Source: a virus (Duplodnaviria; Caudoviricetes). From it: a DNA stretch of 59,090 nt. Below, in pieces: positions 1-59,090 of this stretch. How positions within the stretch are numbered: position 1 is the stretch's first letter; every line of letters starts with the position of its first letter. The stretch lies in IMG/VR virus record IMGVR_UViG_3300005581_000015, positions 1 through 59,090 of that record. One strand, written 5' to 3'. The position numbers and the translations under genes were made by a program. A model generated the notes under the pieces. That model was not told the DNA's origin. It saw only the letters and a program-made list of their open reading frames with translations, and searched no databases.

Positions 1-1
1 A

Positions 2-1264
2 TTAACATTTACAGGGGCAAGTAGCCAGTATGCCACTACAGCTACTACTCTTTTTAACTCTACAACAACCAATACGTACAGCGTAAACCTCTGGGTATAC
101 CCTACAGGTGCTGGGCAAATGGTATCTGTAAATGGGCAGTCAACACCCAACACAGGGTACCATTATACAGCCATGGAAATAACGGCTGCAGGGTTAATAT
201 ATTTTGGCCAGTGGGTGCCAGGTATGACTACTGTTGCTACTAGTTCGCAAAGTCTAAATGCATGGTATAATTTAGTTCTTACTTATAACGGCACTACGGC
301 TACTGCATATGTTAACGGGGTAAGCGTAGGGTCTAATACTATTGGATGGAATGCTCCAGGTGCTTCTACATTCTTTGCAATAATGTCGCAAGATACTACC
401 AATATGTCTAGCTCTACAGCTTACGCCAGCGGGAGTGTCGGAGCATTTTCTGTTTATAATCGCGCACTAACAGCAGCCGAAGTGGTACAAAATTACAATG
501 CCTTACGTAATAGATATGCATTGCCAGCGGTCACTGCAACTCAAATGCCCGTAGTACAAAGACAGTTAAGTTCCGGAACATTATTAGTCAACAGTGGCGG
601 GTTTGATGAATTCACTGGCGTAGCCAGTGTTGTTGAGGGATTGATTGCATACTACGATCCTGCCTACTCCTCAAGTTATTCTGGCACCGGCGCCAACTTA
701 TATAATTTAGTAGACGGAGTTGCGGCCACATTGAATGGAACATACAGTGCCGGTACGGCTGCTGTGGGCACCAGCGTATCCGGCACGCAAACAATTCGAT
801 TAACCAACAGTAATCTTGTAACAGCAACAAATAATATTAGTCACATACAAGCACCAAGTTTTACAAACATAACCACAGTGAGTATTTGGTTTTATCAGCA
901 CACTTACAATGACATTGCACGGTACATACTTGATGGTAGAACCGGTGGCGGTGAAGGTTGGATCTACAATGGCAGTATTGGGTCAAACTGGTCCACTGGT
1001 ATTGTGTATGTCAACGGTGGTGCAAGCTCAGGCACACCATCCTGGCTTAACTGGGGCGGAACCGCAACCGGTGTATGGAAAAATGTAACATTTATTACAA
1101 GCTCAGGCACACCATTCACTGATGACATTAATATTTTCTCTAGATTTTCAGACAACGAGGGTTTAGATGTGACCTTTGGTCCTATATTGATTTATAATCG
1201 AGTGTTGACACAAGCAGAGAATCTACTGAATTTCAACGCTCTACGTAATAGATACGGAATTTAA
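2..1264 (+). CDS. LamG/concanavalin A-like lectin-domain virion (tail fibre/adhesin) protein, 5'-truncated by the window
   Basis: Frame is open from base 2 (LTFTGASSQY...VNLWVYP). Two tandem LamG-like units end YNRALTAAEVVQNYNALRNRY and YNRVLTQAENLLNFNALRNRY; the WYNLVLTYNG..AYVNG motif is present. Confidence 0.75.
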   Translation, partial: LTFTGASSQYATTATTLFNSTTTNTYSVNLWVYPTGAGQMVSVNGQSTPNTGYHYTAMEITAAGLIYFGQWVPGMTTVATSSQSLNAWYNLVLTYNGTTATAYVNGVSVGSNTIGWNAPGASTFFAIMSQDTTNMSSSTAYASGSVGAFSVYNRALTAAEVVQNYNALRNRYALPAVTATQMPVVQRQLSSGTLLVNSGGFDEFTGVASVVEGLIAYYDPAYSSSYSGTGANLYNLVDGVAATLNGTYSAGTAAVGTSVSGTQTIRLTNSNLVTATNNISHIQAPSFTNITTVSIWFYQHTYNDIARYILDGRTGGGEGWIYNGSIGSNWSTGIVYVNGGASSGTPSWLNWGGTATGVWKNVTFITSSGTPFTDDINIFSRFSDNEGLDVTFGPILIYNRVLTQAENLLNFNALRNRYGI

Positions 1265-1284
1265 CTCGCGGTAAATATACAACT

Positions 1285-2523
1285 ATGGCAAAACTCAACT
1301 CCGGAACACGAATTTATGGTAACGTAACAATAGATACGTTTGTAACAGCCACAGGTAACGTTACAGGTGGTAATGTAACCACAACTGGTATTGCAAACAT
1401 CGGCACACTAACTGTAACTGGTAACACTTCATTGACCGGCAATGCTAGTTTTGGTAATATTACTGGCACCACAATAACTTCGATTGGTAATTTAACTGCA
1501 CCAAATATTTCAGTAGATAAAATCGTTGGCTCAGGAATGAATGTGAGTTCAACAGGCAATTTATTGTTGTCCGGCACCGGCAATGTTTTATTATTCTCGT
1601 CGGGTCAGATTAATTTAAATGCTGTTGGCAATATCACAGCCAACAGCAAAAACATCACCGGTGTGGCAGATCCAGTACAAGCTCAAGATGCTGCCACAAA
1701 GAACTATGTTGACGGAGCATACACTGCGGGCAATGGTATTGCAGTCACCAGCAGAGTAATTTCAGTAAAAACTGACGGTGTAACAACATCAATCAATGCT
1801 GGCAATGTTGTAGTACCAGCTGGAGCAGTATTCACCACACCAAACATTGGCGCTGCCACAGGTACTAGTTTAACTACATCTGGTAATGTCACTGCACTTG
1901 TACTCAAAACTGCAAATATCAGCGTTGATTTAGATTCCATAGATTCCACAGCAAATCTTGAAATCACTGCCAGTGCTGGCAAAACAATTGCAATCTACAA
2001 TGGCAGCGGCTCAAGCATTGATGTTTTGACCACTGGTATCACACTGGAAACTGTTGGCGGCGCAACCACGTATGCCTGGACGTTTGCAAACACAGGTAAC
2101 ACCACTTTACCAACCAGCGGATCGTTGACATCCACTGGCAATATCTCAGCGGCAAACCTAATAGCGTCAAGCAACGTAAGCGCCACTGGCAATGTATCCG
2201 GCACATATTTCCTGGGCAACGGGTCACTGTTAACGGGTGTTGTCACCAGCGTTTCAAGTCTATCAAACGGCAACAGCAATGTAGCAATTAACAGCTCCGG
2301 CGGCAATGTTCAAATAGCTGTAAATGGCGTTGCTAACACTGTGATAATTGGTCAGGGATCAGTTAACATATTGGGACCAATGGCAACTGCCAAAACAATC
2401 ACAGCTAATTCTGCGGTTGCAGACAATATGAATGCAATCTTAATAAGCCCAGTGACAATTGGCAACGGGGTTTCTTTAACAGTGCCCGACACATCAACAT
2501 TGTATATCTTTACACCAACGTAA
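1285..2523 (+). CDS. Tail fibre-like structural protein
   Basis: G/N/T-rich beta repeats (GNVTGGN, TGNIS), a DPVQAQDAATKNYVD motif typical of phage fibres, and TAAATA 7 nt upstream. Confidence 0.65.
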   Translation: MAKLNSGTRIYGNVTIDTFVTATGNVTGGNVTTTGIANIGTLTVTGNTSLTGNASFGNITGTTITSIGNLTAPNISVDKIVGSGMNVSSTGNLLLSGTGNVLLFSSGQINLNAVGNITANSKNITGVADPVQAQDAATKNYVDGAYTAGNGIAVTSRVISVKTDGVTTSINAGNVVVPAGAVFTTPNIGAATGTSLTTSGNVTALVLKTANISVDLDSIDSTANLEITASAGKTIAIYNGSGSSIDVLTTGITLETVGGATTYAWTFANTGNTTLPTSGSLTSTGNISAANLIASSNVSATGNVSGTYFLGNGSLLTGVVTSVSSLSNGNSNVAINSSGGNVQIAVNGVANTVIIGQGSVNILGPMATAKTITANSAVADNMNAILISPVTIGNGVSLTVPDTSTLYIFTPT

Positions 2524-2556
2524 AGGTAAATATTAGGACAAAAGGACAGATTTAAC

Positions 2557-3969
2557 ATGGCAATCACACTAGACGGAACCACAGGTATTACAGCATCGGG
2601 CAACATCACCGGCGGCAATTTGATCACATCCGGAAGTTTGGTCGTTACCGGTAACACTGCAACAACTTTTTCTGGTAATGTAAACATGGGCACTAAAAAC
2701 ATTATTAATTTAGCCGAACCAGTTAATTCACAAGATGCTGCCACAAAATACTATGTTGACAATGTTGCCCAGGGATTACATACACACGATAGTTGTAATG
2801 CAGCCACAACGACTACATTGGCAAGTATTTCCGGTGGTACTGTTACATATAACAACGGTACTAGTGGAGTTGGCGCCACATTGACAACAACAGGAACATA
2901 CACAACTATTGACGGTGTGACATTGAGCAATGGCATGCGTATTTTAGTTAAGAATGAAGTGACTGCCGCAAATAACGGTATCTATGATAGAACAAGTGCA
3001 ACAGTGTTAACACGTTCAGATGACTTTGATACCACAGCAGAAATGGCAGGCGGTGACTTTACATTTGTTACTGCGGGTACATTGTACGACAATACTGGTT
3101 GGGTAATGACTGATGTGGTAACTACAGTTGGTACAACGCCGGTTAATTGGGCACAGTTTTCAGGTGCTGGAACTTATCAAGCAGGCACAGGCTTAACATT
3201 AACTGGTGCTGTTTTCTCGGTCAATGCTAGTCAAACACAAGTTACTTCGGTGGGCACATTAGGATCACTAGCAGTTACAGGTAATATCAGCGGTGGAAAC
3301 TTGGTTGGCGTTGCTAATGTTAATTCAACAACATTTACAGGCACTACGATAAACGTCACTGGCAATGCCAACGTTGGTAACTTGGGTGCCACAACAGTGG
3401 TTGCAACCACATTGACAGGCACACTATCCACTGCCGCACAAACTAATATTACTTCCCTGGGCACGTTGTCTGGGCTAACAGTTAGTGGTATTATACAGCC
3501 CAACGCCAACGCCTCAATTGATCTTGGTGCCACAGCCGCACGTTTTAACAACGTTTATGGTGTGACATTTATTGGTATTTCTAATCAAGCCAAATACGCT
3601 GACTTGGCAGAGAATTATCAAGCTGATGCAGAATACGCACCAGGTACAGTTGTATCCTTTGGTGGCAGTGAAGAAGTTACAGTATCAGCCATGGATGCTG
3701 ATACCACAGTTGCTGGTGTTGTGTCTGGAAATCCAGCCTATCTAATGAATAGTCATCAAGAAGGCACACACGTAACTGCTCTAGCACTGCAAGGTCGAGT
3801 ATTATGTAATGTCACTGGTTTTATTAACAAAGGTGACATGCTAGTATCTGCAGGTAACGGTCGAGCAAGAGCTGAAAAAACACCCGGTGTTGGTACTGTG
3901 ATTGGTAAAGCATTACAGAACCATGCTGGTGGCAACGGCGCCATTGAAGTTGTGGTTGGTGTTAGATAA
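2557..3969 (+). CDS. Tail fibre protein with C-terminal intramolecular-chaperone/autocleavage-like domain
   Basis: QDAATKYYVD motif, an RILVKNE..ANNGIY..LTRSDDFD fibre segment, and C-terminal YADLAENY...PGTVV..GG...GVVS.NPAYLMN...VIGKAL. Confidence 0.7.
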   Translation: MAITLDGTTGITASGNITGGNLITSGSLVVTGNTATTFSGNVNMGTKNIINLAEPVNSQDAATKYYVDNVAQGLHTHDSCNAATTTTLASISGGTVTYNNGTSGVGATLTTTGTYTTIDGVTLSNGMRILVKNEVTAANNGIYDRTSATVLTRSDDFDTTAEMAGGDFTFVTAGTLYDNTGWVMTDVVTTVGTTPVNWAQFSGAGTYQAGTGLTLTGAVFSVNASQTQVTSVGTLGSLAVTGNISGGNLVGVANVNSTTFTGTTINVTGNANVGNLGATTVVATTLTGTLSTAAQTNITSLGTLSGLTVSGIIQPNANASIDLGATAARFNNVYGVTFIGISNQAKYADLAENYQADAEYAPGTVVSFGGSEEVTVSAMDADTTVAGVVSGNPAYLMNSHQEGTHVTALALQGRVLCNVTGFINKGDMLVSAGNGRARAEKTPGVGTVIGKALQNHAGGNGAIEVVVGVR

Positions 3970-4393
3970 CGTTGTTTAAAACTATGGCAAGTTTTTCTTG
4001 CACAACCTCAATGTTAACCATATTCCACAGCCCAGGATGCATGGGTTTGGGCCAGTTCCGGTAATCAATCCAGGCATAGCCAAGGTGCTCGTTGTTGAGT
4101 ACCGGTAAAAATTCCTGGTCCAACACACAGATAAACGTGTTGTAGGCAAAACTTTGATTTGCGCTAGTAAATCTTTCTATCGGCAGCAATTTTTGATTCT
4201 TTGGAAACACCCCAATTTCTTCAAGACATTCTCGTTCTATTGCTTGCAAGAGGGTTTCACCAGGTTCAACTTTACCACCTGGCAGTCCCCAGGTGTTGGG
4301 ATGTTTTACGTCATTGCGTAAAAGATAAAGATATCTCTGTGTTGATCTACTATAAAACCAAACCCCAACAGCGTTTATAATACTATGTTCCAT
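3962..4393 (-). CDS. NUDIX hydrolase
   Basis: Nudix box WGLPGGKVEPGETLLQAIERECLEEIG. Confidence 0.9.
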   Translation of the reverse strand: MEHSIINAVGVWFYSRSTQRYLYLLRNDVKHPNTWGLPGGKVEPGETLLQAIERECLEEIGVFPKNQKLLPIERFTSANQSFAYNTFICVLDQEFLPVLNNEHLGYAWIDYRNWPKPMHPGLWNMVNIEVVQEKLAIVLNNVI

Positions 4394-5796
4394 TGTCCTG
4401 CCCGGTAAAGACCATCGTAACTCTTGTACCAGTGTGCTCCATCCCAGCGATACTGTATACTTGTGGTTATGTTGGTTACATATTGTAGGTCAGTTATTTC
4501 CCGACTGTTGAACACCACACGCCATTTGGCCCCGTCGTATTCAATGATATCGTTGGCCTCAGCAATCAATGCCTGACCAATATTACCTTCCCACCCAGTG
4601 GGATTGCTGGTATTATCAATGTTTCCGGTGCTCTCAGTCAACAAATATCGCTGACCGTAAACTGGTGCAGGCAATCCACCATTGGGAATAGCGGAGTCTC
4701 CACGATTGGGTCCACTAAGCAATGGATTAATAATTGCATCAACTGGTAATAGCGTATTTCCTGGGATTGTATCTGTGTCAATGGAGAACAGCATAAATCT
4801 ATCGTCGGCGGGGTTATAAGCAATGGTGCCAACAATAGAACTATCCGGATCCCAGGGATTATCTAAAGTAATGTAGCTAATTCCGTCTCTTAGTACGCCG
4901 TATGCTCCGACTACCGAGTGCCAGAGTATCTGTTGATCAATTGGAGAATCAAAAGGATCTTCGCTGGTTATGGGTTCAGACAGCACCGTTGACTGCTTGA
5001 CAACCTGTAGTTGTCCATTTAATAGCACAACTCCGTAGCCATATGGGGTTACTTTTTGTCTTGTGCCTAATAGTAAATCATTGTCAAGTACTGCATTGCT
5101 AGCATCACCGTTACCATCATATATTGAAGTAATAATACGTTCAATGACACCCAGTTTCTTAACTTTCGCAGGACTACTGATCCAAATTGGTATGTTAAAT
5201 TTTAGTGTGGCAATGTCAATGGGGTCTTCGGTTCCTTGCGGAATATTTCTACTGCTCCAGGTCACACTATCTAAATTAACCACGCTAAGGCTGGTCCAGT
5301 CAATGTAGTTGTCAGTATTTTGTATTTCCAATGCTGGGTTAAACAATGTCAATATTTGTTCAAGTAGTTGAAGCTTTTGATTGGTGTTACTAGTCCAGAT
5401 ATCTAAATTTAACCCCAACTTATATGGAACAGGCATCAGTCTCTCAATGGTAAATGCATTGCCTTGAGTGGTTTCGTAACTGTCAGTGGATTCATCATAG
5501 GTTCGTTGGCGAACCTGTATTTTATCAACAAAGTACGGTTCTTGTAATCTTGGACGGTCATACTCTAATGCATTGATGTAAAAGGTCATCAACGGAGTTG
5601 ACGGCATCATGTTAGCACTATTCTGTTGAATAATAGTTTGTGCCTGACGACTTGCATCACCATAACGAATTGGCACACGTATCAATGCCTGTGCGCCGTC
5701 AGTGTCTGTGCCATACTCTACTTGGAAATTGCTCAACATGCGAGTAAACTGTAATAGATACCTGCGTATCTGCTCTGAATAGAAAAATTGTTGCAT
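4375..5796 (-). CDS. Tail completion/sheath stabiliser (T4 gp15-like) with C-terminal extension
   Basis: N-terminal FFYSEQIRRYLLQF, VPIRYG, MPVPYKL..NLDIW and QLLEQIL.LFNP resemble gp15; it lies next to the gp14-like gene. Confidence 0.7.
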   Translation of the reverse strand: MQQFFYSEQIRRYLLQFTRMLSNFQVEYGTDTDGAQALIRVPIRYGDASRQAQTIIQQNSANMMPSTPLMTFYINALEYDRPRLQEPYFVDKIQVRQRTYDESTDSYETTQGNAFTIERLMPVPYKLGLNLDIWTSNTNQKLQLLEQILTLFNPALEIQNTDNYIDWTSLSVVNLDSVTWSSRNIPQGTEDPIDIATLKFNIPIWISSPAKVKKLGVIERIITSIYDGNGDASNAVLDNDLLLGTRQKVTPYGYGVVLLNGQLQVVKQSTVLSEPITSEDPFDSPIDQQILWHSVVGAYGVLRDGISYITLDNPWDPDSSIVGTIAYNPADDRFMLFSIDTDTIPGNTLLPVDAIINPLLSGPNRGDSAIPNGGLPAPVYGQRYLLTESTGNIDNTSNPTGWEGNIGQALIAEANDIIEYDGAKWRVVFNSREITDLQYVTNITTSIQYRWDGAHWYKSYDGLYRAGQWNIVL

Positions 5797-5803
5797 AATT
5801 TAA

Positions 5804-7123
5804 TTAGCCACCGTTGTCAGCTTTGGGAATGAGTGCGTCATTTAAACTTTGTCGTTGTGGAATTGGACCACGGTCTGTGGTTGCAGTTTGTGCAGTGTTA
5901 TTAACAAAGCTAGACCGCAGGGTTTTGTTCTCTGCCCCAGGTGTGAGTTGTGTTCTAACAACTTCTTCAATTTTAACCCAGGCAGCTCCGTTGTAACGGA
6001 ACAAGCGATGCGGGTAGTAATCTAACCGCAGTGCGTACTCTCCAAGGCTTGGATTTACTGGGAACGAAACACCAGGAGTAACTGGTAATCCGTTTGGCGC
6101 AATTCCGTCGCCAGTTAAATACCCTTGTGTATATCCATCACTGCGAGGTGTTTCGTTGTCTTCGGCCACTGTTCTATCTAGTGTAGTGCCTACGAAATCG
6201 GCAGTAACAACATATGAGTTTGCTGGAGTACCATCTGGGTTGGTTGGTAAAATATAAAACTTGACAGTGTCGTATCCACTCTTTGGTATCTCGGCTTCGG
6301 CTTGAATCAAGATAGCATCGTTGATTTCTAGATCCTTTGGACGAGTGGTAATCTTATCTTCGGCTGTTGCTGGAGTTTTCTCCATCCAATAGTCAGTGTT
6401 GGTAATGTCCGTGCCCGACGGAACATTTTGTTTGGCAATGTAATATGTATTACCATAGTTAACTGTGGTACCACCAGGATAAAAGTTTCCGTCATCCCAA
6501 ATGTTTTCTGCTTCAAATGGCTCTTTGAGAATATCTTTGTATTCTTGCGCATTCACCATTGGCGTGGCTTTGACACGCCACAAGTGTGGTAACCAAGTTT
6601 GGCTAAAGCCTTCACTGGCAAATGCTGCATCTTGAATTACATAAAATTTTGGAATTGCTCGCGGTATACTTTGACTTAAAGGATTGTAATCACGTAAGTT
6701 GGGAATTTCTAACACGTCACCACTCATGAGTTTACGTCCAAATGTGTCAATCATTTCATTGTAATGAAATGTTAGAAACAGCGTGTCGTTGTTTAAGAAT
6801 AATCCAAACTGTGTGAGATCAAAATCAATATCTTGGGTATTGTAAACAGCTCGCATAACAAACACACTACTGTCATAACTACGATCTCTGTTTTCTAATA
6901 ACAACAAGTCTTCAATGAATAGTGGACTTTCAAAACTGTAGGCTGGTTGAGTAGCATCTTGATTAACCAATGGTTCTGTGCTGTCGGGGTTACTAGCTTT
7001 TGGTCCCAAATACTTGTGCACATATACATCTACACCGCCAACAGTGTACATTTCACGGATGGTGCGATCTAAAAATTGATAATCATTGGTACGGTTTGGG
7101 CGGTATAAACTTAATCTTGGCAT
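5804..7123 (-). CDS. Neck/head-closure protein (T4 gp14-like)
   Basis: EMYTVGGVDVYVHKY, LTQFGLFL.ND and GDVLEIP resemble gp14; a minus-strand TAAATA lies at 7142-7147. Confidence 0.6.
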   Translation of the reverse strand: MPRLSLYRPNRTNDYQFLDRTIREMYTVGGVDVYVHKYLGPKASNPDSTEPLVNQDATQPAYSFESPLFIEDLLLLENRDRSYDSSVFVMRAVYNTQDIDFDLTQFGLFLNNDTLFLTFHYNEMIDTFGRKLMSGDVLEIPNLRDYNPLSQSIPRAIPKFYVIQDAAFASEGFSQTWLPHLWRVKATPMVNAQEYKDILKEPFEAENIWDDGNFYPGGTTVNYGNTYYIAKQNVPSGTDITNTDYWMEKTPATAEDKITTRPKDLEINDAILIQAEAEIPKSGYDTVKFYILPTNPDGTPANSYVVTADFVGTTLDRTVAEDNETPRSDGYTQGYLTGDGIAPNGLPVTPGVSFPVNPSLGEYALRLDYYPHRLFRYNGAAWVKIEEVVRTQLTPGAENKTLRSSFVNNTAQTATTDRGPIPQRQSLNDALIPKADNGG

Positions 7124-7155
7124 AGTATTGTATCCTGCGTGTATTTATGTACGGG

Positions 7156-7184
7156 TTGACCATTAATTCCCAATCTGCTATAAT
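7156..7184 (+). promoter_or_regulatory. Sigma70-type early promoter
   Basis: TTGACC-N17-TATAAT with extended -10 TG. Confidence 0.8.
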
Positions 7185-7210
7185 TACAGCTTGTCAACAA
7201 AGGAGTCACC

Positions 7211-7468
7211 ATGCTTACAGATGTACAAAGTGCACAAATTAATAATACTGAAGTATACACTTTAGATTACGAGGCAGAAGCCTTGCAAAGCTACCGGGAC
7301 ACCGGCGAGGACTTAATAGACGAGCTTGAGGTACGTGCAACCAATGTTATTTTGGAGCAGACAGCATGGGACGCTCGCGAGGACCTAGGCGGTATCACAG
7401 CGTACTTTCGAGATAGTACTTTAGTAGCATTTTACGATTACGAGCAGTTTCGCGGTACTGTGTTCTAA
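7211..7468 (+). CDS. Small acidic early hypothetical protein
   Basis: AAGGAG Shine-Dalgarno, directly downstream of an early promoter. Confidence 0.7.
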   Translation: MLTDVQSAQINNTEVYTLDYEAEALQSYRDTGEDLIDELEVRATNVILEQTAWDAREDLGGITAYFRDSTLVAFYDYEQFRGTVF

Positions 7469-7489
7469 AAACAACACTTTGTGCAGAGA

Positions 7490-7518
7490 TTGACAACAAA
7501 ACCAATCTCTGCTATAAT
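7490..7518 (+). promoter_or_regulatory. Sigma70-type early promoter
   Basis: TTGACA-N17-TATAAT with extended -10; shares TCTGCTATAATTACAG with the 7156 promoter. Confidence 0.85.
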
Positions 7519-7544
7519 TACAGTTATTGCTTTTTGGAGAACGT

Positions 7545-8684
7545 ATGAAAGTTGCAACAAAACCCGTCAAACTACTAAACCCACGTAGTGCAGATACCAA
7601 TGCCTTGGGCATGGAACCCACGTGGAATACACAGCCCACTGACAATCGATTCAGTGCACTTAGCAAAGCCTTCTCCTGGTACAATTACTTCTACGGCAAA
7701 AAAGATGCTCGTGAAATGGTTGTCAACTATCTTGAATTGCATGACCGCCGAGCAGACGTGCGCACACTCAAACGCATACCAGATAGTTCAATACGATTGA
7801 CTACAGGCTGGCTGTGCCGCATGAGCATGGTGGGACTGGAGCTCAACGATCATGAACAAATTAAATTAGATAACTTGTTAAAAGAAATGCTAGAGTCCAA
7901 ACAGGATGAAGTTGCAGAAGTGGTGTCTGTGGAAGATGCAGTGCCTAGAATCACAATTCAAGACCGATTACGTGAGAAGGTAAGTGAGTGTGCTGGTGAG
8001 ATCGATGGCATGTTTGACGAGTTCATTGACAACGGTGCTAAAATGAGCGCCGACTACAAGCCAATTGCTTTGATGCGTAGTTTAAATATTGCGCCACAAA
8101 TGGTGAGTGTACTTGGCGATATTTGGAAAAAACGCCAAGCTGATTTTGAAGAAGTCGTTGCAGGTAAAGATGCCCAACTTGTTGAAGGTTACAGCCATCT
8201 AAGCAAAATTCAGCTTCGTAATGTGTTGAAGTTTTGTGAGACTGTGGTCAACGACTGTGGAGCATACGTACAGATCAAGAAAGTTGAGCGCAAACCACGC
8301 AAAGCCAAACTCATAAGCCCAGAAAAAGTAACCGCAAAATTCAAGTTCCTCAGAGAGTTTGCTGAGCTTAAACTTAAAAGCGAACCGGTTGCCAAACTTG
8401 CAGAAGCACAAGAAGCTTGGTTATACGACACCGCAAAACGTAAATTGATACACGTTGTAGCCGATAGTCATGCTGGTAGTTTCCGTGTCAAAGGGTCCAG
8501 TGTCATTGGGTTTGATACTGTACAAACACAGCAAAAGACCTTGCGCAAGCCTGCAGAACAGCTCAAAGCGTTTATGTCAGGGGGTAAGCCGGCGGCTAGA
8601 AAGTACTTCAAAGATATCAAGAGTACAGAGGTAAAATGGAATGGTCGGAGTAACGAGAACTTGATCATACTAAGGGTCTACTAA
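7545..8684 (+). CDS. Hypothetical early protein with basic C-terminal half
   Basis: Long ORF; GGAGA SD precedes the ATG at 7545; no recognisable motif. Confidence 0.7.
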   Translation: MKVATKPVKLLNPRSADTNALGMEPTWNTQPTDNRFSALSKAFSWYNYFYGKKDAREMVVNYLELHDRRADVRTLKRIPDSSIRLTTGWLCRMSMVGLELNDHEQIKLDNLLKEMLESKQDEVAEVVSVEDAVPRITIQDRLREKVSECAGEIDGMFDEFIDNGAKMSADYKPIALMRSLNIAPQMVSVLGDIWKKRQADFEEVVAGKDAQLVEGYSHLSKIQLRNVLKFCETVVNDCGAYVQIKKVERKPRKAKLISPEKVTAKFKFLREFAELKLKSEPVAKLAEAQEAWLYDTAKRKLIHVVADSHAGSFRVKGSSVIGFDTVQTQQKTLRKPAEQLKAFMSGGKPAARKYFKDIKSTEVKWNGRSNENLIILRVY

Positions 8685-8704
8685 ATACTGCACTGGAGTG
8701 TAGA

Positions 8705-9466
8705 ATGGAAGAGAACACGTTAGCAACACTAAAACAAAATCTCATTGACTATGTTAAGTTGACACTGGGCAACGACATAATTGATTTAGAATTAGACCCT
8801 GCCCACTATGAAGCGGCGTACCAAAGAACAATTGGTACCTACCGCCAACGTGCTAACAATGCCTATGAAGAAAGCTACAGTTTTTTAGAACTAGTTGACC
8901 AATTGGAAGTCTATACTCTTCCACAAGAAATCATCCAGGTTCGACAGATCTTTCGTAGAACATTTGGTAATAGCCAGGGCCCATTCTCCAGTAGTTACGA
9001 TCCATTCTCACAGGCCAGCTTGAACGTTTACCTAATGAACTTTAACGTAGCCGGCGGACTTGCCACCTATGATTTCTATAGTCAGTATGTTGAGCTGAGT
9101 GCCAAGATGTTTGGCGGGTACCTAAACTACACATTTAACCCAGTGACCAAAAAATTACAGCTGATCCGTAAGCCTGTAGGCACGGGCGAGAACGTTCTGC
9201 TTTGGACCTATAATTTGAAGCCTGAGTTTACACTGTTACAAGACTACCAAATTAGTCAGTGGATTCGAGACTACATGGTGGCATCATGTAAGATGATTAT
9301 TGGTGAAGCTCGTGAAAAGTTTGCCACCATTGCTGGACCACAAGGCGGCAGCACACTAAATGGCGCACAAATGAAAAGCGAAGGCCAGGTTCAAATTGAT
9401 GGCTTGATTGAACAGCTCAAGAACTATGTTGATGGTAGTCAGCCATTGACCTGGGTAATTGGTTAA
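8705..9466 (+). CDS. Neck protein (T4 gp13-like head-tail adaptor)
   Basis: LIDYVKLTLG..IIDLELD, WIRDY..A..K...GEAREKF..I.GPQGG.TLNG resemble gp13; TAAATA at 8682-8687. Confidence 0.8.
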   Translation: MEENTLATLKQNLIDYVKLTLGNDIIDLELDPAHYEAAYQRTIGTYRQRANNAYEESYSFLELVDQLEVYTLPQEIIQVRQIFRRTFGNSQGPFSSSYDPFSQASLNVYLMNFNVAGGLATYDFYSQYVELSAKMFGGYLNYTFNPVTKKLQLIRKPVGTGENVLLWTYNLKPEFTLLQDYQISQWIRDYMVASCKMIIGEAREKFATIAGPQGGSTLNGAQMKSEGQVQIDGLIEQLKNYVDGSQPLTWVIG

Positions 9467-9473
9467 CAACTCC

Positions 9474-9502
9474 TAGACCTTTAATTTAATTTCTTGTATA
9501 AT
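9474..9502 (+). promoter_or_regulatory. Sigma70-type promoter (probably leaderless transcript)
   Basis: TAGACC-N17-TATAAT, with ATG at 9509. Confidence 0.55.
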
Positions 9503-9508
9503 ACACAC

Positions 9509-10051
9509 ATGGAACTATACTCATGTGATGTAATGATAGACATTGAGTGCCTGGGCGTTGCGCCGGAAGCACTTATTTTAACTATTGCCGCTGTAGCTTT
9601 TGACCCGTTTAGTCATCGCATTGACCACGAGCATTCGCTGTATTTTAGAATTGATCCCGCAAGCCAGCCCACACGTCAAATTGACGAAGCCACTGTTGCC
9701 TGGTGGGCACAACAACCAAAAATTGCACAAGAAGAAGCATTCAGCGAAGAGGATCGAGTTCCGTTGGCTGAAGCATTACATAAACTGTCATCATTGATCT
9801 GGCGTAGCAAAAGGATATGGGCAAATGGCATTTGCTATGACATGACCATTCTTGAACATGCATACAAGCAGTTGGGTATTCCCTTGCCATGGCAATACTA
9901 CAAAGTCATGGATGCACGTACTGTTTATAAAATGCTACCCAAAGTGGGCAAGCCACCAAACAATCATCATGCATTCCATGATTGCGTTAATCAAATTGGC
10001 ATGCTACAGGAAGTGTTTAGCCATTATCGGATAAAAGAATTAGGCAATTAA
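9509..10051 (+). CDS. DEDDh 3'-5' exonuclease (DexA/Rv2179c-like)
   Basis: VMIDIECLG, TVAWW..Q, IWANG..YD..ILE, DART and HHAFHDC motifs. Confidence 0.85.
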   Translation: MELYSCDVMIDIECLGVAPEALILTIAAVAFDPFSHRIDHEHSLYFRIDPASQPTRQIDEATVAWWAQQPKIAQEEAFSEEDRVPLAEALHKLSSLIWRSKRIWANGICYDMTILEHAYKQLGIPLPWQYYKVMDARTVYKMLPKVGKPPNNHHAFHDCVNQIGMLQEVFSHYRIKELGN

Positions 10052-10053
10052 CC

Positions 10054-10656
10054 GTGGACATGTTTGATCAGCCATATTTGTTGATATCTTTTTATCCTGG
10101 CGCTCGCGGGTTCTTGTTATCAAAGTGGCTGTATCAAGAAGGTTTAGTAACTGGTGTTTGGAAAATTAAAAACACAGATCTAAAACTAGACTCAACTAAT
10201 CATGACATACCTTCTGCGTTTGCGGATTTGATATTTGCCTACGACACAGAAAAAGACAAAGCACTATACACTGAATACAACAAAGAAATTACATCAGCTA
10301 ACTGTGATTGCAATAAAATAAAGAGTATATTACTACAAAGCCGAGCATGTCCAACCACCACCTTGGTCAGTAAATTTAATGGACCGTGCTTGTTGTTAAC
10401 ACATCTAGGGTCAGATATTGCCCTAGACAATATGCATAAAGTATTTTCAAATTTAACCGTGATAAAGGTTGTATTTGATGATCACGCAGAATACCTAGAA
10501 TGCCATGAAAGAAAATACGGCAATTTAGATTTTGCGGATAACGAATGGCAGGTCAGCGGGATAGATTATACAAAAGAATACCATAATGGTATTACTGTCA
10601 AGTTAAAAGATATTAAACAGTTGAAATTAGATTATTTGAAAGGGTGTTTATTATGA
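10054..10656 (+). CDS. Hypothetical protein, possibly sulfotransferase-like P-loop fold
   Basis: N-terminal LISFYPGARGFLL resembles the start of ORF 52915; AT-rich. Confidence 0.45.
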   Translation: MDMFDQPYLLISFYPGARGFLLSKWLYQEGLVTGVWKIKNTDLKLDSTNHDIPSAFADLIFAYDTEKDKALYTEYNKEITSANCDCNKIKSILLQSRACPTTTLVSKFNGPCLLLTHLGSDIALDNMHKVFSNLTVIKVVFDDHAEYLECHERKYGNLDFADNEWQVSGIDYTKEYHNGITVKLKDIKQLKLDYLKGCLL

Positions 10657-11309
10657 TCATTGGTGTATGTGGATTTATTGGCTCAGGAAAAGATACTGTA
10701 GCAGACTACCTAGTGAATTTTCACGAGTTTAGACGTGAGAGTTTTGCCAACACTCTTAAAGATGCCGCAGCCGCAGTGTTTGGTTGGGATAGAACCATGC
10801 TAGAAGGGCGAACAAAACAAGCCCGTGAATGGCGTGAACAAGTAGATCCGTGGTGGGCAGAGCGGCTGGGCATACCTAATTTAACCCCACGTTGGATCCT
10901 GCAATACTGGGGTACGGAAGTATGCCGTAAAGGGTTCCATGATGATATCTGGATTGCTAGTTTAGAAAACAAACTTCGCAATAGTCAGGACGATGTTGTG
11001 ATCAGCGATTGTCGATTTCCCAACGAGATCAAGTCCATTCGTGATCAAGGCGGAACAATTATTTGGGTTAAGCGAGGTGAGTTGCCCAAGTGGTATAACG
11101 ATGCTGTCAACGTTAACAACGGTGAACGCAATATGTCCTTTGCCACTAGCAGAGCCAGGTTAGAGAAGTTAGGCATTCATACCAGCGAAACAGCCTGGGT
11201 TGGAACCAAGTTTGATTTTGAAATAGACAACAACAGTAGCTTAGACGATCTGTACCAACAAGTCAAAGATCTGGTTCAAGATCACCTTGTTTCCACGGAA
11301 GATCACTGA
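10653..11309 (+). CDS. Deoxynucleoside monophosphate kinase (T4 gp1-like)
   Basis: IIGVCGFIGSGKDT P-loop, SFANTLKD, TPRWILQYWGTEVCR, VVISDCRFPNE and HTSE motifs. Confidence 0.9.
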   Translation: MIIGVCGFIGSGKDTVADYLVNFHEFRRESFANTLKDAAAAVFGWDRTMLEGRTKQAREWREQVDPWWAERLGIPNLTPRWILQYWGTEVCRKGFHDDIWIASLENKLRNSQDDVVISDCRFPNEIKSIRDQGGTIIWVKRGELPKWYNDAVNVNNGERNMSFATSRARLEKLGIHTSETAWVGTKFDFEIDNNSSLDDLYQQVKDLVQDHLVSTEDH

Positions 11310-11613
11310 GACGAATTGCTACCACACAGTTTTGGCACACACACTTTAAGTTCCTAGGAGCAGAGTTGTTTAAGTTTCCGTCTAAATGATACACCAATAT
11401 CTGTGCTTGATATCTTGCTTTAAAGCCACATTTATCACATACTAATTTTTTCTTAAAGCCACTAAACTGCCACCTAGGCACGGGTGGCTTAATTTTTTTG
11501 TTTTTTTTATTACAAGTCTCGCATCTTGAACGATAGTGTACCGTACCGTTAGGTGATCGGTAATTTATTGCTTTCGGACGCTGGTTGCAAGCTGGGCATA
11601 TTGGACGGTTCAT
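11263..11613 (-). CDS. Small zinc-binding HNH-like protein
   Basis: Four CxxC pairs and VYHLDGNLNN..PRNL..VCQNC; probable start 11613, 5 nt after a minus-strand TAAATA. Confidence 0.7.
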   Translation of the reverse strand: MNRPICPACNQRPKAINYRSPNGTVHYRSRCETCNKKNKKIKPPVPRWQFSGFKKKLVCDKCGFKARYQAQILVYHLDGNLNNSAPRNLKCVCQNCVVAIRLSDLPWKQGDLEPDL

Positions 11614-11708
11614 AGTGTTATTTAACACGAACCTTTGGCAAAGGGCACCTAATAGGTTGGTTTTCTGGAGTTATCAATAAATATTAATAACTTTAAAAGG
11701 AACGGACC

Positions 11709-14700
11709 ATGGCACTAACATCACCTGGCGTACAAGTAACGATAATTGACGAAAGTAATTATCTTCCAGCGGCGACTAACTCAGTCCCATATATTATGGT
11801 GGCCACTGCACAAAACAAAATCAGTGGAACCGGAACCGGAGTAGCTGCCGGTACTTTAGCAGTCAATGCAAATAAAACATATTTAATTACTAGTCAAAGA
11901 GATTTGGCCGCCACTTTTGGTGTGCCTTTCTTCTACAAAACTTCTGCTGGCACCCCAATCAACGGGTACGAGCTTAATGAATATGGTTTATTGGCTGCTT
12001 ACTCAGCATTGGGTGTAACTAATAGAGTATACATTCAACGTGCCGACATTGACTTATCTGAATTGACTGCAAGTCTATCACGCCCAGTTGGCGCACCAGT
12101 AAACAACACATATTGGTTAGATACCGCTAACTCACTGTGGGGTATATTTGAGTGGAGCCTGACTACAAATGCATTTACTAACAAAGTACCGTTGGTAATT
12201 ACATCAACTGCAGATTTAGAGTCTGGCACCACTGCTCCATCGCAGAGTTTTGGTAGCATTGGAGATTATGCAGTTAACACAACAGATGTTGCAAATCCAA
12301 CATACTACAAAAACAGCAGTAACTTGTGGGTATTAATTGGTAGCGATGACTGGAAATCATCATGGCCTACTGTGCAAGGCACTGCCGCACCAGGACCATT
12401 GACAGCGGCCAGTACAATTAGAATTAACGGAACCGAAGTAGCAGTTCCAGCCGCCGCAAGCAACACAGTTTCTGGTTTAGCTAACGCAATTAATGCGGCT
12501 GCTATTACTGGTGTAACTGCATCAAACTCTAATGGTAAGTTGGAAATTCAAGGCAATAGCACATCAACTAGCGATGGATCAACTGCTGACGGTGGTATTA
12601 TCACTATCGAAGCTGGATCCGTTGGTGGTGCCGCATTGCTAACACAACTAGGAATCACAGCACGTTCGTACTATGTTCCACGTTTACAACAGAGCTATAG
12701 CTACACCATACCACGCTGGAGATCAACAGATGCTGAACCAACTGCAACTGGTTCTGTATGGAACAAAATCAATAGTGTCAATCTTGGTACTAATTTAACA
12801 GTGTCAAAATACAGTTCAATACTTGCATCTTTTATTGAACAAACTTGTGCTGTATATCAGAATGACCAAAGCGCAAATAAAACATTGGATCCTAGTGGTG
12901 GTGGTAAAAATATTGCCGCAGGAACAACCTATGCGCAATATAATGTAAGTCCAGAATTTGTATCATCAACTTCATCTTACAATAACACATTTACACTTCA
13001 ACTATTTGAAAGAAAATCAACAGGTGCAACTGTGATTCTTGGTGATGATTCAACGCCAACATTTACATCAGGTGATCAGTTTACAATCTCAGCAAGTGTT
13101 GCAAACAGCACTACGTTAAGCACACCTGTAACAGCAACCGTTGCAGGAACAACAGCCAGTGATTTTGTGTCAGCAGTGAGCCAGGCCGCAGTGCCGTATG
13201 TTAGCGCAACTATTACTAGTTCAGGCGCAATATCGTTTACACATAGCCAAGGCGGTGTAATTGTGCTAGCAGAAGTTGGCGCAGATACTGCGGTGTCAGA
13301 CGCTGGTTTTAACGACACAGTGGACGGCGTTCGTTTAGATACCGATGGCACATCGCTAATCCTGAGTAACTGGGTTACATTTGATTACACTGCATCTCTA
13401 ACTTCGCCAAATACTGCACCGCCAGATGGACGCTATTGGTATTACAGCGCAGTTGACCAAGTTGATATTATGATCAACAACAACGGCGCCTGGCTTGGCT
13501 ATAAAAATGTAACCAGCGATGTGCGCGGTTATAATTTAACATTGACCAATGCAACTGGGCCACAAATCAGCCCAACAGCACCTACCACTCAAAATGACAC
13601 TGCACTAAGCCCCCTAGTGTATGGTGATTTGTGGGTTGATACCAGCAACTTAGAAGCATACCCAATACTCAAGCGTTGGGAAATTGTTGACGGAGTTGAC
13701 CAATGGACCACAATTGATGACTCAGATCAAACCACTGAGAATGGTGTACTATTTGCCGACGCACGTTGGGCAACAAACGATACAACAAACCCAATCACCG
13801 ACGATATTCCAACTATTGTTAGCTTGCTGACCAGCAACTACTTAGACATTGACGCACCAAGCCCAAGTCTATATCCAGATGGAATGCTGTTGTGGAATAC
13901 TCGACGCAATGGCTTCAATGTTAAATCATATCAAGTTGACTACTTCAATGCTGCCAGCTTCCCAGATGATATTTTACCAGATGTAACAAATGCTTGGGTA
14001 ACAGCCAGCGGCAACAAAAACGACGGCAGTCCTTACATGGGTCGTCAGGCTGTACGTAGCCTAGTAGTTGCCGCACTCAAATCTGGATTGGATACTAGTC
14101 AAGCCGCACGTGAAGAACAAAACGTGTACAACTTGATTACAACTCCTGGTTATCCAGAACTAATGACCAACATGGTTGCGCTCAACAACGAGCGTAATAA
14201 CACAGCGTTTGTCATTGCTGATACACCACTGCGTTTGGGACCTGATGGAACTGAACTAATTACCTGGGCCACAAACAACAACGGTCTTGGAACAGATACT
14301 GGTGACGGCCTTACAACTGGAAGTCAATACATGGGTGTATTCTACCCAAGTTGCCAGACCACAGATTTGTCAGGTAGCCCAGTGGTACAACCGCCAAGTC
14401 ACATGATGTTACGCACTATTCTGCGCAGTGACAACGTGAGCTTCCCATGGTTAGCACCAGCCGGTGTACGTCGCGGTGTCATTGACAATGCTGATGCAAT
14501 TGGTTATATCAATGCAACCACCGGCGAGTTTGTACAAATTGGTGTACGCCAAGGTGTACGTGACATCTTGTATGAAAACAAGATTAACCCAATTACGTTT
14601 ATCCCAGGAATTGGTATTACCAACTATGGTAACAAGACTGTTACAGGTATTACTAGTGCTCTTGATCGTATTAACGTGGCACGTTTGATTGCATTTATCC

Positions 14701-15005
14701 GTGGTCGCTTGCAAGAAATTGGAACAAACTTCTTGTTTGAACCAAACGATCAAGTAACTCGTGATGAAATGAAAAACAATTGCGAAAGTTTGATGATTGA
14801 TTTGATTGCAAAACGTGGTATCTATGATTACCTAGTTGTTTGCGACTTGTCAAACAATACACCAGCACGTATTGATAGAAACGAGCTATATGTAGATATT
14901 GCTATTGAGCCTGTTAAGGCAGTTGAATTTATCTACATTCCTGTACGTATCAAGAACACTGGAGAAATTGCAGGCGGACAAACTGCAAGTTCATCAGCTG
15001 TCTAA
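11709..15005 (+). CDS. Contractile tail sheath protein (T4 gp18-like)
   Basis: MALTSPGVQVTIIDES start, PWLAPAG.RRG, LY..KINPI, SALDRINVARL, LFEPND and NNTP.RID.NEL..DI.I.P.KAVEFI motifs. Confidence 0.95.
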   Translation: MALTSPGVQVTIIDESNYLPAATNSVPYIMVATAQNKISGTGTGVAAGTLAVNANKTYLITSQRDLAATFGVPFFYKTSAGTPINGYELNEYGLLAAYSALGVTNRVYIQRADIDLSELTASLSRPVGAPVNNTYWLDTANSLWGIFEWSLTTNAFTNKVPLVITSTADLESGTTAPSQSFGSIGDYAVNTTDVANPTYYKNSSNLWVLIGSDDWKSSWPTVQGTAAPGPLTAASTIRINGTEVAVPAAASNTVSGLANAINAAAITGVTASNSNGKLEIQGNSTSTSDGSTADGGIITIEAGSVGGAALLTQLGITARSYYVPRLQQSYSYTIPRWRSTDAEPTATGSVWNKINSVNLGTNLTVSKYSSILASFIEQTCAVYQNDQSANKTLDPSGGGKNIAAGTTYAQYNVSPEFVSSTSSYNNTFTLQLFERKSTGATVILGDDSTPTFTSGDQFTISASVANSTTLSTPVTATVAGTTASDFVSAVSQAAVPYVSATITSSGAISFTHSQGGVIVLAEVGADTAVSDAGFNDTVDGVRLDTDGTSLILSNWVTFDYTASLTSPNTAPPDGRYWYYSAVDQVDIMINNNGAWLGYKNVTSDVRGYNLTLTNATGPQISPTAPTTQNDTALSPLVYGDLWVDTSNLEAYPILKRWEIVDGVDQWTTIDDSDQTTENGVLFADARWATNDTTNPITDDIPTIVSLLTSNYLDIDAPSPSLYPDGMLLWNTRRNGFNVKSYQVDYFNAASFPDDILPDVTNAWVTASGNKNDGSPYMGRQAVRSLVVAALKSGLDTSQAAREEQNVYNLITTPGYPELMTNMVALNNERNNTAFVIADTPLRLGPDGTELITWATNNNGLGTDTGDGLTTGSQYMGVFYPSCQTTDLSGSPVVQPPSHMMLRTILRSDNVSFPWLAPAGVRRGVIDNADAIGYINATTGEFVQIGVRQGVRDILYENKINPITFIPGIGITNYGNKTVTGITSALDRINVARLIAFIRGRLQEIGTNFLFEPNDQVTRDEMKNNCESLMIDLIAKRGIYDYLVVCDLSNNTPARIDRNELYVDIAIEPVKAVEFIYIPVRIKNTGEIAGGQTASSSAV

Positions 15006-15008
15006 TGA

Positions 15009-15035
15009 ATAAATTGGGGCAATGCCCCAATTTAT
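15009..15035 (+). terminator. Hairpin (terminator or processing site) between sheath and tube genes
   Basis: ATAAATTGGGGC-AAT-GCCCCAATTTAT, a perfect 12-bp stem. Confidence 0.65.
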
Positions 15036-15075
15036 CAGGCAACAATTACCATAAATAAAGATATAGGAGAACAAA

Positions 15076-15693
15076 ATGGCTGTTTCATCACTAACTAGAA
15101 TGACAGTACCTTTGGCAAGTGACCAAAGTGCTAGCACCCAAGGCTTGCTAATGCCTAAACTAAAGTATCGCTTCCGCGTTACTTTTGAAAACTTTGGTGT
15201 ATCAACACCACGTACCGAACTAACAAAACAAGTTATTAGTTTTGCTCGTCCAGAAGTAACATTTGAAGAAATGTTGGTTCCAATTTACAATAGTACATTG
15301 AAACTTGCTGGCAAGCATAGCTGGGGCGATGTCACTTGTGAATTGCGTGACGATGCTGGCGGCAACGTTACCAAACGTGTTGGCGAGCAACTACAAAGGC
15401 AATTAGATTTTGCCGAACAAGCCAGCGCCGCTGCCGGTATTGACTATAAGTTTGTTACACGATTTGAAGTACTTGATGGTGGTAACGGTACTGCACAACC
15501 TGTAGTACTTGAAACCTGGGAGATTTATGGTTGCTACCTCAAAGGTGTTAACTATAATGATTTCAACTATGGCACCAGCGAAGCTGCAACAATCAGCATG
15601 ACAATTGCCTATGATAATGCACTACAAGTAGGTAGCCCAGGCGGTGTTGGCACCGTAATTGGTCGCATCGCTGGTGATGTAATCACAGGCTAA
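15076..15693 (+). CDS. Tail tube protein (T4 gp19-like)
   Basis: Follows the sheath gene; PKLKYRFRV, KLAGKHSW, WEIYGCY and TISMTIAYD motifs; TAAATA at 15052 and AGGAG SD. Confidence 0.85.
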   Translation: MAVSSLTRMTVPLASDQSASTQGLLMPKLKYRFRVTFENFGVSTPRTELTKQVISFARPEVTFEEMLVPIYNSTLKLAGKHSWGDVTCELRDDAGGNVTKRVGEQLQRQLDFAEQASAAAGIDYKFVTRFEVLDGGNGTAQPVVLETWEIYGCYLKGVNYNDFNYGTSEAATISMTIAYDNALQVGSPGGVGTVIGRIAGDVITG

Positions 15694-15697
15694 TACA

Positions 15698-16885
15698 ATG
15701 TCATTTGGACAGGACTTCATGAAGGGGTTCTTTGGATCAGACGGTTTGCGTGATTCGCAAACCGCCTCCAAGACCTTTCGAACAAACGGCTACGAACTTT
15801 CTCCTAGATTTAAGTTCCTGTTCCATGTGTCGTTTACGCTTAACACTACTGAAATCCCTGCGCTTAAAAGTATTTTTGGCGAGTCGGGTACTAATCAAAT
15901 TGGGTTAACTGTAAAAACTATTAATCTCCCGTCTTATAACATTGATCATGAAGAACTAAATCAATACAATCGTAAAAGACTAGTTCAAACACAGATCAAA
16001 TATCAACCAGTTGATATCACATTTCATGATGACGGCGGAGACGTAACACGTAATTTGTGGTATAACTATTTTGCGTATTATTACAAAGACCCAAGCCAAC
16101 AATATGGCAGCACTAGCAACTTAAACGGCAGTATTGGTGCATTGGCCAACATGCCGGGATTCAGTTACAATACTCGAGACATTTACACAGATAGCCGTCC
16201 AGTTAATGATTGGGGCTATGTTGGCGAAAGCTACACTGACAGCAGTGTGTTAGGCAAGCCTGCGTTTTTTAAAGATATTCGTATATACGGATTAAATCAA
16301 CACAAGTTTGCAGAGTATGTCTTGGTCAATCCCATTATCACAGCCTGGCAACATGATCAATATGATTATAGTCAAGGTGATGGAATGATGCAAAACTCAA
16401 TGACAGTCAAGTACGAAACTGTCAAGTACCGTAGCGGTGCCATTAGCGGTGTTAGATCAGACACCAATGTTAAAGGATTTGGCGATCCAGCCAACTACGA
16501 TACTGTGCGTAGCCCAATATCTCGACCTGGTAGCACTGCTAGTGTTCTAGGTCAGGGTGGGCTACTTGATACCGGTATTGGTATTGTTGAAGATTTACAA
16601 AGCGGAACATTGCTTGGTGCAATTGGTGCTGTGCAAAAAGCTGGCGCAACGTACAATACGTTCAAAGGTAAGAGTTTACAAAGCATTGCCAACGAAGAAG
16701 CAATTGCTGCCTCAAAACAAATTCTACAACAGAGCTTGCCTGGGGCAATTCGCGGTGCTAGTAGTGTACAACTATTTCCAACACCCCCTAGGGCTAATTC
16801 TGGTAGCCGGTCACTGTTTAATTTTGGTGGAGTTGGGGTATCATCATCGGGAATAAATATCGGTGGATTTAACCTACCATTCTAA
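15698..16885 (+). CDS. Tube-like baseplate/tail-tube initiator (gp48/gp54-like)
   Basis: Tube-fold-like segments VKTINLPSY, NQYNRKR, YQPVDITFHDD and SMTVKYE; position after the tube gene. Confidence 0.55.
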   Translation: MSFGQDFMKGFFGSDGLRDSQTASKTFRTNGYELSPRFKFLFHVSFTLNTTEIPALKSIFGESGTNQIGLTVKTINLPSYNIDHEELNQYNRKRLVQTQIKYQPVDITFHDDGGDVTRNLWYNYFAYYYKDPSQQYGSTSNLNGSIGALANMPGFSYNTRDIYTDSRPVNDWGYVGESYTDSSVLGKPAFFKDIRIYGLNQHKFAEYVLVNPIITAWQHDQYDYSQGDGMMQNSMTVKYETVKYRSGAISGVRSDTNVKGFGDPANYDTVRSPISRPGSTASVLGQGGLLDTGIGIVEDLQSGTLLGAIGAVQKAGATYNTFKGKSLQSIANEEAIAASKQILQQSLPGAIRGASSVQLFPTPPRANSGSRSLFNFGGVGVSSSGINIGGFNLPF

Positions 16886-17244
16886 TGTCTACAGTAAACG
16901 CACCAAACTCAAAAATTGATCAAACGGTAAAAATATTTGATACCTTTTACCTGTTCGAAGCTATTGTACCTGCAATGGAGTATGAAGTCATCTACAGTTA
17001 CTTTCAGTCGGTCATGGGAACAACACAAGCCGCAGCCAACTTTACTGTCACTGTGTTTAGGATAGCACAAGAAAGTCAGACCCCGGTTATGGCAATATTT
17101 GAACAGATCAAAGGCCTTGACCAACCACAATTATCATTAACACTGGCCTACTATCTTAATGGTTTGCAAAGTTTGAGTACATTACTAGGTATTGATGCAG
17201 TGGCAACGCCAAACTACTATGCAGCCAGAAATGTTGTGGTATGA
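16885..17244 (+). CDS. Hypothetical protein (structural cluster)
   Basis: Start and stop overlap both neighbours (TAATG, ATGA). Confidence 0.65.
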   Translation: MSTVNAPNSKIDQTVKIFDTFYLFEAIVPAMEYEVIYSYFQSVMGTTQAAANFTVTVFRIAQESQTPVMAIFEQIKGLDQPQLSLTLAYYLNGLQSLSTLLGIDAVATPNYYAARNVVV

Positions 17245-17672
17245 GCAAGTTTGCGCAAGGTGTTTTTGTCCCAACCAATCCTGACAAGTATGTAGGTCGA
17301 GGTAACATACGTTATCGCAGTGGCTGGGAACATGCTTTTATGCGATTTTGCGACACCAACGATCATATATTACAGTGGGCCAGTGAGAATGTTAGAATTC
17401 CCTATCGTCATCCACTCACAGGTAAAACTACAAACTATGTGCCAGATTTTTTGATCACGTATAGAACACGCAACAACAAAGTATGTGCTGAGCTGATTGA
17501 AATAAAACCCAAAAAACAAAGTGTACTAGAAGCAAAGATGAGCGATAGAGACCGTGCCATTGTTGCCATTAACTATGCCAAATGGGATGCCGCACAAAAG
17601 TGGTGCCGCAAACAAGGACTGGTATTTAGAGTTATTACCGAAGATCAGATCTTCCGTAACGGCAACAAGTAA
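17241..17672 (+). CDS. Head completion nuclease (T4 gp4-like, TnsA-type PD-(D/E)xK)
   Basis: PTNPDKY.G, YRSGWE..FM.FCD, WASE...IPY, YVPDF, IEIKPKKQ, N.AKW.AA and ITED motifs. Confidence 0.9.
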   Translation: MSKFAQGVFVPTNPDKYVGRGNIRYRSGWEHAFMRFCDTNDHILQWASENVRIPYRHPLTGKTTNYVPDFLITYRTRNNKVCAELIEIKPKKQSVLEAKMSDRDRAIVAINYAKWDAAQKWCRKQGLVFRVITEDQIFRNGNK

Positions 17673-17686
17673 GCCATAAATATGGC

Positions 17687-18181
17687 ATGACTAGAAAACT
17701 CGAAGAACTATTTGATTTGCCAACAAAAGAAGACAATGCCCCTGCAGAGTTTTTGTCACCGCCCAGCAAAGAAGAATTAATTGAAATAAACAACACCATT
17801 GATAAAATTGAAGCTGCCTTGCCCATGGTCAAAGGGCTTGATGCCAGTGATTCAGAAATGGATGAGTTGGCCACCAAGGCTGTGGAAAGCTACGAAAGTC
17901 TAATAGACTTGGGCATGCAAGTTGACAGTCGATTTGCCAGTGAAATTTTATCTGTGGCTGGCACAATGCTGGGGCATGCAATTACTGCCAAGACAGCAAA
18001 GATGAATAAAAAATTGAAGATGATTGATCTTCAATTAAAGAAATTAAAATTAGATCAGGATCAGGCCCGTCACACCGCTGACAATGAGCCTGATAGCGGC
18101 GCTACAGAACAGGGTCATGTGCTAGATCGCAACGATTTACTACAACGTTTGATTGGCGATCGAAACCAAATTAGCAAATGA
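17687..18181 (+). CDS. Probable terminase small subunit
   Basis: Helical ~160 aa late protein upstream of terL; pattern loosely similar to TerS of T4-like phages. Confidence 0.45.
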   Translation: MTRKLEELFDLPTKEDNAPAEFLSPPSKEELIEINNTIDKIEAALPMVKGLDASDSEMDELATKAVESYESLIDLGMQVDSRFASEILSVAGTMLGHAITAKTAKMNKKLKMIDLQLKKLKLDQDQARHTADNEPDSGATEQGHVLDRNDLLQRLIGDRNQISK

Positions 18182-18207
18182 CAATAAATATCATATAGGA
18201 ATCCAAC

Positions 18208-18816
18208 ATGAAAACTTTTCAAGACTACCTAGTAGAAAGTGCTAGAACATATGATTACAGAATTAAAATTGTAGGCGACACGCCCAACAATTTTATCAAA
18301 GAATTGACCAGCAAGTTTGATCAATTTGATCCAGTATCAGTGTCTAGTCCAAAAACTACTCCCATACAAAAGCAGCCTGCTGATTTTCCAGGCTTCCCCA
18401 ACGAATCAGTGACATTTTTTGATGTTAGTTTTACATACCCTGCCATTGAACCGCAGATCAAGCAGTTGGCGCAGTTGTTGGGTGTAGACCCCAATAGAGT
18501 TATCATGCCAACACAGAAGTATGATGAAAGCAATGAAACTATTGCCAAGGACATTGAAGATCAAAACAAAGATTTATTAGCTGACACAGATTTCCCTGCG
18601 CCTGACAAAGCACAAAAAGCCGCAAGCAAAGATTATGCAACTGGTCCCTACGATCATGCTGTGTTGAAAAATGCTTACCGCAGTGACTTCACTGTGGCTG
18701 GTGGTAAAACACCTGTACCAGAAACAACCAATGACTTACCAATGGGAACCAAGAGCCCAATGAGTACAATCAAGCGGCCTGCACGTCCGCTTACTGGCCG
18801 AAACCCAAGAGGATAA
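18208..18816 (+). CDS. Putative internal head protein
   Basis: N-terminus MKTFQDYLVE resembles the T4 capsid-targeting sequence MKTYQEFIAE; TAAATA at 18185. Confidence 0.55.
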   Translation: MKTFQDYLVESARTYDYRIKIVGDTPNNFIKELTSKFDQFDPVSVSSPKTTPIQKQPADFPGFPNESVTFFDVSFTYPAIEPQIKQLAQLLGVDPNRVIMPTQKYDESNETIAKDIEDQNKDLLADTDFPAPDKAQKAASKDYATGPYDHAVLKNAYRSDFTVAGGKTPVPETTNDLPMGTKSPMSTIKRPARPLTGRNPRG

Positions 18817-18822
18817 TTCAAA

Positions 18823-20844
18823 ATGACATTTTTTTACGACTTAAACAAAAGACTAGACGGCATACGTGCCACTCCTGAAACTACTCATAAACAATTAAAT
18901 GAGCGTGACATGAGCAAGAGCATGGACGAAAGTGCGTTCCAAGCAGCCATTGGTAAAAAGAAATATGGTGACGAAGGCATGAAAGCCTTGCAAAAAGCTG
19001 GACGCAATCACTCCAGCGACAAGACCATGGATGCCATCCGTAACAGATTTGACAAGTACGATGAAAGTCAGGGCATGGCCGATGAAGGAACTGCATTTAC
19101 CAAGGCTGTAGTTGATGCCAAACGAGACGGTATTCAACCTGGTGAGAAAATCAACGTTGGCGGAAAAGAATATCCAGTCAAAGAAGCTGCAGGCGCAGTT
19201 GACTTTGACAAAGTACTAGATGCTATTGCCGCAATGTATGGCAATGACATGTGGCAAAATGATGCCATGCAGGATCTGGCCAATGATCTTGCACAGGCTG
19301 GACCAACTGATCGCGAACTAGATTTTATCATTGCCAAAGGTCGGTTACCAAAGCGTCTAGCTAACACACAATTCTCAGCAGGTGACAATGTTCAATTTGG
19401 CGAAGCCAGTGCTCCAATGACTGCCAAGCAAAAATCATTTGCCGCATTGGCTGAACCCAAAGACAAAATCACATTTGCTGACAAAATTGCTGGCGCCAAA
19501 AAAGAAGTTGACGAAATGCTAGGCGATGTAGCCGCAGAAGCAATGAAGAAAGCACTGGGTGGCGGCATGGGTCGCAGTGCTGAAATGGAAGAAAAAGAAG
19601 ATAACAGTCCATTCACAGCACACAAGCGTCCACGCACAGAACGACCCAAAGTCGGCAGCGTTGAGCGTGGGGCATTGCATGACATTGAACACACCGCAAC
19701 CGGTCGCAAAGTAACACGTAGAGTTGATCCCAACACCGGACACAGTGTTGGTGCCGATGATGACACTCCTGCCACTGGAGAAAAGCGTGGTAAAGGACGT
19801 CCAAAGAAAGCTGGCGGCCCAAATCAAGAGCGTGTAACTGCCAAGAGTCGTAAAACAGATCGCACAGCACATGGTCAGGATGGCTTTAAGAAAGATAAAA
19901 AAGTCAAAGAAAGTGACGAGTACGGTGATGAAGGCGACATGGCCAAAGATGACTTGCGTAGTATTGCCAAGGCAGCCGCAGAACTTAATTCATTGTTAAA
20001 CGACCATGATGATTTACCAGAGTGGGTTCAGAGCAAAATTACCAAAGCTCTAGACTACATCAACACCAGTAACCAATACATGGACCAGGAAAAATCTGAT
20101 GACGACACCGGCGATGATGTTGTAATGGGTGGCGATGAAGAGCTAGACGAAAAAGCCACAAGCAAAGCACAACGTAGAGCTGCCGCAATTGCCATGCATG
20201 CTCCCAAAGGCAAACTTCAGGGCGCCAGCAAAGAAATGAGCAAGATGCCCAAGAAAGAACTAGAGAAGTTTGCCGGCACAAAAGAAAAGGGCCTGCCTAA
20301 CAAGAAAGAAAAAACTCAAGAAACAACCTCTGCAGGTTCAGTGGCAACAAGCACTGCCGCTCCAAAGGCAGGCAAAGGCGGAGTACAGTTTGGTAAAGGC
20401 ATCTATGAAAGTCTAGATCGCCAGCTAAAACAACAACTCAACGAAGAAATGAGTATCAACATGAGTATTGGCACAGACGGCCGTAAAAGCATAACTGTCA
20501 CAGCCTCAGATGAAGATGCCGACCAACTAGCGCAGATTTTGAATCTAGCAGGTTTGCAAGGTCATGATCATGGCGCAGAAGCATGCCCTTCATGCGGCCA
20601 AGCCCCATGTGGTTGCGCTGAAGTTGTTGATGAGAATGCACCAGACTATCCACAGAACATGGGCCAAACGTCAGATACTAACTTTATGACCAAGACCAAT
20701 GCTGGCGGCTTAAACAAAGAAAAATATACTGGACAGTCAACTATTCCGGTATTGGCAAGCCAAGGTGATAGACAACATGCTTACGAGAATGTTGAACTAG
20801 AGCGTAGCTTGTTTAAATTGTATCAGGAAGTTAAATCAAAATGA
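18823..20844 (+). CDS. Large charged modular head/core protein with DUF3008-like module and AT-hook-like motif
   Basis: Repeated [LVM]-x-E sites (LNE, MDE, VKE, VDE, MEE, LDE), KRGKGRPKK, a KATSKAQRRAA...ELEKFAGTKEKGLP module and CPSCGQAPCGC. Confidence 0.55.
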   Translation: MTFFYDLNKRLDGIRATPETTHKQLNERDMSKSMDESAFQAAIGKKKYGDEGMKALQKAGRNHSSDKTMDAIRNRFDKYDESQGMADEGTAFTKAVVDAKRDGIQPGEKINVGGKEYPVKEAAGAVDFDKVLDAIAAMYGNDMWQNDAMQDLANDLAQAGPTDRELDFIIAKGRLPKRLANTQFSAGDNVQFGEASAPMTAKQKSFAALAEPKDKITFADKIAGAKKEVDEMLGDVAAEAMKKALGGGMGRSAEMEEKEDNSPFTAHKRPRTERPKVGSVERGALHDIEHTATGRKVTRRVDPNTGHSVGADDDTPATGEKRGKGRPKKAGGPNQERVTAKSRKTDRTAHGQDGFKKDKKVKESDEYGDEGDMAKDDLRSIAKAAAELNSLLNDHDDLPEWVQSKITKALDYINTSNQYMDQEKSDDDTGDDVVMGGDEELDEKATSKAQRRAAAIAMHAPKGKLQGASKEMSKMPKKELEKFAGTKEKGLPNKKEKTQETTSAGSVATSTAAPKAGKGGVQFGKGIYESLDRQLKQQLNEEMSINMSIGTDGRKSITVTASDEDADQLAQILNLAGLQGHDHGAEACPSCGQAPCGCAEVVDENAPDYPQNMGQTSDTNFMTKTNAGGLNKEKYTGQSTIPVLASQGDRQHAYENVELERSLFKLYQEVKSK

Positions 20845-21521
20845 AATCACTGCGTGACTATCTCAACGAAAGCGAATACGCCTACAACAACCCAGTGGTA
20901 GGCGATAATTTTGCTATCAACGTCAAAGAAGAATGTTTGTTAGAAACATACATCTGTGGCGAAACCAAAGATGGAATAGTATTACATGCTGACGATCGTT
21001 TAATGGACTTGCTTGAAAGTTATGGATATATTGGCACACAAATTGACGAAGCCACCAGCAACAGCATTGAGTTCCAAGGCCGCACAGTTGATCGTGCCAG
21101 CATAGAACTTGACGATGTAGATTCAAGTGATTATCCAGACTTTTCAGATGCATATATTAGCTACGCCACATACACTGATGGTACACCACTTGGTGATGAC
21201 GAACTAAATCAATTCAACGATCAATATTCTGACCTAGTACATGAGTTGGCATATGATAGTCTGCATGAAGATTCCATGGACGAAGCTGAATATCACGGAC
21301 GTAATGTTCCGTTAAACAAGCCCATGCAAGGTGATGTTAAAAAATCTAAAGTGTATGTTAAAAATCCCAAAGGTAACATAGTAAAAGTCAACTTTGGCGA
21401 TCCTAACATGAAAATTAAAAAATCAAACCCTGCTCGACGCAAGAGTTTTAGAGCAAGGCACAACTGTGAGAATCCTGGACCAAAAACCAGTGCTCGCTAT
21501 TGGTCATGTCGTGCTTGGTAA
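20841..21521 (+). CDS. Putative internal head protein with acidic middle and basic C-terminal modules
   Basis: MKSLRDYLNE start; middle DYPDFSDAYI module; C-terminal VKVNFGDPNM...RRKSFRARHNC...ARYWSC.AW. Confidence 0.6.
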   Translation: MKSLRDYLNESEYAYNNPVVGDNFAINVKEECLLETYICGETKDGIVLHADDRLMDLLESYGYIGTQIDEATSNSIEFQGRTVDRASIELDDVDSSDYPDFSDAYISYATYTDGTPLGDDELNQFNDQYSDLVHELAYDSLHEDSMDEAEYHGRNVPLNKPMQGDVKKSKVYVKNPKGNIVKVNFGDPNMKIKKSNPARRKSFRARHNCENPGPKTSARYWSCRAW

Positions 21522-21533
21522 AAGGAAAATAAA

Positions 21534-21833
21534 ATGCCCGCAAATGTCTATACAAGTTTAGGTAACGCAACAGTTTACACAGATAAACTACAAATTACCA
21601 CCGCTGCCAACGCAGTTACATATCAAACTTATGCTGTGGCCATAGGCACAGCAGCCGCCGCAGGCAATGTCTTTAGTGCACCTATTAATATTCCAGCCAA
21701 CACTGTGTTTGAAGTTTACTCGGGTGCAGGCAACAAAGTCACTGTTGTTGGAACACCATTTACTGCATTGGAACTTGGCACAGCCAGCTCAGGTATCATT
21801 GGCGTGTCAATGTCAGTGCCGCCATCAAGATAA
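21534..21833 (+). CDS. Small beta-rich structural-like hypothetical protein
   Basis: AAGGA SD; A/T/G/V-rich ORF. Confidence 0.6.
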   Translation: MPANVYTSLGNATVYTDKLQITTAANAVTYQTYAVAIGTAAAAGNVFSAPINIPANTVFEVYSGAGNKVTVVGTPFTALELGTASSGIIGVSMSVPPSR

Positions 21834-21837
21834 TATA

Positions 21838-22203
21838 ATGCGAGCACAGGAGTTTATCACCGAGCAAGACGGCACAATAGGCAAACGTAGACAAGTTGCC
21901 ACAGTGGGCCTAAATGTGTTCAGTGACAGTGAAAGATCCAATAGTGACTACACTCTTAATCGTGTGATGATGGCTGTGGCCATGGCCGACGGCTCTGGCA
22001 ATGCTTTGGACATGGATGAAAAAAGTTGGGTTGGCAAGCAACGTTCAGCACATCCTTATACCAAAGTTGAGCAAAACATGCTCAAACAGGCTTTCAAAGC
22101 CGCTGGCGCAAACTACACAGATTTAAATCACGGCGACATGGATTCTGAAGAGCATCCAGCAGTCAACACCACTAGCCCAATTCAAGGGTTCAAGGGCTAC
22201 TGA
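21838..22203 (+). CDS. Putative internal head protein, paralogue A
   Basis: Probable start MRAQEFITE at 21838; ends SPIQGFKGY. Confidence 0.65.
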   Translation: MRAQEFITEQDGTIGKRRQVATVGLNVFSDSERSNSDYTLNRVMMAVAMADGSGNALDMDEKSWVGKQRSAHPYTKVEQNMLKQAFKAAGANYTDLNHGDMDSEEHPAVNTTSPIQGFKGY

Positions 22204-22583
22204 TGAGAGCCCGTGAGTTCATTACTGAACAAAAAGAACTGGCACCAGAGCAGGCTAACCCCATGCGTTACACTTATGTGATTCCGGGACTCAGTGCATC
22301 GGACCCTTACAACAACTATAGATTTGGTGTGGCAATGGCTAGAGCCCGTAGCGATCAGGCAACCGACGGAGTAAACCCGTTCCGACCAGATTGGAGTGCA
22401 GAAACACCGTTTGGTGAACACGGTGTAGTAGTTGGCATGAATGCTGGCATTGCTCCACTTATTGACCAAGCATTGAAAATGACCAACACACCGGGTGGTA
22501 AGAAATTAGTGTCTACTCCCAAAAGCGATGAACCTGACTTTGTAGTCACACAAAGTCCAGTCAAGCCATTTAAGGGTTATTAA
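22203..22583 (+). CDS. Putative internal head protein, paralogue B
   Basis: MRAREFITE start; ends SPVKPFKGY; TGATG coupling to the previous gene. Confidence 0.65.
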   Translation: MRAREFITEQKELAPEQANPMRYTYVIPGLSASDPYNNYRFGVAMARARSDQATDGVNPFRPDWSAETPFGEHGVVVGMNAGIAPLIDQALKMTNTPGGKKLVSTPKSDEPDFVVTQSPVKPFKGY

Positions 22584-22587
22584 CATA

Positions 22588-22866
22588 ATGGCTAATCCAC
22601 CTCCACCATACGACAACATCACAGGTATAAGCCGTGCTGTGATGAAAGACAATGCACAAGTAACATTGGCCAACTACAATGGCAATGCTAGACCTGGCGA
22701 GCTGGTTGTTGACCAAAGCACCGATCAAGTGTATATTGGCAACAGCTCAGGTACGTTGACACAGATTGCTGCTGGCATTGACAACGGTGGATCTAGTGGA
22801 TTACCTGCAGGCTTTTATCAAATGGCATACAATCCCACCACAGGTGAAATTGTTTACTACACTTAA
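22588..22866 (+). CDS. Small structural-like hypothetical protein
   Basis: RPGELVVD..T..VYIGN motif typical of fibre/decoration proteins. Confidence 0.55.
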   Translation: MANPPPPYDNITGISRAVMKDNAQVTLANYNGNARPGELVVDQSTDQVYIGNSSGTLTQIAAGIDNGGSSGLPAGFYQMAYNPTTGEIVYYT

Positions 22867-22875
22867 CGTTTTAAT

Positions 22876-23313
22876 ATGAAAAAACTCTTCCTGCTCTTAC
22901 TTGTATTACCCGTGCTGGCCTTTGCACAACCCAAACAACGTCCAGGCGTCACATATGATGCTGTGATCACCAGAGTCATAGACGGTGACACAGTGGGCAT
23001 TCAAGCCACATGGCTGCCAGCACCGCTCAAACCAGAACTCAGTGTTCGTGTGTACGGTGTAGACACTCCTGAAAAAGGACATCGTGCGCAGTGTGCCAGT
23101 GAAGCACAAAGAGGTGAAGCAGCCTCGGCATTTACCAAGCAACTGATTGCCAACAGTCAAAAACGACAGATTGTGCTCATGGACTGGGACAAGTATGGCG
23201 GACGTGTGCTTGGCGACGTCATCCTCAACGGCGTTAGTCTGCGCCAACAGTTAATCGCCAATGGTTTTGCTCGCGAATATTACGGCGAAGCGAAAACCAG
23301 TTGGTGTCAATAA
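22876..23313 (+). CDS. Staphylococcal nuclease-like (SNase/thermonuclease) with signal peptide
   Basis: VIDGDTV, VRVYGVDTPE, DKYGGRVLG and LIANGFA motifs; Sec-type leader MKKLFLLLLVLPVLAFA. Confidence 0.9.
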   Translation: MKKLFLLLLVLPVLAFAQPKQRPGVTYDAVITRVIDGDTVGIQATWLPAPLKPELSVRVYGVDTPEKGHRAQCASEAQRGEAASAFTKQLIANSQKRQIVLMDWDKYGGRVLGDVILNGVSLRQQLIANGFAREYYGEAKTSWCQ

Positions 23314-23404
23314 CACACCTTAGGACCGGTACTTGTTACCGAACAGTGTGAGGCGGCTGCTGCCTTGGGTAATCCGATTCGCTACCGGAACCCCTGAAGT
23401 GAGC
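23314..23404 (+). ncRNA. Candidate structured non-coding RNA element
   Basis: GC-rich intergenic block with nested stems CACAC/GTGTG, CGGTA/TACCG, AGGC/GCCT, GGGT/ACCC and TCCG/CGGA, a possible TTCGCT/AGTGAG pseudoknot, and a following U-tract. Confidence 0.5.
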
Positions 23405-23442
23405 TTTTTCTTTTGACCAAACACTTTTAGTTAAATATTGGT

Positions 23443-25011
23443 ATGGCCGCAAAAGACGAAATCACATTAATCAAATCCCCGCATAAAAAACAGTTGTACT
23501 CAGACATAGAATTACAACAGTTTGCAAAGTGTGCTGACCCTGTGACAGGCCCACTGTATTTCATGGACAATTTTTTCTATATACAACATCCTACCAAAGG
23601 TAGAATGTTGTATCACCCGTTTGATTATCAACGTCGACTTGTGGAAACATATCACAACTATCGATTCAGCATTTCAATGATGCCGCGGCAAACTGGTAAG
23701 TCAACATCGGCAGCTGGATATTTGTTATGGTATGCAATGTTTGTACCAGACAGCACAATCTTGGTTGCCGCACACAAGTACACTGGATCACAAGAGATTA
23801 TGCAACGCATTCGTTATGCGTATGAAAGTGTGCCAGACCATATCAGAGCCGGAGTCACAAGTTACAACAAAGGCAATTTAGATTTTGACAATGGCAGTCG
23901 TATTGTTTCAGCAACTACCACAGAAAATACCGGTCGTGGTATGAGTATATCATTGCTGTACGCAGACGAGTTTGCATTTGTACGACCCACCATTGCCACA
24001 GAATTCTGGACCTCTATCAGCCCCACGTTGGCCACTGGTGGTAAAGCAATTATTACCTCAACACCCAACAGCGACGAGGATCAGTTTGCACTGTTATGGA
24101 AAGGTGCCAACAAGTGTGAAGATGCATATGGCAACCCCACTGAATTAGGTATCAACGGATTTAAATCATATCGTAGTTACTGGAAAGAACACCCGGACCG
24201 TGATGACAAATGGGCAGTTGAACAACGTGCACAATTGGGCGAAGATCGTTTTAGACGAGAAATGGACTGCGAGTTCATTATCAATGACGAAACACTAATT
24301 GCACCTACTACATTAATTGACTTAGCTGGTGAAGACCCAGCTTACAGAATTGGTCAAGTACGTTGGTACAAAAAACCCGAACGAGATCGCATTTATGTTG
24401 TGGCCTTGGATCCCAGCCTTGGCACCGGCGGCGATCCGGCTGCTATACAAATATTCGAAGCCAACACCACAGTACAGATAGGCGAATGGCGACATAATAA
24501 AACCACAATTCCTGAGCAAATACGCATACTGGCCGACATTGTTGCACACATCAACGAAGTTGTTAAAAATCCACAGAACGTGTATTTCAGTGTGGAAAAC
24601 AACACCATTGGCGAGGCCGCACTGATATCCATTGCTGAGTACGGAGAAGAAAACATACAGGGCTATTTCCTCAGCGAAATTGGTGGCACCAGTGGCCGCA
24701 GGTATCGCAAAGGATTTAACACAGCACACAAGAGCAAACTTGCGGCCTGTTCTAAATTCAAAAACTTAATTGAATCACGTCGAATGACCATCAACAGCCG
24801 GCCGTTAATCAGCGAGCTTAAAACCTTTGTGGCACATGGCCTTAGCTATGCGGCCAAACCCGGGGAAACTGACGACTTAGTAATGTCTACATTGTTGGCT
24901 GTGCGTATGCTACAAACCCTGCAAAACTACCACAGTGATCTCAATGCACAGATCAAAGACCACAGCGACATGCTAATTGAGCCCATGCCCTTTATTAGTA
25001 TAATGCGATAA
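23443..25011 (+). CDS. terL: Terminase large subunit (T4 gp17-like)
   Basis: FDYQ Q-motif, PRQTGKST Walker A, LLYADEFAF Walker B, ITSTPN, FRREMDCEF, VALDPSLG, VENN and DDLVMS motifs. Confidence 0.95.
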   Translation: MAAKDEITLIKSPHKKQLYSDIELQQFAKCADPVTGPLYFMDNFFYIQHPTKGRMLYHPFDYQRRLVETYHNYRFSISMMPRQTGKSTSAAGYLLWYAMFVPDSTILVAAHKYTGSQEIMQRIRYAYESVPDHIRAGVTSYNKGNLDFDNGSRIVSATTTENTGRGMSISLLYADEFAFVRPTIATEFWTSISPTLATGGKAIITSTPNSDEDQFALLWKGANKCEDAYGNPTELGINGFKSYRSYWKEHPDRDDKWAVEQRAQLGEDRFRREMDCEFIINDETLIAPTTLIDLAGEDPAYRIGQVRWYKKPERDRIYVVALDPSLGTGGDPAAIQIFEANTTVQIGEWRHNKTTIPEQIRILADIVAHINEVVKNPQNVYFSVENNTIGEAALISIAEYGEENIQGYFLSEIGGTSGRRYRKGFNTAHKSKLAACSKFKNLIESRRMTINSRPLISELKTFVAHGLSYAAKPGETDDLVMSTLLAVRMLQTLQNYHSDLNAQIKDHSDMLIEPMPFISIMR

Positions 25012-25021
25012 ATAAAAAACT

Positions 25022-27385
25022 ATGGCAACAAATACACCTTCAGCACAATTACACGATTTATTGGTCACGCATGACTTTGATGTAGAATCAAAAGATGCCA
25101 AACGCCCTAACACCACACCTGCGCCCGAAGATGCAGACATGTTTGTGTTTGATTTTGAGGCCAACGGAAACAACTATGGCACTGTGGTGACCTTATTTGA
25201 CAAAGACGGAACATTGAATTTATTCTACGGTGACAACGTGGGAAAATCCATGGAACCTGCAGATAAAAAAGAATGGTACGATTTTCTTTACCAGCTCACC
25301 ATGTTTGCCAAGCGCAACTGCCCGTCTTTTGAAATGCAAAACATCAGTAGATTGAAGTACACTCTCAAAGGCATTTCGGCAATCAACGAAGGATTGTTTG
25401 AAGGCTACTATGGAAACAAGAAAGTCAGCTATGCCGGCGAGCCCACAGAAGCACGATTGATGATCAAACACAATCGTCAACTGGGTGAAAATGACAAGCG
25501 TTATCGTTATGTGGAAAGTTTGTTTATTGAAACTGCAGATGATCAAAGATTTAGACTACCATTTACAAATCTAGCTGGTGGCCGCGCCATGCTAGAGCAT
25601 GTACGCCAGGGTGGCAAGCCCTACGACATTCGTGGTTGCCATATTGCAGAAATGGTGGAAGATGCCAAAGTACTAAGCAGATTTAATCGTGCTAAACAAA
25701 ATAAGATTTTTGAAGGCGAAACCAGCGAGTTAGTTGAAGCCAGCACAGCCTACTACGAAAGTGTACGCCACACTATCAAAAGTCTAGGCAACGGACGTGG
25801 ATATCAAAAGTACTTTGAGTCCTGGAGTCCAGCGCAGATCAACGAAACTGACACCTTAGTTGACTCAATAAAAGAAATGTTTATTGAACAAACACTAGAC
25901 TCTAGAATTGAGCAGGCCCTGCCAATACTGGCCAAAATAAGACAAAGAGAGACCAATATGAAAGAAGCACAAGTATTTGAAAACTGGGTCAACCAGGTAT
26001 GTGAGGGAACTTGGAGTTTGCCAGACGATCCTGACCAACGAGCTAAATTACAAAAGCTAATGAGCCAACCGTTGCTGGTTGGTCCAGACGCAACCAATGC
26101 CACTGAACAGTTGTATGACCTAGTGGGTGATGATCAGTTGTTTGATATCTTGGGCGACATAGCTGACCAGGATGGTGGCCCAGACATGAACGCCTGGGAT
26201 GATCCGCGTGTGATGGACCGCATGTATGAATTGGGCATTGATATGGCCCAGCCAGATGGTAATCAGGAGCAAGACATTGACCCTAGACAAGATCTAGATG
26301 AGTTGTCTCCTCAAACACTGGCAAGTTATGTTAAAAAATCCAATACTGATGCTAGAGATAGACTTCGTCAAGATCCAAAAAATCAATTTAAAAAAGCTGA
26401 AAAAAGAACCGCTGGTATAGGTCAAGCCATTGGCAAAATTCGTGCCACAATGGAACCTGCTACTAAACAGCAAGGTGTAGAGGAAGGTGCCATGAAGCAC
26501 CAAATGCATGCTGATGCAGACCGCATGAGTCGTGAACAATTTTGTGACAAGTATGGCAACGAGAACGGAGAATTCTGGGATAACATAAATGGCGAACTCA
26601 ACGAGGGCCAAGAAGACAGCGCAGTAGCCAGTGCTCTTACACGTCGCATCATGAGTCAACGTTTGGATTTGCTAAAGAAATATGGTCCAGTAAAAGTTAC
26701 TCAAGCAATTGATTCTGCCGCAGAATTTTTTGGTGACGTAGAAGAAATTGGTAGCAGTGACCTGAATGCCTACATGCAATATGTTGAAAAAGAACTAGGC
26801 GGCATGGCTGAGCAAGGTATAGATGAAGCTGATATGAACCGTAGAGGATTCTTAAAAGGACTTGGCGCTGCCGCAGTGGCCGGAGCCGCTGGTGTAGCAA
26901 GTGCTGATCAACAACAAGATTTAGGCAATGGCTTTGTTTTAACAACTATCAATGTTGCTGGACACACAGTTAAAGCAGTATTAGACACTGAAAGCAACAT
27001 AAGTGTTACTCTAAATCGTGGTACTAATGGATCTGCTATTATCAGAAGTCAAGCACGTTTTCTTTCAGTCAAGGATGGAAAAATTGTAGGCGCAAGCATG
27101 GATGTTGGACCGGCCACCACTGCCGCAATGAAAAAAGCTGGACTGTTAGAAAATGTAGAGCACGGTATGGAGGAAGCAATTGATCCAACAAATCCCAGAG
27201 ACTACGAGATTCCAGCTTACCAACGCAAGGAAAAAGGTATGCCACCCCTGACCCCCAGCGACATCGAAGACAAAGACAACGCCAGTCCAACCACACAACA
27301 AGGTCTAGACACACTAAAAAACAAATTGGGCATTAGAGAAAACAAAGATTTGACTAGAATTAAGCAACTTCTTCAAAAGATATAA
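25022..27385 (+). CDS. Large late protein whose C-terminal half is a string of short modules separated by x-x-E sites
   Basis: TAAATA at 25009-25014; LDE, GVEE, LNE, GMAE, GIDE, LLE, GMEE and IRE linkers; internal RRGFLK Tat-like motif. Confidence 0.7.
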   Translation: MATNTPSAQLHDLLVTHDFDVESKDAKRPNTTPAPEDADMFVFDFEANGNNYGTVVTLFDKDGTLNLFYGDNVGKSMEPADKKEWYDFLYQLTMFAKRNCPSFEMQNISRLKYTLKGISAINEGLFEGYYGNKKVSYAGEPTEARLMIKHNRQLGENDKRYRYVESLFIETADDQRFRLPFTNLAGGRAMLEHVRQGGKPYDIRGCHIAEMVEDAKVLSRFNRAKQNKIFEGETSELVEASTAYYESVRHTIKSLGNGRGYQKYFESWSPAQINETDTLVDSIKEMFIEQTLDSRIEQALPILAKIRQRETNMKEAQVFENWVNQVCEGTWSLPDDPDQRAKLQKLMSQPLLVGPDATNATEQLYDLVGDDQLFDILGDIADQDGGPDMNAWDDPRVMDRMYELGIDMAQPDGNQEQDIDPRQDLDELSPQTLASYVKKSNTDARDRLRQDPKNQFKKAEKRTAGIGQAIGKIRATMEPATKQQGVEEGAMKHQMHADADRMSREQFCDKYGNENGEFWDNINGELNEGQEDSAVASALTRRIMSQRLDLLKKYGPVKVTQAIDSAAEFFGDVEEIGSSDLNAYMQYVEKELGGMAEQGIDEADMNRRGFLKGLGAAAVAGAAGVASADQQQDLGNGFVLTTINVAGHTVKAVLDTESNISVTLNRGTNGSAIIRSQARFLSVKDGKIVGASMDVGPATTAAMKKAGLLENVEHGMEEAIDPTNPRDYEIPAYQRKEKGMPPLTPSDIEDKDNASPTTQQGLDTLKNKLGIRENKDLTRIKQLLQKI

Positions 27386-27421
27386 ATAATCATTGACACA
27401 AAGCAAAAATGCGTGTACACT
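27381..27421 (+). promoter_or_regulatory. Tandem late (TATAAATA) and sigma70 (TTGACA-N17-TACACT) promoters of the SSB gene
   Basis: TATAAATA at 27381-27388; TTGACA at 27393-27398; TACACT at 27416-27421. Confidence 0.7.
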
Positions 27422-27517
27422 TAGTCTGTGTGTGCATTTTTGCCTAGTGTATTAGGCATCGTGTTCGTAAGAGCACACACAAAGGCTATATTAGGCATAT
27501 TTAAAGGAGAAATCATT

Positions 27518-28510
27518 ATGGCATCATTAGCAGACATTCGTGCAAAACTACAAGCCGCTGAAAGCAACAAAGGCGGCAACTCACAAACAGGTGGCGACAA
27601 CGCTATCTATCCACACTGGAACATCGACGAAGGTACAAGCGCATCAGTTCGCTTTTTACCCGATGGCAACTCAAAAAATACGTTCTTCTGGGTTGAACGT
27701 GCAATGATCAAACTTCCGTTTAACGGCATCAAGGGTGAATCTGAAAGCAAACAAGTTCAGGTACAAGTCCCTTGCGTTGAAATGTGGGGCGAGGCTTGCC
27801 CGGTCCTAGCAGAAGTGCGCACTTGGTTCAAAGACAAGAGCCTGGAAGACATGGGTCGCAAGTACTGGAAGAAACGTAGCTACGTGTTCCAAGGCTTTGT
27901 ACGTGAGAATCCTCTTGCTGACGACAAGTCACCAGAAAACCCAATTCGTAGATTCATTATTGGTCCACAAATTTTCCAGACTATCAAAGGCGCTTTGATG
28001 GATCCTGAGTTGGAAGAATCACCAACAGACTTGGTGCGTGGTTTAGATTTCCGTGTTACTAAAACCAGTAAAGGCGGATATGCTGACTACAGCACAAGTA
28101 AATGGGCACGTAAAGAAAGCCCGCTCACCGAAGCTGAAGCAATGGCACTTGAAAAGCATGGTTTGTATAACTTGAATGAGTTCTTGCCCAAGAAACCCGG
28201 CGCAGAAGAATTGCGTGTCATCAAAGAAATGTTTGAAGCCAGCGTAGATGGTCAACCATACGACACCGAGCGTTGGGGATCCTACTACCGTCCAGCTGGT
28301 GTAAGTGCACCTGCAGGTGGTTCAAGCAACAGCACATCAGCTCCAACACTCAAGGTGGCCACACCATCTCCAGTCACTGAAGATGACATCCCACCATTTG
28401 ATGTAGATGAACCAGCAGTGGCATCAACACCAGTTGCTAAACCAGCTGGCGACACTAAAAAAGCTGATGACATTTTGGCTATGATTCGAGCTCGACAAAA
28501 CAAGTCGTAA
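27518..28510 (+). CDS. Single-stranded DNA-binding protein (T4 gp32-like)
   Basis: AAGGAGA SD before ATG 27518; VRFLPDG, CVEMWGEACPV, YWKKRSY, GLDFRVTKTSKGGYADYSTSKW and a low-complexity acidic tail. Confidence 0.85.
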   Translation: MASLADIRAKLQAAESNKGGNSQTGGDNAIYPHWNIDEGTSASVRFLPDGNSKNTFFWVERAMIKLPFNGIKGESESKQVQVQVPCVEMWGEACPVLAEVRTWFKDKSLEDMGRKYWKKRSYVFQGFVRENPLADDKSPENPIRRFIIGPQIFQTIKGALMDPELEESPTDLVRGLDFRVTKTSKGGYADYSTSKWARKESPLTEAEAMALEKHGLYNLNEFLPKKPGAEELRVIKEMFEASVDGQPYDTERWGSYYRPAGVSAPAGGSSNSTSAPTLKVATPSPVTEDDIPPFDVDEPAVASTPVAKPAGDTKKADDILAMIRARQNKS

Positions 28511-28518
28511 TCTAATCA

Positions 28519-29178
28519 ATGTTGAGTCAAATTGATAAAACAATTTGTCCTGACAGTTGTGAGGTGGTAGAGATACCATCCTCACAACAACATGTGTTTT
28601 TAATTTTCAAAAATGCTAGTTCTTCTATACGTATGGAATGCGAACGCCAGTCAGGAAAACACTACAATGCCAGCAATGTAACAGAACTTGCAGACATTGA
28701 TGTTTATCTACGTCAGCCTCGTGCTAGATATGTGTCTGGAGTCAATACATTTTTACAAAATTTACTCAAAGAAAATTCCAAGTTAGATCGACAAACAATT
28801 TTGTTCTTTGTTAAACAATTTCATTTCTTAAATCGTCATTATCTTCCGCAGTTTCACTGGTTGTTGAACTTAAACAGATTTAACAATCATTGCAGATTGA
28901 CACTGCGCGATGTTGATACTGTTGCAACAATTACAGATTATTATGATCAGCCTGTTGAAATATTAGCTGATGATCATTTTGAAGATTTGTTACAAATTGA
29001 TAATCGGGTTGAGTTATGGTTTTTCTTAGATAACATACTTAGAGAATTAATTGGAAAAACGTTGACATTTGCAGAAATATTAGAATACATTAAACACACA
29101 CAGCCTGACACATTTGATATTATTTTCAAAGACCAATTAGCATTATTACAGCCAGCGTATGTATTGTCCAAGACTTGA
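28519..29178 (+). CDS. Sulfotransferase-like protein
   Basis: IFKNASSSI (5'-PSB-like), LRQPRARYVSG (3'-PB-like) and NRHYLPQ resemble Sulfotransfer_2 motifs. Confidence 0.5.
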   Translation: MLSQIDKTICPDSCEVVEIPSSQQHVFLIFKNASSSIRMECERQSGKHYNASNVTELADIDVYLRQPRARYVSGVNTFLQNLLKENSKLDRQTILFFVKQFHFLNRHYLPQFHWLLNLNRFNNHCRLTLRDVDTVATITDYYDQPVEILADDHFEDLLQIDNRVELWFFLDNILRELIGKTLTFAEILEYIKHTQPDTFDIIFKDQLALLQPAYVLSKT

Positions 29179-30178
29179 TCACTTTGCAAGACTTAATCCC
29201 GAAGGAAAGATTTCAAAGTGTGGTCACATGGTCAATGCACCATTGTTTAGATCATTCAATGAAATGCAATCTAGTCAATGGCTAGAATCGGTCAAGGAAC
29301 AACTTGATAATGAAGTATGGCCCAGCGAATGCGTTAGATGTCAGACAACTGAAGAAATCAACGAAGGTAGTGTTCGGTTACAAACTATTAGTAGACACAA
29401 CAACCTGCTAGTGCATAATCCCAATTATCTAATAATTGGCGGCGTCTTAGACAATGTATGTAATAGTGCATGCCAAAGTTGTAACAGTGATTTAAGCACA
29501 AAAATTGGTAGCTTAGAAAGTGGTAAAAATTATATACAGATCAACAACGTTGAATTGTTTAATCGATTGCCCAAAGACCAAATAGTGCAATTGGATATCA
29601 ATGGTGGGGAACCAACTGCAAGTCCAAATTATCAAGCATTGTTACAATCCTTGCCAGACTCTGTAAAATATGTTAGACTTAATACAAATGCATCCCGAGT
29701 ATTACCCAATATCGAAGAACTATTACACAAAGACGTTCACTTGACTGTGACTATAAGTTTAGACGGAGTTGGCAATGTGCACGATTATGTGCGTTGGCCA
29801 ATTAAGTGGACAACTTTCATAGAGACAGTACAATCATATAAACAACTAACAACTCAGTATTCAAATTTACATTTGGATTTTTGGACAACCATACATGCTT
29901 TAAATGTAGCTGACTTGGATAACATAATTCAATTTGCAAATAACACTGACATACTTTGGTTTTTTGGCGTGCTCGAAACACCCAGTGAGTTGAGTATCCG
30001 TAATACTAATTTGCTCACTTTGTCTGCAAAGAAAAAATTATCATTGTCCAACAACGAGATATGTAGTAAACTATGTAAATTAATTGCAACTGATAACACT
30101 AATCAATCTAACATTGACGAATTCATAAACAAACAAGATTCATTGCGAAACATCAACATTTTGCAGTATAATATTTAA
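29159..30178 (+). CDS. Radical SAM protein with N-terminal SPASM/twitch-like Cys cluster
   Basis: CNSACQSC (Cx3Cx2C), GGEP, NTN, ISLDG and YVRWP..W motifs; N-terminal C..C..CVRC. Confidence 0.9.
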   Translation: MYCPRLDHFARLNPEGKISKCGHMVNAPLFRSFNEMQSSQWLESVKEQLDNEVWPSECVRCQTTEEINEGSVRLQTISRHNNLLVHNPNYLIIGGVLDNVCNSACQSCNSDLSTKIGSLESGKNYIQINNVELFNRLPKDQIVQLDINGGEPTASPNYQALLQSLPDSVKYVRLNTNASRVLPNIEELLHKDVHLTVTISLDGVGNVHDYVRWPIKWTTFIETVQSYKQLTTQYSNLHLDFWTTIHALNVADLDNIIQFANNTDILWFFGVLETPSELSIRNTNLLTLSAKKKLSLSNNEICSKLCKLIATDNTNQSNIDEFINKQDSLRNINILQYNI

Positions 30179-30189
30179 AAGGAACTAAC

Positions 30190-31248
30190 ATGGCAAAGCC
30201 ATTTGATATATCAAAATTCCGCAAGGACATAACCAAAAGTATTGAAGGTCTAAGTATTGGATTTAACGATCCAACTGATTGGATCTCAACAGGCAACTTT
30301 GCCTTGAATTATCTTATTAGTGGAGACTTCAATCGAGGAATTCCTCTAGGCAAGATTACAGTGTTTGCTGGTGAGTCCGGCGCAGGCAAATCTTATATTT
30401 GTTCCGGCAACATTGTTAAGAATGCACAAGAGCAAGGCATTTTTGTTATATTAGTTGACACAGAAAACGCACTTGATGAAACATGGTTACATGCACTTGG
30501 CGTTGACACTGGCGCAGATAAGTTACTTAAACTGAACATGAGTATGATCGACGATGTGGCCAAGGCTATTTCAACATTTATGATTGACTACAAAGCATTA
30601 CCAGACGGCGAGCGTATGAAGGTACTGTGGGTTATTGACTCCTTGGGCATGTTGCTAACACCCACAGACGTTAATCAATTTGAAGCAGGCGATATGAAAG
30701 GCGACATGGGTCGTAAGCCCAAGGCTCTTACAAGTCTTGTTCGTAATTCAGTTAATATGTTTGGTGGCTTTAATGTTGGAATGGTATGTACCAACCACAC
30801 ATACGCAAGTCAAGACATGTTTGACCCGGATGACAAGATCAGCGGCGGCCAAGGTTTTATCTATGCATCAAGTATTGTAGTAGCCATGAAGAAAATGAAA
30901 CTCAAAGAAGACGAAGATGGCAATAAGATTACTGAAGTTATGGGTATCCGGGCCGGCTGTAAAGTAATGAAAACACGCTATGCTAAACCCTTTGAAGGTA
31001 TGCAGGTTAAAATTCCGTATGAAACAGGTATGAACCCTTACTCAGGACTCACAGATTTGGCTGAAAAGAAAGGCCTACTCAAGAAGGATGGCAATCGATT
31101 AATGTTTGTCACCAGTGATGGCGAGATAATTAAACAGTTCCGCAAGGCCTGGGAATTAAATGAAGACGGGTGTCTAGACAAAGTTATGTTAGACTTTAAA
31201 AATCAAAAAGAAACAGCAAATACAGCTGAATCAGCGAATGAGGAATAA
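30190..31248 (+). CDS. uvsX: RecA-like recombinase UvsX
   Basis: ISTGN.ALN..ISG, GESGAGKS, VDTENA, VIDSLG, NHTY and SGG.G..YASS motifs. Confidence 0.92.
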   Translation: MAKPFDISKFRKDITKSIEGLSIGFNDPTDWISTGNFALNYLISGDFNRGIPLGKITVFAGESGAGKSYICSGNIVKNAQEQGIFVILVDTENALDETWLHALGVDTGADKLLKLNMSMIDDVAKAISTFMIDYKALPDGERMKVLWVIDSLGMLLTPTDVNQFEAGDMKGDMGRKPKALTSLVRNSVNMFGGFNVGMVCTNHTYASQDMFDPDDKISGGQGFIYASSIVVAMKKMKLKEDEDGNKITEVMGIRAGCKVMKTRYAKPFEGMQVKIPYETGMNPYSGLTDLAEKKGLLKKDGNRLMFVTSDGEIIKQFRKAWELNEDGCLDKVMLDFKNQKETANTAESANEE

Positions 31249-31251
31249 TTT

Positions 31252-31503
31252 ATGAGTATTGAAGTATTGTCGGCAGCATGGGCCGAATTAAAGCGTTATA
31301 TTAATGTAGTCGATCGAATTGAAGCCGCTGAAACATTCATTAATGTCATGGTTGATAACGACATTACCCCAGATGACATACGGGATGAATTCAAAGGCGA
31401 CACTGACATTAAAAAAGCATTGGTATCGTACCTTGGTGAAGAAGATGATGTTGAAATTGAAGAAGATGAAGACTACGAAGACTTTGAAGATAACGACGAA
31501 TAA
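31252..31503 (+). CDS. Small acidic hypothetical protein
   Basis: GAGGA SD; D/E-rich C-terminus; lies between uvsX and uvsY. Confidence 0.7.
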   Translation: MSIEVLSAAWAELKRYINVVDRIEAAETFINVMVDNDITPDDIRDEFKGDTDIKKALVSYLGEEDDVEIEEDEDYEDFEDNDE

Positions 31504-31508
31504 TAATT

Positions 31509-31961
31509 ATGTGGTATTCTCGTGTCACACAAGATTTAGGAGTTCTCCCTGATTTCATATCGCACTATGAACATGAGCTCATCGATGCTAAAAAAGAATG
31601 TCGTATTGGCGGCATTGTTGAAAAAAATATCACGGCACTACCAGGCATAACCGAACAACGTTTTAGTCAACTACAAGAAATTGAAGCGGTGCTTAATTTT
31701 CTTAATATCCAATTACGTAAGATTCGACGTAGACACTTTCAAAAGTATTTAGAAGGGTATGCAAGGACATTAACTAGTAGAGATGCTGAAAAATATGTTG
31801 ACGGTGAAGATGAAGTAATTGACTTTGAAACATTAATCAACGAAGTTGCGTTATTGCGCAATAAATGGTTGAGCATTATGAAAGGCCTTGACACCAAGCA
31901 ATGGCAAATGGGCCATATTGTTCGTTTACGTACTGCAGGAATGGAAGATATACAAGTATGA
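31509..31961 (+). CDS. uvsY: Recombination mediator UvsY-like protein
   Basis: Helical ~150 aa protein with EKYVDGEDE and KGLD.KQWQM; position after uvsX. Confidence 0.7.
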   Translation: MWYSRVTQDLGVLPDFISHYEHELIDAKKECRIGGIVEKNITALPGITEQRFSQLQEIEAVLNFLNIQLRKIRRRHFQKYLEGYARTLTSRDAEKYVDGEDEVIDFETLINEVALLRNKWLSIMKGLDTKQWQMGHIVRLRTAGMEDIQV

Positions 31962-32707
31962 AGTTAATTCTCGGGCCTTGTGCCATTGAAAGTTGGGAAC
32001 ATGCCAAGCTCATGGTAAATTTGATATTGGAATCTATTCAAGATTTTGATGTGGACTTTTACTATAAAAGCAGTTTTGATAAAGCCAATAGATCTAGTCT
32101 TGACAGCGGTCGAGGCGTGGGATTAGAGCAAGGCGCTGAAATTCTACAACGTGTTCGGGAAGATTTTAAAGTTAAAACGTTGACTGATGTTCACGAAACT
32201 TGGCAGTGCGATCGCCTCAAAAGAGCAGTAGATGTATTACAGATCCCTGCTTTTCTTTGTAGACAAACTGATCTTTTATTAGCTGCCGGTGAAGCAACAC
32301 ACAGTGTTAATGTAAAAAAAGGACAGTTTCTTGCCCCCTGGGATATGAAAAATGTCGTAGACAAACTACCAAACAACGATGTTTGGATCACAGAGCGAGG
32401 AACTAGTTTTGGCTATAATACTTTGGTGGTAGACTATCGTGGTCTAGTAACCATGGCTGAGTGGGGCCGCCCAGTTATTTTTGATGCCACCCACAGTGTT
32501 CAACAACCGGGTGGCCTGGGTAAATCTTCAGGTGGTCAGAGACAATTTGTGGAACCTTTGGCACAAGCAGCCGTGGCAGTTGGCGTAGATGGACTATTCA
32601 TTGAGACACACGACTGCCCCGACCGTGCCCCTAGCGACGGTCCAAATCAAATTCCTGTAACAGAATTAAAAAAAATATTGCAGAATATTTTAAAATTTAA
32701 CAAATGA
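31958..32707 (+). CDS. kdsA: 3-deoxy-D-manno-octulosonate 8-phosphate (KDO8P) synthase
   Basis: GPCAIES, KSSFDKANRSS, TDVHE, QIPAFLCRQTDLL, NVKKGQFLAP, ERGTSFGY, FDATHSVQQPGG and SDGP motifs; ATGA overlap with uvsY. Confidence 0.95.
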   Translation: MKLILGPCAIESWEHAKLMVNLILESIQDFDVDFYYKSSFDKANRSSLDSGRGVGLEQGAEILQRVREDFKVKTLTDVHETWQCDRLKRAVDVLQIPAFLCRQTDLLLAAGEATHSVNVKKGQFLAPWDMKNVVDKLPNNDVWITERGTSFGYNTLVVDYRGLVTMAEWGRPVIFDATHSVQQPGGLGKSSGGQRQFVEPLAQAAVAVGVDGLFIETHDCPDRAPSDGPNQIPVTELKKILQNILKFNK

Positions 32708-32717
32708 AAGAACAAGT

Positions 32718-33818
32718 ATGAGTTATCTATTTACAAGTGAAAGTGTGTCGGAAGGACATCCAGACAAAGTAGCAGACGCTATCAGTGATGCTGTGCTAGA
32801 TTTGTTTATGGCACAAAAAAACCCAGCACTACGTTGTGCCTGTGAGACATTGGTTACTACTAATAGGGTTGTGGTAGCTGGAGAGTACAAAGGCATGGTG
32901 CCCACCGACGCAATCAATGCAGCCATTAGGCGTGTTATCCGTGATGTGGGCTACGAACAAACGGGATTCAACTGGGGCACTGTAGAAATTATCAACTTGT
33001 TGCACGGACAAAGTGCAGACATTGCGTTAGGCACAGATAACTTTGGTGCTGGAGACCAAGGATTGATGTTTGGATATGCTTGCAACGAAACTGATGTGCA
33101 CATGCCCAATGCAATCTATTGGAGCCATAGAATTGTTGAAGAACTTGCTAAAATTCGCAAAGCAGGCACAGTAGTTTGGCTAGAGCCAGATGCCAAGAGT
33201 CAAGTTACATTTGAATACAATGATGATGGTACACCGCGCCGTATTGCCAAAGTTGTTTGTAGTACACAACATGCAGAAAGTGCAAGTATTGAACAAGTTC
33301 GAATGGTGGTAGAAAACATTATTCGCGGAGTTTTACCTGAAAGGTTTGTAGACAGTGATACTGAATTTTTTATTAATCCTACTGGCAGGTTTGTTATTGG
33401 CGGACCTGATGGCGATACAGGTCTTACCGGTCGCAAGATTATTGTTGATACTTACGGCGGCTATAGTCCTCATGGAGGTGGTGCTTTTTCCGGCAAGGAT
33501 CCTACTAAGGTAGATCGCAGTGCTGCCTATATGATGCGATACATTGCCAAGAACATTGTAGCAAGTGATCGAGCTAACTGGGCCACAGTGCAGATCAGTT
33601 ACGCAATTGGACTAGCACAGCCCATGAGTTTCTACGTGGAAACAGCAGATGCTCAGCAAGGGCGTGACCTAACTAAGTGGATTACGGACAATGTCGACTT
33701 GACACCCAAGGGCATTATTGATCGCTTTGACTTATTCCGCCCCATCTACAGCGCAACAACCAACTATGGGCATTTTGGCAAAGCAAACATGCCCTGGGAA
33801 AAACTAGACCTGTTCTAA
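32718..33818 (+). CDS. metK: S-adenosylmethionine synthetase
   Basis: FTSESVSEGHPDK, GAGDQG, DAKSQVT, GGPDGDTGLTGRKIIVDTYGG and GGGAFSGKDPTKVDRS motifs. Confidence 0.97.
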   Translation: MSYLFTSESVSEGHPDKVADAISDAVLDLFMAQKNPALRCACETLVTTNRVVVAGEYKGMVPTDAINAAIRRVIRDVGYEQTGFNWGTVEIINLLHGQSADIALGTDNFGAGDQGLMFGYACNETDVHMPNAIYWSHRIVEELAKIRKAGTVVWLEPDAKSQVTFEYNDDGTPRRIAKVVCSTQHAESASIEQVRMVVENIIRGVLPERFVDSDTEFFINPTGRFVIGGPDGDTGLTGRKIIVDTYGGYSPHGGGAFSGKDPTKVDRSAAYMMRYIAKNIVASDRANWATVQISYAIGLAQPMSFYVETADAQQGRDLTKWITDNVDLTPKGIIDRFDLFRPIYSATTNYGHFGKANMPWEKLDLF

Positions 33819-33837
33819 ATCATGTTTAAATACAAGC

Positions 33838-34596
33838 ATGAAAATTGTTATAGTTACCGGCGGGTTTGACCCCGTACATTCAGGACACATATCCTATCTT
33901 AATCACGCAGATCATTTAGGTGATCACTTGGTTGTAGGGTTAAATTCAGACGCTTGGCTTGCCCGTAAAAAAGGTCGACCTTTTATGCCTTGGCGAGAGC
34001 GTATGGTTGTATTAGGCAACCTTCACATGGTGGACGACGTCATTGATTTTGACGACAGCGATGGCACAGCTTGTGATGCTATCCGTCGAGTTCAAGAAAA
34101 ATATCCCAACGATGAAATCATCTTTGCCAACGGTGGCGACCGCACCAAAGAAAATATTCCAGAAATGGCATTTGAAGATGTGGAGTTTGTGTTTGGCGTT
34201 GGCGGCGAGAACAAAGCAAACTCTAGTAGCTGGATACTAGATGAGTGGAAAGCACCCAAGACCGAACGTGCCTGGGGATATTACCGCGTCTTACATGAAG
34301 TGGGTAATCACGTCAAACTCAAAGAACTCACAGTGGCACCCAAAACATGTTTGAGTATGCAACGCCATGATAGTCGTGCAGAATTTTGGTTTGTAGCCGA
34401 AGGTGAAGCCACAGTGTACACTGTTGATCCAAAAAGTACAGACCACGACATACTAGCTACTCCAGCTAAACACCAAAGCACATGGATACAACTTAATCAA
34501 TGGCATCAGTTGTGTAATGAAACTGATAGCCCACTGAAATTAATAGAAATTCAATACGGTGATAAATGTATTGAAGAGGATATACAACGACTATGA
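33838..34596 (+). CDS. Cytidylyltransferase-family (HIGH-type) nucleotidyltransferase fused to a ManC/PMI-type cupin
   Basis: TGGFDPVHSGH, VVGLNSD, FANGGDR; then ERAWG.Y, LSMQRH..RAEFW, WHQL.N and IEIQYG..C.EEDI.R. Confidence 0.85.
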   Translation: MKIVIVTGGFDPVHSGHISYLNHADHLGDHLVVGLNSDAWLARKKGRPFMPWRERMVVLGNLHMVDDVIDFDDSDGTACDAIRRVQEKYPNDEIIFANGGDRTKENIPEMAFEDVEFVFGVGGENKANSSSWILDEWKAPKTERAWGYYRVLHEVGNHVKLKELTVAPKTCLSMQRHDSRAEFWFVAEGEATVYTVDPKSTDHDILATPAKHQSTWIQLNQWHQLCNETDSPLKLIEIQYGDKCIEEDIQRL

Positions 34597-35270
34597 TTCC
34601 AATTTTTATAGGCTATGACCCTAGAGAAGCAATTGCCTTCCACACCTGTGCCAACAGTATTATCAGACATGCAACACAGCCTGTACAAATTATTCCTCTG
34701 GCTTTAAATCTATTCAAAGACTACAAAGAAACACACACTGACGGTAGTAATCAATTTATCTACAGCCGTTTCCTTGTGCCACATTTAATGAAATTCAATG
34801 GATGGGCAATATTCATTGACGGCGATATGATAGTGCGTGATGATATTACCAAGTTATGGGAATTACAAAATCCTTATATGGATGTGTTGGTAGTTAAGCA
34901 CGATTATAAAACAAAGATGACTGAAAAGTATCTTGGCGCAAAGAATGAAGACTACCCACGTAAGAATTGGAGCAGTGTAATTCTTTGGAATTGTAACAGC
35001 TTCCCTAATCGCAAGTTAACACCAGAATTTGTACAAAAAGCCACAGGTGCAGAACTGCATCGGTTTACCTGGATAGACAACGAACGTCTTGGCGAATTGC
35101 CCATTGAATGGAATTGGCTGCCAGATGAATTTGGTGAAAACCTTGATGCTAAACTATTGCATTATACGTTGGGTGCACCCTGCTTCCATGAGTTTGCCAA
35201 CACCCCGCAAGGCGGTGAATGGCACCGGGAACGAATGTTAGCTGAATATTGCCTACAACGAGGCATTTAA
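34593..35270 (+). CDS. GT-A glycosyltransferase (GT8-like)
   Basis: IFIGYDPRE, SRFLVP, FIDGDM (DxD), YPRKNWSSV, EWNWL and LLHYTLG.P motifs. Confidence 0.8.
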   Translation: MIPIFIGYDPREAIAFHTCANSIIRHATQPVQIIPLALNLFKDYKETHTDGSNQFIYSRFLVPHLMKFNGWAIFIDGDMIVRDDITKLWELQNPYMDVLVVKHDYKTKMTEKYLGAKNEDYPRKNWSSVILWNCNSFPNRKLTPEFVQKATGAELHRFTWIDNERLGELPIEWNWLPDEFGENLDAKLLHYTLGAPCFHEFANTPQGGEWHRERMLAEYCLQRGI

Positions 35271-36928
35271 TGCTTAAAGTTTTTATTGGGCACGATAGTC
35301 GAGATCAGCAAGCTGCCGAGGTATGCAAGTACAGTATTTTAAAATATGCCAGCATTGAGGTTGAAGTTCATTTTTTAAATGAAGAAGAATTACGACTAAG
35401 ATCTCTGTTTACACGCATGCCCGACCATGAAGATTTTGAAACCAAAGAAGCTGAACATCTGTATACTAGATTTTTAGTTCCGCATTTTTGTGGGTATACC
35501 GGATGGGCAGTATATGTTGACTGTGATTTTTTGTTCATCGACGACATTGCAAAATTATTTAAATTGCGGAATGATCGTTATGCAGTTCAATTAGTAAAAC
35601 ACAAGTTTGACACATCTGTCAGAAAGAAATTCAATAATAGACCACAAAGGTTATATCCAAGAAAAAATTGGACCAGCATGATGTTGATAAACTGTGAGCA
35701 CCCAGAAATTAGTAAACTCACTGTGGATTTTGTTAACAATGAACCCAAGGATAATCTCATACAATTGGAATGGCTACCAAATCGAAGCATCGGCGAGTTA
35801 AAACCTGAATGGAATTGGCTAGTGGGTTGGCACAAGGAACCCATTAACGGAGAACCTCGAGCACTACATTACACCGAGGGTGGCCCGTGGTTGCCTGCAG
35901 CCAAGCATGTTGAGTATGGAGTTTTTTGGTGGAAGTTACAGCAAGAAATGGAGCAGGCCGCTTATGTACCACCAGATGTAACACAACCTGAATCAATACT
36001 TCCGGAACTAAAATCAATATATGAAAAACTAGTGTATTATCGTGTAGACCCAGCTGGCAAGTACTACAATATAACCAAACAAGATATTATCAACGATATA
36101 GATAATTTAAACAATAATGCTGTGTATGCAGTAGAGGCTGAATTTATGGATGAAACCAACAATAAACATGAAAATAAAGGTCATCAATACGACCCTTTCT
36201 TACAAAGTTTTATATTAGGATCCGGGGGTCAGATAACAGTCTGGGACAAAGTTAAAGCAAGTATGGTACCAGTTGTACTCAGGGGTGTAACAAAACGCAA
36301 ACAAATGAAAGCCTGTCGGGAAGCCAATAGAGACTTTTATTATATCGATACTGGATATTTTGGTAATGGTCGTAAAAAACTCTATCACAGAATTACAAAA
36401 AACGACATGCAAAATATAGGGCCAGTAATCCACAGACCTCGAGACCGATTATCAGTCACTGGTTATCAAGCACGTAAATTCAAGCTAGGCGGAAAGATTT
36501 TATTAGCACCGCCCAGTCAAAAGTTGTTGCAGTGTTATGATTTAGATTTAGAATCCTGGATTACACGCACAAAACAAGAAATTGGATTGTATACCGACCG
36601 CGAAATAATTGTACGTGAAAAACAAGGACGCAGTGTGCGAGTGACCACAGACACCATGGAAATGGCGCTGGACAAAGACATTTATTGTTTGGTGACATTT
36701 TCAAGTATTGCTGCCGTGGAAGCAGTGATGTTGGGTAAGCCGGCGATTGTACTTGGCCCCAGTGCCGCATACAGTGTGTGCAGTGATTCGTTGGAAGAAA
36801 TTGAAAAGCTGTATATTCCCACACTTGATGAAGTGGAAGAATGGGCCGCACATTTGGCTTATTGCCAATTCACTGAGGTTGAAATGCGTGATGGTACCGC
36901 TTGGAAGATTCTAAACCAAGATGCATGA
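35270..36928 (+). CDS. Fusion of GT8-like glycosyltransferase and KpsS/KpsC-like (capsule synthesis, GT-B) domain
   Basis: N-half is paralogous to 34593 (VDCDF, YPRKNW, LHYTEGGPW); C-half has YIDTGYFG, ILLAPPS and LVTFSSIAAVEAVMLGKP. Confidence 0.7.
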   Translation: MLKVFIGHDSRDQQAAEVCKYSILKYASIEVEVHFLNEEELRLRSLFTRMPDHEDFETKEAEHLYTRFLVPHFCGYTGWAVYVDCDFLFIDDIAKLFKLRNDRYAVQLVKHKFDTSVRKKFNNRPQRLYPRKNWTSMMLINCEHPEISKLTVDFVNNEPKDNLIQLEWLPNRSIGELKPEWNWLVGWHKEPINGEPRALHYTEGGPWLPAAKHVEYGVFWWKLQQEMEQAAYVPPDVTQPESILPELKSIYEKLVYYRVDPAGKYYNITKQDIINDIDNLNNNAVYAVEAEFMDETNNKHENKGHQYDPFLQSFILGSGGQITVWDKVKASMVPVVLRGVTKRKQMKACREANRDFYYIDTGYFGNGRKKLYHRITKNDMQNIGPVIHRPRDRLSVTGYQARKFKLGGKILLAPPSQKLLQCYDLDLESWITRTKQEIGLYTDREIIVREKQGRSVRVTTDTMEMALDKDIYCLVTFSSIAAVEAVMLGKPAIVLGPSAAYSVCSDSLEEIEKLYIPTLDEVEEWAAHLAYCQFTEVEMRDGTAWKILNQDA

Positions 36929-37823
36929 CGTAATTGTTTATACTGGTAGCCTTAAAGACCAACGTTCTAGTAGGAAGCTGGATGTGTTATTGGCCTTTGC
37001 TGACGGTGCAAAGGCCCAAGGTGCCAATGTTCTTGTTGAACGCAACCATGTCTGGCAACCTTCTAAATTAGCAGTTATATTGGGTTGGCCTAGCCCGGAA
37101 CAAAAAGGCGCCAACATTAGATTCAGAGCCGCAGTTGTAGAAAATCAACAAAGATTTAAACAACATGTCATGGCCATAGATGCTGGGTGTTTTAAATTCC
37201 ATGATCCAGACAGCAAATATTTACGGTACAGTATCAATGGAGTATTTTATGATCGCAGTGAATACGCTAATACTGATAGTGGGCCAGAACGATGGAATCT
37301 GATTAGCCAAGAATTAAATCTTGACATAAATCCATGGAGAGCGAACAAGGGCAATCATATTTTGATGTTATTACAGCGTGATGGCGGTTGGAGTATGAAG
37401 GGTATGCACCCAGTAGAATGGGCACAACAAAAGATTCAACAGGTCAAAGCATTGACTAACATGCCAATTATCTTGAGACCTCACCCAGGCAAAGTTGCCG
37501 ACGTGCGTGATTTATGTGATCGACAGGTGTCAGTTAGTGATAGCATACGAACTCCGTTGCAACATGATTTAAAACGTGCCCGGGCCGCACTAGTGTTTAA
37601 TAGTAGCAGTGGTGTTGCAGCCATTTTAAATGGCGTGCCGTTGTTTGTTGATGACAGTAGTTCTGTGTGTTGGAATGTTGCCAACCATGACTTGAATCAA
37701 TTGTTGACTCCTAGTTGTGTTGATAGAAGTCAATGGATTTACAATCTAGCGGCTGCACACTGGAGCGATGATGAAGCCCGCAGTGGTGCTATATATCAAA
37801 AATTCCTGCCTTACCTGGCTTGA
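36921..37823 (+). CDS. KpsS/KpsC-like glycosyltransferase
   Basis: ILMLLQRDGG, IILRPHPG and LVFNSSSGVAAILNGVP match the QxxxD/HP/T-S-S pattern of the capsule beta-Kdo transferase family. Confidence 0.6.
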   Translation: MHDVIVYTGSLKDQRSSRKLDVLLAFADGAKAQGANVLVERNHVWQPSKLAVILGWPSPEQKGANIRFRAAVVENQQRFKQHVMAIDAGCFKFHDPDSKYLRYSINGVFYDRSEYANTDSGPERWNLISQELNLDINPWRANKGNHILMLLQRDGGWSMKGMHPVEWAQQKIQQVKALTNMPIILRPHPGKVADVRDLCDRQVSVSDSIRTPLQHDLKRARAALVFNSSSGVAAILNGVPLFVDDSSSVCWNVANHDLNQLLTPSCVDRSQWIYNLAAAHWSDDEARSGAIYQKFLPYLA

Positions 37824-38422
37824 TACCAATCGTTAATTGGGTTCTTGGTATCCCTAAACCACCAGTACAAATCTGGACCTTTCCAATCATTGGCAAAGTG
37901 TCTTAGGTACCAGGGTATACTACGTGGATGTGTTAGGCATGCAGGATCATACATGAGTTTCTTTGATTTAACTGGCATGTCTGGACCGTGCAACCCAATA
38001 AAAACAAACTTGGCAGCATAGCCAGCAATCAACTCACTGAGCCATCCCAGGTCAGCGTCGGGTATACTACCCAATACCTGTGTGCATATCACAGCATCAA
38101 ACTTTGTTGTTGGTGCTGGCAATTGATCAATTCCGGGCACACATGGGTCGTACTTAAACACAGACCGTGCGTTGATACGTTCTTGAAAAGTCATTGTCTC
38201 ACTTGTAGTTCCGTCATCAAGCCCGTAACAGGCTGGAATTGTGTACTGATACCCCTTGCCACAGCCGTAGTCTAACACAGTCTGTGCTTGGTACTTGTCC
38301 ATTAGATATCTAATTTGATTGTGATAATTTTTTGAATCAGCACCAGTCCAATTTTTTGAATTATTCTTTTGAAACCCGCGCCCAATTGCCACGCTTTGGT
38401 GATAGTGTTCTGAGGCCATCAA
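37811..38422 (-). CDS. Class I SAM-dependent methyltransferase
   Basis: VLDYGCGKG, YDP and FDAVICTQVL motifs. Confidence 0.85.
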   Translation of the reverse strand: MMASEHYHQSVAIGRGFQKNNSKNWTGADSKNYHNQIRYLMDKYQAQTVLDYGCGKGYQYTIPACYGLDDGTTSETMTFQERINARSVFKYDPCVPGIDQLPAPTTKFDAVICTQVLGSIPDADLGWLSELIAGYAAKFVFIGLHGPDMPVKSKKLMYDPACLTHPRSIPWYLRHFANDWKGPDLYWWFRDTKNPINDWYQAR

Positions 38423-39096
38423 AATGTTCCTATTAACTGTTGATTATTTTTAACCCACTCCCAAGCAGGTGCAGACTTGGCCTGCATTTCCACAGCCCAC
38501 TCAGAATAGATCTGCCAATTGTTTGGCTCTTTGTAGTCGTATCTTAGTAGATACATTTGACAGCTTGTATTTACTGCACGAGCAGTGGCGGAGATCACAA
38601 CCCTAAACATCTTGTTGCCGCTTTTGTCCTTGGCAGTACTGAGTTTAGACACCACAGAATCCAGAGGTTCCAATGTTGATTTGTTGGCAATGATTACAAA
38701 GTCTGTGACTTTTTTGCCAACTCGTGCATCGTTCCGTACTAACACTTTGTCATAATGCGTGGTAAAAGCTAATCCAAGAAATGCAATGTCGTTGCGACCT
38801 TCTGCAATTTCCACAAGTTCAGACAGCGTGGTTTCCATTGCACTTTTAGTAAACCAAACATCGGTTCTAATTTTAACAACTATGTCTTCGGCAACACGCT
38901 CGCAAGCTGTTAAAAAATCCCAAACTTGTGCACCGCCACTGGTATCAAACGGGCATAATGGGTTGGCCTCAGTTTTTAAAAAGTTGTAAACCGTGACTGT
39001 GTACTTGGACTGTAGTAATTCTAAAAACTTTTTGTGATTATTTTCTGATGTTTGTTGATGCCTGGCATGGCCAATGTAAACTAGTGCAATGTTCAT
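38419..39096 (-). CDS. Hypothetical glycan-related protein (WavE/GT-A-like)
   Basis: IALVYIGHAR, DIVVKIRTD and VTDF motifs; located inside the glycan island. Confidence 0.4.
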   Translation of the reverse strand: MNIALVYIGHARHQQTSENNHKKFLELLQSKYTVTVYNFLKTEANPLCPFDTSGGAQVWDFLTACERVAEDIVVKIRTDVWFTKSAMETTLSELVEIAEGRNDIAFLGLAFTTHYDKVLVRNDARVGKKVTDFVIIANKSTLEPLDSVVSKLSTAKDKSGNKMFRVVISATARAVNTSCQMYLLRYDYKEPNNWQIYSEWAVEMQAKSAPAWEWVKNNQQLIGTF

Positions 39097-40118
39097 AGGT
39101 AATCAGTTAAGTTGTCTTGGTCTCTGCGTACATTTATGGCAGTGGCCCTGGGATAGGGATTCGCATCATTGTAGTCATTGATCAGAATCCTGGCTCCGTT
39201 TAGTAATCCAGTAACCAAATTAAATTCTTTGAATCCAAGTTCTTGTAGCATTTCTACAGTTTGATCATGAAACTCGCTGTATCTAGCAGTGGTAAAAATA
39301 AGTTGATGCCCAGCATCTTCAAGTTGACGCAATCGTTGAACAGCGTTGACCATCGGCACAGGGGTTGTGCCCAATTCATCAGGACGTTGTGCTTGTATAA
39401 TAGTACCATCAATGTCGCAAAAGATCACAGACTTGTCGTTGTGTTCAAACCAATCATCAGCAGTGCCAACATCAACATAGTTGGACACAGCTTTGACTGC
39501 AAACACTTCGTTCCATTCTAGACATTTTTGTATAACATGACTTACAAATATCTCCGAAACGTGTTGAGTACTCACTGCATCAAATGCACGACAAAATAAC
39601 TCTATGCTGTCAAATTTATATCCGCCAACACAAAATTTATCTGACACCACTTGCTTTTCAATTATGTCTGTTACTATACCTTGATTGTTGGCAACAACAA
39701 AACTCTTGCTGCCTAGTCGCTTTAATACTTCGTGATCAGCAATACTAGATGTACAAATATAATTGCCAGGGGCAATGGTGTGATTGAAAAAACTATCACA
39801 GTCCTTGATTAACAATTCCTGCGTGGGATCTAGGCCAGCCACTTCAATTATTTTTCTAACAGTGTCTGCTGGACCTTTTGTGAGTTGTTTAAGCACAACA
39901 ACCCGAACACTGTTGCCATATTTTTTGGCAAGATATTGATCAATAGGGAATTCCTGGTGATGCTGTTCAAGTACACCAATTGTTATTGGATGCTGGCCAA
40001 CAAATGATTCAATTGCACGGTCAATCATTTTAACACCAGAGTATTCCGTTAGAGTATACTTGGGGCGCATATTTGGAAAGCGGGAACTAAGTCCGGCTGC
40101 TGGAATTATTATTTCCAT
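39093..40118 (-). CDS. Sugar nucleotidyltransferase fused to a HAD phosphatase
   Basis: IIIPAAGLSSRF..PK, GPADTV, IKDCD and DVGT; then FCDIDGTI, FTTAR and ILIND. Confidence 0.85.
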   Translation of the reverse strand: MEIIIPAAGLSSRFPNMRPKYTLTEYSGVKMIDRAIESFVGQHPITIGVLEQHHQEFPIDQYLAKKYGNSVRVVVLKQLTKGPADTVRKIIEVAGLDPTQELLIKDCDSFFNHTIAPGNYICTSSIADHEVLKRLGSKSFVVANNQGIVTDIIEKQVVSDKFCVGGYKFDSIELFCRAFDAVSTQHVSEIFVSHVIQKCLEWNEVFAVKAVSNYVDVGTADDWFEHNDKSVIFCDIDGTIIQAQRPDELGTTPVPMVNAVQRLRQLEDAGHQLIFTTARYSEFHDQTVEMLQELGFKEFNLVTGLLNGARILINDYNDANPYPRATAINVRRDQDNLTDYL

Positions 40119-40849
40119 AATCTATTAATTTCCTTGAGTAAAAATTTGTGCTCTGGTGATTCCACAGTGGCATGTCTATACACACGTAGCAACATCAGTA
40201 TCAACAAATAGTTATTATTGGATTCAGGCCATCGAATAAATAATTCTTGTTGCAGTTGTTGCAGTTTGTTTTCTATCATTGCCGGCGCATTTCTTAAAAA
40301 CCAATGACACTCTAAATCTTGTCGCATTTTTGCAATATCAAAAATAAAACTATCATAAGGCACAGTGACGCAGTCAATCATGTAAAATCCATCTGTGGTA
40401 TGTATTAAATTTTCCAAAGTAAAGTCGCCGTGGTATTCGCTCTGTGGCAAATAACGTGGCATCTGGGCTAGCAATTCGTGTTCGGTAAATGGCAACAACG
40501 AGAAATCTACTAAGGCGCACAGGCTTTGATATGCACTGGTGTAATCTTTAAGCACAGCATTGTCAGACATACGTTTAAAAAGTCTTACTAAGAACTTTAT
40601 CAATGCAGTAGTGGGGCTGGTTAACAAATAACTACGCATATCCAATCCATGAACATATTCCATGTCAAATGCGTCACCGTTTACTTTATAAATTTTCGGA
40701 ACTGGGTACTGTTCTCCAAGAGCAGTTAACCGTTCTAAGTTGCGAGCAATGTTTCCGTCTTTGCGTACAAACAGATGCCCGTGCTTGTCCATCAGCGTTA
40801 TGCTAGACCCAGAAAATCCTGCAAAAGTTTTAATAACACGAGCTGCCAT
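40109..40849 (-). CDS. APH/choline-kinase-like phosphotransferase
   Basis: GFSGS, FVRK, MEYVHG, YHGDFTLEN, MID and DIAKMRQD motifs. Confidence 0.8.
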   Translation of the reverse strand: MAARVIKTFAGFSGSSITLMDKHGHLFVRKDGNIARNLERLTALGEQYPVPKIYKVNGDAFDMEYVHGLDMRSYLLTSPTTALIKFLVRLFKRMSDNAVLKDYTSAYQSLCALVDFSLLPFTEHELLAQMPRYLPQSEYHGDFTLENLIHTTDGFYMIDCVTVPYDSFIFDIAKMRQDLECHWFLRNAPAMIENKLQQLQQELFIRWPESNNNYLLILMLLRVYRHATVESPEHKFLLKEINRLWK

Positions 40850-40850
40850 C

Positions 40851-41420
40851 TCATTTAAATGCTACTATTCGACTATCTATGTTAGTCTTGCTGTATTGAT
40901 TTGGTTCTATTACAACACGAGAAAATCCCGCAGACATAAACAATCGACTCATGCTTTCTGCACTGTAGCCCCATTTGTGTAACATTGCTGGATCCGGATA
41001 TCTAACGGAGTCACCAAATATTCCAGCAACAGTACGTTTCATTAACTTACGGTCTTCGGTGTACAAACATTCAGGATTGTCTACAATAGCTTGACACATC
41101 TTAAGCAAGTCCGGCCATTCAACAGCCACTGACCCGTTGGGTTTTAAAATGCGATACCATTCTTGAAACATTGGTGGTACTTGCTCTCGACTAATATGTT
41201 CAATTACATGTACTGACAAAATTTCATCTACTGAATTATCTGGGACGGGATATTCACTAGTAATATTGTGCAAGGTAACATTGGGGTTGTGGGACATGTA
41301 GTCTCCGTCAACATTGACATATCCGTCAAAAAGTCTACTACCACATCCTAGATGTAGTCGTACCTTTTGCCCGGTACTCGTTAATTCATTTACTTTTTTA
41401 TCAAGCACTCTTAGTCCCAA
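40851..41420 (-). CDS. Class I SAM-dependent methyltransferase (start may be GTG at 41408)
   Basis: LHLGCG, GYVNVD, HVIEH and EWYRILKPNG motifs. Confidence 0.85.
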   Translation of the reverse strand: MGLRVLDKKVNELTSTGQKVRLHLGCGSRLFDGYVNVDGDYMSHNPNVTLHNITSEYPVPDNSVDEILSVHVIEHISREQVPPMFQEWYRILKPNGSVAVEWPDLLKMCQAIVDNPECLYTEDRKLMKRTVAGIFGDSVRYPDPAMLHKWGYSAESMSRLFMSAGFSRVVIEPNQYSKTNIDSRIVAFK

Positions 41421-41988
41421 TTAAATTAATTAACAGATAGGGTAGGTACTTTTTAATTTTCTTTCCTTGATCGTTGCGAGCAAAGTATGCCCATTTATTG
41501 TCCCGGCCAATTTCGTTTTTGTTGATCCATCGAATGTCACCATCCACTTCAGAAGAATAGGCATACCGGTCCCAGACAAAGTCGGGGAACAGATATTCTA
41601 TAGCTCTAAAACTATAACGATAATAGTCATCAGGATAGGCATGATACCGCCAAACCCATGGCACACAGATATAAAGTTTACCACCAGGCTTAACTACCTC
41701 GGCAATTTTTTCCGCCATGACCCACGGGTTTGGTACATGTTCCATTACACTGCAACAAATTGCAAGATCAAAATGATTTTTAGGCAATGGATTTTCGGGC
41801 GCTGTTAAATCACAGACCACGTCAACGTCAGAACCAGGCACCAGGTCTGTGCCAATGTATTCAGCAGCAGTGGGTGCAAAGTATTGTCGAAAACCAGTGG
41901 AATTTTCTCTGGCTCCTATTTCTAATACTGAACCGGTCACAGTCGGGCACACTGTCTTAATGTAATGTAAATCGTTTGGGCTTCCCAT
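41401..41988 (-). CDS. Class I SAM-dependent methyltransferase
   Basis: VLEIGA, VDVVCD, FDLAICCSVMEHV.NPW, VKPGG and HAYPDDYYR motifs. Confidence 0.85.
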   Translation of the reverse strand: MGSPNDLHYIKTVCPTVTGSVLEIGARENSTGFRQYFAPTAAEYIGTDLVPGSDVDVVCDLTAPENPLPKNHFDLAICCSVMEHVPNPWVMAEKIAEVVKPGGKLYICVPWVWRYHAYPDDYYRYSFRAIEYLFPDFVWDRYAYSSEVDGDIRWINKNEIGRDNKWAYFARNDQGKKIKKYLPYLLINLIGTKSA

Positions 41989-42005
41989 ATTATATCCTTT
42001 GTTGT

Positions 42006-42968
42006 TTAATGATTGCAGTTTTTAATTGCATATTCTGCCGCTTCCCACCAACGTTGTGCAATGACTTCGGGCAAATAGTTTTGTTTGGTGTACTGTTGTC
42101 CTTGAGCAATGCGTTCCAATACCTGCCCTGGGTGTGCTTGTGCCCACTTAATGCCTGCAATGTAATCTTGTTGCCAGGTGTAGGCATCAAACTCTACATA
42201 GCTGGCCAAAGGACTAGTTACAACAAACTTTCCACTAATTAACCCATCAATTAATCTATTAGCACTCTTGGTATCAGTTCGGTGATTCTGTGACTCAACT
42301 GGCATTAACACAATGTCACAGTCTTGCATCTTTTCACCCTGTAATTCCCATGTCCAATCTAGTATACTAATTTTATCAAAGTTAATTCCAGAGAATACTC
42401 CACGACGTTGGCGTTCCTTCATTTTGTTGGTGATGCGTTCAGCTTTGGCTGTTACCATGGTAAAGTGGTAGTTGCCAATTTCACGTTCTAGTCTTTGCCA
42501 CAGTGTCACCCAATCAACAAACTTTAAACTTGCGCCTGACCCAAACCACAACAATTGTATGGGTTGGCGGTTATCGAATGCGGGCGGCAGCTCAGGACGC
42601 TCGCAAGGATCTGGAATAACAATGCTGTCTCGGCCAGTGTGCTCTTTAACACTCACAGCCATTTGTTCGCTGTTGACTGTGATAAAGTCAGCGGCTAGAC
42701 AACACGGCAAGTATTCTTCTTTCTCATCAAATTTGTTATCGCAGAGGTCGTAGACTACAACAGCACCACGATTACGTGCTTCAAGCAAATGTTCGGGTTG
42801 ACTGTGTTTGAGCGCAACAAACACAGTGTCTGCGTCAATGCCGTCAAAACTGGCCAATGCTGTGGCTGCCTTGCCTTGAGCTTGCAGGGTTTTTGCAGTT
42901 AGTTCGCCACGCAGTCTATGACTAGCCCTTGACGATTTTATTTTTGAACTAAAAAATCTAATATTCAT
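42006..42968 (-). CDS. GT-B (GT4-like) glycosyltransferase
   Basis: ASHRLRG, VVYDLCD, LLWFGS, CDIVLMP and KSANRL..G..VVTSP motifs; start 42968 overlaps the next stop. Confidence 0.65.
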   Translation of the reverse strand: MNIRFFSSKIKSSRASHRLRGELTAKTLQAQGKAATALASFDGIDADTVFVALKHSQPEHLLEARNRGAVVVYDLCDNKFDEKEEYLPCCLAADFITVNSEQMAVSVKEHTGRDSIVIPDPCERPELPPAFDNRQPIQLLWFGSGASLKFVDWVTLWQRLEREIGNYHFTMVTAKAERITNKMKERQRRGVFSGINFDKISILDWTWELQGEKMQDCDIVLMPVESQNHRTDTKSANRLIDGLISGKFVVTSPLASYVEFDAYTWQQDYIAGIKWAQAHPGQVLERIAQGQQYTKQNYLPEVIAQRWWEAAEYAIKNCNH

Positions 42969-43615
42969 TGCCATCCCATGATCCAATCATCTTTAACTTG
43001 TTGTAACACAACCATGCCCCAACTCTTTAACAATTCAATTGCGGCATACTGTCCGTAATCACTGCTGTAGGCATCGTGCGGTTTTTGTTCTACTACAACC
43101 ACCGGACGACACCGACGAATTGTTTGTTCAGCACCTTGAATAACACGATATTCAAACCCTTCGCAGTCCATTTTGATGTAGCTTATGTCGTCAAAGTTGT
43201 AGCTGTCTAATGTTCTTACTTCAGTTTCTCCACTGCCAATGCTGTCTGGAGCAATATGTGTATGTCCCATGTTGCCCAGTGTGACATTCATTTTTGCCCA
43301 GGTATGTTCGTTGCCCAAGGCTTGTTCATACACTGTGAAATTTGTTCTAGTGACATTTTTAGATAAACAATAACGAAACAACTGCACAGGCTCAAATGCA
43401 ATTACTTGATCAAAGCGTTCAGTTAAGTCACGACTCCAAAGTCCCACATTGGCACCAATGTCAATGGCAGTGTGTTTATTGGCGCACAGTGCAATACTAC
43501 GGTCTCTAACTTGATATTGATAACGAGCAGGCCCGCCTTTGTCTACACTTTTTTGTAGCATCTTTTGAAAATGTGATTCGCCTTCGGGGAACCACCATGT
43601 TAAAAATTCATTCAT
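42965..43615 (-). CDS. FkbM-family methyltransferase
   Basis: AIDIGANVGLWS, VIAFEP, IKMDCEGFEYRVIQGA and RPVVVVE motifs. Confidence 0.9.
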   Translation of the reverse strand: MNEFLTWWFPEGESHFQKMLQKSVDKGGPARYQYQVRDRSIALCANKHTAIDIGANVGLWSRDLTERFDQVIAFEPVQLFRYCLSKNVTRTNFTVYEQALGNEHTWAKMNVTLGNMGHTHIAPDSIGSGETEVRTLDSYNFDDISYIKMDCEGFEYRVIQGAEQTIRRCRPVVVVEQKPHDAYSSDYGQYAAIELLKSWGMVVLQQVKDDWIMGWQ

Positions 43616-44414
43616 GTCGAGTCTCATCTAAAATTCTTTTTGCAGTGCCATCTTGTAATTCTTTGTTGTGGAACTGTCCGTAGGCCAAATGATATGCCCA
43701 GGCATGCACTAGATCCTGGTCGGGATACCAAGGATTGTCTATGTTGGACAACTGCACATTTGACACCGGCATTGCGGCATTGCAAGGTGCTAGTACAAAT
43801 GCTGGAATCCCTGCAATAATGCTTTCTGTGGCAGCAATACTGTTGAATGTCACTAATGCAAACACATCGTTATCCAATGCAGATTCTAAATCACTGCCAA
43901 CACGGTTTTGTCTATTAGGGTCACGCACACGTAGCTCAATGGGTCTATCTGTGTATCTTTTAATTTCATCAACAGTATTGTTGATCCAGTGGTCTAAGTC
44001 AACACCATAAAATACACAAGGTTTTTCGTCGGGCGCTGCCACTAATATTTTACGCCCGTCTTTGCGCCAGTTGCGAAGTTTAATCTGCAACTTCTCCCAA
44101 CGATCACTGGGTCTTGTAACAATGCTGTTGTGTTGTAGATTGTTGTCAACAATGCGATGCCACTGTTTCCAGCCATTGGGATTAAGTGGGTTTTTGCGAT
44201 TACCCACATACCCAGAGTCCATGTATCGAAATGCACGACCATCCTGCCAGCACTGTTTGATTATTTTGTGTTTCATGATACCGCGTATCACCAATGGATC
44301 GTTGTTGGAATCATAATTCCACGTTTCTAATGTAGTGGGAGCGGCACCAGATCCACGAGCAAACAAATCAATATACTCGTCGGTGCCTTTCTTACTAAGA
44401 TAAGTCCAGTTCAT
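43608..44414 (-). CDS. KpsS/KpsC-like glycosyltransferase
   Basis: Paralogue of the C-half of 35270: YMDSGY, RPSDRW, ILVAAP, LVTFNSIAATESIIAGIP and HLAYGQF. Confidence 0.6.
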   Translation of the reverse strand: MNWTYLSKKGTDEYIDLFARGSGAAPTTLETWNYDSNNDPLVIRGIMKHKIIKQCWQDGRAFRYMDSGYVGNRKNPLNPNGWKQWHRIVDNNLQHNSIVTRPSDRWEKLQIKLRNWRKDGRKILVAAPDEKPCVFYGVDLDHWINNTVDEIKRYTDRPIELRVRDPNRQNRVGSDLESALDNDVFALVTFNSIAATESIIAGIPAFVLAPCNAAMPVSNVQLSNIDNPWYPDQDLVHAWAYHLAYGQFHNKELQDGTAKRILDETRHE

Positions 44415-45223
44415 TGTATGCTTTGCCAGTATGCTTCGTTGCGTTGCACTCGTATATCTTTTTTAAGGCTTTGCCCTGCGGTCTTGCGCTCACCCTTGAG
44501 GTGATCTAGGTATGCGCCCCATTGACTATTAATTAACGGATGCCCCTCGCCTTTGATCAATCCAGCACTCCAGTCTAGTTGGTTCATGCTAATTCGTTCT
44601 CTAACAGCGTCAAATACATAACTGTCGTGCCACTCGCCCAAGGTGAATATTCCGTTTTCAGCATCGTCATAGTAGCGTTGAAATTCTTGTAAAAAGTTCT
44701 GTGCCAATTGTGTACGCAAGTTTACAGCATATAATCCGCACTCACTGAACTTACCAGTACGTCCTAGGTAACACAGATCAACATTTGTTGGGCACATTGA
44801 CTCTATAAACTCTAGACTAATTGGGCTATGACAAACCATGTCAGCATCCATCCATATTAGCCAATCAGTCTGTGCATTTTTTGCACAATGGAAAATGCTG
44901 TAGACCTTGTGTGCAAAGCGAACAGCATCCCATTTAAATCCTTTGCCAGCATCTTTGCGTTTTGAACGTACAGGATCATCTAGGACATTGCCATTGGCCT
45001 TGGGCACATCTCGCCAACGAGTTTTAAATGCAACTAATTCAGGACTGGCAGCATGTAAGTCAAAGACTTTTAAATTTGGTGCAGTCTGGGTAACTTGGCA
45101 GTCCTCGGCATAGACTCTAAGTTCAACAGTGGAAGGCCAGGTTTGTAAAAAGGTTTCAATCATACGTTGCCCGTAACGATTATAACCGTCAGTGTTAAAA
45201 GTGGTAATTACTGTATATTTCAT
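44411..45223 (-). CDS. GT-A glycosyltransferase-like protein
   Basis: VITTFN, RFAHKV, LIWMDAD (DxD), SECG, EWHDSYVFD and DHLKG motifs; TAAATA 6 nt upstream. Confidence 0.7.
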   Translation of the reverse strand: MKYTVITTFNTDGYNRYGQRMIETFLQTWPSTVELRVYAEDCQVTQTAPNLKVFDLHAASPELVAFKTRWRDVPKANGNVLDDPVRSKRKDAGKGFKWDAVRFAHKVYSIFHCAKNAQTDWLIWMDADMVCHSPISLEFIESMCPTNVDLCYLGRTGKFSECGLYAVNLRTQLAQNFLQEFQRYYDDAENGIFTLGEWHDSYVFDAVRERISMNQLDWSAGLIKGEGHPLINSQWGAYLDHLKGERKTAGQSLKKDIRVQRNEAYWQSIQ

Positions 45224-45235
45224 GTGAGGTATTTA

Positions 45236-46087
45236 GTGACAAAGACCATGGCCTGGTTCCCAAATGGGTGCGCCTTGAATTCCAAGGACCCAATGGCAGC
45301 AGTATTATCAGCTGTCAAAAATAAGTTAAACTACACTGTTGTAGAAAACTCGCTTGACGCAGATATTGCTGTTATATGGAGTGTACTCTGGCATGGCCGT
45401 ATGGCCACAAATGAGGCAGTGTATCAGCATTATCGTAGACAAGGTAAGTCAGTTCTTATCATTGATGTGGGTGCTCTACACCGTAATATAACCTGGAAGC
45501 TGTCTGTCAACAATATCAACGCCCTGGGATATTACGGTCACACTACAAACTTAGATCTAGACCGACCTAAGAAATTAGGTATAAGGATAGCACACCCAAC
45601 CAAAATAAATTCGGCAATCTTAATTGCAACCCAGCATCGAAAAAGTCTACAATTGCAGAATGTAAGTCAAGAAGAATTGATTAATAAACAAATACGCATG
45701 ATTCAGCAACACTCTGACAGACTAATTGTTGTCAGAAATCATCCACGATGTCCGTTAAATTGGGCTGACATACTGCGTCCTGGGGTCACACAACAAATAC
45801 CAAAATTAGTGGCCAATACCTACGATTCGTACGATGTTGACTACAACTATCATGCAGTTGTAAATTATAACAGTGGACCAGGGATACAAGCGGCTCTTGC
45901 CGGGGTACAGATAATAGTTGATAACTCCAGTCTGGCCCATCCAGTATCTAATGTATTAGAGCAAGTTGACAACTATGAATTTGAAGATCGCAGTGAATGG
46001 TTGGTTCAAATTGCACACACTGAGTACACAGTCGATGAATTACAACAAGGAGCCTGGATTGATAGGATATCACCAGCATTGCAATGA
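45236..46087 (+). CDS. KpsS/KpsC-like glycosyltransferase (start GTG 45236 or ATG 45248)
   Basis: ILIATQH..S, IVVRNHP, VVNYNSGPGIQAALAG and IAHTEYT motifs. Confidence 0.6.
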   Translation: MTKTMAWFPNGCALNSKDPMAAVLSAVKNKLNYTVVENSLDADIAVIWSVLWHGRMATNEAVYQHYRRQGKSVLIIDVGALHRNITWKLSVNNINALGYYGHTTNLDLDRPKKLGIRIAHPTKINSAILIATQHRKSLQLQNVSQEELINKQIRMIQQHSDRLIVVRNHPRCPLNWADILRPGVTQQIPKLVANTYDSYDVDYNYHAVVNYNSGPGIQAALAGVQIIVDNSSLAHPVSNVLEQVDNYEFEDRSEWLVQIAHTEYTVDELQQGAWIDRISPALQ

Positions 46088-46938
46088 GTAAACATGAAAA
46101 ACGATTGGCACTTGAAGATTTAAAACGTAGACAAAACAAAGAAATTGCCAAGGCAGCTAAAAGACAACATAAACAAACACAGCAAGCCCAGGTCAATACC
46201 ACCGAAGCCAATTTAATTGCTGACAACGACACACTTGATTGTGCATGTTTAATACACGGCACTGGGTACGATTGGAAATATGTAGAAACACTCTACAATA
46301 TGTTAACCAGAAATTGTACCAAAAAAATACGCCTACATGTATACACCGAGGAAAGTAGGGCAGTCCCGGCGCACATGATTAAGCATGTATTACAGGAATG
46401 GAAAGGTGTGTCTGGACCAAGATTGAGTTGGTGGTACAAAATGCAGATGTTTAATCGAGAGCATCACAGCGGTCCCATGCTATATTTTGATCTTGACATA
46501 GTTATAGTTAGAAACATTGACTGGATCACCGAACTGCCAACACGTTATTTTTGGGCTATTAAGGACTTTCGTTACCTCTGGCGAGGAAATCACAATGGCA
46601 TAAACTCAAGTATCATGTGGTGGGACACCCGCCGCTTCCATCATATATGGCAGGAGTTTTCCAATCAAAACATAGATTTGGTACGTAAAAGATATCACGG
46701 TGATCAAGACTACATATCGGCACGTATTACAGACACTGAGCGCAGAACTTTTGATCAGAAATACACACAAAGCTGGCGCTGGGAAGCACTCAACGGCGGC
46801 ATGAATTTTACGACCCGGGTGTATAAACGCCCAAATACTGGCACCACAATTGGTGACGAAACATCAGTGCTAATATTCCATGGAAATCCCAAACCACACG
46901 AGGTTGAAGACCTAGAAATAGTCAAGTACTGGAGATAA
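46084..46938 (+). CDS. GT-A glycosyltransferase (GT8-like)
   Basis: WWYKMQMF, LYFDLD, INSSIM, GDQDY and FHGNPKP motifs. Confidence 0.8.
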   Translation: MSKHEKRLALEDLKRRQNKEIAKAAKRQHKQTQQAQVNTTEANLIADNDTLDCACLIHGTGYDWKYVETLYNMLTRNCTKKIRLHVYTEESRAVPAHMIKHVLQEWKGVSGPRLSWWYKMQMFNREHHSGPMLYFDLDIVIVRNIDWITELPTRYFWAIKDFRYLWRGNHNGINSSIMWWDTRRFHHIWQEFSNQNIDLVRKRYHGDQDYISARITDTERRTFDQKYTQSWRWEALNGGMNFTTRVYKRPNTGTTIGDETSVLIFHGNPKPHEVEDLEIVKYWR

Positions 46939-46974
46939 CTTTTTCATAAATATTATCATGTAAGGAGACCATTG

Positions 46975-47757
46975 ATGTCATTAAGATCAAGTAAACTAGT
47001 TGCAGTTGCACATTCAGAATCGGGAAATGCTGGTGTAAGTGTGTCAGTCAACGGAAATGTTGTATATTCGGGTGCTACTGCACCTGCTATTACCGGGCCG
47101 GGAGATAAAATTATTGAATATGGCGAACTTTGCACATTTGATATTGATAGTGCGTTGACTGGAAATGTGGCAGTGTCTATTACTGCCACATCGGGCAATA
47201 TATATTTCAAAGACATTATAACAAATAATTCTGCGTTTGTCATACGGGTACAAGCCACTGGCGATCAATCTATTTTACACCCTGACAGGCCAGAGTGGGT
47301 TGAATTAGAAGCAGATGCTGAAGCAACGTTGACCTCAAACCAGGTCATTTTTGGCAACATGAACCTACCAGTTGAAAATGTAACAGCAGGCGACACATAT
47401 AAATTAATCTGGGGACAGTTCCCAAATCCAGTAACTGAAGAAACATCAATTAGTGAGTTATTATTAGGACATTATTCGGACCCAAGTTTAGATTATCTTG
47501 ATAATGGCGGTTTTAGTTCTGTGAATATTGATGGCGAAGAAGTAGACCCATTTGAAAAACGTGCAAATGGCCTTGTGCACGGGATTAGTCATTTTAGATA
47601 CATTATACCAGAAAATAGTACATTAACATTTAATTATTATATTGACCCAAATGCAGTGTTTGACCCCAATAGTAGTAATAATGATTTACGAACTCAGATT
47701 AACGCATTAACTCCAATGGCTTGTCCTTATACTCTGGATGTCAATGACCGGGATTAA
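46975..47757 (+). CDS. Hypothetical late beta-rich protein
   Basis: TAAATA at 46947, AAGGAG SD; no recognisable motif. Confidence 0.6.
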   Translation: MSLRSSKLVAVAHSESGNAGVSVSVNGNVVYSGATAPAITGPGDKIIEYGELCTFDIDSALTGNVAVSITATSGNIYFKDIITNNSAFVIRVQATGDQSILHPDRPEWVELEADAEATLTSNQVIFGNMNLPVENVTAGDTYKLIWGQFPNPVTEETSISELLLGHYSDPSLDYLDNGGFSSVNIDGEEVDPFEKRANGLVHGISHFRYIIPENSTLTFNYYIDPNAVFDPNSSNNDLRTQINALTPMACPYTLDVNDRD

Positions 47758-47778
47758 TTCGATAATACTAATTTAAAT

Positions 47779-47804
47779 AAACCCTACATAATGTAGGGTT
47801 TTTT
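47779..47804 (+). terminator. Rho-independent terminator
   Basis: AAACCCTACAT/ATGTAGGGTTT inverted repeat followed by a T-run. Confidence 0.8.
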
Positions 47805-47849
47805 GTTTGTTGCAGAAAAACAACACTGGATTACGCTGAATTATTTTGG

Positions 47850-47878
47850 TTGACCAAAAATGCCCATTTTGCTATAAT
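47850..47878 (+). promoter_or_regulatory. Sigma70-type early promoter
   Basis: TTGACC-N17-TATAAT with extended -10 TG. Confidence 0.85.
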
Positions 47879-47907
47879 AGAAGTATAGTAAGAAACAAGG
47901 AGCAGAA

Positions 47908-48087
47908 ATGCAAATCACTACAGCGATCAAACACTTGCAAAAAGAAGCAGAATTCCTAGGCATGCCCTTGCTGGAAACCCTGCAATTTATCCAAAAAAAT
48001 CCCCTGGCTCAGCCCCAACGCACCATGGAAGCCTATCGGGTGTTTGTGTCACAGGGTAGCAAGATGTTTGCCCCGGTTGACCAATAA
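47908..48087 (+). CDS. 59-aa early hypothetical protein (absent from the ORF track)
   Basis: AAGGAG SD; translates MQITTAIKHLQKEAEFLGMPLLETLQFIQKNPLAQPQRTMEAYRVFVSQGSKMFAPVDQ*. Confidence 0.7.
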   Translation: MQITTAIKHLQKEAEFLGMPLLETLQFIQKNPLAQPQRTMEAYRVFVSQGSKMFAPVDQ

Positions 48088-48105
48088 TTTGGTTTGTTAT
48101 ATAAT
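48077..48105 (+). promoter_or_regulatory. Sigma70-type early promoter
   Basis: TTGACC-N17-TATAAT. Confidence 0.8.
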
Positions 48106-48134
48106 ACTTGTATTGAAACTTTAAAAGGACTTGC

Positions 48135-49169
48135 ATGAGCACTATTCGAGTAGTCAACGGCGTTTATCGTAATCAGCCCGTTCGTAATGTTACTTTTACT
48201 CTTGTAAAAGGGTTTCAAACTGGCGCCAAGGGCGGGTTTGTTACTGTAGACAGCAATGGTTACTTTGGACCCGAGTTTGACAAAGTGCGCATCCGGGTCA
48301 GTGACATCAACGACGTTGAATATGTAAATGGAGAATCTATGCCCCAGGCAAAAACACAGAAGGTAGTAGAGTTTAAAAAAGAAGTGCCGGTAGAGACTGA
48401 AGAACAGGCTATGGCACGTATTCGTGAGCGTTTTGAGATCTTGCATGAGATGACAAAGGCCGCAACTGCCGGCGACATTCGTGCTATGATTGTCAGCGGC
48501 CCGCCCGGCGTAGGCAAGAGCTTTGGTGTTGAGCAAGAAGTTGACAAGGCTTGCTTGTTTGACAAACTCAGTGGCAAGCGACTCCGTGCAGAGGTAGTCA
48601 AGGGCAGTGCTACCCCAATTGGTTTGTACCAAACATTGTACAAATATTCTGACCCCAACTGTGTGTTGGTGTTTGACGACTGTGACAGCATCTTGTTAGA
48701 TGATGTTGCTCTTAACTTGCTCAAGGGTGCCCTGGACTCAGGCAAGAAGCGTAAGATTTCCTGGTTGTCAGAGTCCAGCACTTTGCGACGTGAAGGCATC
48801 CCAGATCAATTTGAGTTCAAAGGCAGTGTTATCTTTATTACAAACTTGAAGTTTGACCAAATGAAGTCGCAGAAGTTGCGGGATCACTTGGATGCATTGC
48901 AAAGTCGTTGTCACTACCTGGACTTGACCTTGGATACCATGCGTGACAAGATCTTACGCATTAAACAGATTGCCAGTGATGGTGTGTTATTCCAAGACTA
49001 CGAGTTTGAGAAGTGTACCCAGGACGACATCATTGAGTTCATGAATACCAACCAAGCTCGCTTGCGTGAGATGAGTTTGCGCATGGCTCTTAAGATTGCA
49101 GACTTGGTCAAGAGCTTCCCTGCAAAGTGGAGACTTATGGCTGAGACTACTTGCATGAAGAGTGCCTAA
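48135..49169 (+). CDS. AAA+/P-loop ATPase
   Basis: GPPGVGKS Walker A, VLVFDDCD Walker B, IFITN sensor and ALQSRC arginine finger. Confidence 0.85.
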   Translation: MSTIRVVNGVYRNQPVRNVTFTLVKGFQTGAKGGFVTVDSNGYFGPEFDKVRIRVSDINDVEYVNGESMPQAKTQKVVEFKKEVPVETEEQAMARIRERFEILHEMTKAATAGDIRAMIVSGPPGVGKSFGVEQEVDKACLFDKLSGKRLRAEVVKGSATPIGLYQTLYKYSDPNCVLVFDDCDSILLDDVALNLLKGALDSGKKRKISWLSESSTLRREGIPDQFEFKGSVIFITNLKFDQMKSQKLRDHLDALQSRCHYLDLTLDTMRDKILRIKQIASDGVLFQDYEFEKCTQDDIIEFMNTNQARLREMSLRMALKIADLVKSFPAKWRLMAETTCMKSA

Positions 49170-49183
49170 GTAGTTTGAACTTT

Positions 49184-49209
49184 GGCAAAAGGGCTTAGGC
49201 CCTTTTGTC
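49184..49209 (+). terminator. Rho-independent terminator (possibly bidirectional)
   Basis: GGCAAAAGGGC-TTAG-GCCCTTTTGTC. Confidence 0.75.
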
Positions 49210-49246
49210 TTGACTATTGTGCTAGAATAGTGTATTATATTAAATA
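49210..49246 (+). promoter_or_regulatory. Sigma70-type promoter plus late TAAATA for the helicase gene
   Basis: TTGACT-N17-TATTAT at 49210-49238; TAAATA at 49241-49246. Confidence 0.6.
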
Positions 49247-49264
49247 CACATTAACATTCAATAA

Positions 49265-50734
49265 ATGAAAACAGCACAATTGGTTATTTCGGATGAAGTC
49301 AACTGTAAAATTAACGGACTTGATTTAGAAACCCGCAAAACACTAAGCAACAAATTCAAATACGACATTCCTTATGCACGTTATCTTCCTGCGGTTAGGT
49401 TGGGGAGGTGGGATGGTAAGATGGCGTTCTTCCATCTTGGTGGATCGTCATTTGTAAATCTGTTGCCAGAGATACTGCCAATATTAGAACGATATGGTTA
49501 TGATATTGAGTTAGAGGACTTGCGCGAATACTCAACTACCTTCGAATTTACACCTGTTACAGAAACTACGTTTGCACACAAAGCCTGGCCCAAGGGTCAC
49601 CCTGCAGAAGGTCAGTCTGTGGTGCTACGTGACTACCAGGTTGAGATTGTCAACAATTTCTTAACCAATCCGCAGTGCCTGCAAGAGGTAGCCACAGGCG
49701 CAGGCAAGACTTTGATGACTGCGGCTTTGAGTTACAGCATAGAAGCACATGGGCGCAGTATTGTCATTGTTCCCAACAAAAGTCTAGTAACGCAAACAGA
49801 AAAAGATTACATTAATCTTGGATTGGATGTGGGGGTATACTTTGGCGATAGAAAAGAGTATAACAAAACACACACAATCTGTACTTGGCAAAGTCTTAAT
49901 AACATGTTTAAGAAGACTAAGACAGGTGAGGCCGAAGTCAACATACACGACTTTATTGAGGGTGTGGTCTGTGTCATGGTTGATGAAGTACACATGGCCA
50001 AAGCAGACGCACTTAAAACACTATTAACTGGAGTATTTGCTAGAGTGCCTATCCGTTGGGGCTTGACAGGAACCATCCCCAAAGAGCAGTTTGAGTTCCA
50101 AGCATTGCATGTCAGTATTGGTCCTGTGATCAGTAGACTCACAGCCAATGAACTGCAACAACAAGGTGTGCTGGCAAACTGCCATGTCAACATTGTTCAA
50201 CTAATTGACAATGTAGAATACAGCAATTATCAAAGTGAGCTAAAGTACTTGCTGGAAGAAACGGGTAGACTTGACACCATTGCTGGGTTAATTAAACAAG
50301 TCAACGAAACCGGCAACACCTTGGTGCTAGTAGACAGGGTGGCCGCAGGCAAAGAGCTAGCAAGTAGACTAGGAGACCGAGCAGTGTTTGTTAGTGGCGC
50401 AACCAAAGCAAAGGATAGACAAGATGAATATGATGAAGTGGCGGAATCGACTGGTAAGATTATCGTGGCGACTTATGGTGTGGCCGCTGTGGGTATTAAT
50501 ATCCCTCGTATTTTTAATTTGGTACTTTTGGAATCCGGAAAGAGCTTTACAAGAGTTATACAAAGCATTGGGCGCGGCATTAGAAAAGCAGAGGACAAGG
50601 ACTTCGTACAAATCTGGGATGTGACCAGTACTTGTAAATTTGCCAAACGTCATTTAACTAAACGCAAGCAATTTTATCGAGAAGCTAACTATCCTTTTAC
50701 TTTAGAGAAATTAGATTGGATGGTGCTTGCATAA
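49265..50734 (+). CDS. uvsW: SF2 DNA helicase UvsW-like
   Basis: LRDYQ, ATGAGKT, VDEVH, GLTGT, GINIP and QSIGRGIR motifs; WDGK N-terminal motif. Confidence 0.88.
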   Translation: MKTAQLVISDEVNCKINGLDLETRKTLSNKFKYDIPYARYLPAVRLGRWDGKMAFFHLGGSSFVNLLPEILPILERYGYDIELEDLREYSTTFEFTPVTETTFAHKAWPKGHPAEGQSVVLRDYQVEIVNNFLTNPQCLQEVATGAGKTLMTAALSYSIEAHGRSIVIVPNKSLVTQTEKDYINLGLDVGVYFGDRKEYNKTHTICTWQSLNNMFKKTKTGEAEVNIHDFIEGVVCVMVDEVHMAKADALKTLLTGVFARVPIRWGLTGTIPKEQFEFQALHVSIGPVISRLTANELQQQGVLANCHVNIVQLIDNVEYSNYQSELKYLLEETGRLDTIAGLIKQVNETGNTLVLVDRVAAGKELASRLGDRAVFVSGATKAKDRQDEYDEVAESTGKIIVATYGVAAVGINIPRIFNLVLLESGKSFTRVIQSIGRGIRKAEDKDFVQIWDVTSTCKFAKRHLTKRKQFYREANYPFTLEKLDWMVLA

Positions 50735-51951
50735 TGCAACCTAGTAATCTTTGCCTAGCACCATTCACTTATATGACTTTTGATCCAGCTACAAATGTCA
50801 GCCCGTGCCCAGCATTGGGCGGAAGTGTTTGGAACTTTAAAGATCAGCCGTTACAACGAATCTGGACCAATGAACAGTTAACTGAATTTAGAGACCACAT
50901 GCTAGAAAACAACAAGCATGAAGTGTGCCATCGTTGTTGGGATGAAGAAGCAGTTGGCATGGACAGCGAACGCACAATGTTATGGGATCCAGACAAAGAC
51001 CCCACCGGAGTTAATACTGTAATTCTTGACAGCGGTAAAACAGCCGCAGATATTTTAAGAAATTACAAACAAGGACCAATGCAACTTATTATCAAAGTAG
51101 GCAATGTTTGTAATCTTCGATGCCGTAGTTGTAATTCTGCAGACAGTATTACTTTATCTGTCGAAGGAAAGTATTATGCAGACCATTATGGATTAACAAA
51201 AAATTTCTATCTTAAAGAGACTGAGACTAAAACATTTACTGATGCACAAATTGATGAGATAATCCAATTTTGCAATAACGTTGTTAGGATTGAATTTTAT
51301 GGCGGCGAACCATTATTGGACAAACAGCTTCCTAAATTTTTACGTAAGTTAGTTGAACTTGATCTTGCTAAAAAAATCAATTTAAACATCAGCACCAATG
51401 TCACACACATAATCAGCGATGAGCTAATTGAAACTTTGTCACATTTTAATCATTTAAACATTAATTTAAGCATTGATGCTTGGGGAGATAAGTTTACCTA
51501 TGTACGACATCCAGGTAAGTGGAATGATGTCTACTGCAACATTAAATGGTTTATCCAACTGCGAGATTCAGGAAAACTAAAGCTATCATTATTGATAGCA
51601 ACAACCGTGACAATAATGAATGTCTACAACTTGCCAGAACTGCTAGATGAATTTGATTTGTTGGAATTACCGGTATTCTTAATATTAGCATGGTTCCCAC
51701 ACTATTATTCTATTAGAAACATCCCAGACAATATTGCACAAGCAATTGCCCAACGTCTAACTGCAACCGGCCGCAACAATCTTCGACCCATTACACAGGC
51801 CCTAAGCAACGGCTTTGATGCAGAACACTGGGGCAAATTTAAGAGTTGGACCATCATGGTTGACAAGTATCGCAACGAATCCTTTGCAACAACATTTCCA
51901 GAATACACAAAATTAATAAAAACCTATGACGATAAGGTTGACTTTGTTTGA
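50734..51951 (+). CDS. Radical SAM protein with N-terminal SPASM/twitch domain
   Basis: CLAPF, SPC and CHRCW; CNLRCRSC, YGGEPLL, STN, LSID and YVRHP.KW motifs. Confidence 0.9.
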   Translation: MQPSNLCLAPFTYMTFDPATNVSPCPALGGSVWNFKDQPLQRIWTNEQLTEFRDHMLENNKHEVCHRCWDEEAVGMDSERTMLWDPDKDPTGVNTVILDSGKTAADILRNYKQGPMQLIIKVGNVCNLRCRSCNSADSITLSVEGKYYADHYGLTKNFYLKETETKTFTDAQIDEIIQFCNNVVRIEFYGGEPLLDKQLPKFLRKLVELDLAKKINLNISTNVTHIISDELIETLSHFNHLNINLSIDAWGDKFTYVRHPGKWNDVYCNIKWFIQLRDSGKLKLSLLIATTVTIMNVYNLPELLDEFDLLELPVFLILAWFPHYYSIRNIPDNIAQAIAQRLTATGRNNLRPITQALSNGFDAEHWGKFKSWTIMVDKYRNESFATTFPEYTKLIKTYDDKVDFV

Positions 51952-51972
51952 CAAATCGTTTAATATACTAAC

Positions 51973-52473
51973 ATGCAAATACTAACTTTAGACGACACAT
52001 CATATGAATTAAATAGCTTGCCAGACGAAGTTGAAGACTTGCGTTTTGCTATTTTTGACAACTCAAACACACAAGATCCAGATTATTATTTTATTCCGTT
52101 GATCTTTCTTGAAAGTTTTACAGCGCCAGCCTTAGTATTACAAATTGGTAGCCACACAGTTAAAATGCCACTGGACTGGCAAATCTTAATTGGAGAGCCA
52201 GACCTAGGTGACTTGGAAGTTCTGCCTCTAACTTCAATAAATGATCGTGGGTTTACGGTATTCCAATTCAATCCACTGAGTAGTTTTAGGCCTAGTTTTT
52301 TGCCCATTGAGATAGTTGACGTCTACAGTGAAGTAACATGGTTTGCTCCTAAATTAAAGAATGGGCAATTCCTATGTGTGCCACTAGACGGTAGTGACAA
52401 TCCTGAATGTGTTTATTTTGTTAAAGATGTAAGTCGTAACTGTGAGATTGTAGATTATAACAAGGCCTGGTAA
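51973..52473 (+). CDS. Hypothetical all-beta protein
   Basis: Clean ORF behind a TTGACT-N17-TAATAT promoter-like site (51938-51966). Confidence 0.65.
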   Translation: MQILTLDDTSYELNSLPDEVEDLRFAIFDNSNTQDPDYYFIPLIFLESFTAPALVLQIGSHTVKMPLDWQILIGEPDLGDLEVLPLTSINDRGFTVFQFNPLSSFRPSFLPIEIVDVYSEVTWFAPKLKNGQFLCVPLDGSDNPECVYFVKDVSRNCEIVDYNKAW

Positions 52474-52913
52474 TGTCTGATAAACTTGATATCAAAAATG
52501 AAATGCGACAGTTTGATAGAAAGAATCGCAATTTCTATCGAGAGTTAACCAACGAGGAACGCAAAAAGTTTAGCAACTATCTCATGATTCGGTGGGGTAG
52601 TGCTGTGGATGGTTCTAGAGAGTTACAGGAATTTTATTTAATTGCAACCAATCAACGATTAAACAAACATTTTTTTACAATAAACCACCATCCAGAGTTA
52701 CAGTGGTTGTTGGCAACTACTGTTAGTCCAGACATGGGTGCACAATATCACCCTTGGATCAAACCCAACAAAAAGGGCGAGGGTAGTAAAAACAAAAAAC
52801 TATTGGCACAGCTATACCCTACATATAAAAACGATGACTTAGAAGTGTTGGCACAATTAGTGACCACAAAAGAGATACAACAAGAATTAAAACGAGTTGG
52901 AATAGAATCTTAA
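52473..52913 (+). CDS. Clamp-loader small subunit (T4 gp62-like)
   Basis: FSNYLMIRW, TNQRLN..F, LQWLL, YHPWIK and LAQLY pattern resembles gp62. Confidence 0.5.
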   Translation: MSDKLDIKNEMRQFDRKNRNFYRELTNEERKKFSNYLMIRWGSAVDGSRELQEFYLIATNQRLNKHFFTINHHPELQWLLATTVSPDMGAQYHPWIKPNKKGEGSKNKKLLAQLYPTYKNDDLEVLAQLVTTKEIQQELKRVGIES

Positions 52914-52914
52914 C

Positions 52915-53835
52915 ATGGCTAAAATTGGAGACATCAAAGACAAGGTTGTAATTGTTGATTATGTCCCAGCATCACACGGGCATTTTATCATAGATACCCT
53001 ACATTCATTGATGTTAAATCGAACATCCATTGATGAATCAATTGGCAATAAAAACTATCATCATTCTTCAGTTATTCCGCAGCCGGTTCTTTGGGGGCAA
53101 ACACTAGAACAAAATATCAACTCTGTTGAATTTATAAATGATAGTTGGATCTCAGACTGTGATAAATTATTTTGGCCATCGCATTGGTCTAATTATTGGT
53201 TGGAAAAACGTTTAGACAAACAACATATCAAATTGCTTAAACGTGACATCGACAATTATCCTATGATAGAAATATATGTAGGCAAAGAATTTTATTTCCG
53301 TTGGTTAATTAATTGGTGGTTTAATGTTGGCACAGTACCAAAAGACAGCATTGCTGATAACAGATATTTTGTAGATAATTTTTATAAAATTTCTCAAGAC
53401 ATACAAAGTACCCGTATGTTTACTACCGCAGTGTCACAAGCCATAACCACTAACCCAGAGAATCATAGGTATACTACTGTTGAAGTAATTTCGATGTTAG
53501 AGGAAATGATAAAGATTGCACACAGCAACACTTATGTTGCGGGCAACACCTGGCCACAACGCCCTTTGAAATCGTTTTATCTAACAAATAAAATCATTTC
53601 ATTTGACATGGCACAATTTTATAGTTACAATAAGTTTGTTGCAATGATAAACAAAATTAAAAATTTCTTTGCACTGCAATTTGATGTCAACGAAGAATAT
53701 TTAAAACATACTTGGATTAGATTCATAAACAATCAGTACCCAATACAAGTATACAACGAATCGGTGCCAGACAACAACTTGCATGTCATTGAACAAGCAT
53801 ATAGATCTTTTTTAAAAAAATGCAAGCTACAATAA
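52915..53835 (+). CDS. Hypothetical protein, possibly sulfotransferase-like
   Basis: VIVDYVPASHGHFI N-terminal loop similar to ORF 10054; AT-rich. Confidence 0.45.
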   Translation: MAKIGDIKDKVVIVDYVPASHGHFIIDTLHSLMLNRTSIDESIGNKNYHHSSVIPQPVLWGQTLEQNINSVEFINDSWISDCDKLFWPSHWSNYWLEKRLDKQHIKLLKRDIDNYPMIEIYVGKEFYFRWLINWWFNVGTVPKDSIADNRYFVDNFYKISQDIQSTRMFTTAVSQAITTNPENHRYTTVEVISMLEEMIKIAHSNTYVAGNTWPQRPLKSFYLTNKIISFDMAQFYSYNKFVAMINKIKNFFALQFDVNEEYLKHTWIRFINNQYPIQVYNESVPDNNLHVIEQAYRSFLKKCKLQ

Positions 53836-54512
53836 AAATAACTTACAGTTGTCAATATTGTAAAAAAGAATTTGCCAAAGAATCAACCGTGAGCAGTCAC
53901 ATGTGTGAGTCCAAGCGCCGTCATTTAGAAATTGATGACCGCGGTGTACAACTTGGGTACCGAGCATTCTTAAGATTCTTTGAGATTGCTGCCAAAAGTT
54001 CACGCACAAAGGATTATTCAGATTTTGTTGGTAGTCCGTACTATCGTGCGTTTGTTAAGTTTGGCAAGTATATTATTGGTGTTAAAGCAATTGCACCAGA
54101 AGCATTTGTTGATTGGCTATTAAAGAATAACAAAAAAATAGATTATTGGTGCAAGGATAGTTTGTATTCAGAATTTTTAAATCAGCATTTAAAAGTTGAG
54201 TCAGTGTCAGACGCACTTGCTCGAGCAATCGAATACGGAATCAACTGGGGCGAAACACAGGGCATGCAGGCACATGACATCATGAGATATGGTAGCCCCA
54301 ACAGAATAGTGTTTGCAATAACCACAGGTAGGATCAGCGCCTGGGCAGTATACAATTCAGATTCAGGGCAAGAGTTTTTAAACAAACTAACTGGAGAGCA
54401 TCTGACAATGATATGGCCATTTATTGATACAGACTTTTGGCAAAAGAAATTCCAAGACAATTCAGATGATCAGGCTTATGCACGTAAAATGTTAAAAATG
54501 GCAGGATGGTAA
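53820..54512 (+). CDS. Zinc-finger-containing replication-cluster protein
   Basis: YSCQYCKKEF.......HMC zinc-finger-like motif. Confidence 0.6.
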   Translation: MQATIKITYSCQYCKKEFAKESTVSSHMCESKRRHLEIDDRGVQLGYRAFLRFFEIAAKSSRTKDYSDFVGSPYYRAFVKFGKYIIGVKAIAPEAFVDWLLKNNKKIDYWCKDSLYSEFLNQHLKVESVSDALARAIEYGINWGETQGMQAHDIMRYGSPNRIVFAITTGRISAWAVYNSDSGQEFLNKLTGEHLTMIWPFIDTDFWQKKFQDNSDDQAYARKMLKMAGW

Positions 54513-54514
54513 TA

Positions 54515-55087
54515 ATGAGCGCAGACATTGATATTGACTTTGGTGATAGATCATCCATTTTGAAGTTGATCAAACACACGCCAGCAATGCAAATTACTCA
54601 AGGGGTAGCTAGGATACACAACAGCGGAGTATATGTCACAGACATTCCCGGGGATCCAATTAATAATTTTGCATCAATTGAGTATAATGAAGCTGAGAGC
54701 CGTGGGTATTTTAAAATTGACTTTTTAAATATGGGTGTTTACCAACTGGTGCAAAGTCCTAATCACTATCAAGAGATGATAGATGCAACCCCTCCTTGGG
54801 ATAGATTATGGCAGGATACTGCATGGGCCAGCCAGCTGGTGCACGTGGGTAACTACACTGAACTGTTGCAGAAAATGCAACCAAAGAATATACCGCAAAT
54901 GGCGGCTTTTATTAGTATTATTAGACCAGGCAAGGCTCATCTGCAAAATAAACCCTGGAAAGAAGTGTTTGAGTCAGTCTGGGATGGCAACGATTCTTTA
55001 GGGTATACATTTAAAAAATCACATGCAATCAGTTATGCCGCCCTGGTGGCATTGCACATGAATTTGTTAAATACTACAAACGTTTAA
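54515..55087 (+). CDS. Minimal DnaE-like (family C DNA polymerase alpha) catalytic-core protein
   Basis: ADIDIDF, HNSGVY, GYFKIDFL, AAFISIIRPG and YTFKKSHAISYA correspond in order to DnaE PDIDxDF, HAAGVV, GLxKxDFL, AxxALxRPG and YxFNKSHAxAY. Confidence 0.8.
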   Translation: MSADIDIDFGDRSSILKLIKHTPAMQITQGVARIHNSGVYVTDIPGDPINNFASIEYNEAESRGYFKIDFLNMGVYQLVQSPNHYQEMIDATPPWDRLWQDTAWASQLVHVGNYTELLQKMQPKNIPQMAAFISIIRPGKAHLQNKPWKEVFESVWDGNDSLGYTFKKSHAISYAALVALHMNLLNTTNV

Positions 55088-55448
55088 CTAGTGTGATACT
55101 TCTACGTTTACCTTTTTTACTAGAAATATTGTTTAAACTACACACCGGGCCGTGTAGGATTTCAAGTTCTCTGTTATTAAATGTGCGTAGCGTGAAGCGA
55201 AATTGGGTCCAATCTTCTTTTAAGAAGATGTTTATGGGAACCTGCCTATTACTTTCCCACCACCAGGTGTTGCCAAGTTCTAAAAATACTTGCTTTTGTA
55301 TTTGCCCGTGAATCATGGCAAAATCGTAGATGGTTGTAATATCTGCGTTTCTGTTTTGTACTATACCAATATACTCCGTGTTGCTATAAACACAGAGTGT
55401 AATAAAGGGGTACTTTTCTGCAAGTTTTGTTAATATATCATTGCCCAT
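55074..55448 (-). CDS. Hypothetical protein
   Basis: Clean ORF (WWWESNRQVPINIFL) with TAAATA just upstream. Confidence 0.7.
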   Translation of the reverse strand: MGNDILTKLAEKYPFITLCVYSNTEYIGIVQNRNADITTIYDFAMIHGQIQKQVFLELGNTWWWESNRQVPINIFLKEDWTQFRFTLRTFNNRELEILHGPVCSLNNISSKKGKRRSITLVKRL

Positions 55449-55457
55449 AAATATTTA
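55448..55457. promoter_or_regulatory. Palindromic bidirectional late promoter
   Basis: TAAATATTTA reads TAAATA on both strands between two divergent genes. Confidence 0.55.
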
Positions 55458-55470
55458 AAAAGAGATCAAC

Positions 55471-56436
55471 ATGTATTCAACCACCGTTTACTTATACCAA
55501 CAAATTCAAAAGGTTTTATTGGTGGACACCAGTGGTGCCTATTTTACCGCGAGATATAATCCTGTGTACGCAAAACAATTAACCATCAACAAAGGGGTTG
55601 ACAATGTGCTGTTGTTTGAGTTTATCAATCAAGAGCAAAAGCCTGTCAACGTTACTGGTAGTACGTTTATTTTCCGCTTGCTAAGTCAAGACGGCAGTCA
55701 AATACTAGTTAGCAAAGAAATGGTGGCACTGAGTGCAAATCTGGGCAGAGTTAAAGTAGTGTTAGAGCCCAGCGACACTGACAACATTGTTGCCCAGCCT
55801 GCCAGTTACAGCATAGAACGCTTTAGTGGTAGCTATGAGCAAGCAGTGTTTACCAATGGTAATAGCGCGGCACGTGGTGATGCTAATGTAGTTGACAGTG
55901 TATTTCCGGAATTTATTGACAGCCGAGAAGTAACAATTCCCACTGTTAATCTTGGCGCCATGTATCCCACCACAAACGGTGCCAATGGCTGGCCCGACTG
56001 GGGAGGTAATCAACCTCCCTATAATCAATTACAGTTGACTGAGTTTTATAGCAGCCATTTTACCACCTATAATGGGTTAGTGACAATACGCATGAACATG
56101 CTGAACTTCACTGGCACAGTTAAAGTACAGTCAGCGGATACCTACCAAAGTCCTTGGTATGATGTTTCAGACAGTACACAGTACCTTAACAAAAGTGGAC
56201 AGGTTTATATGAATGTATTGGGTTTCTATCCATTGTTGCGCCTGGCATTTAACAAGAGCATCGGCACAGGAGCATCAGCAACTGCCACTGTGGAAGATAG
56301 TGTAGTAACTGCAATCACTATAAAGAACGGTGGGCTAGGTTATATTGCCGCACCCAATGTTACTATTTTGGGCGATGGTGCAGGAGCGATTGCTACAGCC
56401 GAAATCAATGGCGGCACCGTGACAATATCAACCTGA
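55471..56436 (+). CDS. Virion structural protein (baseplate/BppU-like N-terminus); probably continues to 56537 across a frameshift
   Basis: KGVDN.L.F.F.N..QKPV motif; C-terminal VTAITIKNGGLGY repeat. Confidence 0.55.
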   Translation: MYSTTVYLYQQIQKVLLVDTSGAYFTARYNPVYAKQLTINKGVDNVLLFEFINQEQKPVNVTGSTFIFRLLSQDGSQILVSKEMVALSANLGRVKVVLEPSDTDNIVAQPASYSIERFSGSYEQAVFTNGNSAARGDANVVDSVFPEFIDSREVTIPTVNLGAMYPTTNGANGWPDWGGNQPPYNQLQLTEFYSSHFTTYNGLVTIRMNMLNFTGTVKVQSADTYQSPWYDVSDSTQYLNKSGQVYMNVLGFYPLLRLAFNKSIGTGASATATVEDSVVTAITIKNGGLGYIAAPNVTILGDGAGAIATAEINGGTVTIST

Positions 56437-56533
56437 TAAGTGGAGGTAGTGGATATTGGCCAGCTAATTTTTCTAATACCGATAACGCCGTAGTAGTAAT
56501 CAACACAGGATTTATTTTAGATATCCTTGCTCG

Positions 56534-56562
56534 TTGACCTGCAATAATTATTATGCTATAAT
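56534..56562 (+). promoter_or_regulatory. Sigma70-type promoter for a leaderless primase mRNA
   Basis: TTGACC-N17-TATAAT with extended -10; ATG at 56569. Confidence 0.75.
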
Positions 56563-56568
56563 CATAGC

Positions 56569-57564
56569 ATGATCGATCTGGCATCCTACCTACCTGCAAA
56601 AAGAAAACATACCCCATCGGGATGGATGAGTTTCAATGCGGTTTGTTGCACACACAATGGCAACAATTTGGACAAGCGGCAACGTGGTGGTATCAAGTTG
56701 TCAGACCAAGGTTGGAGTTACCATTGCTTTAACTGTGGATACACTGCTAGTTTTATTTTAGGTCGCACTCTGAGCTTTAAAGCTCGAAAGCTATTAAGTT
56801 GGATGGGGGTGCCGGATCACGAAATTGACATGGCTAATCTTGAAAGCCTAAGACACAAAAGCATACATGGCATTCTTGATGAACGACAACAAACGTTCAA
56901 TGCATTGGCTGCAATTGAGTTTGGAGACGCTGATGATTTACCTCCTTTTAGTGAAGTCGTCACAGAAGACTATCCTTATTATTGGAAATATATTCGCCAG
57001 AGACATGTCCCAGAAGATTTTCCTATACTAACTGCAATTAAAAATGATGGTGTTCATTGGGTTAGACCTTTTGTGCTGGTACCGTTTACATATGACAACA
57101 AGGTAGTGGGCTGGACTGCTAGATTTTTAGATAATAAACTACCCAAGTATATTAATCATTCGCAACCGGGGTATGTATTTGGCACAGACTTACAACAATC
57201 AAACTGGGAACATGTTCTGGTGATGGAAGGCATTTTTGACGCACTCAGTATTGGCGGCCTTGCAGTTATGCACAACACTGTCAGCGACAGTCAAGCTAGA
57301 TTAATACGTAGTTTAGGCAAACAGGTAACTGTTGTGCCTGACCAGGACAAAGCAGGATTAGAATTAATTGATCGTGCTGTAGAACTAGGATGGGCAGTAA
57401 GTATACCCACCTGGCCAGAACATATTAAAGATGTAAACGATGCTGTAATAGCATATGGTAGGTTGGGTGCATTATTAACTATAATGCAGGCAAGGGAGAC
57501 CAGTAGAATTAAAATAGAAATGCACAAGAAAAAACTCATCAAGACATTGGCATTAAAAAAATGA
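56569..57564 (+). CDS. DNA primase (T4 gp61-like)
   Basis: Zinc-binding CC.H...YHCFNC, GWTAR, and TOPRIM VMEGIFDA, PDQD.AG and KDVND motifs. Confidence 0.9.
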   Translation: MIDLASYLPAKRKHTPSGWMSFNAVCCTHNGNNLDKRQRGGIKLSDQGWSYHCFNCGYTASFILGRTLSFKARKLLSWMGVPDHEIDMANLESLRHKSIHGILDERQQTFNALAAIEFGDADDLPPFSEVVTEDYPYYWKYIRQRHVPEDFPILTAIKNDGVHWVRPFVLVPFTYDNKVVGWTARFLDNKLPKYINHSQPGYVFGTDLQQSNWEHVLVMEGIFDALSIGGLAVMHNTVSDSQARLIRSLGKQVTVVPDQDKAGLELIDRAVELGWAVSIPTWPEHIKDVNDAVIAYGRLGALLTIMQARETSRIKIEMHKKKLIKTLALKK

Positions 57565-58670
57565 GCACCGATATAGATTGTCCGTATTATCATCATGGAT
57601 TGTTTATAGGATCAACTCCCAATGGTCAAACTCAGATGTCTATGTGTTGTTGGCAATCTAAAACAACAGTAGACAATGCTGTAACATTTGATCATGTGTA
57701 TCTTGAATCCATTAGAACACAATCAACCACACAAATACCCAAAGAATGTTCACAGTATTGTAGTATGCCAGGGCATGTAGCCAACGAACGTGAGAGGGCC
57801 ACGGTTGAATGGGCAACTCTATTTAAAAATATTCCGCCTGGCGCAATAAAAACTCTACATCTAGAACAATCACTGACTTGTAATTTAACTTGTATTAGCT
57901 GTAGTTCTAATTACAGCACAGCCTGGAATCGCGATTATCATCGGTTTGATAGTACATTTCCGCGCATACAACTGGCAAAGTTCCCAGAAGAAAAATGGCG
58001 AGACCTTGACTTACAACATTTAGAAAAATTACACTTTACTGGTGGCGAGCCGTTGCTTAATCGTGACAATAAAAAAATATTACAGCATCTATTAGACATT
58101 GGGCGCCTGGGCAACGTTATGTTGTCCTACAATACAAATGGTACAGTGTTTCCAGACCAAGAAACACTAGACCTGTGGAGCAAGTGTAGGTTTGTTAGAT
58201 TATTTTTTAGCCTTGACGGAGTAGATTCAGTATTTGAGTATACACGGTACCCAGCTAAATGGAATGAAGTAGAATCAAACATTCAACAATTTCGAGCGTT
58301 GACTTCAACTTGTGTATTAATTGAAGTAAATGCAATTGTTGGAATACATAACATATTTGGATTACCAGAATTTTTTAACTGGTGGGAAAATAATTGCCAG
58401 TCAGGTAGTCAAGGTGACCCCAGTTCAATATTTGTTCGTACAATCAATGGTTGGAGCCACGGTGGTCGGGTGCTAGATTTAGCTAGTTTGTCCAATGAAC
58501 AAGCAAACAAGGCCGTGAGTATGTTACAATCACTAAACAAATATCCAGGCGTTCCAGACCTAATAAATTATATAACAACTCATAACCGCCCCAACAAAGA
58601 TTGGGTGACATACTTGGATACACTAGACAGTATCCGCGGAACAAACTGGAAAAAGGATTTACCTTGTTAA
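57561..58670 (+). CDS. Radical SAM protein with N-terminal Cys cluster
   Basis: CPY, MCCW and CSQYC; CNLTCISC, FTGGEPLL, YNTNG, FSLDG and YTRYPAKW motifs. Confidence 0.9.
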   Translation: MSTDIDCPYYHHGLFIGSTPNGQTQMSMCCWQSKTTVDNAVTFDHVYLESIRTQSTTQIPKECSQYCSMPGHVANERERATVEWATLFKNIPPGAIKTLHLEQSLTCNLTCISCSSNYSTAWNRDYHRFDSTFPRIQLAKFPEEKWRDLDLQHLEKLHFTGGEPLLNRDNKKILQHLLDIGRLGNVMLSYNTNGTVFPDQETLDLWSKCRFVRLFFSLDGVDSVFEYTRYPAKWNEVESNIQQFRALTSTCVLIEVNAIVGIHNIFGLPEFFNWWENNCQSGSQGDPSSIFVRTINGWSHGGRVLDLASLSNEQANKAVSMLQSLNKYPGVPDLINYITTHNRPNKDWVTYLDTLDSIRGTNWKKDLPC

Positions 58671-59090
58671 AAGAATATAACACAGATGTACAAAAACTAT
58701 TTCTGGAGATGATGCTCGAGGACGCACAAAGCTATGTGCGAGTGCAAAATATCTACAATCCAGAAAACTTTGATAAAAGTTTGCGCACGGCTGCGCAGTT
58801 TATTAAAGAGCACAGTGACAAGTACAACACACTGCCAGACAAAACGCAGATTGCTGCCGCATGTAATATATCATTGCAAAGTGTGCCTGACTTGAATGAA
58901 GGGCATTACGAGTGGTTCATGCAGGAGTTTGAGGGATTTACAAAACGCCAGGAGCTTGAACGTGCCATTTTAAAAGCAGCCGACTTGTTGGAAAAGGGCG
59001 AGTTTGATCCAGTAGAAAAACTGATCAAAGACGCTGTGCAAATTAGTTTGACCAAGGACATGGGCACAGACTACTTTGCTGATCCCAAAG
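58664..59090 (+). CDS. Replicative helicase (T4 gp41/DnaB-like), N-terminal part truncated by the window
   Basis: TTG start after AAGGA; open frame LKEYNTDVQKLFLEMML...RVQNIYNPENFD...LERAILKAADLL...MGTDYF running to the window end; typical primase-helicase order. Confidence 0.65.
   Translation, partial: MLKEYNTDVQKLFLEMMLEDAQSYVRVQNIYNPENFDKSLRTAAQFIKEHSDKYNTLPDKTQIAAACNISLQSVPDLNEGHYEWFMQEFEGFTKRQELERAILKAADLLEKGEFDPVEKLIKDAVQISLTKDMGTDYFADPK

Follow-up and report, generated by a model that had tools for sequence, protein, structure and literature searches.

The gene analysed here lies at 25022..27385 on the plus strand of a 59,090-nucleotide stretch of DNA (the window), a 59-kb fragment (17% complete) of an uncultured T4-like jumbo phage with a genome of roughly 350 kb. 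It is a single ORF of 787 aa, made up of a conserved front domain, a variable cassette array and a conserved C-terminal tail. The gene is located directly 3′ of the large terminase gene (23443..25011, plus strand; Pfam Terminase_6N and 6C; phrog_36964, E 7e-113) and is followed by a gp32-like SSB gene; it thus sits among virion and packaging genes, with tail and head-completion genes upstream. The first-pass annotation had started a candidate effector polyprotein at 25958. This position is indeed a methionine of the ORF, Met313 (MKEAQVFENWVNQVCE), but the true unit is the whole gene from 25022, and candidate cleavage sites are also found inside the conserved front part. The N-terminus of the protein, MATNTPSAQL (MATNTPSAQLHDLLVTHDFDVE), carries no capsid targeting leader of about ten residues ending in a cut site. 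Homologues form at least 3509 clusters at 90% identity, with lengths of 508-970 aa among the 120 listed, and at least 547 confirmed stretches in IMG/VR encode a relative. No near-identical DNA was present in the phage collection searched, and aa 529-787 had no protein match among cultured phages.

The front domain (aa 1-403; 25022..26230, plus strand) is a distant relative of the PA5oct virion protein gp278. The family phrog_13484, 'virion structural protein', matches aa 123-268 (E 7.6e-8), and the tblastn matches in PA5oct-like phages span only aa ~86-317. PA5oct gp278, annotated as a virion structural protein on the basis of ESI-MS/MS and encoded two genes after the large terminase gene, has the front domain and lacks the cassette array. 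The AF2 model of the front domain (pLDDT 78) had no PDB match at E ≤ 0.001 in Foldseek, a best Z of 6.4 in the VIA wide structure search, which is inside the tool's stated noise, and nothing exceeding lead level in the ESM Atlas. Its BFVD neighbours were all uncharacterised proteins of phages, apart from one named 'Large polyvalent protein-associated domain-containing protein' (18% identity, E 5e-19).

Each of three low-confidence loops of this model contains a conserved candidate cleavage site. The tandem sites INE123/G and LFE127/G (25382..25402, plus strand) lie in a flexible loop (residues 119-127, pLDDT < 50) and were both kept in 82 of 82 aligned homologues. The same is true of VCE328/G (25997..26005, plus strand; loop 323-330, pLDDT < 50), where the P1′ Gly was also kept in 82/82. 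The front domain closes with a conserved module with invariant alignment columns (aa 329-403, GTWSLPD..GDDQLFD..; 26006..26230, plus strand), which ends in MYE403/L, a site kept in 64 of the 82 homologues.

All of the Glu linkers named in the first-pass annotation were found in the protein: VCE328, LDE427, GVEE488, LNE528, GMAE597, GIDE602, LLE710, GMEE718 and IRE773. The array, on the plus strand throughout, opens with an acidic linker ending in LDE427 (aa 404-427; 26231..26302), which occurs in 6 of the 172 distinct homologue tails. The basic cassette M1 (aa 428-488, pI 10.1, ending in QQGVEE488; 26303..26485) was found in 4/172 tails and is swapped for unrelated blocks in close homologues; M2 (aa 489-528, ending in GELNE528; 26486..26605) was found in 7/172, being missing from homologue P0008 and replaced in P0006 and P0007. 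M3 (aa 529-597, containing SAVASALTRRIM and EEIGSSD and ending in GGMAE597; 26606..26812) is the most widespread cassette, present in 85/172 tails. A five-residue spacer, QGIDE, flanked by two junction Glu (26813..26827), leads to a Tat-type signal that begins right after IDE602 (aa 603-628, with ADMNRRGFLKG, a hydrophobic stretch and ASA; 26828..26905) and to a passenger mini-domain (DLGNGF..AVLDT.., ending in HGMEE718; 26906..27175), modelled by AF2 as a beta-sheet plus helix. The last cassette, M5 (aa 719-773, ending in GIRE773; 27176..27340), is present in 15/172 tails.

M5 contains an FtsZ C-terminal-peptide-like motif, DYEIPAYQRK. The corresponding motif of homologue P0020, DY-EIPAYLRKQ, is identical to E. 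coli FtsZ DYLDIPAFLRKQ at 9 of 12 positions; a PDB sequence search with aa 719-787 returned no match at E ≤ 10. The chain ends in a conserved tail, NKDLTRIKQLLQKI (27341..27382, plus strand), whose motif occurs in 159/172 tails and which is a candidate prohead-anchoring peptide. Its end resembles the C-end of the scaffold protein of relatives (..IDLKRLAGL), a likeness of the last ~10 residues judged by eye. Many of the pieces that cutting at the junctions would yield are small and acidic. Pfam matched the polyprotein itself only with a sub-threshold TAT_signal, and none of 42 homologues had a family above the cut-off, with sub-threshold glycine-zipper matches in 7 of the 42.

The count of the generic motif [ILV]xE in aa 405-787 does not exceed chance (7, with 4.8 expected; P=0.18; 5000 shuffles). 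The longer form G-[ILVM]-x-E, which was defined post hoc after looking at the sequence, occurs six times against an expectation of 0.52, and 0 of 5000 shuffles reached six. Its density in the array, 1.57 per 100 aa, is 26 times that in the 48 other ORFs of the window (9 in 15,100 aa, or 0.06 per 100 aa). A logo of 99 junctions gave the consensus (Q)-G-[M/V]-A-E/G, with Gly at P4 (51%), Met (52%), Val (37%) or Leu (9%) at P3, Ala at P2 (52%) and Gly at P1′ (52%). The GVAEG junctions are encoded by 9 different 15-mers across 13 contexts and the GMAEG junctions by 6 across 12. Since so many different 15-mers encode the same residues, selection on the junction acts on the peptide and not on the DNA. 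The QG[MV]AE form is specific to a clade, since a more distant complete relative (G002) does not have it. Among the 459 ORFs of that genome, the scaffold protein alone has two or more strict junction motifs, and the strict C-tail pattern occurs only in the polyprotein homologue.

The first-pass annotation had suggested comparing homologues to see whether modules are gained or lost precisely at the Glu linkers. Indeed, close homologues (79-98% identical) differ by whole blocks delimited by junction Glu. The 121-aa Tat block, for example, lies exactly between GMAE and the second GMEE, and 8 of 9 close homologues read GMAE/AIDP directly. We collected 293 distinct pure insertions of at least 15 aa among the 172 tails; because the sequences are related, these counts are not independent events. 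Both ends fell exactly at [ILVM]xE in 70 of the 293 insertions (1.0% under random placement) and within 4 residues of a site in 146 (7.4%), whereas the control motif [DKRN]xE was hit by only 4 (2.1% at random). In the other 147 insertions, at least one end lay more than 4 residues from any site. In a motif-blind search for homology breakpoints, the last aligned residue was Glu in 32% of the windows and the next residue was most often Gly (17%). Statistics on HSP boundaries gave a modest enrichment (0.385 against 0.221 and 0.372 against 0.172), because BLAST ends are fuzzy, and the indel test was used instead. The module content, whose constancy would have spoken against a cassette system, is far from constant: the 172 tails comprise 275 segment families in 153 different module orders. 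We conclude that cassette turnover between homologues, whether by gain, loss or replacement, coincides with the Glu linkers far more often than expected by chance.

A Tat signal consists of an S/T-R-R-x-F-L-K consensus, a hydrophobic region and an A-x-A cut site, and stands at the N-terminus of the exported protein. The Tat-type signal of the polyprotein scored 22.3 bits with Pfam TAT_signal (PF10518; cut-off 22.7) and has NRRGFLKG, an Ala/Gly-rich stretch and ASA. It is internal, however, and would become N-terminal only by a cut at IDE602. All 33 distinct Tat-like signals found sit 2-4 aa behind the Glu of an [ILVM]xE site (9.7% at random), and none of the 33 is truly N-terminal. Of the contexts in which the twin-arginine stretch occurs, only the commonest, 'ADM', places a Met immediately before it; the DLS-, VD- and ID- contexts lack one, which argues against internal translation starts. 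Uncharged hydrophobic stretches in general tend to begin within 12 aa of a site (43 of 60, against 30%). The AF2 model of the Tat module has a pLDDT of about 90 or higher over module aa ~30-100, and both ends are disordered. The passenger domain, whose fold had no PDB match (best Z 4.2), was found in 44 representative clusters, all of them mosaic phage-like proteins.

A gene for a prohead protease was not found within the 59-kb window, a 17%-complete fragment. It was seen in four long records of relatives, two of them complete with terminal repeats, which are 55-60% identical to the polyprotein in the front domain. All four encode a Peptidase_S77 of the T4 gp21 type (82-87 bits) and a gp23-type capsid protein (about 325 bits), which lie in a T4-like head module; a Peptidase_S77 gene of G002 is at 5212-5862. 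Of five records nearer the QG[MV]AE clade, two gave a match to the capsid-protein family; one match is truncated by the end of its contig, and the other comes from the G001 clade.

Upstream of the terminase gene, the window contains further ORFs related to the array, all on the plus strand. A mosaic ORF of 673 aa (18823..20844) has cassettes in common with the polyprotein family; its residues 119-197 match a cassette of P0034 and P0095 at 72-76% identity, and its leader, MTFFYDLNKRL.., resembles the MNFxDL.. leaders of passenger-domain proteins. The next ORF (20841..21521, 226 aa) begins with a T4-like capsid-targeting leader, MKSLRDYLNE, and its C-terminal module is 70-85% identical to that of leader-bearing proteins (P0219, P0187 and others). 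Two small paralogous ORFs (21838-22203 and 22203-22583, together 21838..22583) have the leaders MRAQEFITE and MRAREFITE; the T4 capsid targeting sequence is given as MKTYQEFIAE in the available text of PMC8442874. An initial Met with [ILVM]xE within 16 aa was present in 29 of 41 representative passenger-domain proteins, against 112 of the 459 ORFs of the complete relative. Leader-bearing proteins have M1 (P0138), M3 (P0141, P0187, P0189) and the Tat block in common with the polyprotein family.

The analysis shows the anatomy of the gene, its junction motif, the exchange of blocks at the junctions, the protease of the relatives, the T4-like leaders of the sister genes and where the export signals stand. 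These findings point to a head-packaged polyprotein that is probably cut by the prohead protease. From these observations we infer the steps of packaging, cutting, retention in the head, injection and host effect. The constant front domain (aa 1-403) and the constant C-tail probably hold the chain in the prohead core, and the array between them consists of small unrelated cassettes joined by short consensus junctions. During head maturation, a serine protease of the T4 gp21 type would cut after the junction Glu, giving about ten pieces of 2-17 kDa, and the pieces retained in the head would exit with the DNA at the next infection. One of them would begin with a Tat export signal, and another would bear the FtsZ-tail-like peptide. 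Since all joints are the same, cassettes could be exchanged by recombination without upsetting loading or release. The T4 head loses most of its small cleavage fragments, according to the available part of PMC9026906, so pieces of 2-8 kDa may never reach a host. The interpretation as an injected effector polyprotein put forward in the first-pass annotation is thus partly supported.

A more specific idea, which we advance only tentatively, concerns the buried export signals, both Tat-type and Sec-like or glycine-zipper ones. These would be inert in the producing cell and would become N-terminal only after cutting inside the prohead; once unmasked by the capsid protease and injected, the mini-proteins may be exported by the Tat machinery of the new host. 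In this way, pre-folded mini-proteins could reach the periplasm or membrane of the new host before any phage gene expression, and the uniform junction would make the array a plug-in magazine with cargo reshuffled among thousands of related phages.

The strongest competing explanation, which we nevertheless consider unlikely, is that the array is a disposable, core- or scaffold-like extension: it would be cut, its pieces expelled from the maturing head, and the cassettes would be filler or assembly aids with no function in the next host. There are precedents: the many fragments made from the core proteins of T4 are for the most part lost from the head (PMC9026906, as far as the available text goes), and SPN3US removes propeptides of 111-254 residues in several cuts (described in the accessible part of PMC10052503). 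The scaffold-like end of the C-tail and the many small, acidic pieces would also fit. Several features would be surprising in filler, however: complete Tat signals, which in 33 of 33 cases stand 2-4 aa behind a junction, one confidently modelled mini-domain and an FtsZ-tail-like peptide. The very fast turnover, with 275 segment families and 153 module orders among the 172 tails, also speaks against it.

Less probable again is an uncleaved modular virion protein, in which the chain stays whole and the junction is a flexible, recombination-friendly linker. Phage polyvalent proteins do pack many domains into one chain, some being delivered unprocessed (PMC5512222, available text), and one BFVD neighbour of the front domain bears such a name. 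Against this, the linker is kept as a peptide despite synonymous codon variation and matches the pattern of a T4-type protease site, Tat signals would serve no purpose if buried in an uncut chain, and none of the 42 homologues has a Pfam domain above the cut-off, so that the conflict domains and embedded peptidases typical of polyvalent proteins are absent. That the modules are nested small genes with internal translation starts, or that the protein is no virion component, is very improbable: Met313 is invariant and the 'ADM' context supplies a Met, but most junctions have no following Met, nor have the other Tat-like contexts, no convincing ribosome-binding site precedes Met313 or Met605 (the gene's own start lacks one too), and the gene lies among structural genes and has a distant PA5oct homologue annotated as a virion protein.

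The head-packaged, protease-cut polyprotein that we favour resembles several known systems in part. With the T4 internal proteins IPI, IPII, IPIII and Alt it has in common the T4-type head module and Peptidase_S77 in relatives, a hydrophobic-x-Glu cut motif, diverse and fast-evolving cargo, and leaders (MRAREFITE compared with MKTYQEFIAE) on sister genes that have cassettes in common with the family. The T4 proteins, however, are encoded by separate genes and are each cut once behind a 10-residue leader, whereas here many unrelated mini-modules with a repeated junction lie in one chain. This chain lacks an N-terminal leader and has instead a constant domain of 400 aa and a constant C-tail. The available text of PMC9026906 gives L/I-X-E as the site of T4 gp21 and states that Alt is processed at its C-terminus too, and that in T4 an Asp at the cleaved position prevents processing; the junction is likewise hydrophobic-x-Glu, but with mostly Met or Val at P3. 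T4 gp22, gp67 and gp68 and the multi-cut propeptides of giant phages (phiKZ, SPN3US) are also single chains with several Glu sites for a prohead protease, as predicted for the polyprotein, but they are conserved assembly proteins whose fragments are discarded, in contrast to the variable cassettes found here, some of which bear an export signal or a folded domain.

Polyvalent proteins, including MuF-fused toxins (Iyer et al. 2017, PMC5512222), similarly combine a constant virion-associated part with a variable payload thought to be codelivered with the DNA; as the available text presents them, they have recognisable enzyme domains, released, if at all, by embedded peptidase domains. The polyprotein, unlike them, has modules of 40-120 aa without known domains, and their release would need a separate prohead protease acting at a uniform junction; Pfam found no conflict domains of the polyvalent type (nucleases, ARTs, methylases, peptidases, LPD) in it or in the 42 homologues. 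Polyproteins of eukaryotic RNA viruses and multi-peptide hormone precursors likewise join several units into one chain through a repeated protease site, with a signal that comes to stand at the N-terminus only once the chain is cut. They have no evolutionary relation to the polyprotein, which would be cut inside a capsid and whose products would act in the cell infected next. In the literature searched, we found no paper describing a protease-jointed cassette polyprotein of this type.

The standard joint and the leader suggest a possible design rule for packing several foreign proteins into T4-type capsids, and the buried Tat signals raise the idea that an injected virion protein is re-exported by the host. 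Should cutting at the junctions occur, one gene would supply the capsid with about ten different ready-made peptides, and the cartridges could be swapped singly at a standard joint. T4-like jumbo phages would then have turned the T4 principle of one leader and one protein into a modular magazine and, given the size of the family, the polyproteins would be a major, so far unread reservoir of immediate-early host-directed factors.

The ORF at 25022..27385 (plus strand), which contains the feature described in the first-pass annotation, encodes a 787-aa protein of a very large family: at least 3509 proteins matched with E ≤ 0.001 when 8000 candidates were scored, and at least 547 confirmed IMG/VR stretches encode a relative. 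The homologues among the 120 matches listed are 508–970 aa long and all unnamed, and most homologues align over aa 1–~410 or 1–~600 only. The differences between the window protein and its nine closest relatives (79–98% identical) are whole blocks. In the window protein and its relative P0001, a block of 121 and 129 aa, respectively, separates ..GGMAE from AIDP..; it opens with QGIDE, includes a Tat-type signal followed by a small domain, and closes with HGMEE. The remaining eight close relatives read GGMA-E|AIDP, with no block. The interval from LDE to GVEE|G[AS]MKHQ holds unrelated blocks that differ by homologue, or no block, and the MKHQ block is missing from the homologue P0008.

We compiled 172 distinct tails (the variable C-terminal parts) from 199 proteins, 121 of them obtained by protein search and the others as complete ORF ends of 78 loci. 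An indel test, in which equivalent gap placements were permitted, gave 293 distinct pure insertions of at least 15 aa with well-aligned flanks; these come from related sequences and are not independent events. Both insertion ends lay exactly at [ILVM]xE in 70 of the 293 (24%, versus 1.0% for random placement) and within ±4 residues of it in 146 (50% versus 7.4%), the other 147 failing this criterion, and the control motif [DKRN]xE scored 4/293 within ±4 residues (2.1% at random). When homology breakpoints were collected blind to any motif, the last aligned residue was Glu in 32% of 368 windows, Gly was the commonest next residue (17%), and Met, Val and Ala were frequent two to three residues upstream of the Glu. 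Splitting the tails at every [ILVM]xE produced 1200 segments of at least 15 aa, which fell into 275 families (155 singletons; 42 present in at least five tails). The successive cassettes of the window protein differ in frequency among the 172 tails: M1 was found in 4, M2 in 7, M3 in 85, the Tat block in 2 and M5 in 15. A C-terminal tail motif of the form hydrophobic-x-R/K-hydrophobic-K/R/Q-x-L/I/M-small is found in 159 tails. As many as 153 cassette orders were counted in the 172 tails, and this result, like the whole-block indels at Glu linkers, agrees with the first-pass annotation, whose proposed computational tests all came out in its favour. Its observation of short units introduced by Glu linkers is thus confirmed, and every linker that it named was found in place; its interpretation, an injected polyprotein matured at these linkers, is partly supported by the sequence comparisons.

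Within aa 405–787 of the window protein, the count of generic [ILV]xE does not exceed chance (7 observed, 4.8 expected, P=0.18). The narrower motif G-[ILVM]-x-E, chosen post hoc, occurs 6 times there versus 0.52 expected, a number reached in none of 5000 shuffles, and its density in the 48 other ORFs of the window (9 per 15,100 aa) is 26-fold lower. A logo of the 99 junctions flanking exact insertions has Q at P5 (36%), G at P4 (51%), M (52%), V (37%) or L (9%) at P3, A at P2 (52%), E at P1 and G at P1' (52%). Since the codons of these junctions vary synonymously, with 9 different 15-mers in 13 contexts for GVAEG and 6 in 12 for GMAEG, the junction is conserved as a peptide and not as a DNA crossover site.

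The setting of the gene is that of a T4-like myovirus. The window spans the whole of its IMG/VR virus record, 59,090 bases, which CheckV rated 17% complete, and the phage genome is therefore probably ~350 kb. A very long tail sheath protein (1098 aa, 11709-15005), the tail tube (15076-15693) and a head-closure protein (17241-17672) precede the large terminase subunit (23443-25011), whose next gene is the target; downstream of the latter lie a gp32-like SSB (27515-28510) and then UvsX, UvsY, helicase and primase. Two tail-tube paralogues of 205 and 395 aa stand side by side at 15076-16885, and three radical-SAM ORFs (phrog_14086; 29159-30178, 50716-51951 and 57561-58670) are scattered among the replication genes. 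A block of sugar- and methyl-transfer genes at 33838-47757 may be an island for modifying DNA or surface sugars: it holds ORFs resembling a heptose-phosphate kinase/adenylyltransferase and a phosphoheptose isomerase, at least four minus-strand methyltransferases (within 37811-45223) and a glycosyltransferase (46084-46938).

In T4, gp21 cleaves after the Glu of L/I-X-E; with Asp in place of this Glu a protein is still loaded but no longer processed, and Alt is additionally cleaved at its C-terminus (PMC9026906). T4 uses MKTYQEFIAE as its targeting sequence (PMC8442874). We searched four long records of relatives, of which two are complete with terminal repeats (344 and 364 kb). All four encode a gp21-type Peptidase_S77 (82–87 bits) and a gp23-type capsid protein (~325 bits); the gene order is portal, small proteins, protease, scaffold and capsid protein. 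In the window, T4-like leaders begin three ORFs just upstream of the large terminase gene: MKSLRDYLNE (20841-21521), MRAQEFITE (21838-22203) and MRAREFITE (22203-22583). A mosaic ORF of 673 aa (18823-20844) carries a cassette common to the polyprotein-family members P0034 and P0095 (72–76% identical), and these four consecutive ORFs (18823-22583) look like capsid-cargo genes. The two small paralogues at 21838-22203 and 22203-22583 both terminate in ..FKGY, and ORFs with the same leader type in the related genome G002 in ..FKGYKR or ..FKGYSR. In one complete relative, leaders of this kind begin five ORFs, three of which occupy the same position as in the window. The final, incomplete ORF (58781-59089) would yield a leader-like MRTAAQFIKE from an internal start, though its short length does not allow a verdict.

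Seventy-five shorter proteins matched aa 405–787; many are contig-end fragments, and some, on long contigs, are separate leader-bearing genes with the same cassettes. M1 is present in P0138 (leader MRLKEFILE..), and M3 with a Tat signal in P0141 (MRLFEFAQE..). Given these shared cassettes and that of ORF 18823-20844, the target gene belongs to a network of mosaic proteins using T4-style leaders and the same joints. Joint use extends well beyond the terminase-adjacent gene, since other mosaic proteins of this phage group are rich in G[VMIL]xE (8 in the 779-aa P0213, 6 in P0200, 4 in P0209), with units of 40–120 aa between joints. The scaffold of the relatives G001-G003 ends in ..[VI]ID[LF]KRLAGL and their protease in ..V[IK]RLI[QR][GE]LKI (records L095, 5212-6964, L096 and L097). 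Both ends resemble the polyprotein C-tail ..LARIKSLALLK, which also resembles the C-ends of several leader-bearing mosaic proteins; scaffold, protease and polyprotein family may share a C-terminal prohead-binding peptide.

The only PHROG match of the target is phrog_13484 'virion structural protein' (aa 123-268, E 7.6e-8). Relatives in cultured phages are restricted to aa ~86-317 (14 records, none reaching 60% identity), and most of them (11) are PA5oct-like Pseudomonas jumbo phages. The annotation of the PA5oct homologue gp278, encoded two genes past the large terminase gene, is that of a virion protein detected by ESI-MS/MS; gp278 lacks the cassette array. PA5oct-like phages and Vibrio phage 2.275.O have capsid proteins 65% identical to that of the relatives. 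An AF2 model of the front domain (mean pLDDT 78, pTM 0.44) matched no known fold in structure searches. There is a hydrophobic-x-Glu site in each of its three low-confidence loops (119-127, 272-275, 323-330). All 82 aligned homologues conserve INE123|G, LFE127|G and VCE328|G, and 53 of the 82 conserve INE275; thus the front part may also be cut. If every candidate site in the chain were used, the pieces would be 0.6–17 kDa.

We infer that the chain would most likely be incorporated into the prohead core, anchored by the constant front domain, distantly related to a virion protein, and perhaps also by the constant C-tail, which resembles the scaffold C-end of the clade (..IDLKRLAGL). The gp21-type protease would then cleave after every junction Glu, and the pieces retained in the head would exit with the DNA. 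That the pieces are instead discarded, like the T4 core fragments or giant-phage propeptides (PMC10052503), is the best of the alternatives, though an unlikely one. We consider it still less probable that the chain remains whole, as some polyvalent proteins do (PMC5512222).

The layout of the export-type signals bears on cutting at the junctions. Among all sequences collected, Tat-like signals begin 2–4 residues past the Glu of an [ILVM]xE in 33/33 distinct cases (9.7% at random), and 0/33 stand at a true protein N-terminus. Their contexts differ (AE|ADMNRR, EE|DLSRR, EE|VDRR, AE|IDRR, DE|LSRR and others), as do the passengers downstream, of which there are at least five. Tat signals are not known to function away from a free N-terminus, and their placement here is therefore the strongest functional argument for a cut junction. 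A Met precedes the arginines in the 'ADM' contexts only, and production of the modules from internal starts seems very improbable. Apart from the Tat-like signals, hydrophobic or glycine-zipper stretches begin just past a site in 43/60 cases (30% at random).

TAT_signal is also the only Pfam match of the target (aa 604-624); at 22.3 bits it falls 0.4 bits under the cut-off of 22.7, but each of the three elements of a Tat signal is present. A search of 1.84 billion proteins gave only 44 representative clusters for the Tat block (aa 603-718). All of these are mosaic and phage-like, and their passenger domain (DLGNGF..AVLDT..) takes varied positions, with or without the Tat signal. A Met start followed by [ILVM]xE within 16 residues was found in 29/41 new passenger representatives versus 112/459 ORFs of a complete relative. 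The passenger model, a beta-sheet plus helix, is confident (pLDDT of at least ~90 for module residues ~30-100), both module ends are disordered, and structure searches gave no PDB match for the domain. The proposed FtsZ-tail mimic in M5, DYEIPAYQRK (27200-27229, aa 727-736), indeed resembles the conserved FtsZ C-terminal peptide in sequence: the end of E. coli K-12 FtsZ, DYLDIPAFLRKQ, and DY-EIPAYLRKQ of the homologue P0020 are identical at 9/12 positions, and the cassette occurs in 15/172 tails. Its placement fits less well, as it lies near the N-terminus of the predicted piece and that of FtsZ at the C-end. The Tat signal and the FtsZ-like peptide are candidate host-facing motifs.

The open-access papers searched included none joining 'capsid targeting sequence' with 'twin-arginine', and the jumbo-phage papers listed showed nothing of this kind. 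'Capsid targeting sequence' and 'polyprotein' were found together only in the T4 head review (PMC3012670), where the latter is a foot-and-mouth-disease antigen. A jumbo-phage comparative-genomics overview (PMC7824862) lacks 'prohead protease', 'internal head', 'capsid-packaged' and 'polyprotein', and has 'polyvalent' three times. The closest known system is that of the T4 internal proteins, described in the T4 head review as a diverse T-even set with only the targeting sequence in common. Here, in contrast, each chain carries many cassettes and an internal joint that recurs, the leader gives way to a constant domain and tail, and the export signals are buried in the chain.

Follow-up and report, generated by a model that had tools for sequence, protein, structure and literature searches.

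An Internal Tat-Type Signal Peptide Behind a Predicted Prohead-Protease Site in a Jumbo-Phage Virion-Type Protein

How could a Tat export signal that lies some 600 residues inside a phage protein come to act, and in which cell would it do so? This question is raised by gene P0001 in a 59,090-nucleotide stretch of virus DNA (IMG/VR record IMGVR_UViG_3300005581_000015, positions 1 to 59,090; hereafter the window). An earlier note on this DNA had pointed to the signal and proposed that cleavage or an internal start would unmask it, either exporting the domain behind it or jamming the Tat translocon. The explanation that we favor, to which we give about an even chance, is that P0001 encodes a head-packaged modular protein that would be cut at IDE|A, and that the fragment entering the host alongside the DNA would thereby begin with an exposed Tat signal.

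The signal and the protein that carries it

Residues 605-628 of the 787-aa P0001 product read MNRRGFLKGLGAAAVAGAAGVASA and stand in the context ...GMAEQGIDEAD-MNRRGFLKGLGAAAVAGAAGVASA-DQQQDLGNGF..., with M605 encoded by the ATG at 26834. The Tat-type signal peptide as a whole extends from A603 to A628 (ADMNRRGFLKGLGAAAVAGAAGVASA; 26828..26905, + strand). Its n-region, N606-R-R-G-F-L-K612, fits the Tat consensus (S/T)-R-R-x-F-L-K, and the twin-arginine codons R607-R608, identified by translation and a six-frame motif scan, occupy 26840..26845 (+). The h-region GLGAAAVAGAAGV is weakly hydrophobic and leads into A-S-A|D, as expected for the h- and c-regions of a Tat signal; read from the sequence, A626-S627-A628 (26897..26905, +) forms an AxA signal-peptidase-type site with a predicted cut before D629.

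With the Pfam model TAT_signal (PF10518), residues 604-624 score 22.3 bits (E 1.2e-4), 0.4 bit short of its gathering score of 22.7. The NCBIfam model TIGR01409 exceeds its cut-off of 16.7 both for the whole of P0001 (19.3 bits) and for a fragment starting at M605 (21.9 bits). TIGR01409 also exceeds its cut-off in the homologues P0002 and P0062, in which the 9-mer RRGFLKGLG occurs at other internal positions. Because this 9-mer recurs in both homologues and the surrounding cassette recurs in 50 cluster representatives, the Tat-like motif in P0001 goes beyond chance. When the window was scanned in six frames for RR.F[LIVM] with one additional, permissively defined residue, three places were found; only the P0001 site lies in a long open reading frame without a nearby stop, the other two having stops within the displayed context, and it has the most hydrophobic downstream stretch of the three. 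The observation that began this work thus holds: the sequence quoted at about residue 605 (GIDE-AD-...-DQQQ) and the LLE end of the domain behind it, at E710, are as described, the Tat-type motif is real, and it is confirmed that a complete Tat-type signal stands mid-protein in P0001. It begins at residue 603-605 of 787, 604 residues deep in the primary product, and only the proposed cut at E602 would place it at an N terminus.

The carrier gene (25022..27385, +; ORF list and translation), whose frame is uninterrupted over all 787 aa, encodes a modular, virion-type protein. It lies directly 3' of the gene for the terminase large subunit (TerL; 23443..25011, +; Pfam Terminase_6N and Terminase_6C, phrog_36964 at E 7e-113) and has tail sheath, tail tube and head-closure genes as neighbors, a setting that fits its description as a late protein. 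P0001 matches phrog_13484 (E 7.6e-8), a family annotated as "virion structural protein," and homology of its N-terminal core makes it a member of this family of jumbo-phage virion proteins; it has 2584 homologues at E<=1e-3. A tblastn search with P0001 matched 14 phage records, a related-locus search with P0001 alone gave 6 loci, and megablast of positions 23000-29000 against phage records gave no match.

Three regions of the protein frame the part that holds the signal. The conserved N-terminal core, residues 1-411 (25022..26254, +), is common to the family, as defined by blastp segments against 120 homologues; it had no PDB fold match at E<=1e-3, and the AF2 model of residues 1-597 has a mean pLDDT of 70.5. 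Residues 412-597 (26255..26812, +) form a variable region of linkers and modules, the latter differing among close homologues, which contains [LIV]xE sites at E427, E488, E528 and E575; pLDDT falls below 50 in segments 410-428, 433-488 and 524-531. The C-terminal module, residues 716-787 plus the stop (27167..27385, +), directly follows the counterpart of residue 597 in seven homologues (alignment A1). As part of the favored explanation, and with the same evenly balanced confidence, we take the phage to be an uncultured jumbo myovirus and P0001 to be one of its virion proteins, built of modules between which lie acidic linkers with T4-type prohead-protease sites, (V/L/I)-x-E ahead of the cut.

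A cassette and its cargo

Alignment A1 and the blastp segments delimit an in-frame cassette at residues 598-715 (26813..27166, +) that consists of a linker, the Tat-type signal and a beta domain. In the nine sequences of A1 it is present in P0001 and P0002 and absent from the seven other close homologues, which read ...KELGGMA|EAIDP... at its position. It is flanked by near-repeated linkers, GGMAE... and ...HGMEE, and is found within unrelated uncultured-phage proteins (the 50 cluster representatives mentioned above), only 2 of which share the P0001 core. This distribution across sequences suggests a mobile cassette, a part of the favored explanation that we hold at the same even level. A homologue search with residues 590-632 returned 3 matches, a small number since 43 aa are too few for a significant hit among 5.8 billion sequences. 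Two other accounts of the insert were rejected. Inteins begin with Cys, Ser or Thr and end in His-Asn followed by Cys, Ser or Thr; the 118-aa insert begins Q-G-I-D-E, ends ...H-G-M-E-E|A and has no splicing blocks. A fusion produced by sequencing error is contradicted by the continuous frame and by the independent contig P0002, which is built alike.

The beta domain, D629-E710 (26906..27151, +; DLGNGF...AVLDTES...GPAT..KKAGLLE), was delimited with AF2 and comprises ~82 aa, in keeping with the ~80-aa beta-rich domain first proposed. In the AF2 model of residues 598-715, block-mean pLDDT is 87-93 over about 632-707, which fold into six strands and one helix, and the signal part is below 50; within the beta domain most values exceed 90. 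The domain ends at L708-L709-E710 (E710 at nt 27151), a second [LIV]xE site. It was found at 40 viral loci, had no fold match in PDB or BFVD at E<=1e-3, and had no relative in 185,579 species genomes in two pattern scans that reach close relatives only; when PDB sequences were searched with a cassette profile, the one hit was at chance level (E 0.51). A retropepsin-like aspartic protease, an Atlas lead at 0.86-0.87, was rejected, as the motif is D-T-E/Q-S, not D-T-G, and no fold or sequence match in PDB backs it. The favored explanation, again at even confidence, takes the domain to be small and phage-specific.

Signal and beta domain are also found apart. No signal-like segment precedes the beta domain in 37 of its 65 occurrences, so the domain is not bound to the periplasm. 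The signal in turn moves without the beta domain and stands ahead of at least five other cargo types. Directly behind it are TonB_2 (TonB C-terminal) in P0162 and L065, LysM + SLT in L070 and L080, LysM + GH19 in L052 and Peptidase_M48 in L067. In L080, dCMP deaminase and ParB_N lie ahead of the signal, and P0165 has PG_binding_1 with no signal ahead. The recognizable domains behind the signal are, judged from their sequences, envelope-acting.

We surveyed 48 distinct instances of the motif. They share common ancestry, and the pattern used to collect part of them contained RR, so their agreement overstates independent selection. The earlier note had named as a check whether phage proteins elsewhere carry this motif behind Glu linkers, and the outcome was positive: Glu stands 3-5 residues ahead of RR in 46 of the 48, and 40 show the pattern of the T4 prohead protease, with V, L or I two residues ahead of this Glu (P3) and the signal 2-4 residues behind the site. 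The residue immediately ahead of RR is S, N, D or T in 47, a strict AxA follows the signal in 38, placed 22-26 residues on, and K or R occurs at +18 to +30 in 35. Over all 48, Ala makes up 38% and Gly 32% of the h-region, whose mean Kyte-Doolittle value is 1.18. The signal is internal (beyond residue 40) in 37 instances, the deepest at residue 942.

These features bear on a reading in which the segment is a Gly/Ala-rich, membrane-active helix of the glycine-zipper type, serving the capsid or DNA ejection, and its Tat likeness has no function. At this site some family members do have Gly-zipper segments that lack RR (e.g., ...YVEKALSGMAE-GLAGAALGGLAGAALTKSPGGA), P0118 carries PF13488, and a hydrophobic segment is present in 33 of 121 proteins, a few times in the conserved core. 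The beta domain offers a set collected independently of RR, and among its 65 occurrences the G/A-rich upstream segments number 22 with RR and 6 without; no KR or RK variant was seen there. The six lacking RR favor such a helix. Nonetheless, a helix of this kind has no need for the invariant RRGFL(K/R)G of alignment A4, in whose 15 rows RRGFL and two following glycines do not vary, nor for AxA 22-26 residues on or envelope-enzyme cargo behind, and we consider this reading unlikely.

The same evidence speaks against an unused relic of an exported-protein gene once captured whole, which we think quite improbable. The Met ahead of NRR looks like a former start codon and the cassette sits between near-repeated linkers, but all three signal parts are intact across divergent linkers and the signal travels to other cargo without the beta domain. 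P0139 carries a decayed copy (SRGINKGIGE), which shows that unused copies do erode, and the failure to find the beta domain in the species genomes, within the limited reach of the two scans, leaves no host donor in sight.

Exposure of the signal and the cell in which it would act

Two sites next to the cargo in P0001, I600-D-E602|A and L708-L-E710|N, have Glu at P1 together with a P3 residue from the set L, I and V, and are predicted to be cut. The first, I600-D601-E602 (26819..26827, +), is the predicted prohead-protease site ahead of the signal and shows the pattern kept in most of the 48 instances. [LIV]xE sites number 17 in P0001 against 10.4 expected, an enrichment that is not strong. A Peptidase_S77 protein (T4 gp21 family) exceeds the cut-off in four of five related jumbo contigs, and the P0001 core is likewise present in four of the five; the window, which amounts to 17% of a genome, holds no gp21-type protease. 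In T4, the prohead protease is active inside the prohead, and in giant phages of the phiKZ and SPN3US type a gp21-related protease cleaves many head proteins on the C-terminal side of Glu, with several cut sites in the propeptide regions (PMC9026906).

Of the two ways of unmasking proposed at the outset, the cleavage route is supported by comparison, through the kept (V/L/I)-x-E, h-region and AxA, the envelope domains behind the signal and the gp21-type protease of related contigs. Internal initiation at ATG 26834 is not supported as a general route: the E-x-D-M form, with Met ahead of (N/S/T/G)RR, occurs in 21 of the 48 instances and is lacking in 27, the LEEID-RR and LEEDLS-RR classes having either no residue in place of the Met or an I, L or V there, and only a weak GAAG lies upstream of the ATG.

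The internal start also enters a reading in which a real Tat signal acts in the producing cell rather than after injection, exposed by initiation at ATG 26834 or by late proteolysis, where export could serve lysis timing or the exclusion of other phages. L052, L070 and L081 speak for it, since their signals lie only 12-13 residues from the protein start and could thus work uncut, in the producing cell, and their cargo (LysM + GH19 or SLT) resembles exported endolysins; the Met of the E-x-D-M class points the same way. The loss of this Met in the LEEID and LEEDLS classes and the weak GAAG tell against it, as do the signals lying more than 40 residues inside, up to residue 942. In addition, cutting at the conserved (V/L/I)xE calls for a protease whose place of action in T4 is the prohead (PMC9026906). 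We consider export in the producing cell unlikely.

Delivery to the next host, as the favored explanation has it, would depend on packaging into the head. In T4, the first 10 residues of IPIII direct proteins to the head, its residues 8 and 10 control processing, and fusions packaged in T4 heads enter the infected cell (PMC9026906). T4 IPII and IPIII start with MKTYQEFIAE|A, and the L070 ORF starts MRASEFIAE-DLS-RRGFLRG. A tag pattern defined as hydrophobic-hydrophobic-x-E within the first 16 residues was found in 21 of 85 carriers; shuffled sequences averaged 4.5 and reached at most 10, and among 54 ORFs of the window 3 had it. The N terminus of P0001, MATNTPSAQLHDLLV..., has no T4-like capsid-targeting pattern of the MKTYQEFIAE type, its first residues being MATNTPSAQLHDLLVTHDF.

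On the favored explanation, the arrangement in P0001 is that of a signal four residues behind a prohead-protease site (IDE|ADMN-RR) and ahead of a beta domain that ends at LLE|. In the precursor, the signal at residue 605 would be masked, so that the protein would stay cytoplasmic and be built into the prohead. A gp21-type protease would then cut after E602, and probably also after E710, yielding a ~12-kDa fragment with a standard Tat signal as its new N terminus. This fragment would travel with the DNA into the next host, where the Tat system may export it and signal peptidase I may cut ASA|D, freeing a periplasmic beta domain. We infer the cleavage, the head location and packaging, the ejection, the Tat-dependent export and the role of the beta domain from sequence comparison. 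A variant in which the signal, once exposed, would not be exported but would obstruct the Tat translocon of the host, as was also suggested at the outset, is compatible with a conserved signal and gains nothing specific from it; the AxA conserved in 38 of 48 instances and enzyme cargo that must reach the cell wall fit export better, and we consider blockage very improbable.

More tentatively, and with somewhat less than even confidence, we propose that head proteins of giant phages related to T4 bear an address in three parts, in which a capsid tag or carrier, a (V/L/I)xE cut and a hidden Tat signal would let the new host's Tat system move injected head proteins to the periplasm. If this is true, the cargo reaching the periplasm would include wall-binding enzymes, TonB-like domains and the beta domain, and the signal would be a "pro-signal peptide" activated by a protease, giving phage effectors a new way to reach the cell envelope. 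Signal peptides could then stay silent in a precursor and be switched on by a viral protease, and ready-made proteins could be in the periplasm within moments of infection, ahead of phage gene expression, bringing one more compartment within reach of injected phage proteins. Possible uses would be rival-phage exclusion, wall remodeling or interference with TonB-dependent uptake. The sequence rule (site, RR signal, AxA) would allow a simple search for such cargo in metagenomes, and the arrangement may offer a design principle for periplasmic protein delivery by T4-type packaging vectors. Our literature searches returned no description of an internal Tat signal behind a head-protease-type site in a phage protein.

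Comparison with known systems

The segment resembles bacterial Tat signals as described by PF10518 and TIGR01409, which share with it S/T/N-R-R-x-F-L-K, a weakly hydrophobic, G/A-rich h-region, basic residues often near the c-region and an AxA site. Unlike ordinary N-terminal Tat signals, that of P0001 lies 604 residues inside, in a lytic-type jumbo phage, and its export function is predicted. Internal Tat signals are known in membrane proteins with dual targeting, among them the Rieske proteins of actinobacteria, where they are used uncut, as a late transmembrane segment that follows Sec-inserted helices. The Rieske proteins thus share with P0001 a twin-arginine motif away from the polypeptide N terminus; P0001, however, has no membrane helices ahead and has a protease site immediately before the signal.

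Among virion proteins, the N-terminal core of P0001 is homologous to that of PA5oct gp278, with about 27% identity over residues 131-317. The record of this 496-aa protein, whose gene lies two genes downstream of that for TerL, names it a virion structural protein and bears the note ESI-MS/MS, and its tblastn match with P0001 touches no part of the cassette. The phiKZ- and SPN3US-type phages process a different protein set, for which no sequence relation to P0001 was found, and the portion of PMC9026906 used here does not mention export signals in their head proteins.

The T4 internal proteins IPI, IPII, IPIII and Alt, which combine a capsid-targeting sequence, gp21 processing and delivery with the DNA, offer the fullest parallel. 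Like them, several carriers have short N-terminal tags of the MKTYQEFIAE type, although P0001 itself has no clear T4-type tag, and carriers share with them cut sites that are hydrophobic at P3 with Glu at P1, variable, swappable cargo and a gp21-family protease in related genomes. Unlike the T4 proteins, the carriers string their cargo modules together in long, polyprotein-like genes whose processing is predicted, and because one of these modules begins with an export signal, their proposed destination is the periplasm rather than the cytoplasm.

Genomic setting and signal of P0001

The gene for the 787-aa carrier protein P0001 (ORF at 25022..27385, + strand) is immediately preceded by a T4-type terminase large subunit gene (23443..25011) and followed by a gene for a gp32-like single-strand DNA-binding protein. 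Genes for tail sheath, tail tube, head-closure and adaptor proteins lie upstream, and this part of the genome belongs to the structural genes of a large myovirus, known from a linear IMG/VR virus record (59,090 bases, 41.9% G+C, estimated completeness 17%). An SNase-like ORF (22876-23313, +; E 3e-12) sits just 5' of the terminase gene, and the structural region also holds a 673-aa low-complexity, highly charged ORF (18823-20844, +) with a DUF3008 match at 445-495. Apart from the signal, the sole family match of P0001 is phrog_13484, "virion structural protein" (E 7.6e-8, residues 123-268). By tblastn, only 14 phage records were matched, jumbo phages throughout (11 PA5oct-like Pseudomonas phages and one each from Erwinia, Sinorhizobium and Vibrio), at ~26-30% identity over 19-24% of the query. 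The PA5oct homologue, gp278, is encoded two genes downstream of TerL, and its record is annotated ESI-MS/MS.

The earlier note placed a Tat signal at about residue 605, and the translation agrees: residues 598-632 read QGIDEAD-MNRRGFLKGLGAAAVAGAAGVASA-DQQQ, with ATG 26834 encoding M605. Pfam TAT_signal aligns to residues 604-624 at 22.3 bits, 0.4 under its gathering score, and NCBIfam TIGR01409 (cut-off 16.7) gives 19.3 bits for whole P0001 and 21.9 for the fragment starting at M605. When the window was scanned in all six frames for RR.F[LIVM] with one more residue out of a permissive set, three places came up; the P0001 site alone lies in a long ORF without a nearby stop, and its downstream stretch is the most hydrophobic. 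AlphaFold2, run on residues 598-715 with a 26-row alignment, leaves the signal part disordered (pLDDT <50) and models the beta-rich domain that the note described behind it as a confident small fold of six strands and one helix (block-mean pLDDT 87-93). This fold matched nothing in PDB or BFVD at E<=1e-3, its sequence matched nothing in PDB, and across 185,579 species genomes two pattern scans of limited reach recovered no relative. A weak Atlas lead to a retropepsin-like protease (0.86-0.87) was unsupported by the DTES motif and the fold searches.

A mobile cassette inserted in the P0001 family

A search with P0001 found 2584 homologues at E<=1e-3; among the best 120 of these the N-terminal 50-76% is common to P0001 and its homologues while the rest diverges. 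When P0001 was aligned with its eight closest relatives, seven read YVEKELGGMA directly followed by EAIDPxNPRDY with no insert; besides P0001, only P0002 carries the 118-residue insert between these points. The insert is real, because the frame is continuous and P0002 lies on a separate contig, which rules out an assembly artefact. Among P0001 and its best 120 homologues, a Tat-like motif occurs in three of the 121 proteins (P0001, P0002 and P0062, the last at residue 438, after SLEEVD), and some hydrophobic segment occurs in 33, a few within the conserved core. Exactly at the cassette site, after YVEKxLxGM[AT]E, P0013, P0035, P0045, P0102 and other homologues have a Gly-zipper segment, GLAGAALGGLAGAALTKSPGGA, without RR. 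The near-repeated linkers GGMAE (26804-26818) and HGMEE (27155-27169) border the cassette, and modules may be swapped by recombination between linker codons.

Beyond this family the cassette recurs widely and is mobile. With residues 598-715 as the query, a full HMMER search picked out 50 of 1.84 billion cluster representatives at E<=1e-3 (36 at E<=1e-10). The matches sit at highly varied positions within proteins of 123-918 aa, and only two of the 50 share the core of P0001. The RR motif is present in 25 of these representatives (27 instances, two proteins having two each), and Pfam TAT_signal matches 20 at E<=0.01. IMG/VR has 40 loci for the beta domain, and 21 loci with linker plus signal were confirmed from 206 stretches matching [NSD]RRGFL[KR]G[LMI]; several of the loci are on 260-524 kb contigs. 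The two doubly marked proteins are P0159 (RR at 39 and 270) and P0167 (41 and 227), the first motif of P0167 having no hydrophobic region after it. In P0139, a decayed signal copy, SRGINKGIGE, at ~105-125 has lost its h-region, and the beta domain behind it is intact.

A conserved site-signal composite and its cargo

The expectation that the motif would recur after Glu linkers in other phage proteins was borne out: of the 48 distinct instances left once all sources had been pooled and duplicates removed, 46 have a Glu 3-5 residues ahead of the first Arg. Two residues ahead of this Glu stands V in 19 instances, L in 14 and I in 7 (40 of 48 together), and the hydrophobic-x-Glu pattern is kept in every diverged linker class (V/I-A/D-E-A-D-M-N/S-RR; L-E-E-I/V-D-RR; L-E-E-D-L-S-RR; V-D-E-D-I-S-RR). 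The residue before RR is S, N, D or T in 47, a strict AxA follows 14-38 residues past the first Arg in 38 (actual spacing 17-36, mostly 22 or 26), K or R is found between +18 and +30 in 35, and 37 instances are >40 residues inside their own protein. Ala (38%) and Gly (32%) make up most of the h-region, whose mean Kyte-Doolittle value is 1.18; a Tat-independent, membrane-active Gly/Ala helix is an unlikely reading of a segment found with RR and AxA.

RR conservation among the 48 is partly circular, because the instances share descent and some were collected by an RR-containing pattern. In a non-circular set gathered via the beta domain alone (65 distinct occurrences), a G/A-rich segment is present with RR in 22 and without RR in 6, no such segment is found in 37, and neither a KR nor an RK variant turned up among the 65. 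That the signal is a relic is improbable. Three of the six RR-less segments (P0146, P0157 and L038) end in A-H-A just ahead of the beta domain, that of L038 coming after a VAE site; they resemble signal-type segments and may be another signal kind in the same slot.

Of the indirect arguments for export as the role of the signal, the strongest comes from Pfam scans of the carriers: envelope domains lie behind it and nucleic-acid-type domains before it. Recognisable domains behind the signal were envelope-acting without exception: TonB_2 in P0162 (530-605; signal 493-513) and L065 (768-845; signal 658-676), neither with a domain before the signal; LysM and SLT in L070 and LysM and Glyco_hydro_19 in L052 (both with signal at 10-30 and nothing before); and Peptidase_M48 in L067 (signal 389-406), which has DUF6934 before it. 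Recognisable nucleic-acid-type domains were found before the signal only. The 1067-aa polyprotein-like ORF of L080:311-3511, an IMG/VR locus, has dCMP deaminase (162-258) and ParB_N (638-708) before a signal at 771-791, and LysM (811-852) and SLT, a transglycosylase (921-969), behind it; here the signal divides cytoplasm-type from wall-type modules within a single gene. The remaining cargo comprises domains of no assigned function: DUF6321, GP88 and DUF5872. There are counter-examples, however: P0165 has PG_binding_1 without a preceding signal, and the P0001-type beta domain is commoner without the signal than with it. A Cys-rich module, WSQKYKSSINCSHPKGFSQKAHCAGKKK, recurs at the ORF N-terminus of L009/L010, at residues 401-428 of P0162 and at the N-terminus of P0173. 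Overall, the P0001 segment is rather probably a Tat-type signal able to direct export under some circumstances.

Proposed prohead-type processing and delivery

The T4 internal head proteins IPII and IPIII both begin MKTYQEFIAE/A (translated from the T4 record; slash, cut). According to PMC9026906, the first 10 residues of IPIII are enough for head loading, residues 8 and 10 control processing, T4 and giant-phage proteases cleave C-terminal to Glu after a short motif, and packaged fusion proteins reach the infected cell. The L070 ORF starts MRASEFIAE-DLS-RRGFLRG, and many carriers start with MKITDIITE, MKINDFLNE, MNFQDLYQKIRNIEE and similar. A strict N-terminal pattern (two hydrophobic residues, x, Glu, inside the first 16 residues) fits 21 of 85 carriers, against a mean of 4.5 and a maximum of 10 in shuffles and 3 of 54 window ORFs; this is an enrichment and no rule, and the N-terminus of P0001 itself does not match. 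In the model of residues 1-597 of P0001, three [LIV]xE sites (427, 488 and 528) lie in stretches whose pLDDT is <50. A gp21-family protease was not found in the window, which counts for little given its 17% completeness; Peptidase_S77, which is that family, scores above cut-off in four of five related jumbo contigs (the remaining one is 76% complete), and the P0001 core is present in four of the five, at 51% identity in G002 (99% complete).

The best-supported mechanism, to which we give about even chances on these sequence features, is that P0001 is built into the head, cut, and its fragment exported by the next host. Modular P0001 would be incorporated into the head and cleaved by the prohead protease at IDE/A, probably also at LLE/N, leaving a ~12-kDa fragment that would begin ADMNRRGFLKG, a standard Tat signal. 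Delivered with the DNA, it would be exported by the host Tat system and cut by signal peptidase at ASA/D. Masking within the precursor would explain a lack of export from the producing cell; use of the signal in that cell is unlikely. The other outcome that the note had raised, blockage of Tat by the exposed signal, is very improbable. Full-text searches, which leave subscription journals largely outside, yielded no account of a Tat signal in proteins of the phage head or in ejected phage proteins. Tat signals, T4-type processing and head-delivered proteins are each known; their combination appears to be new.
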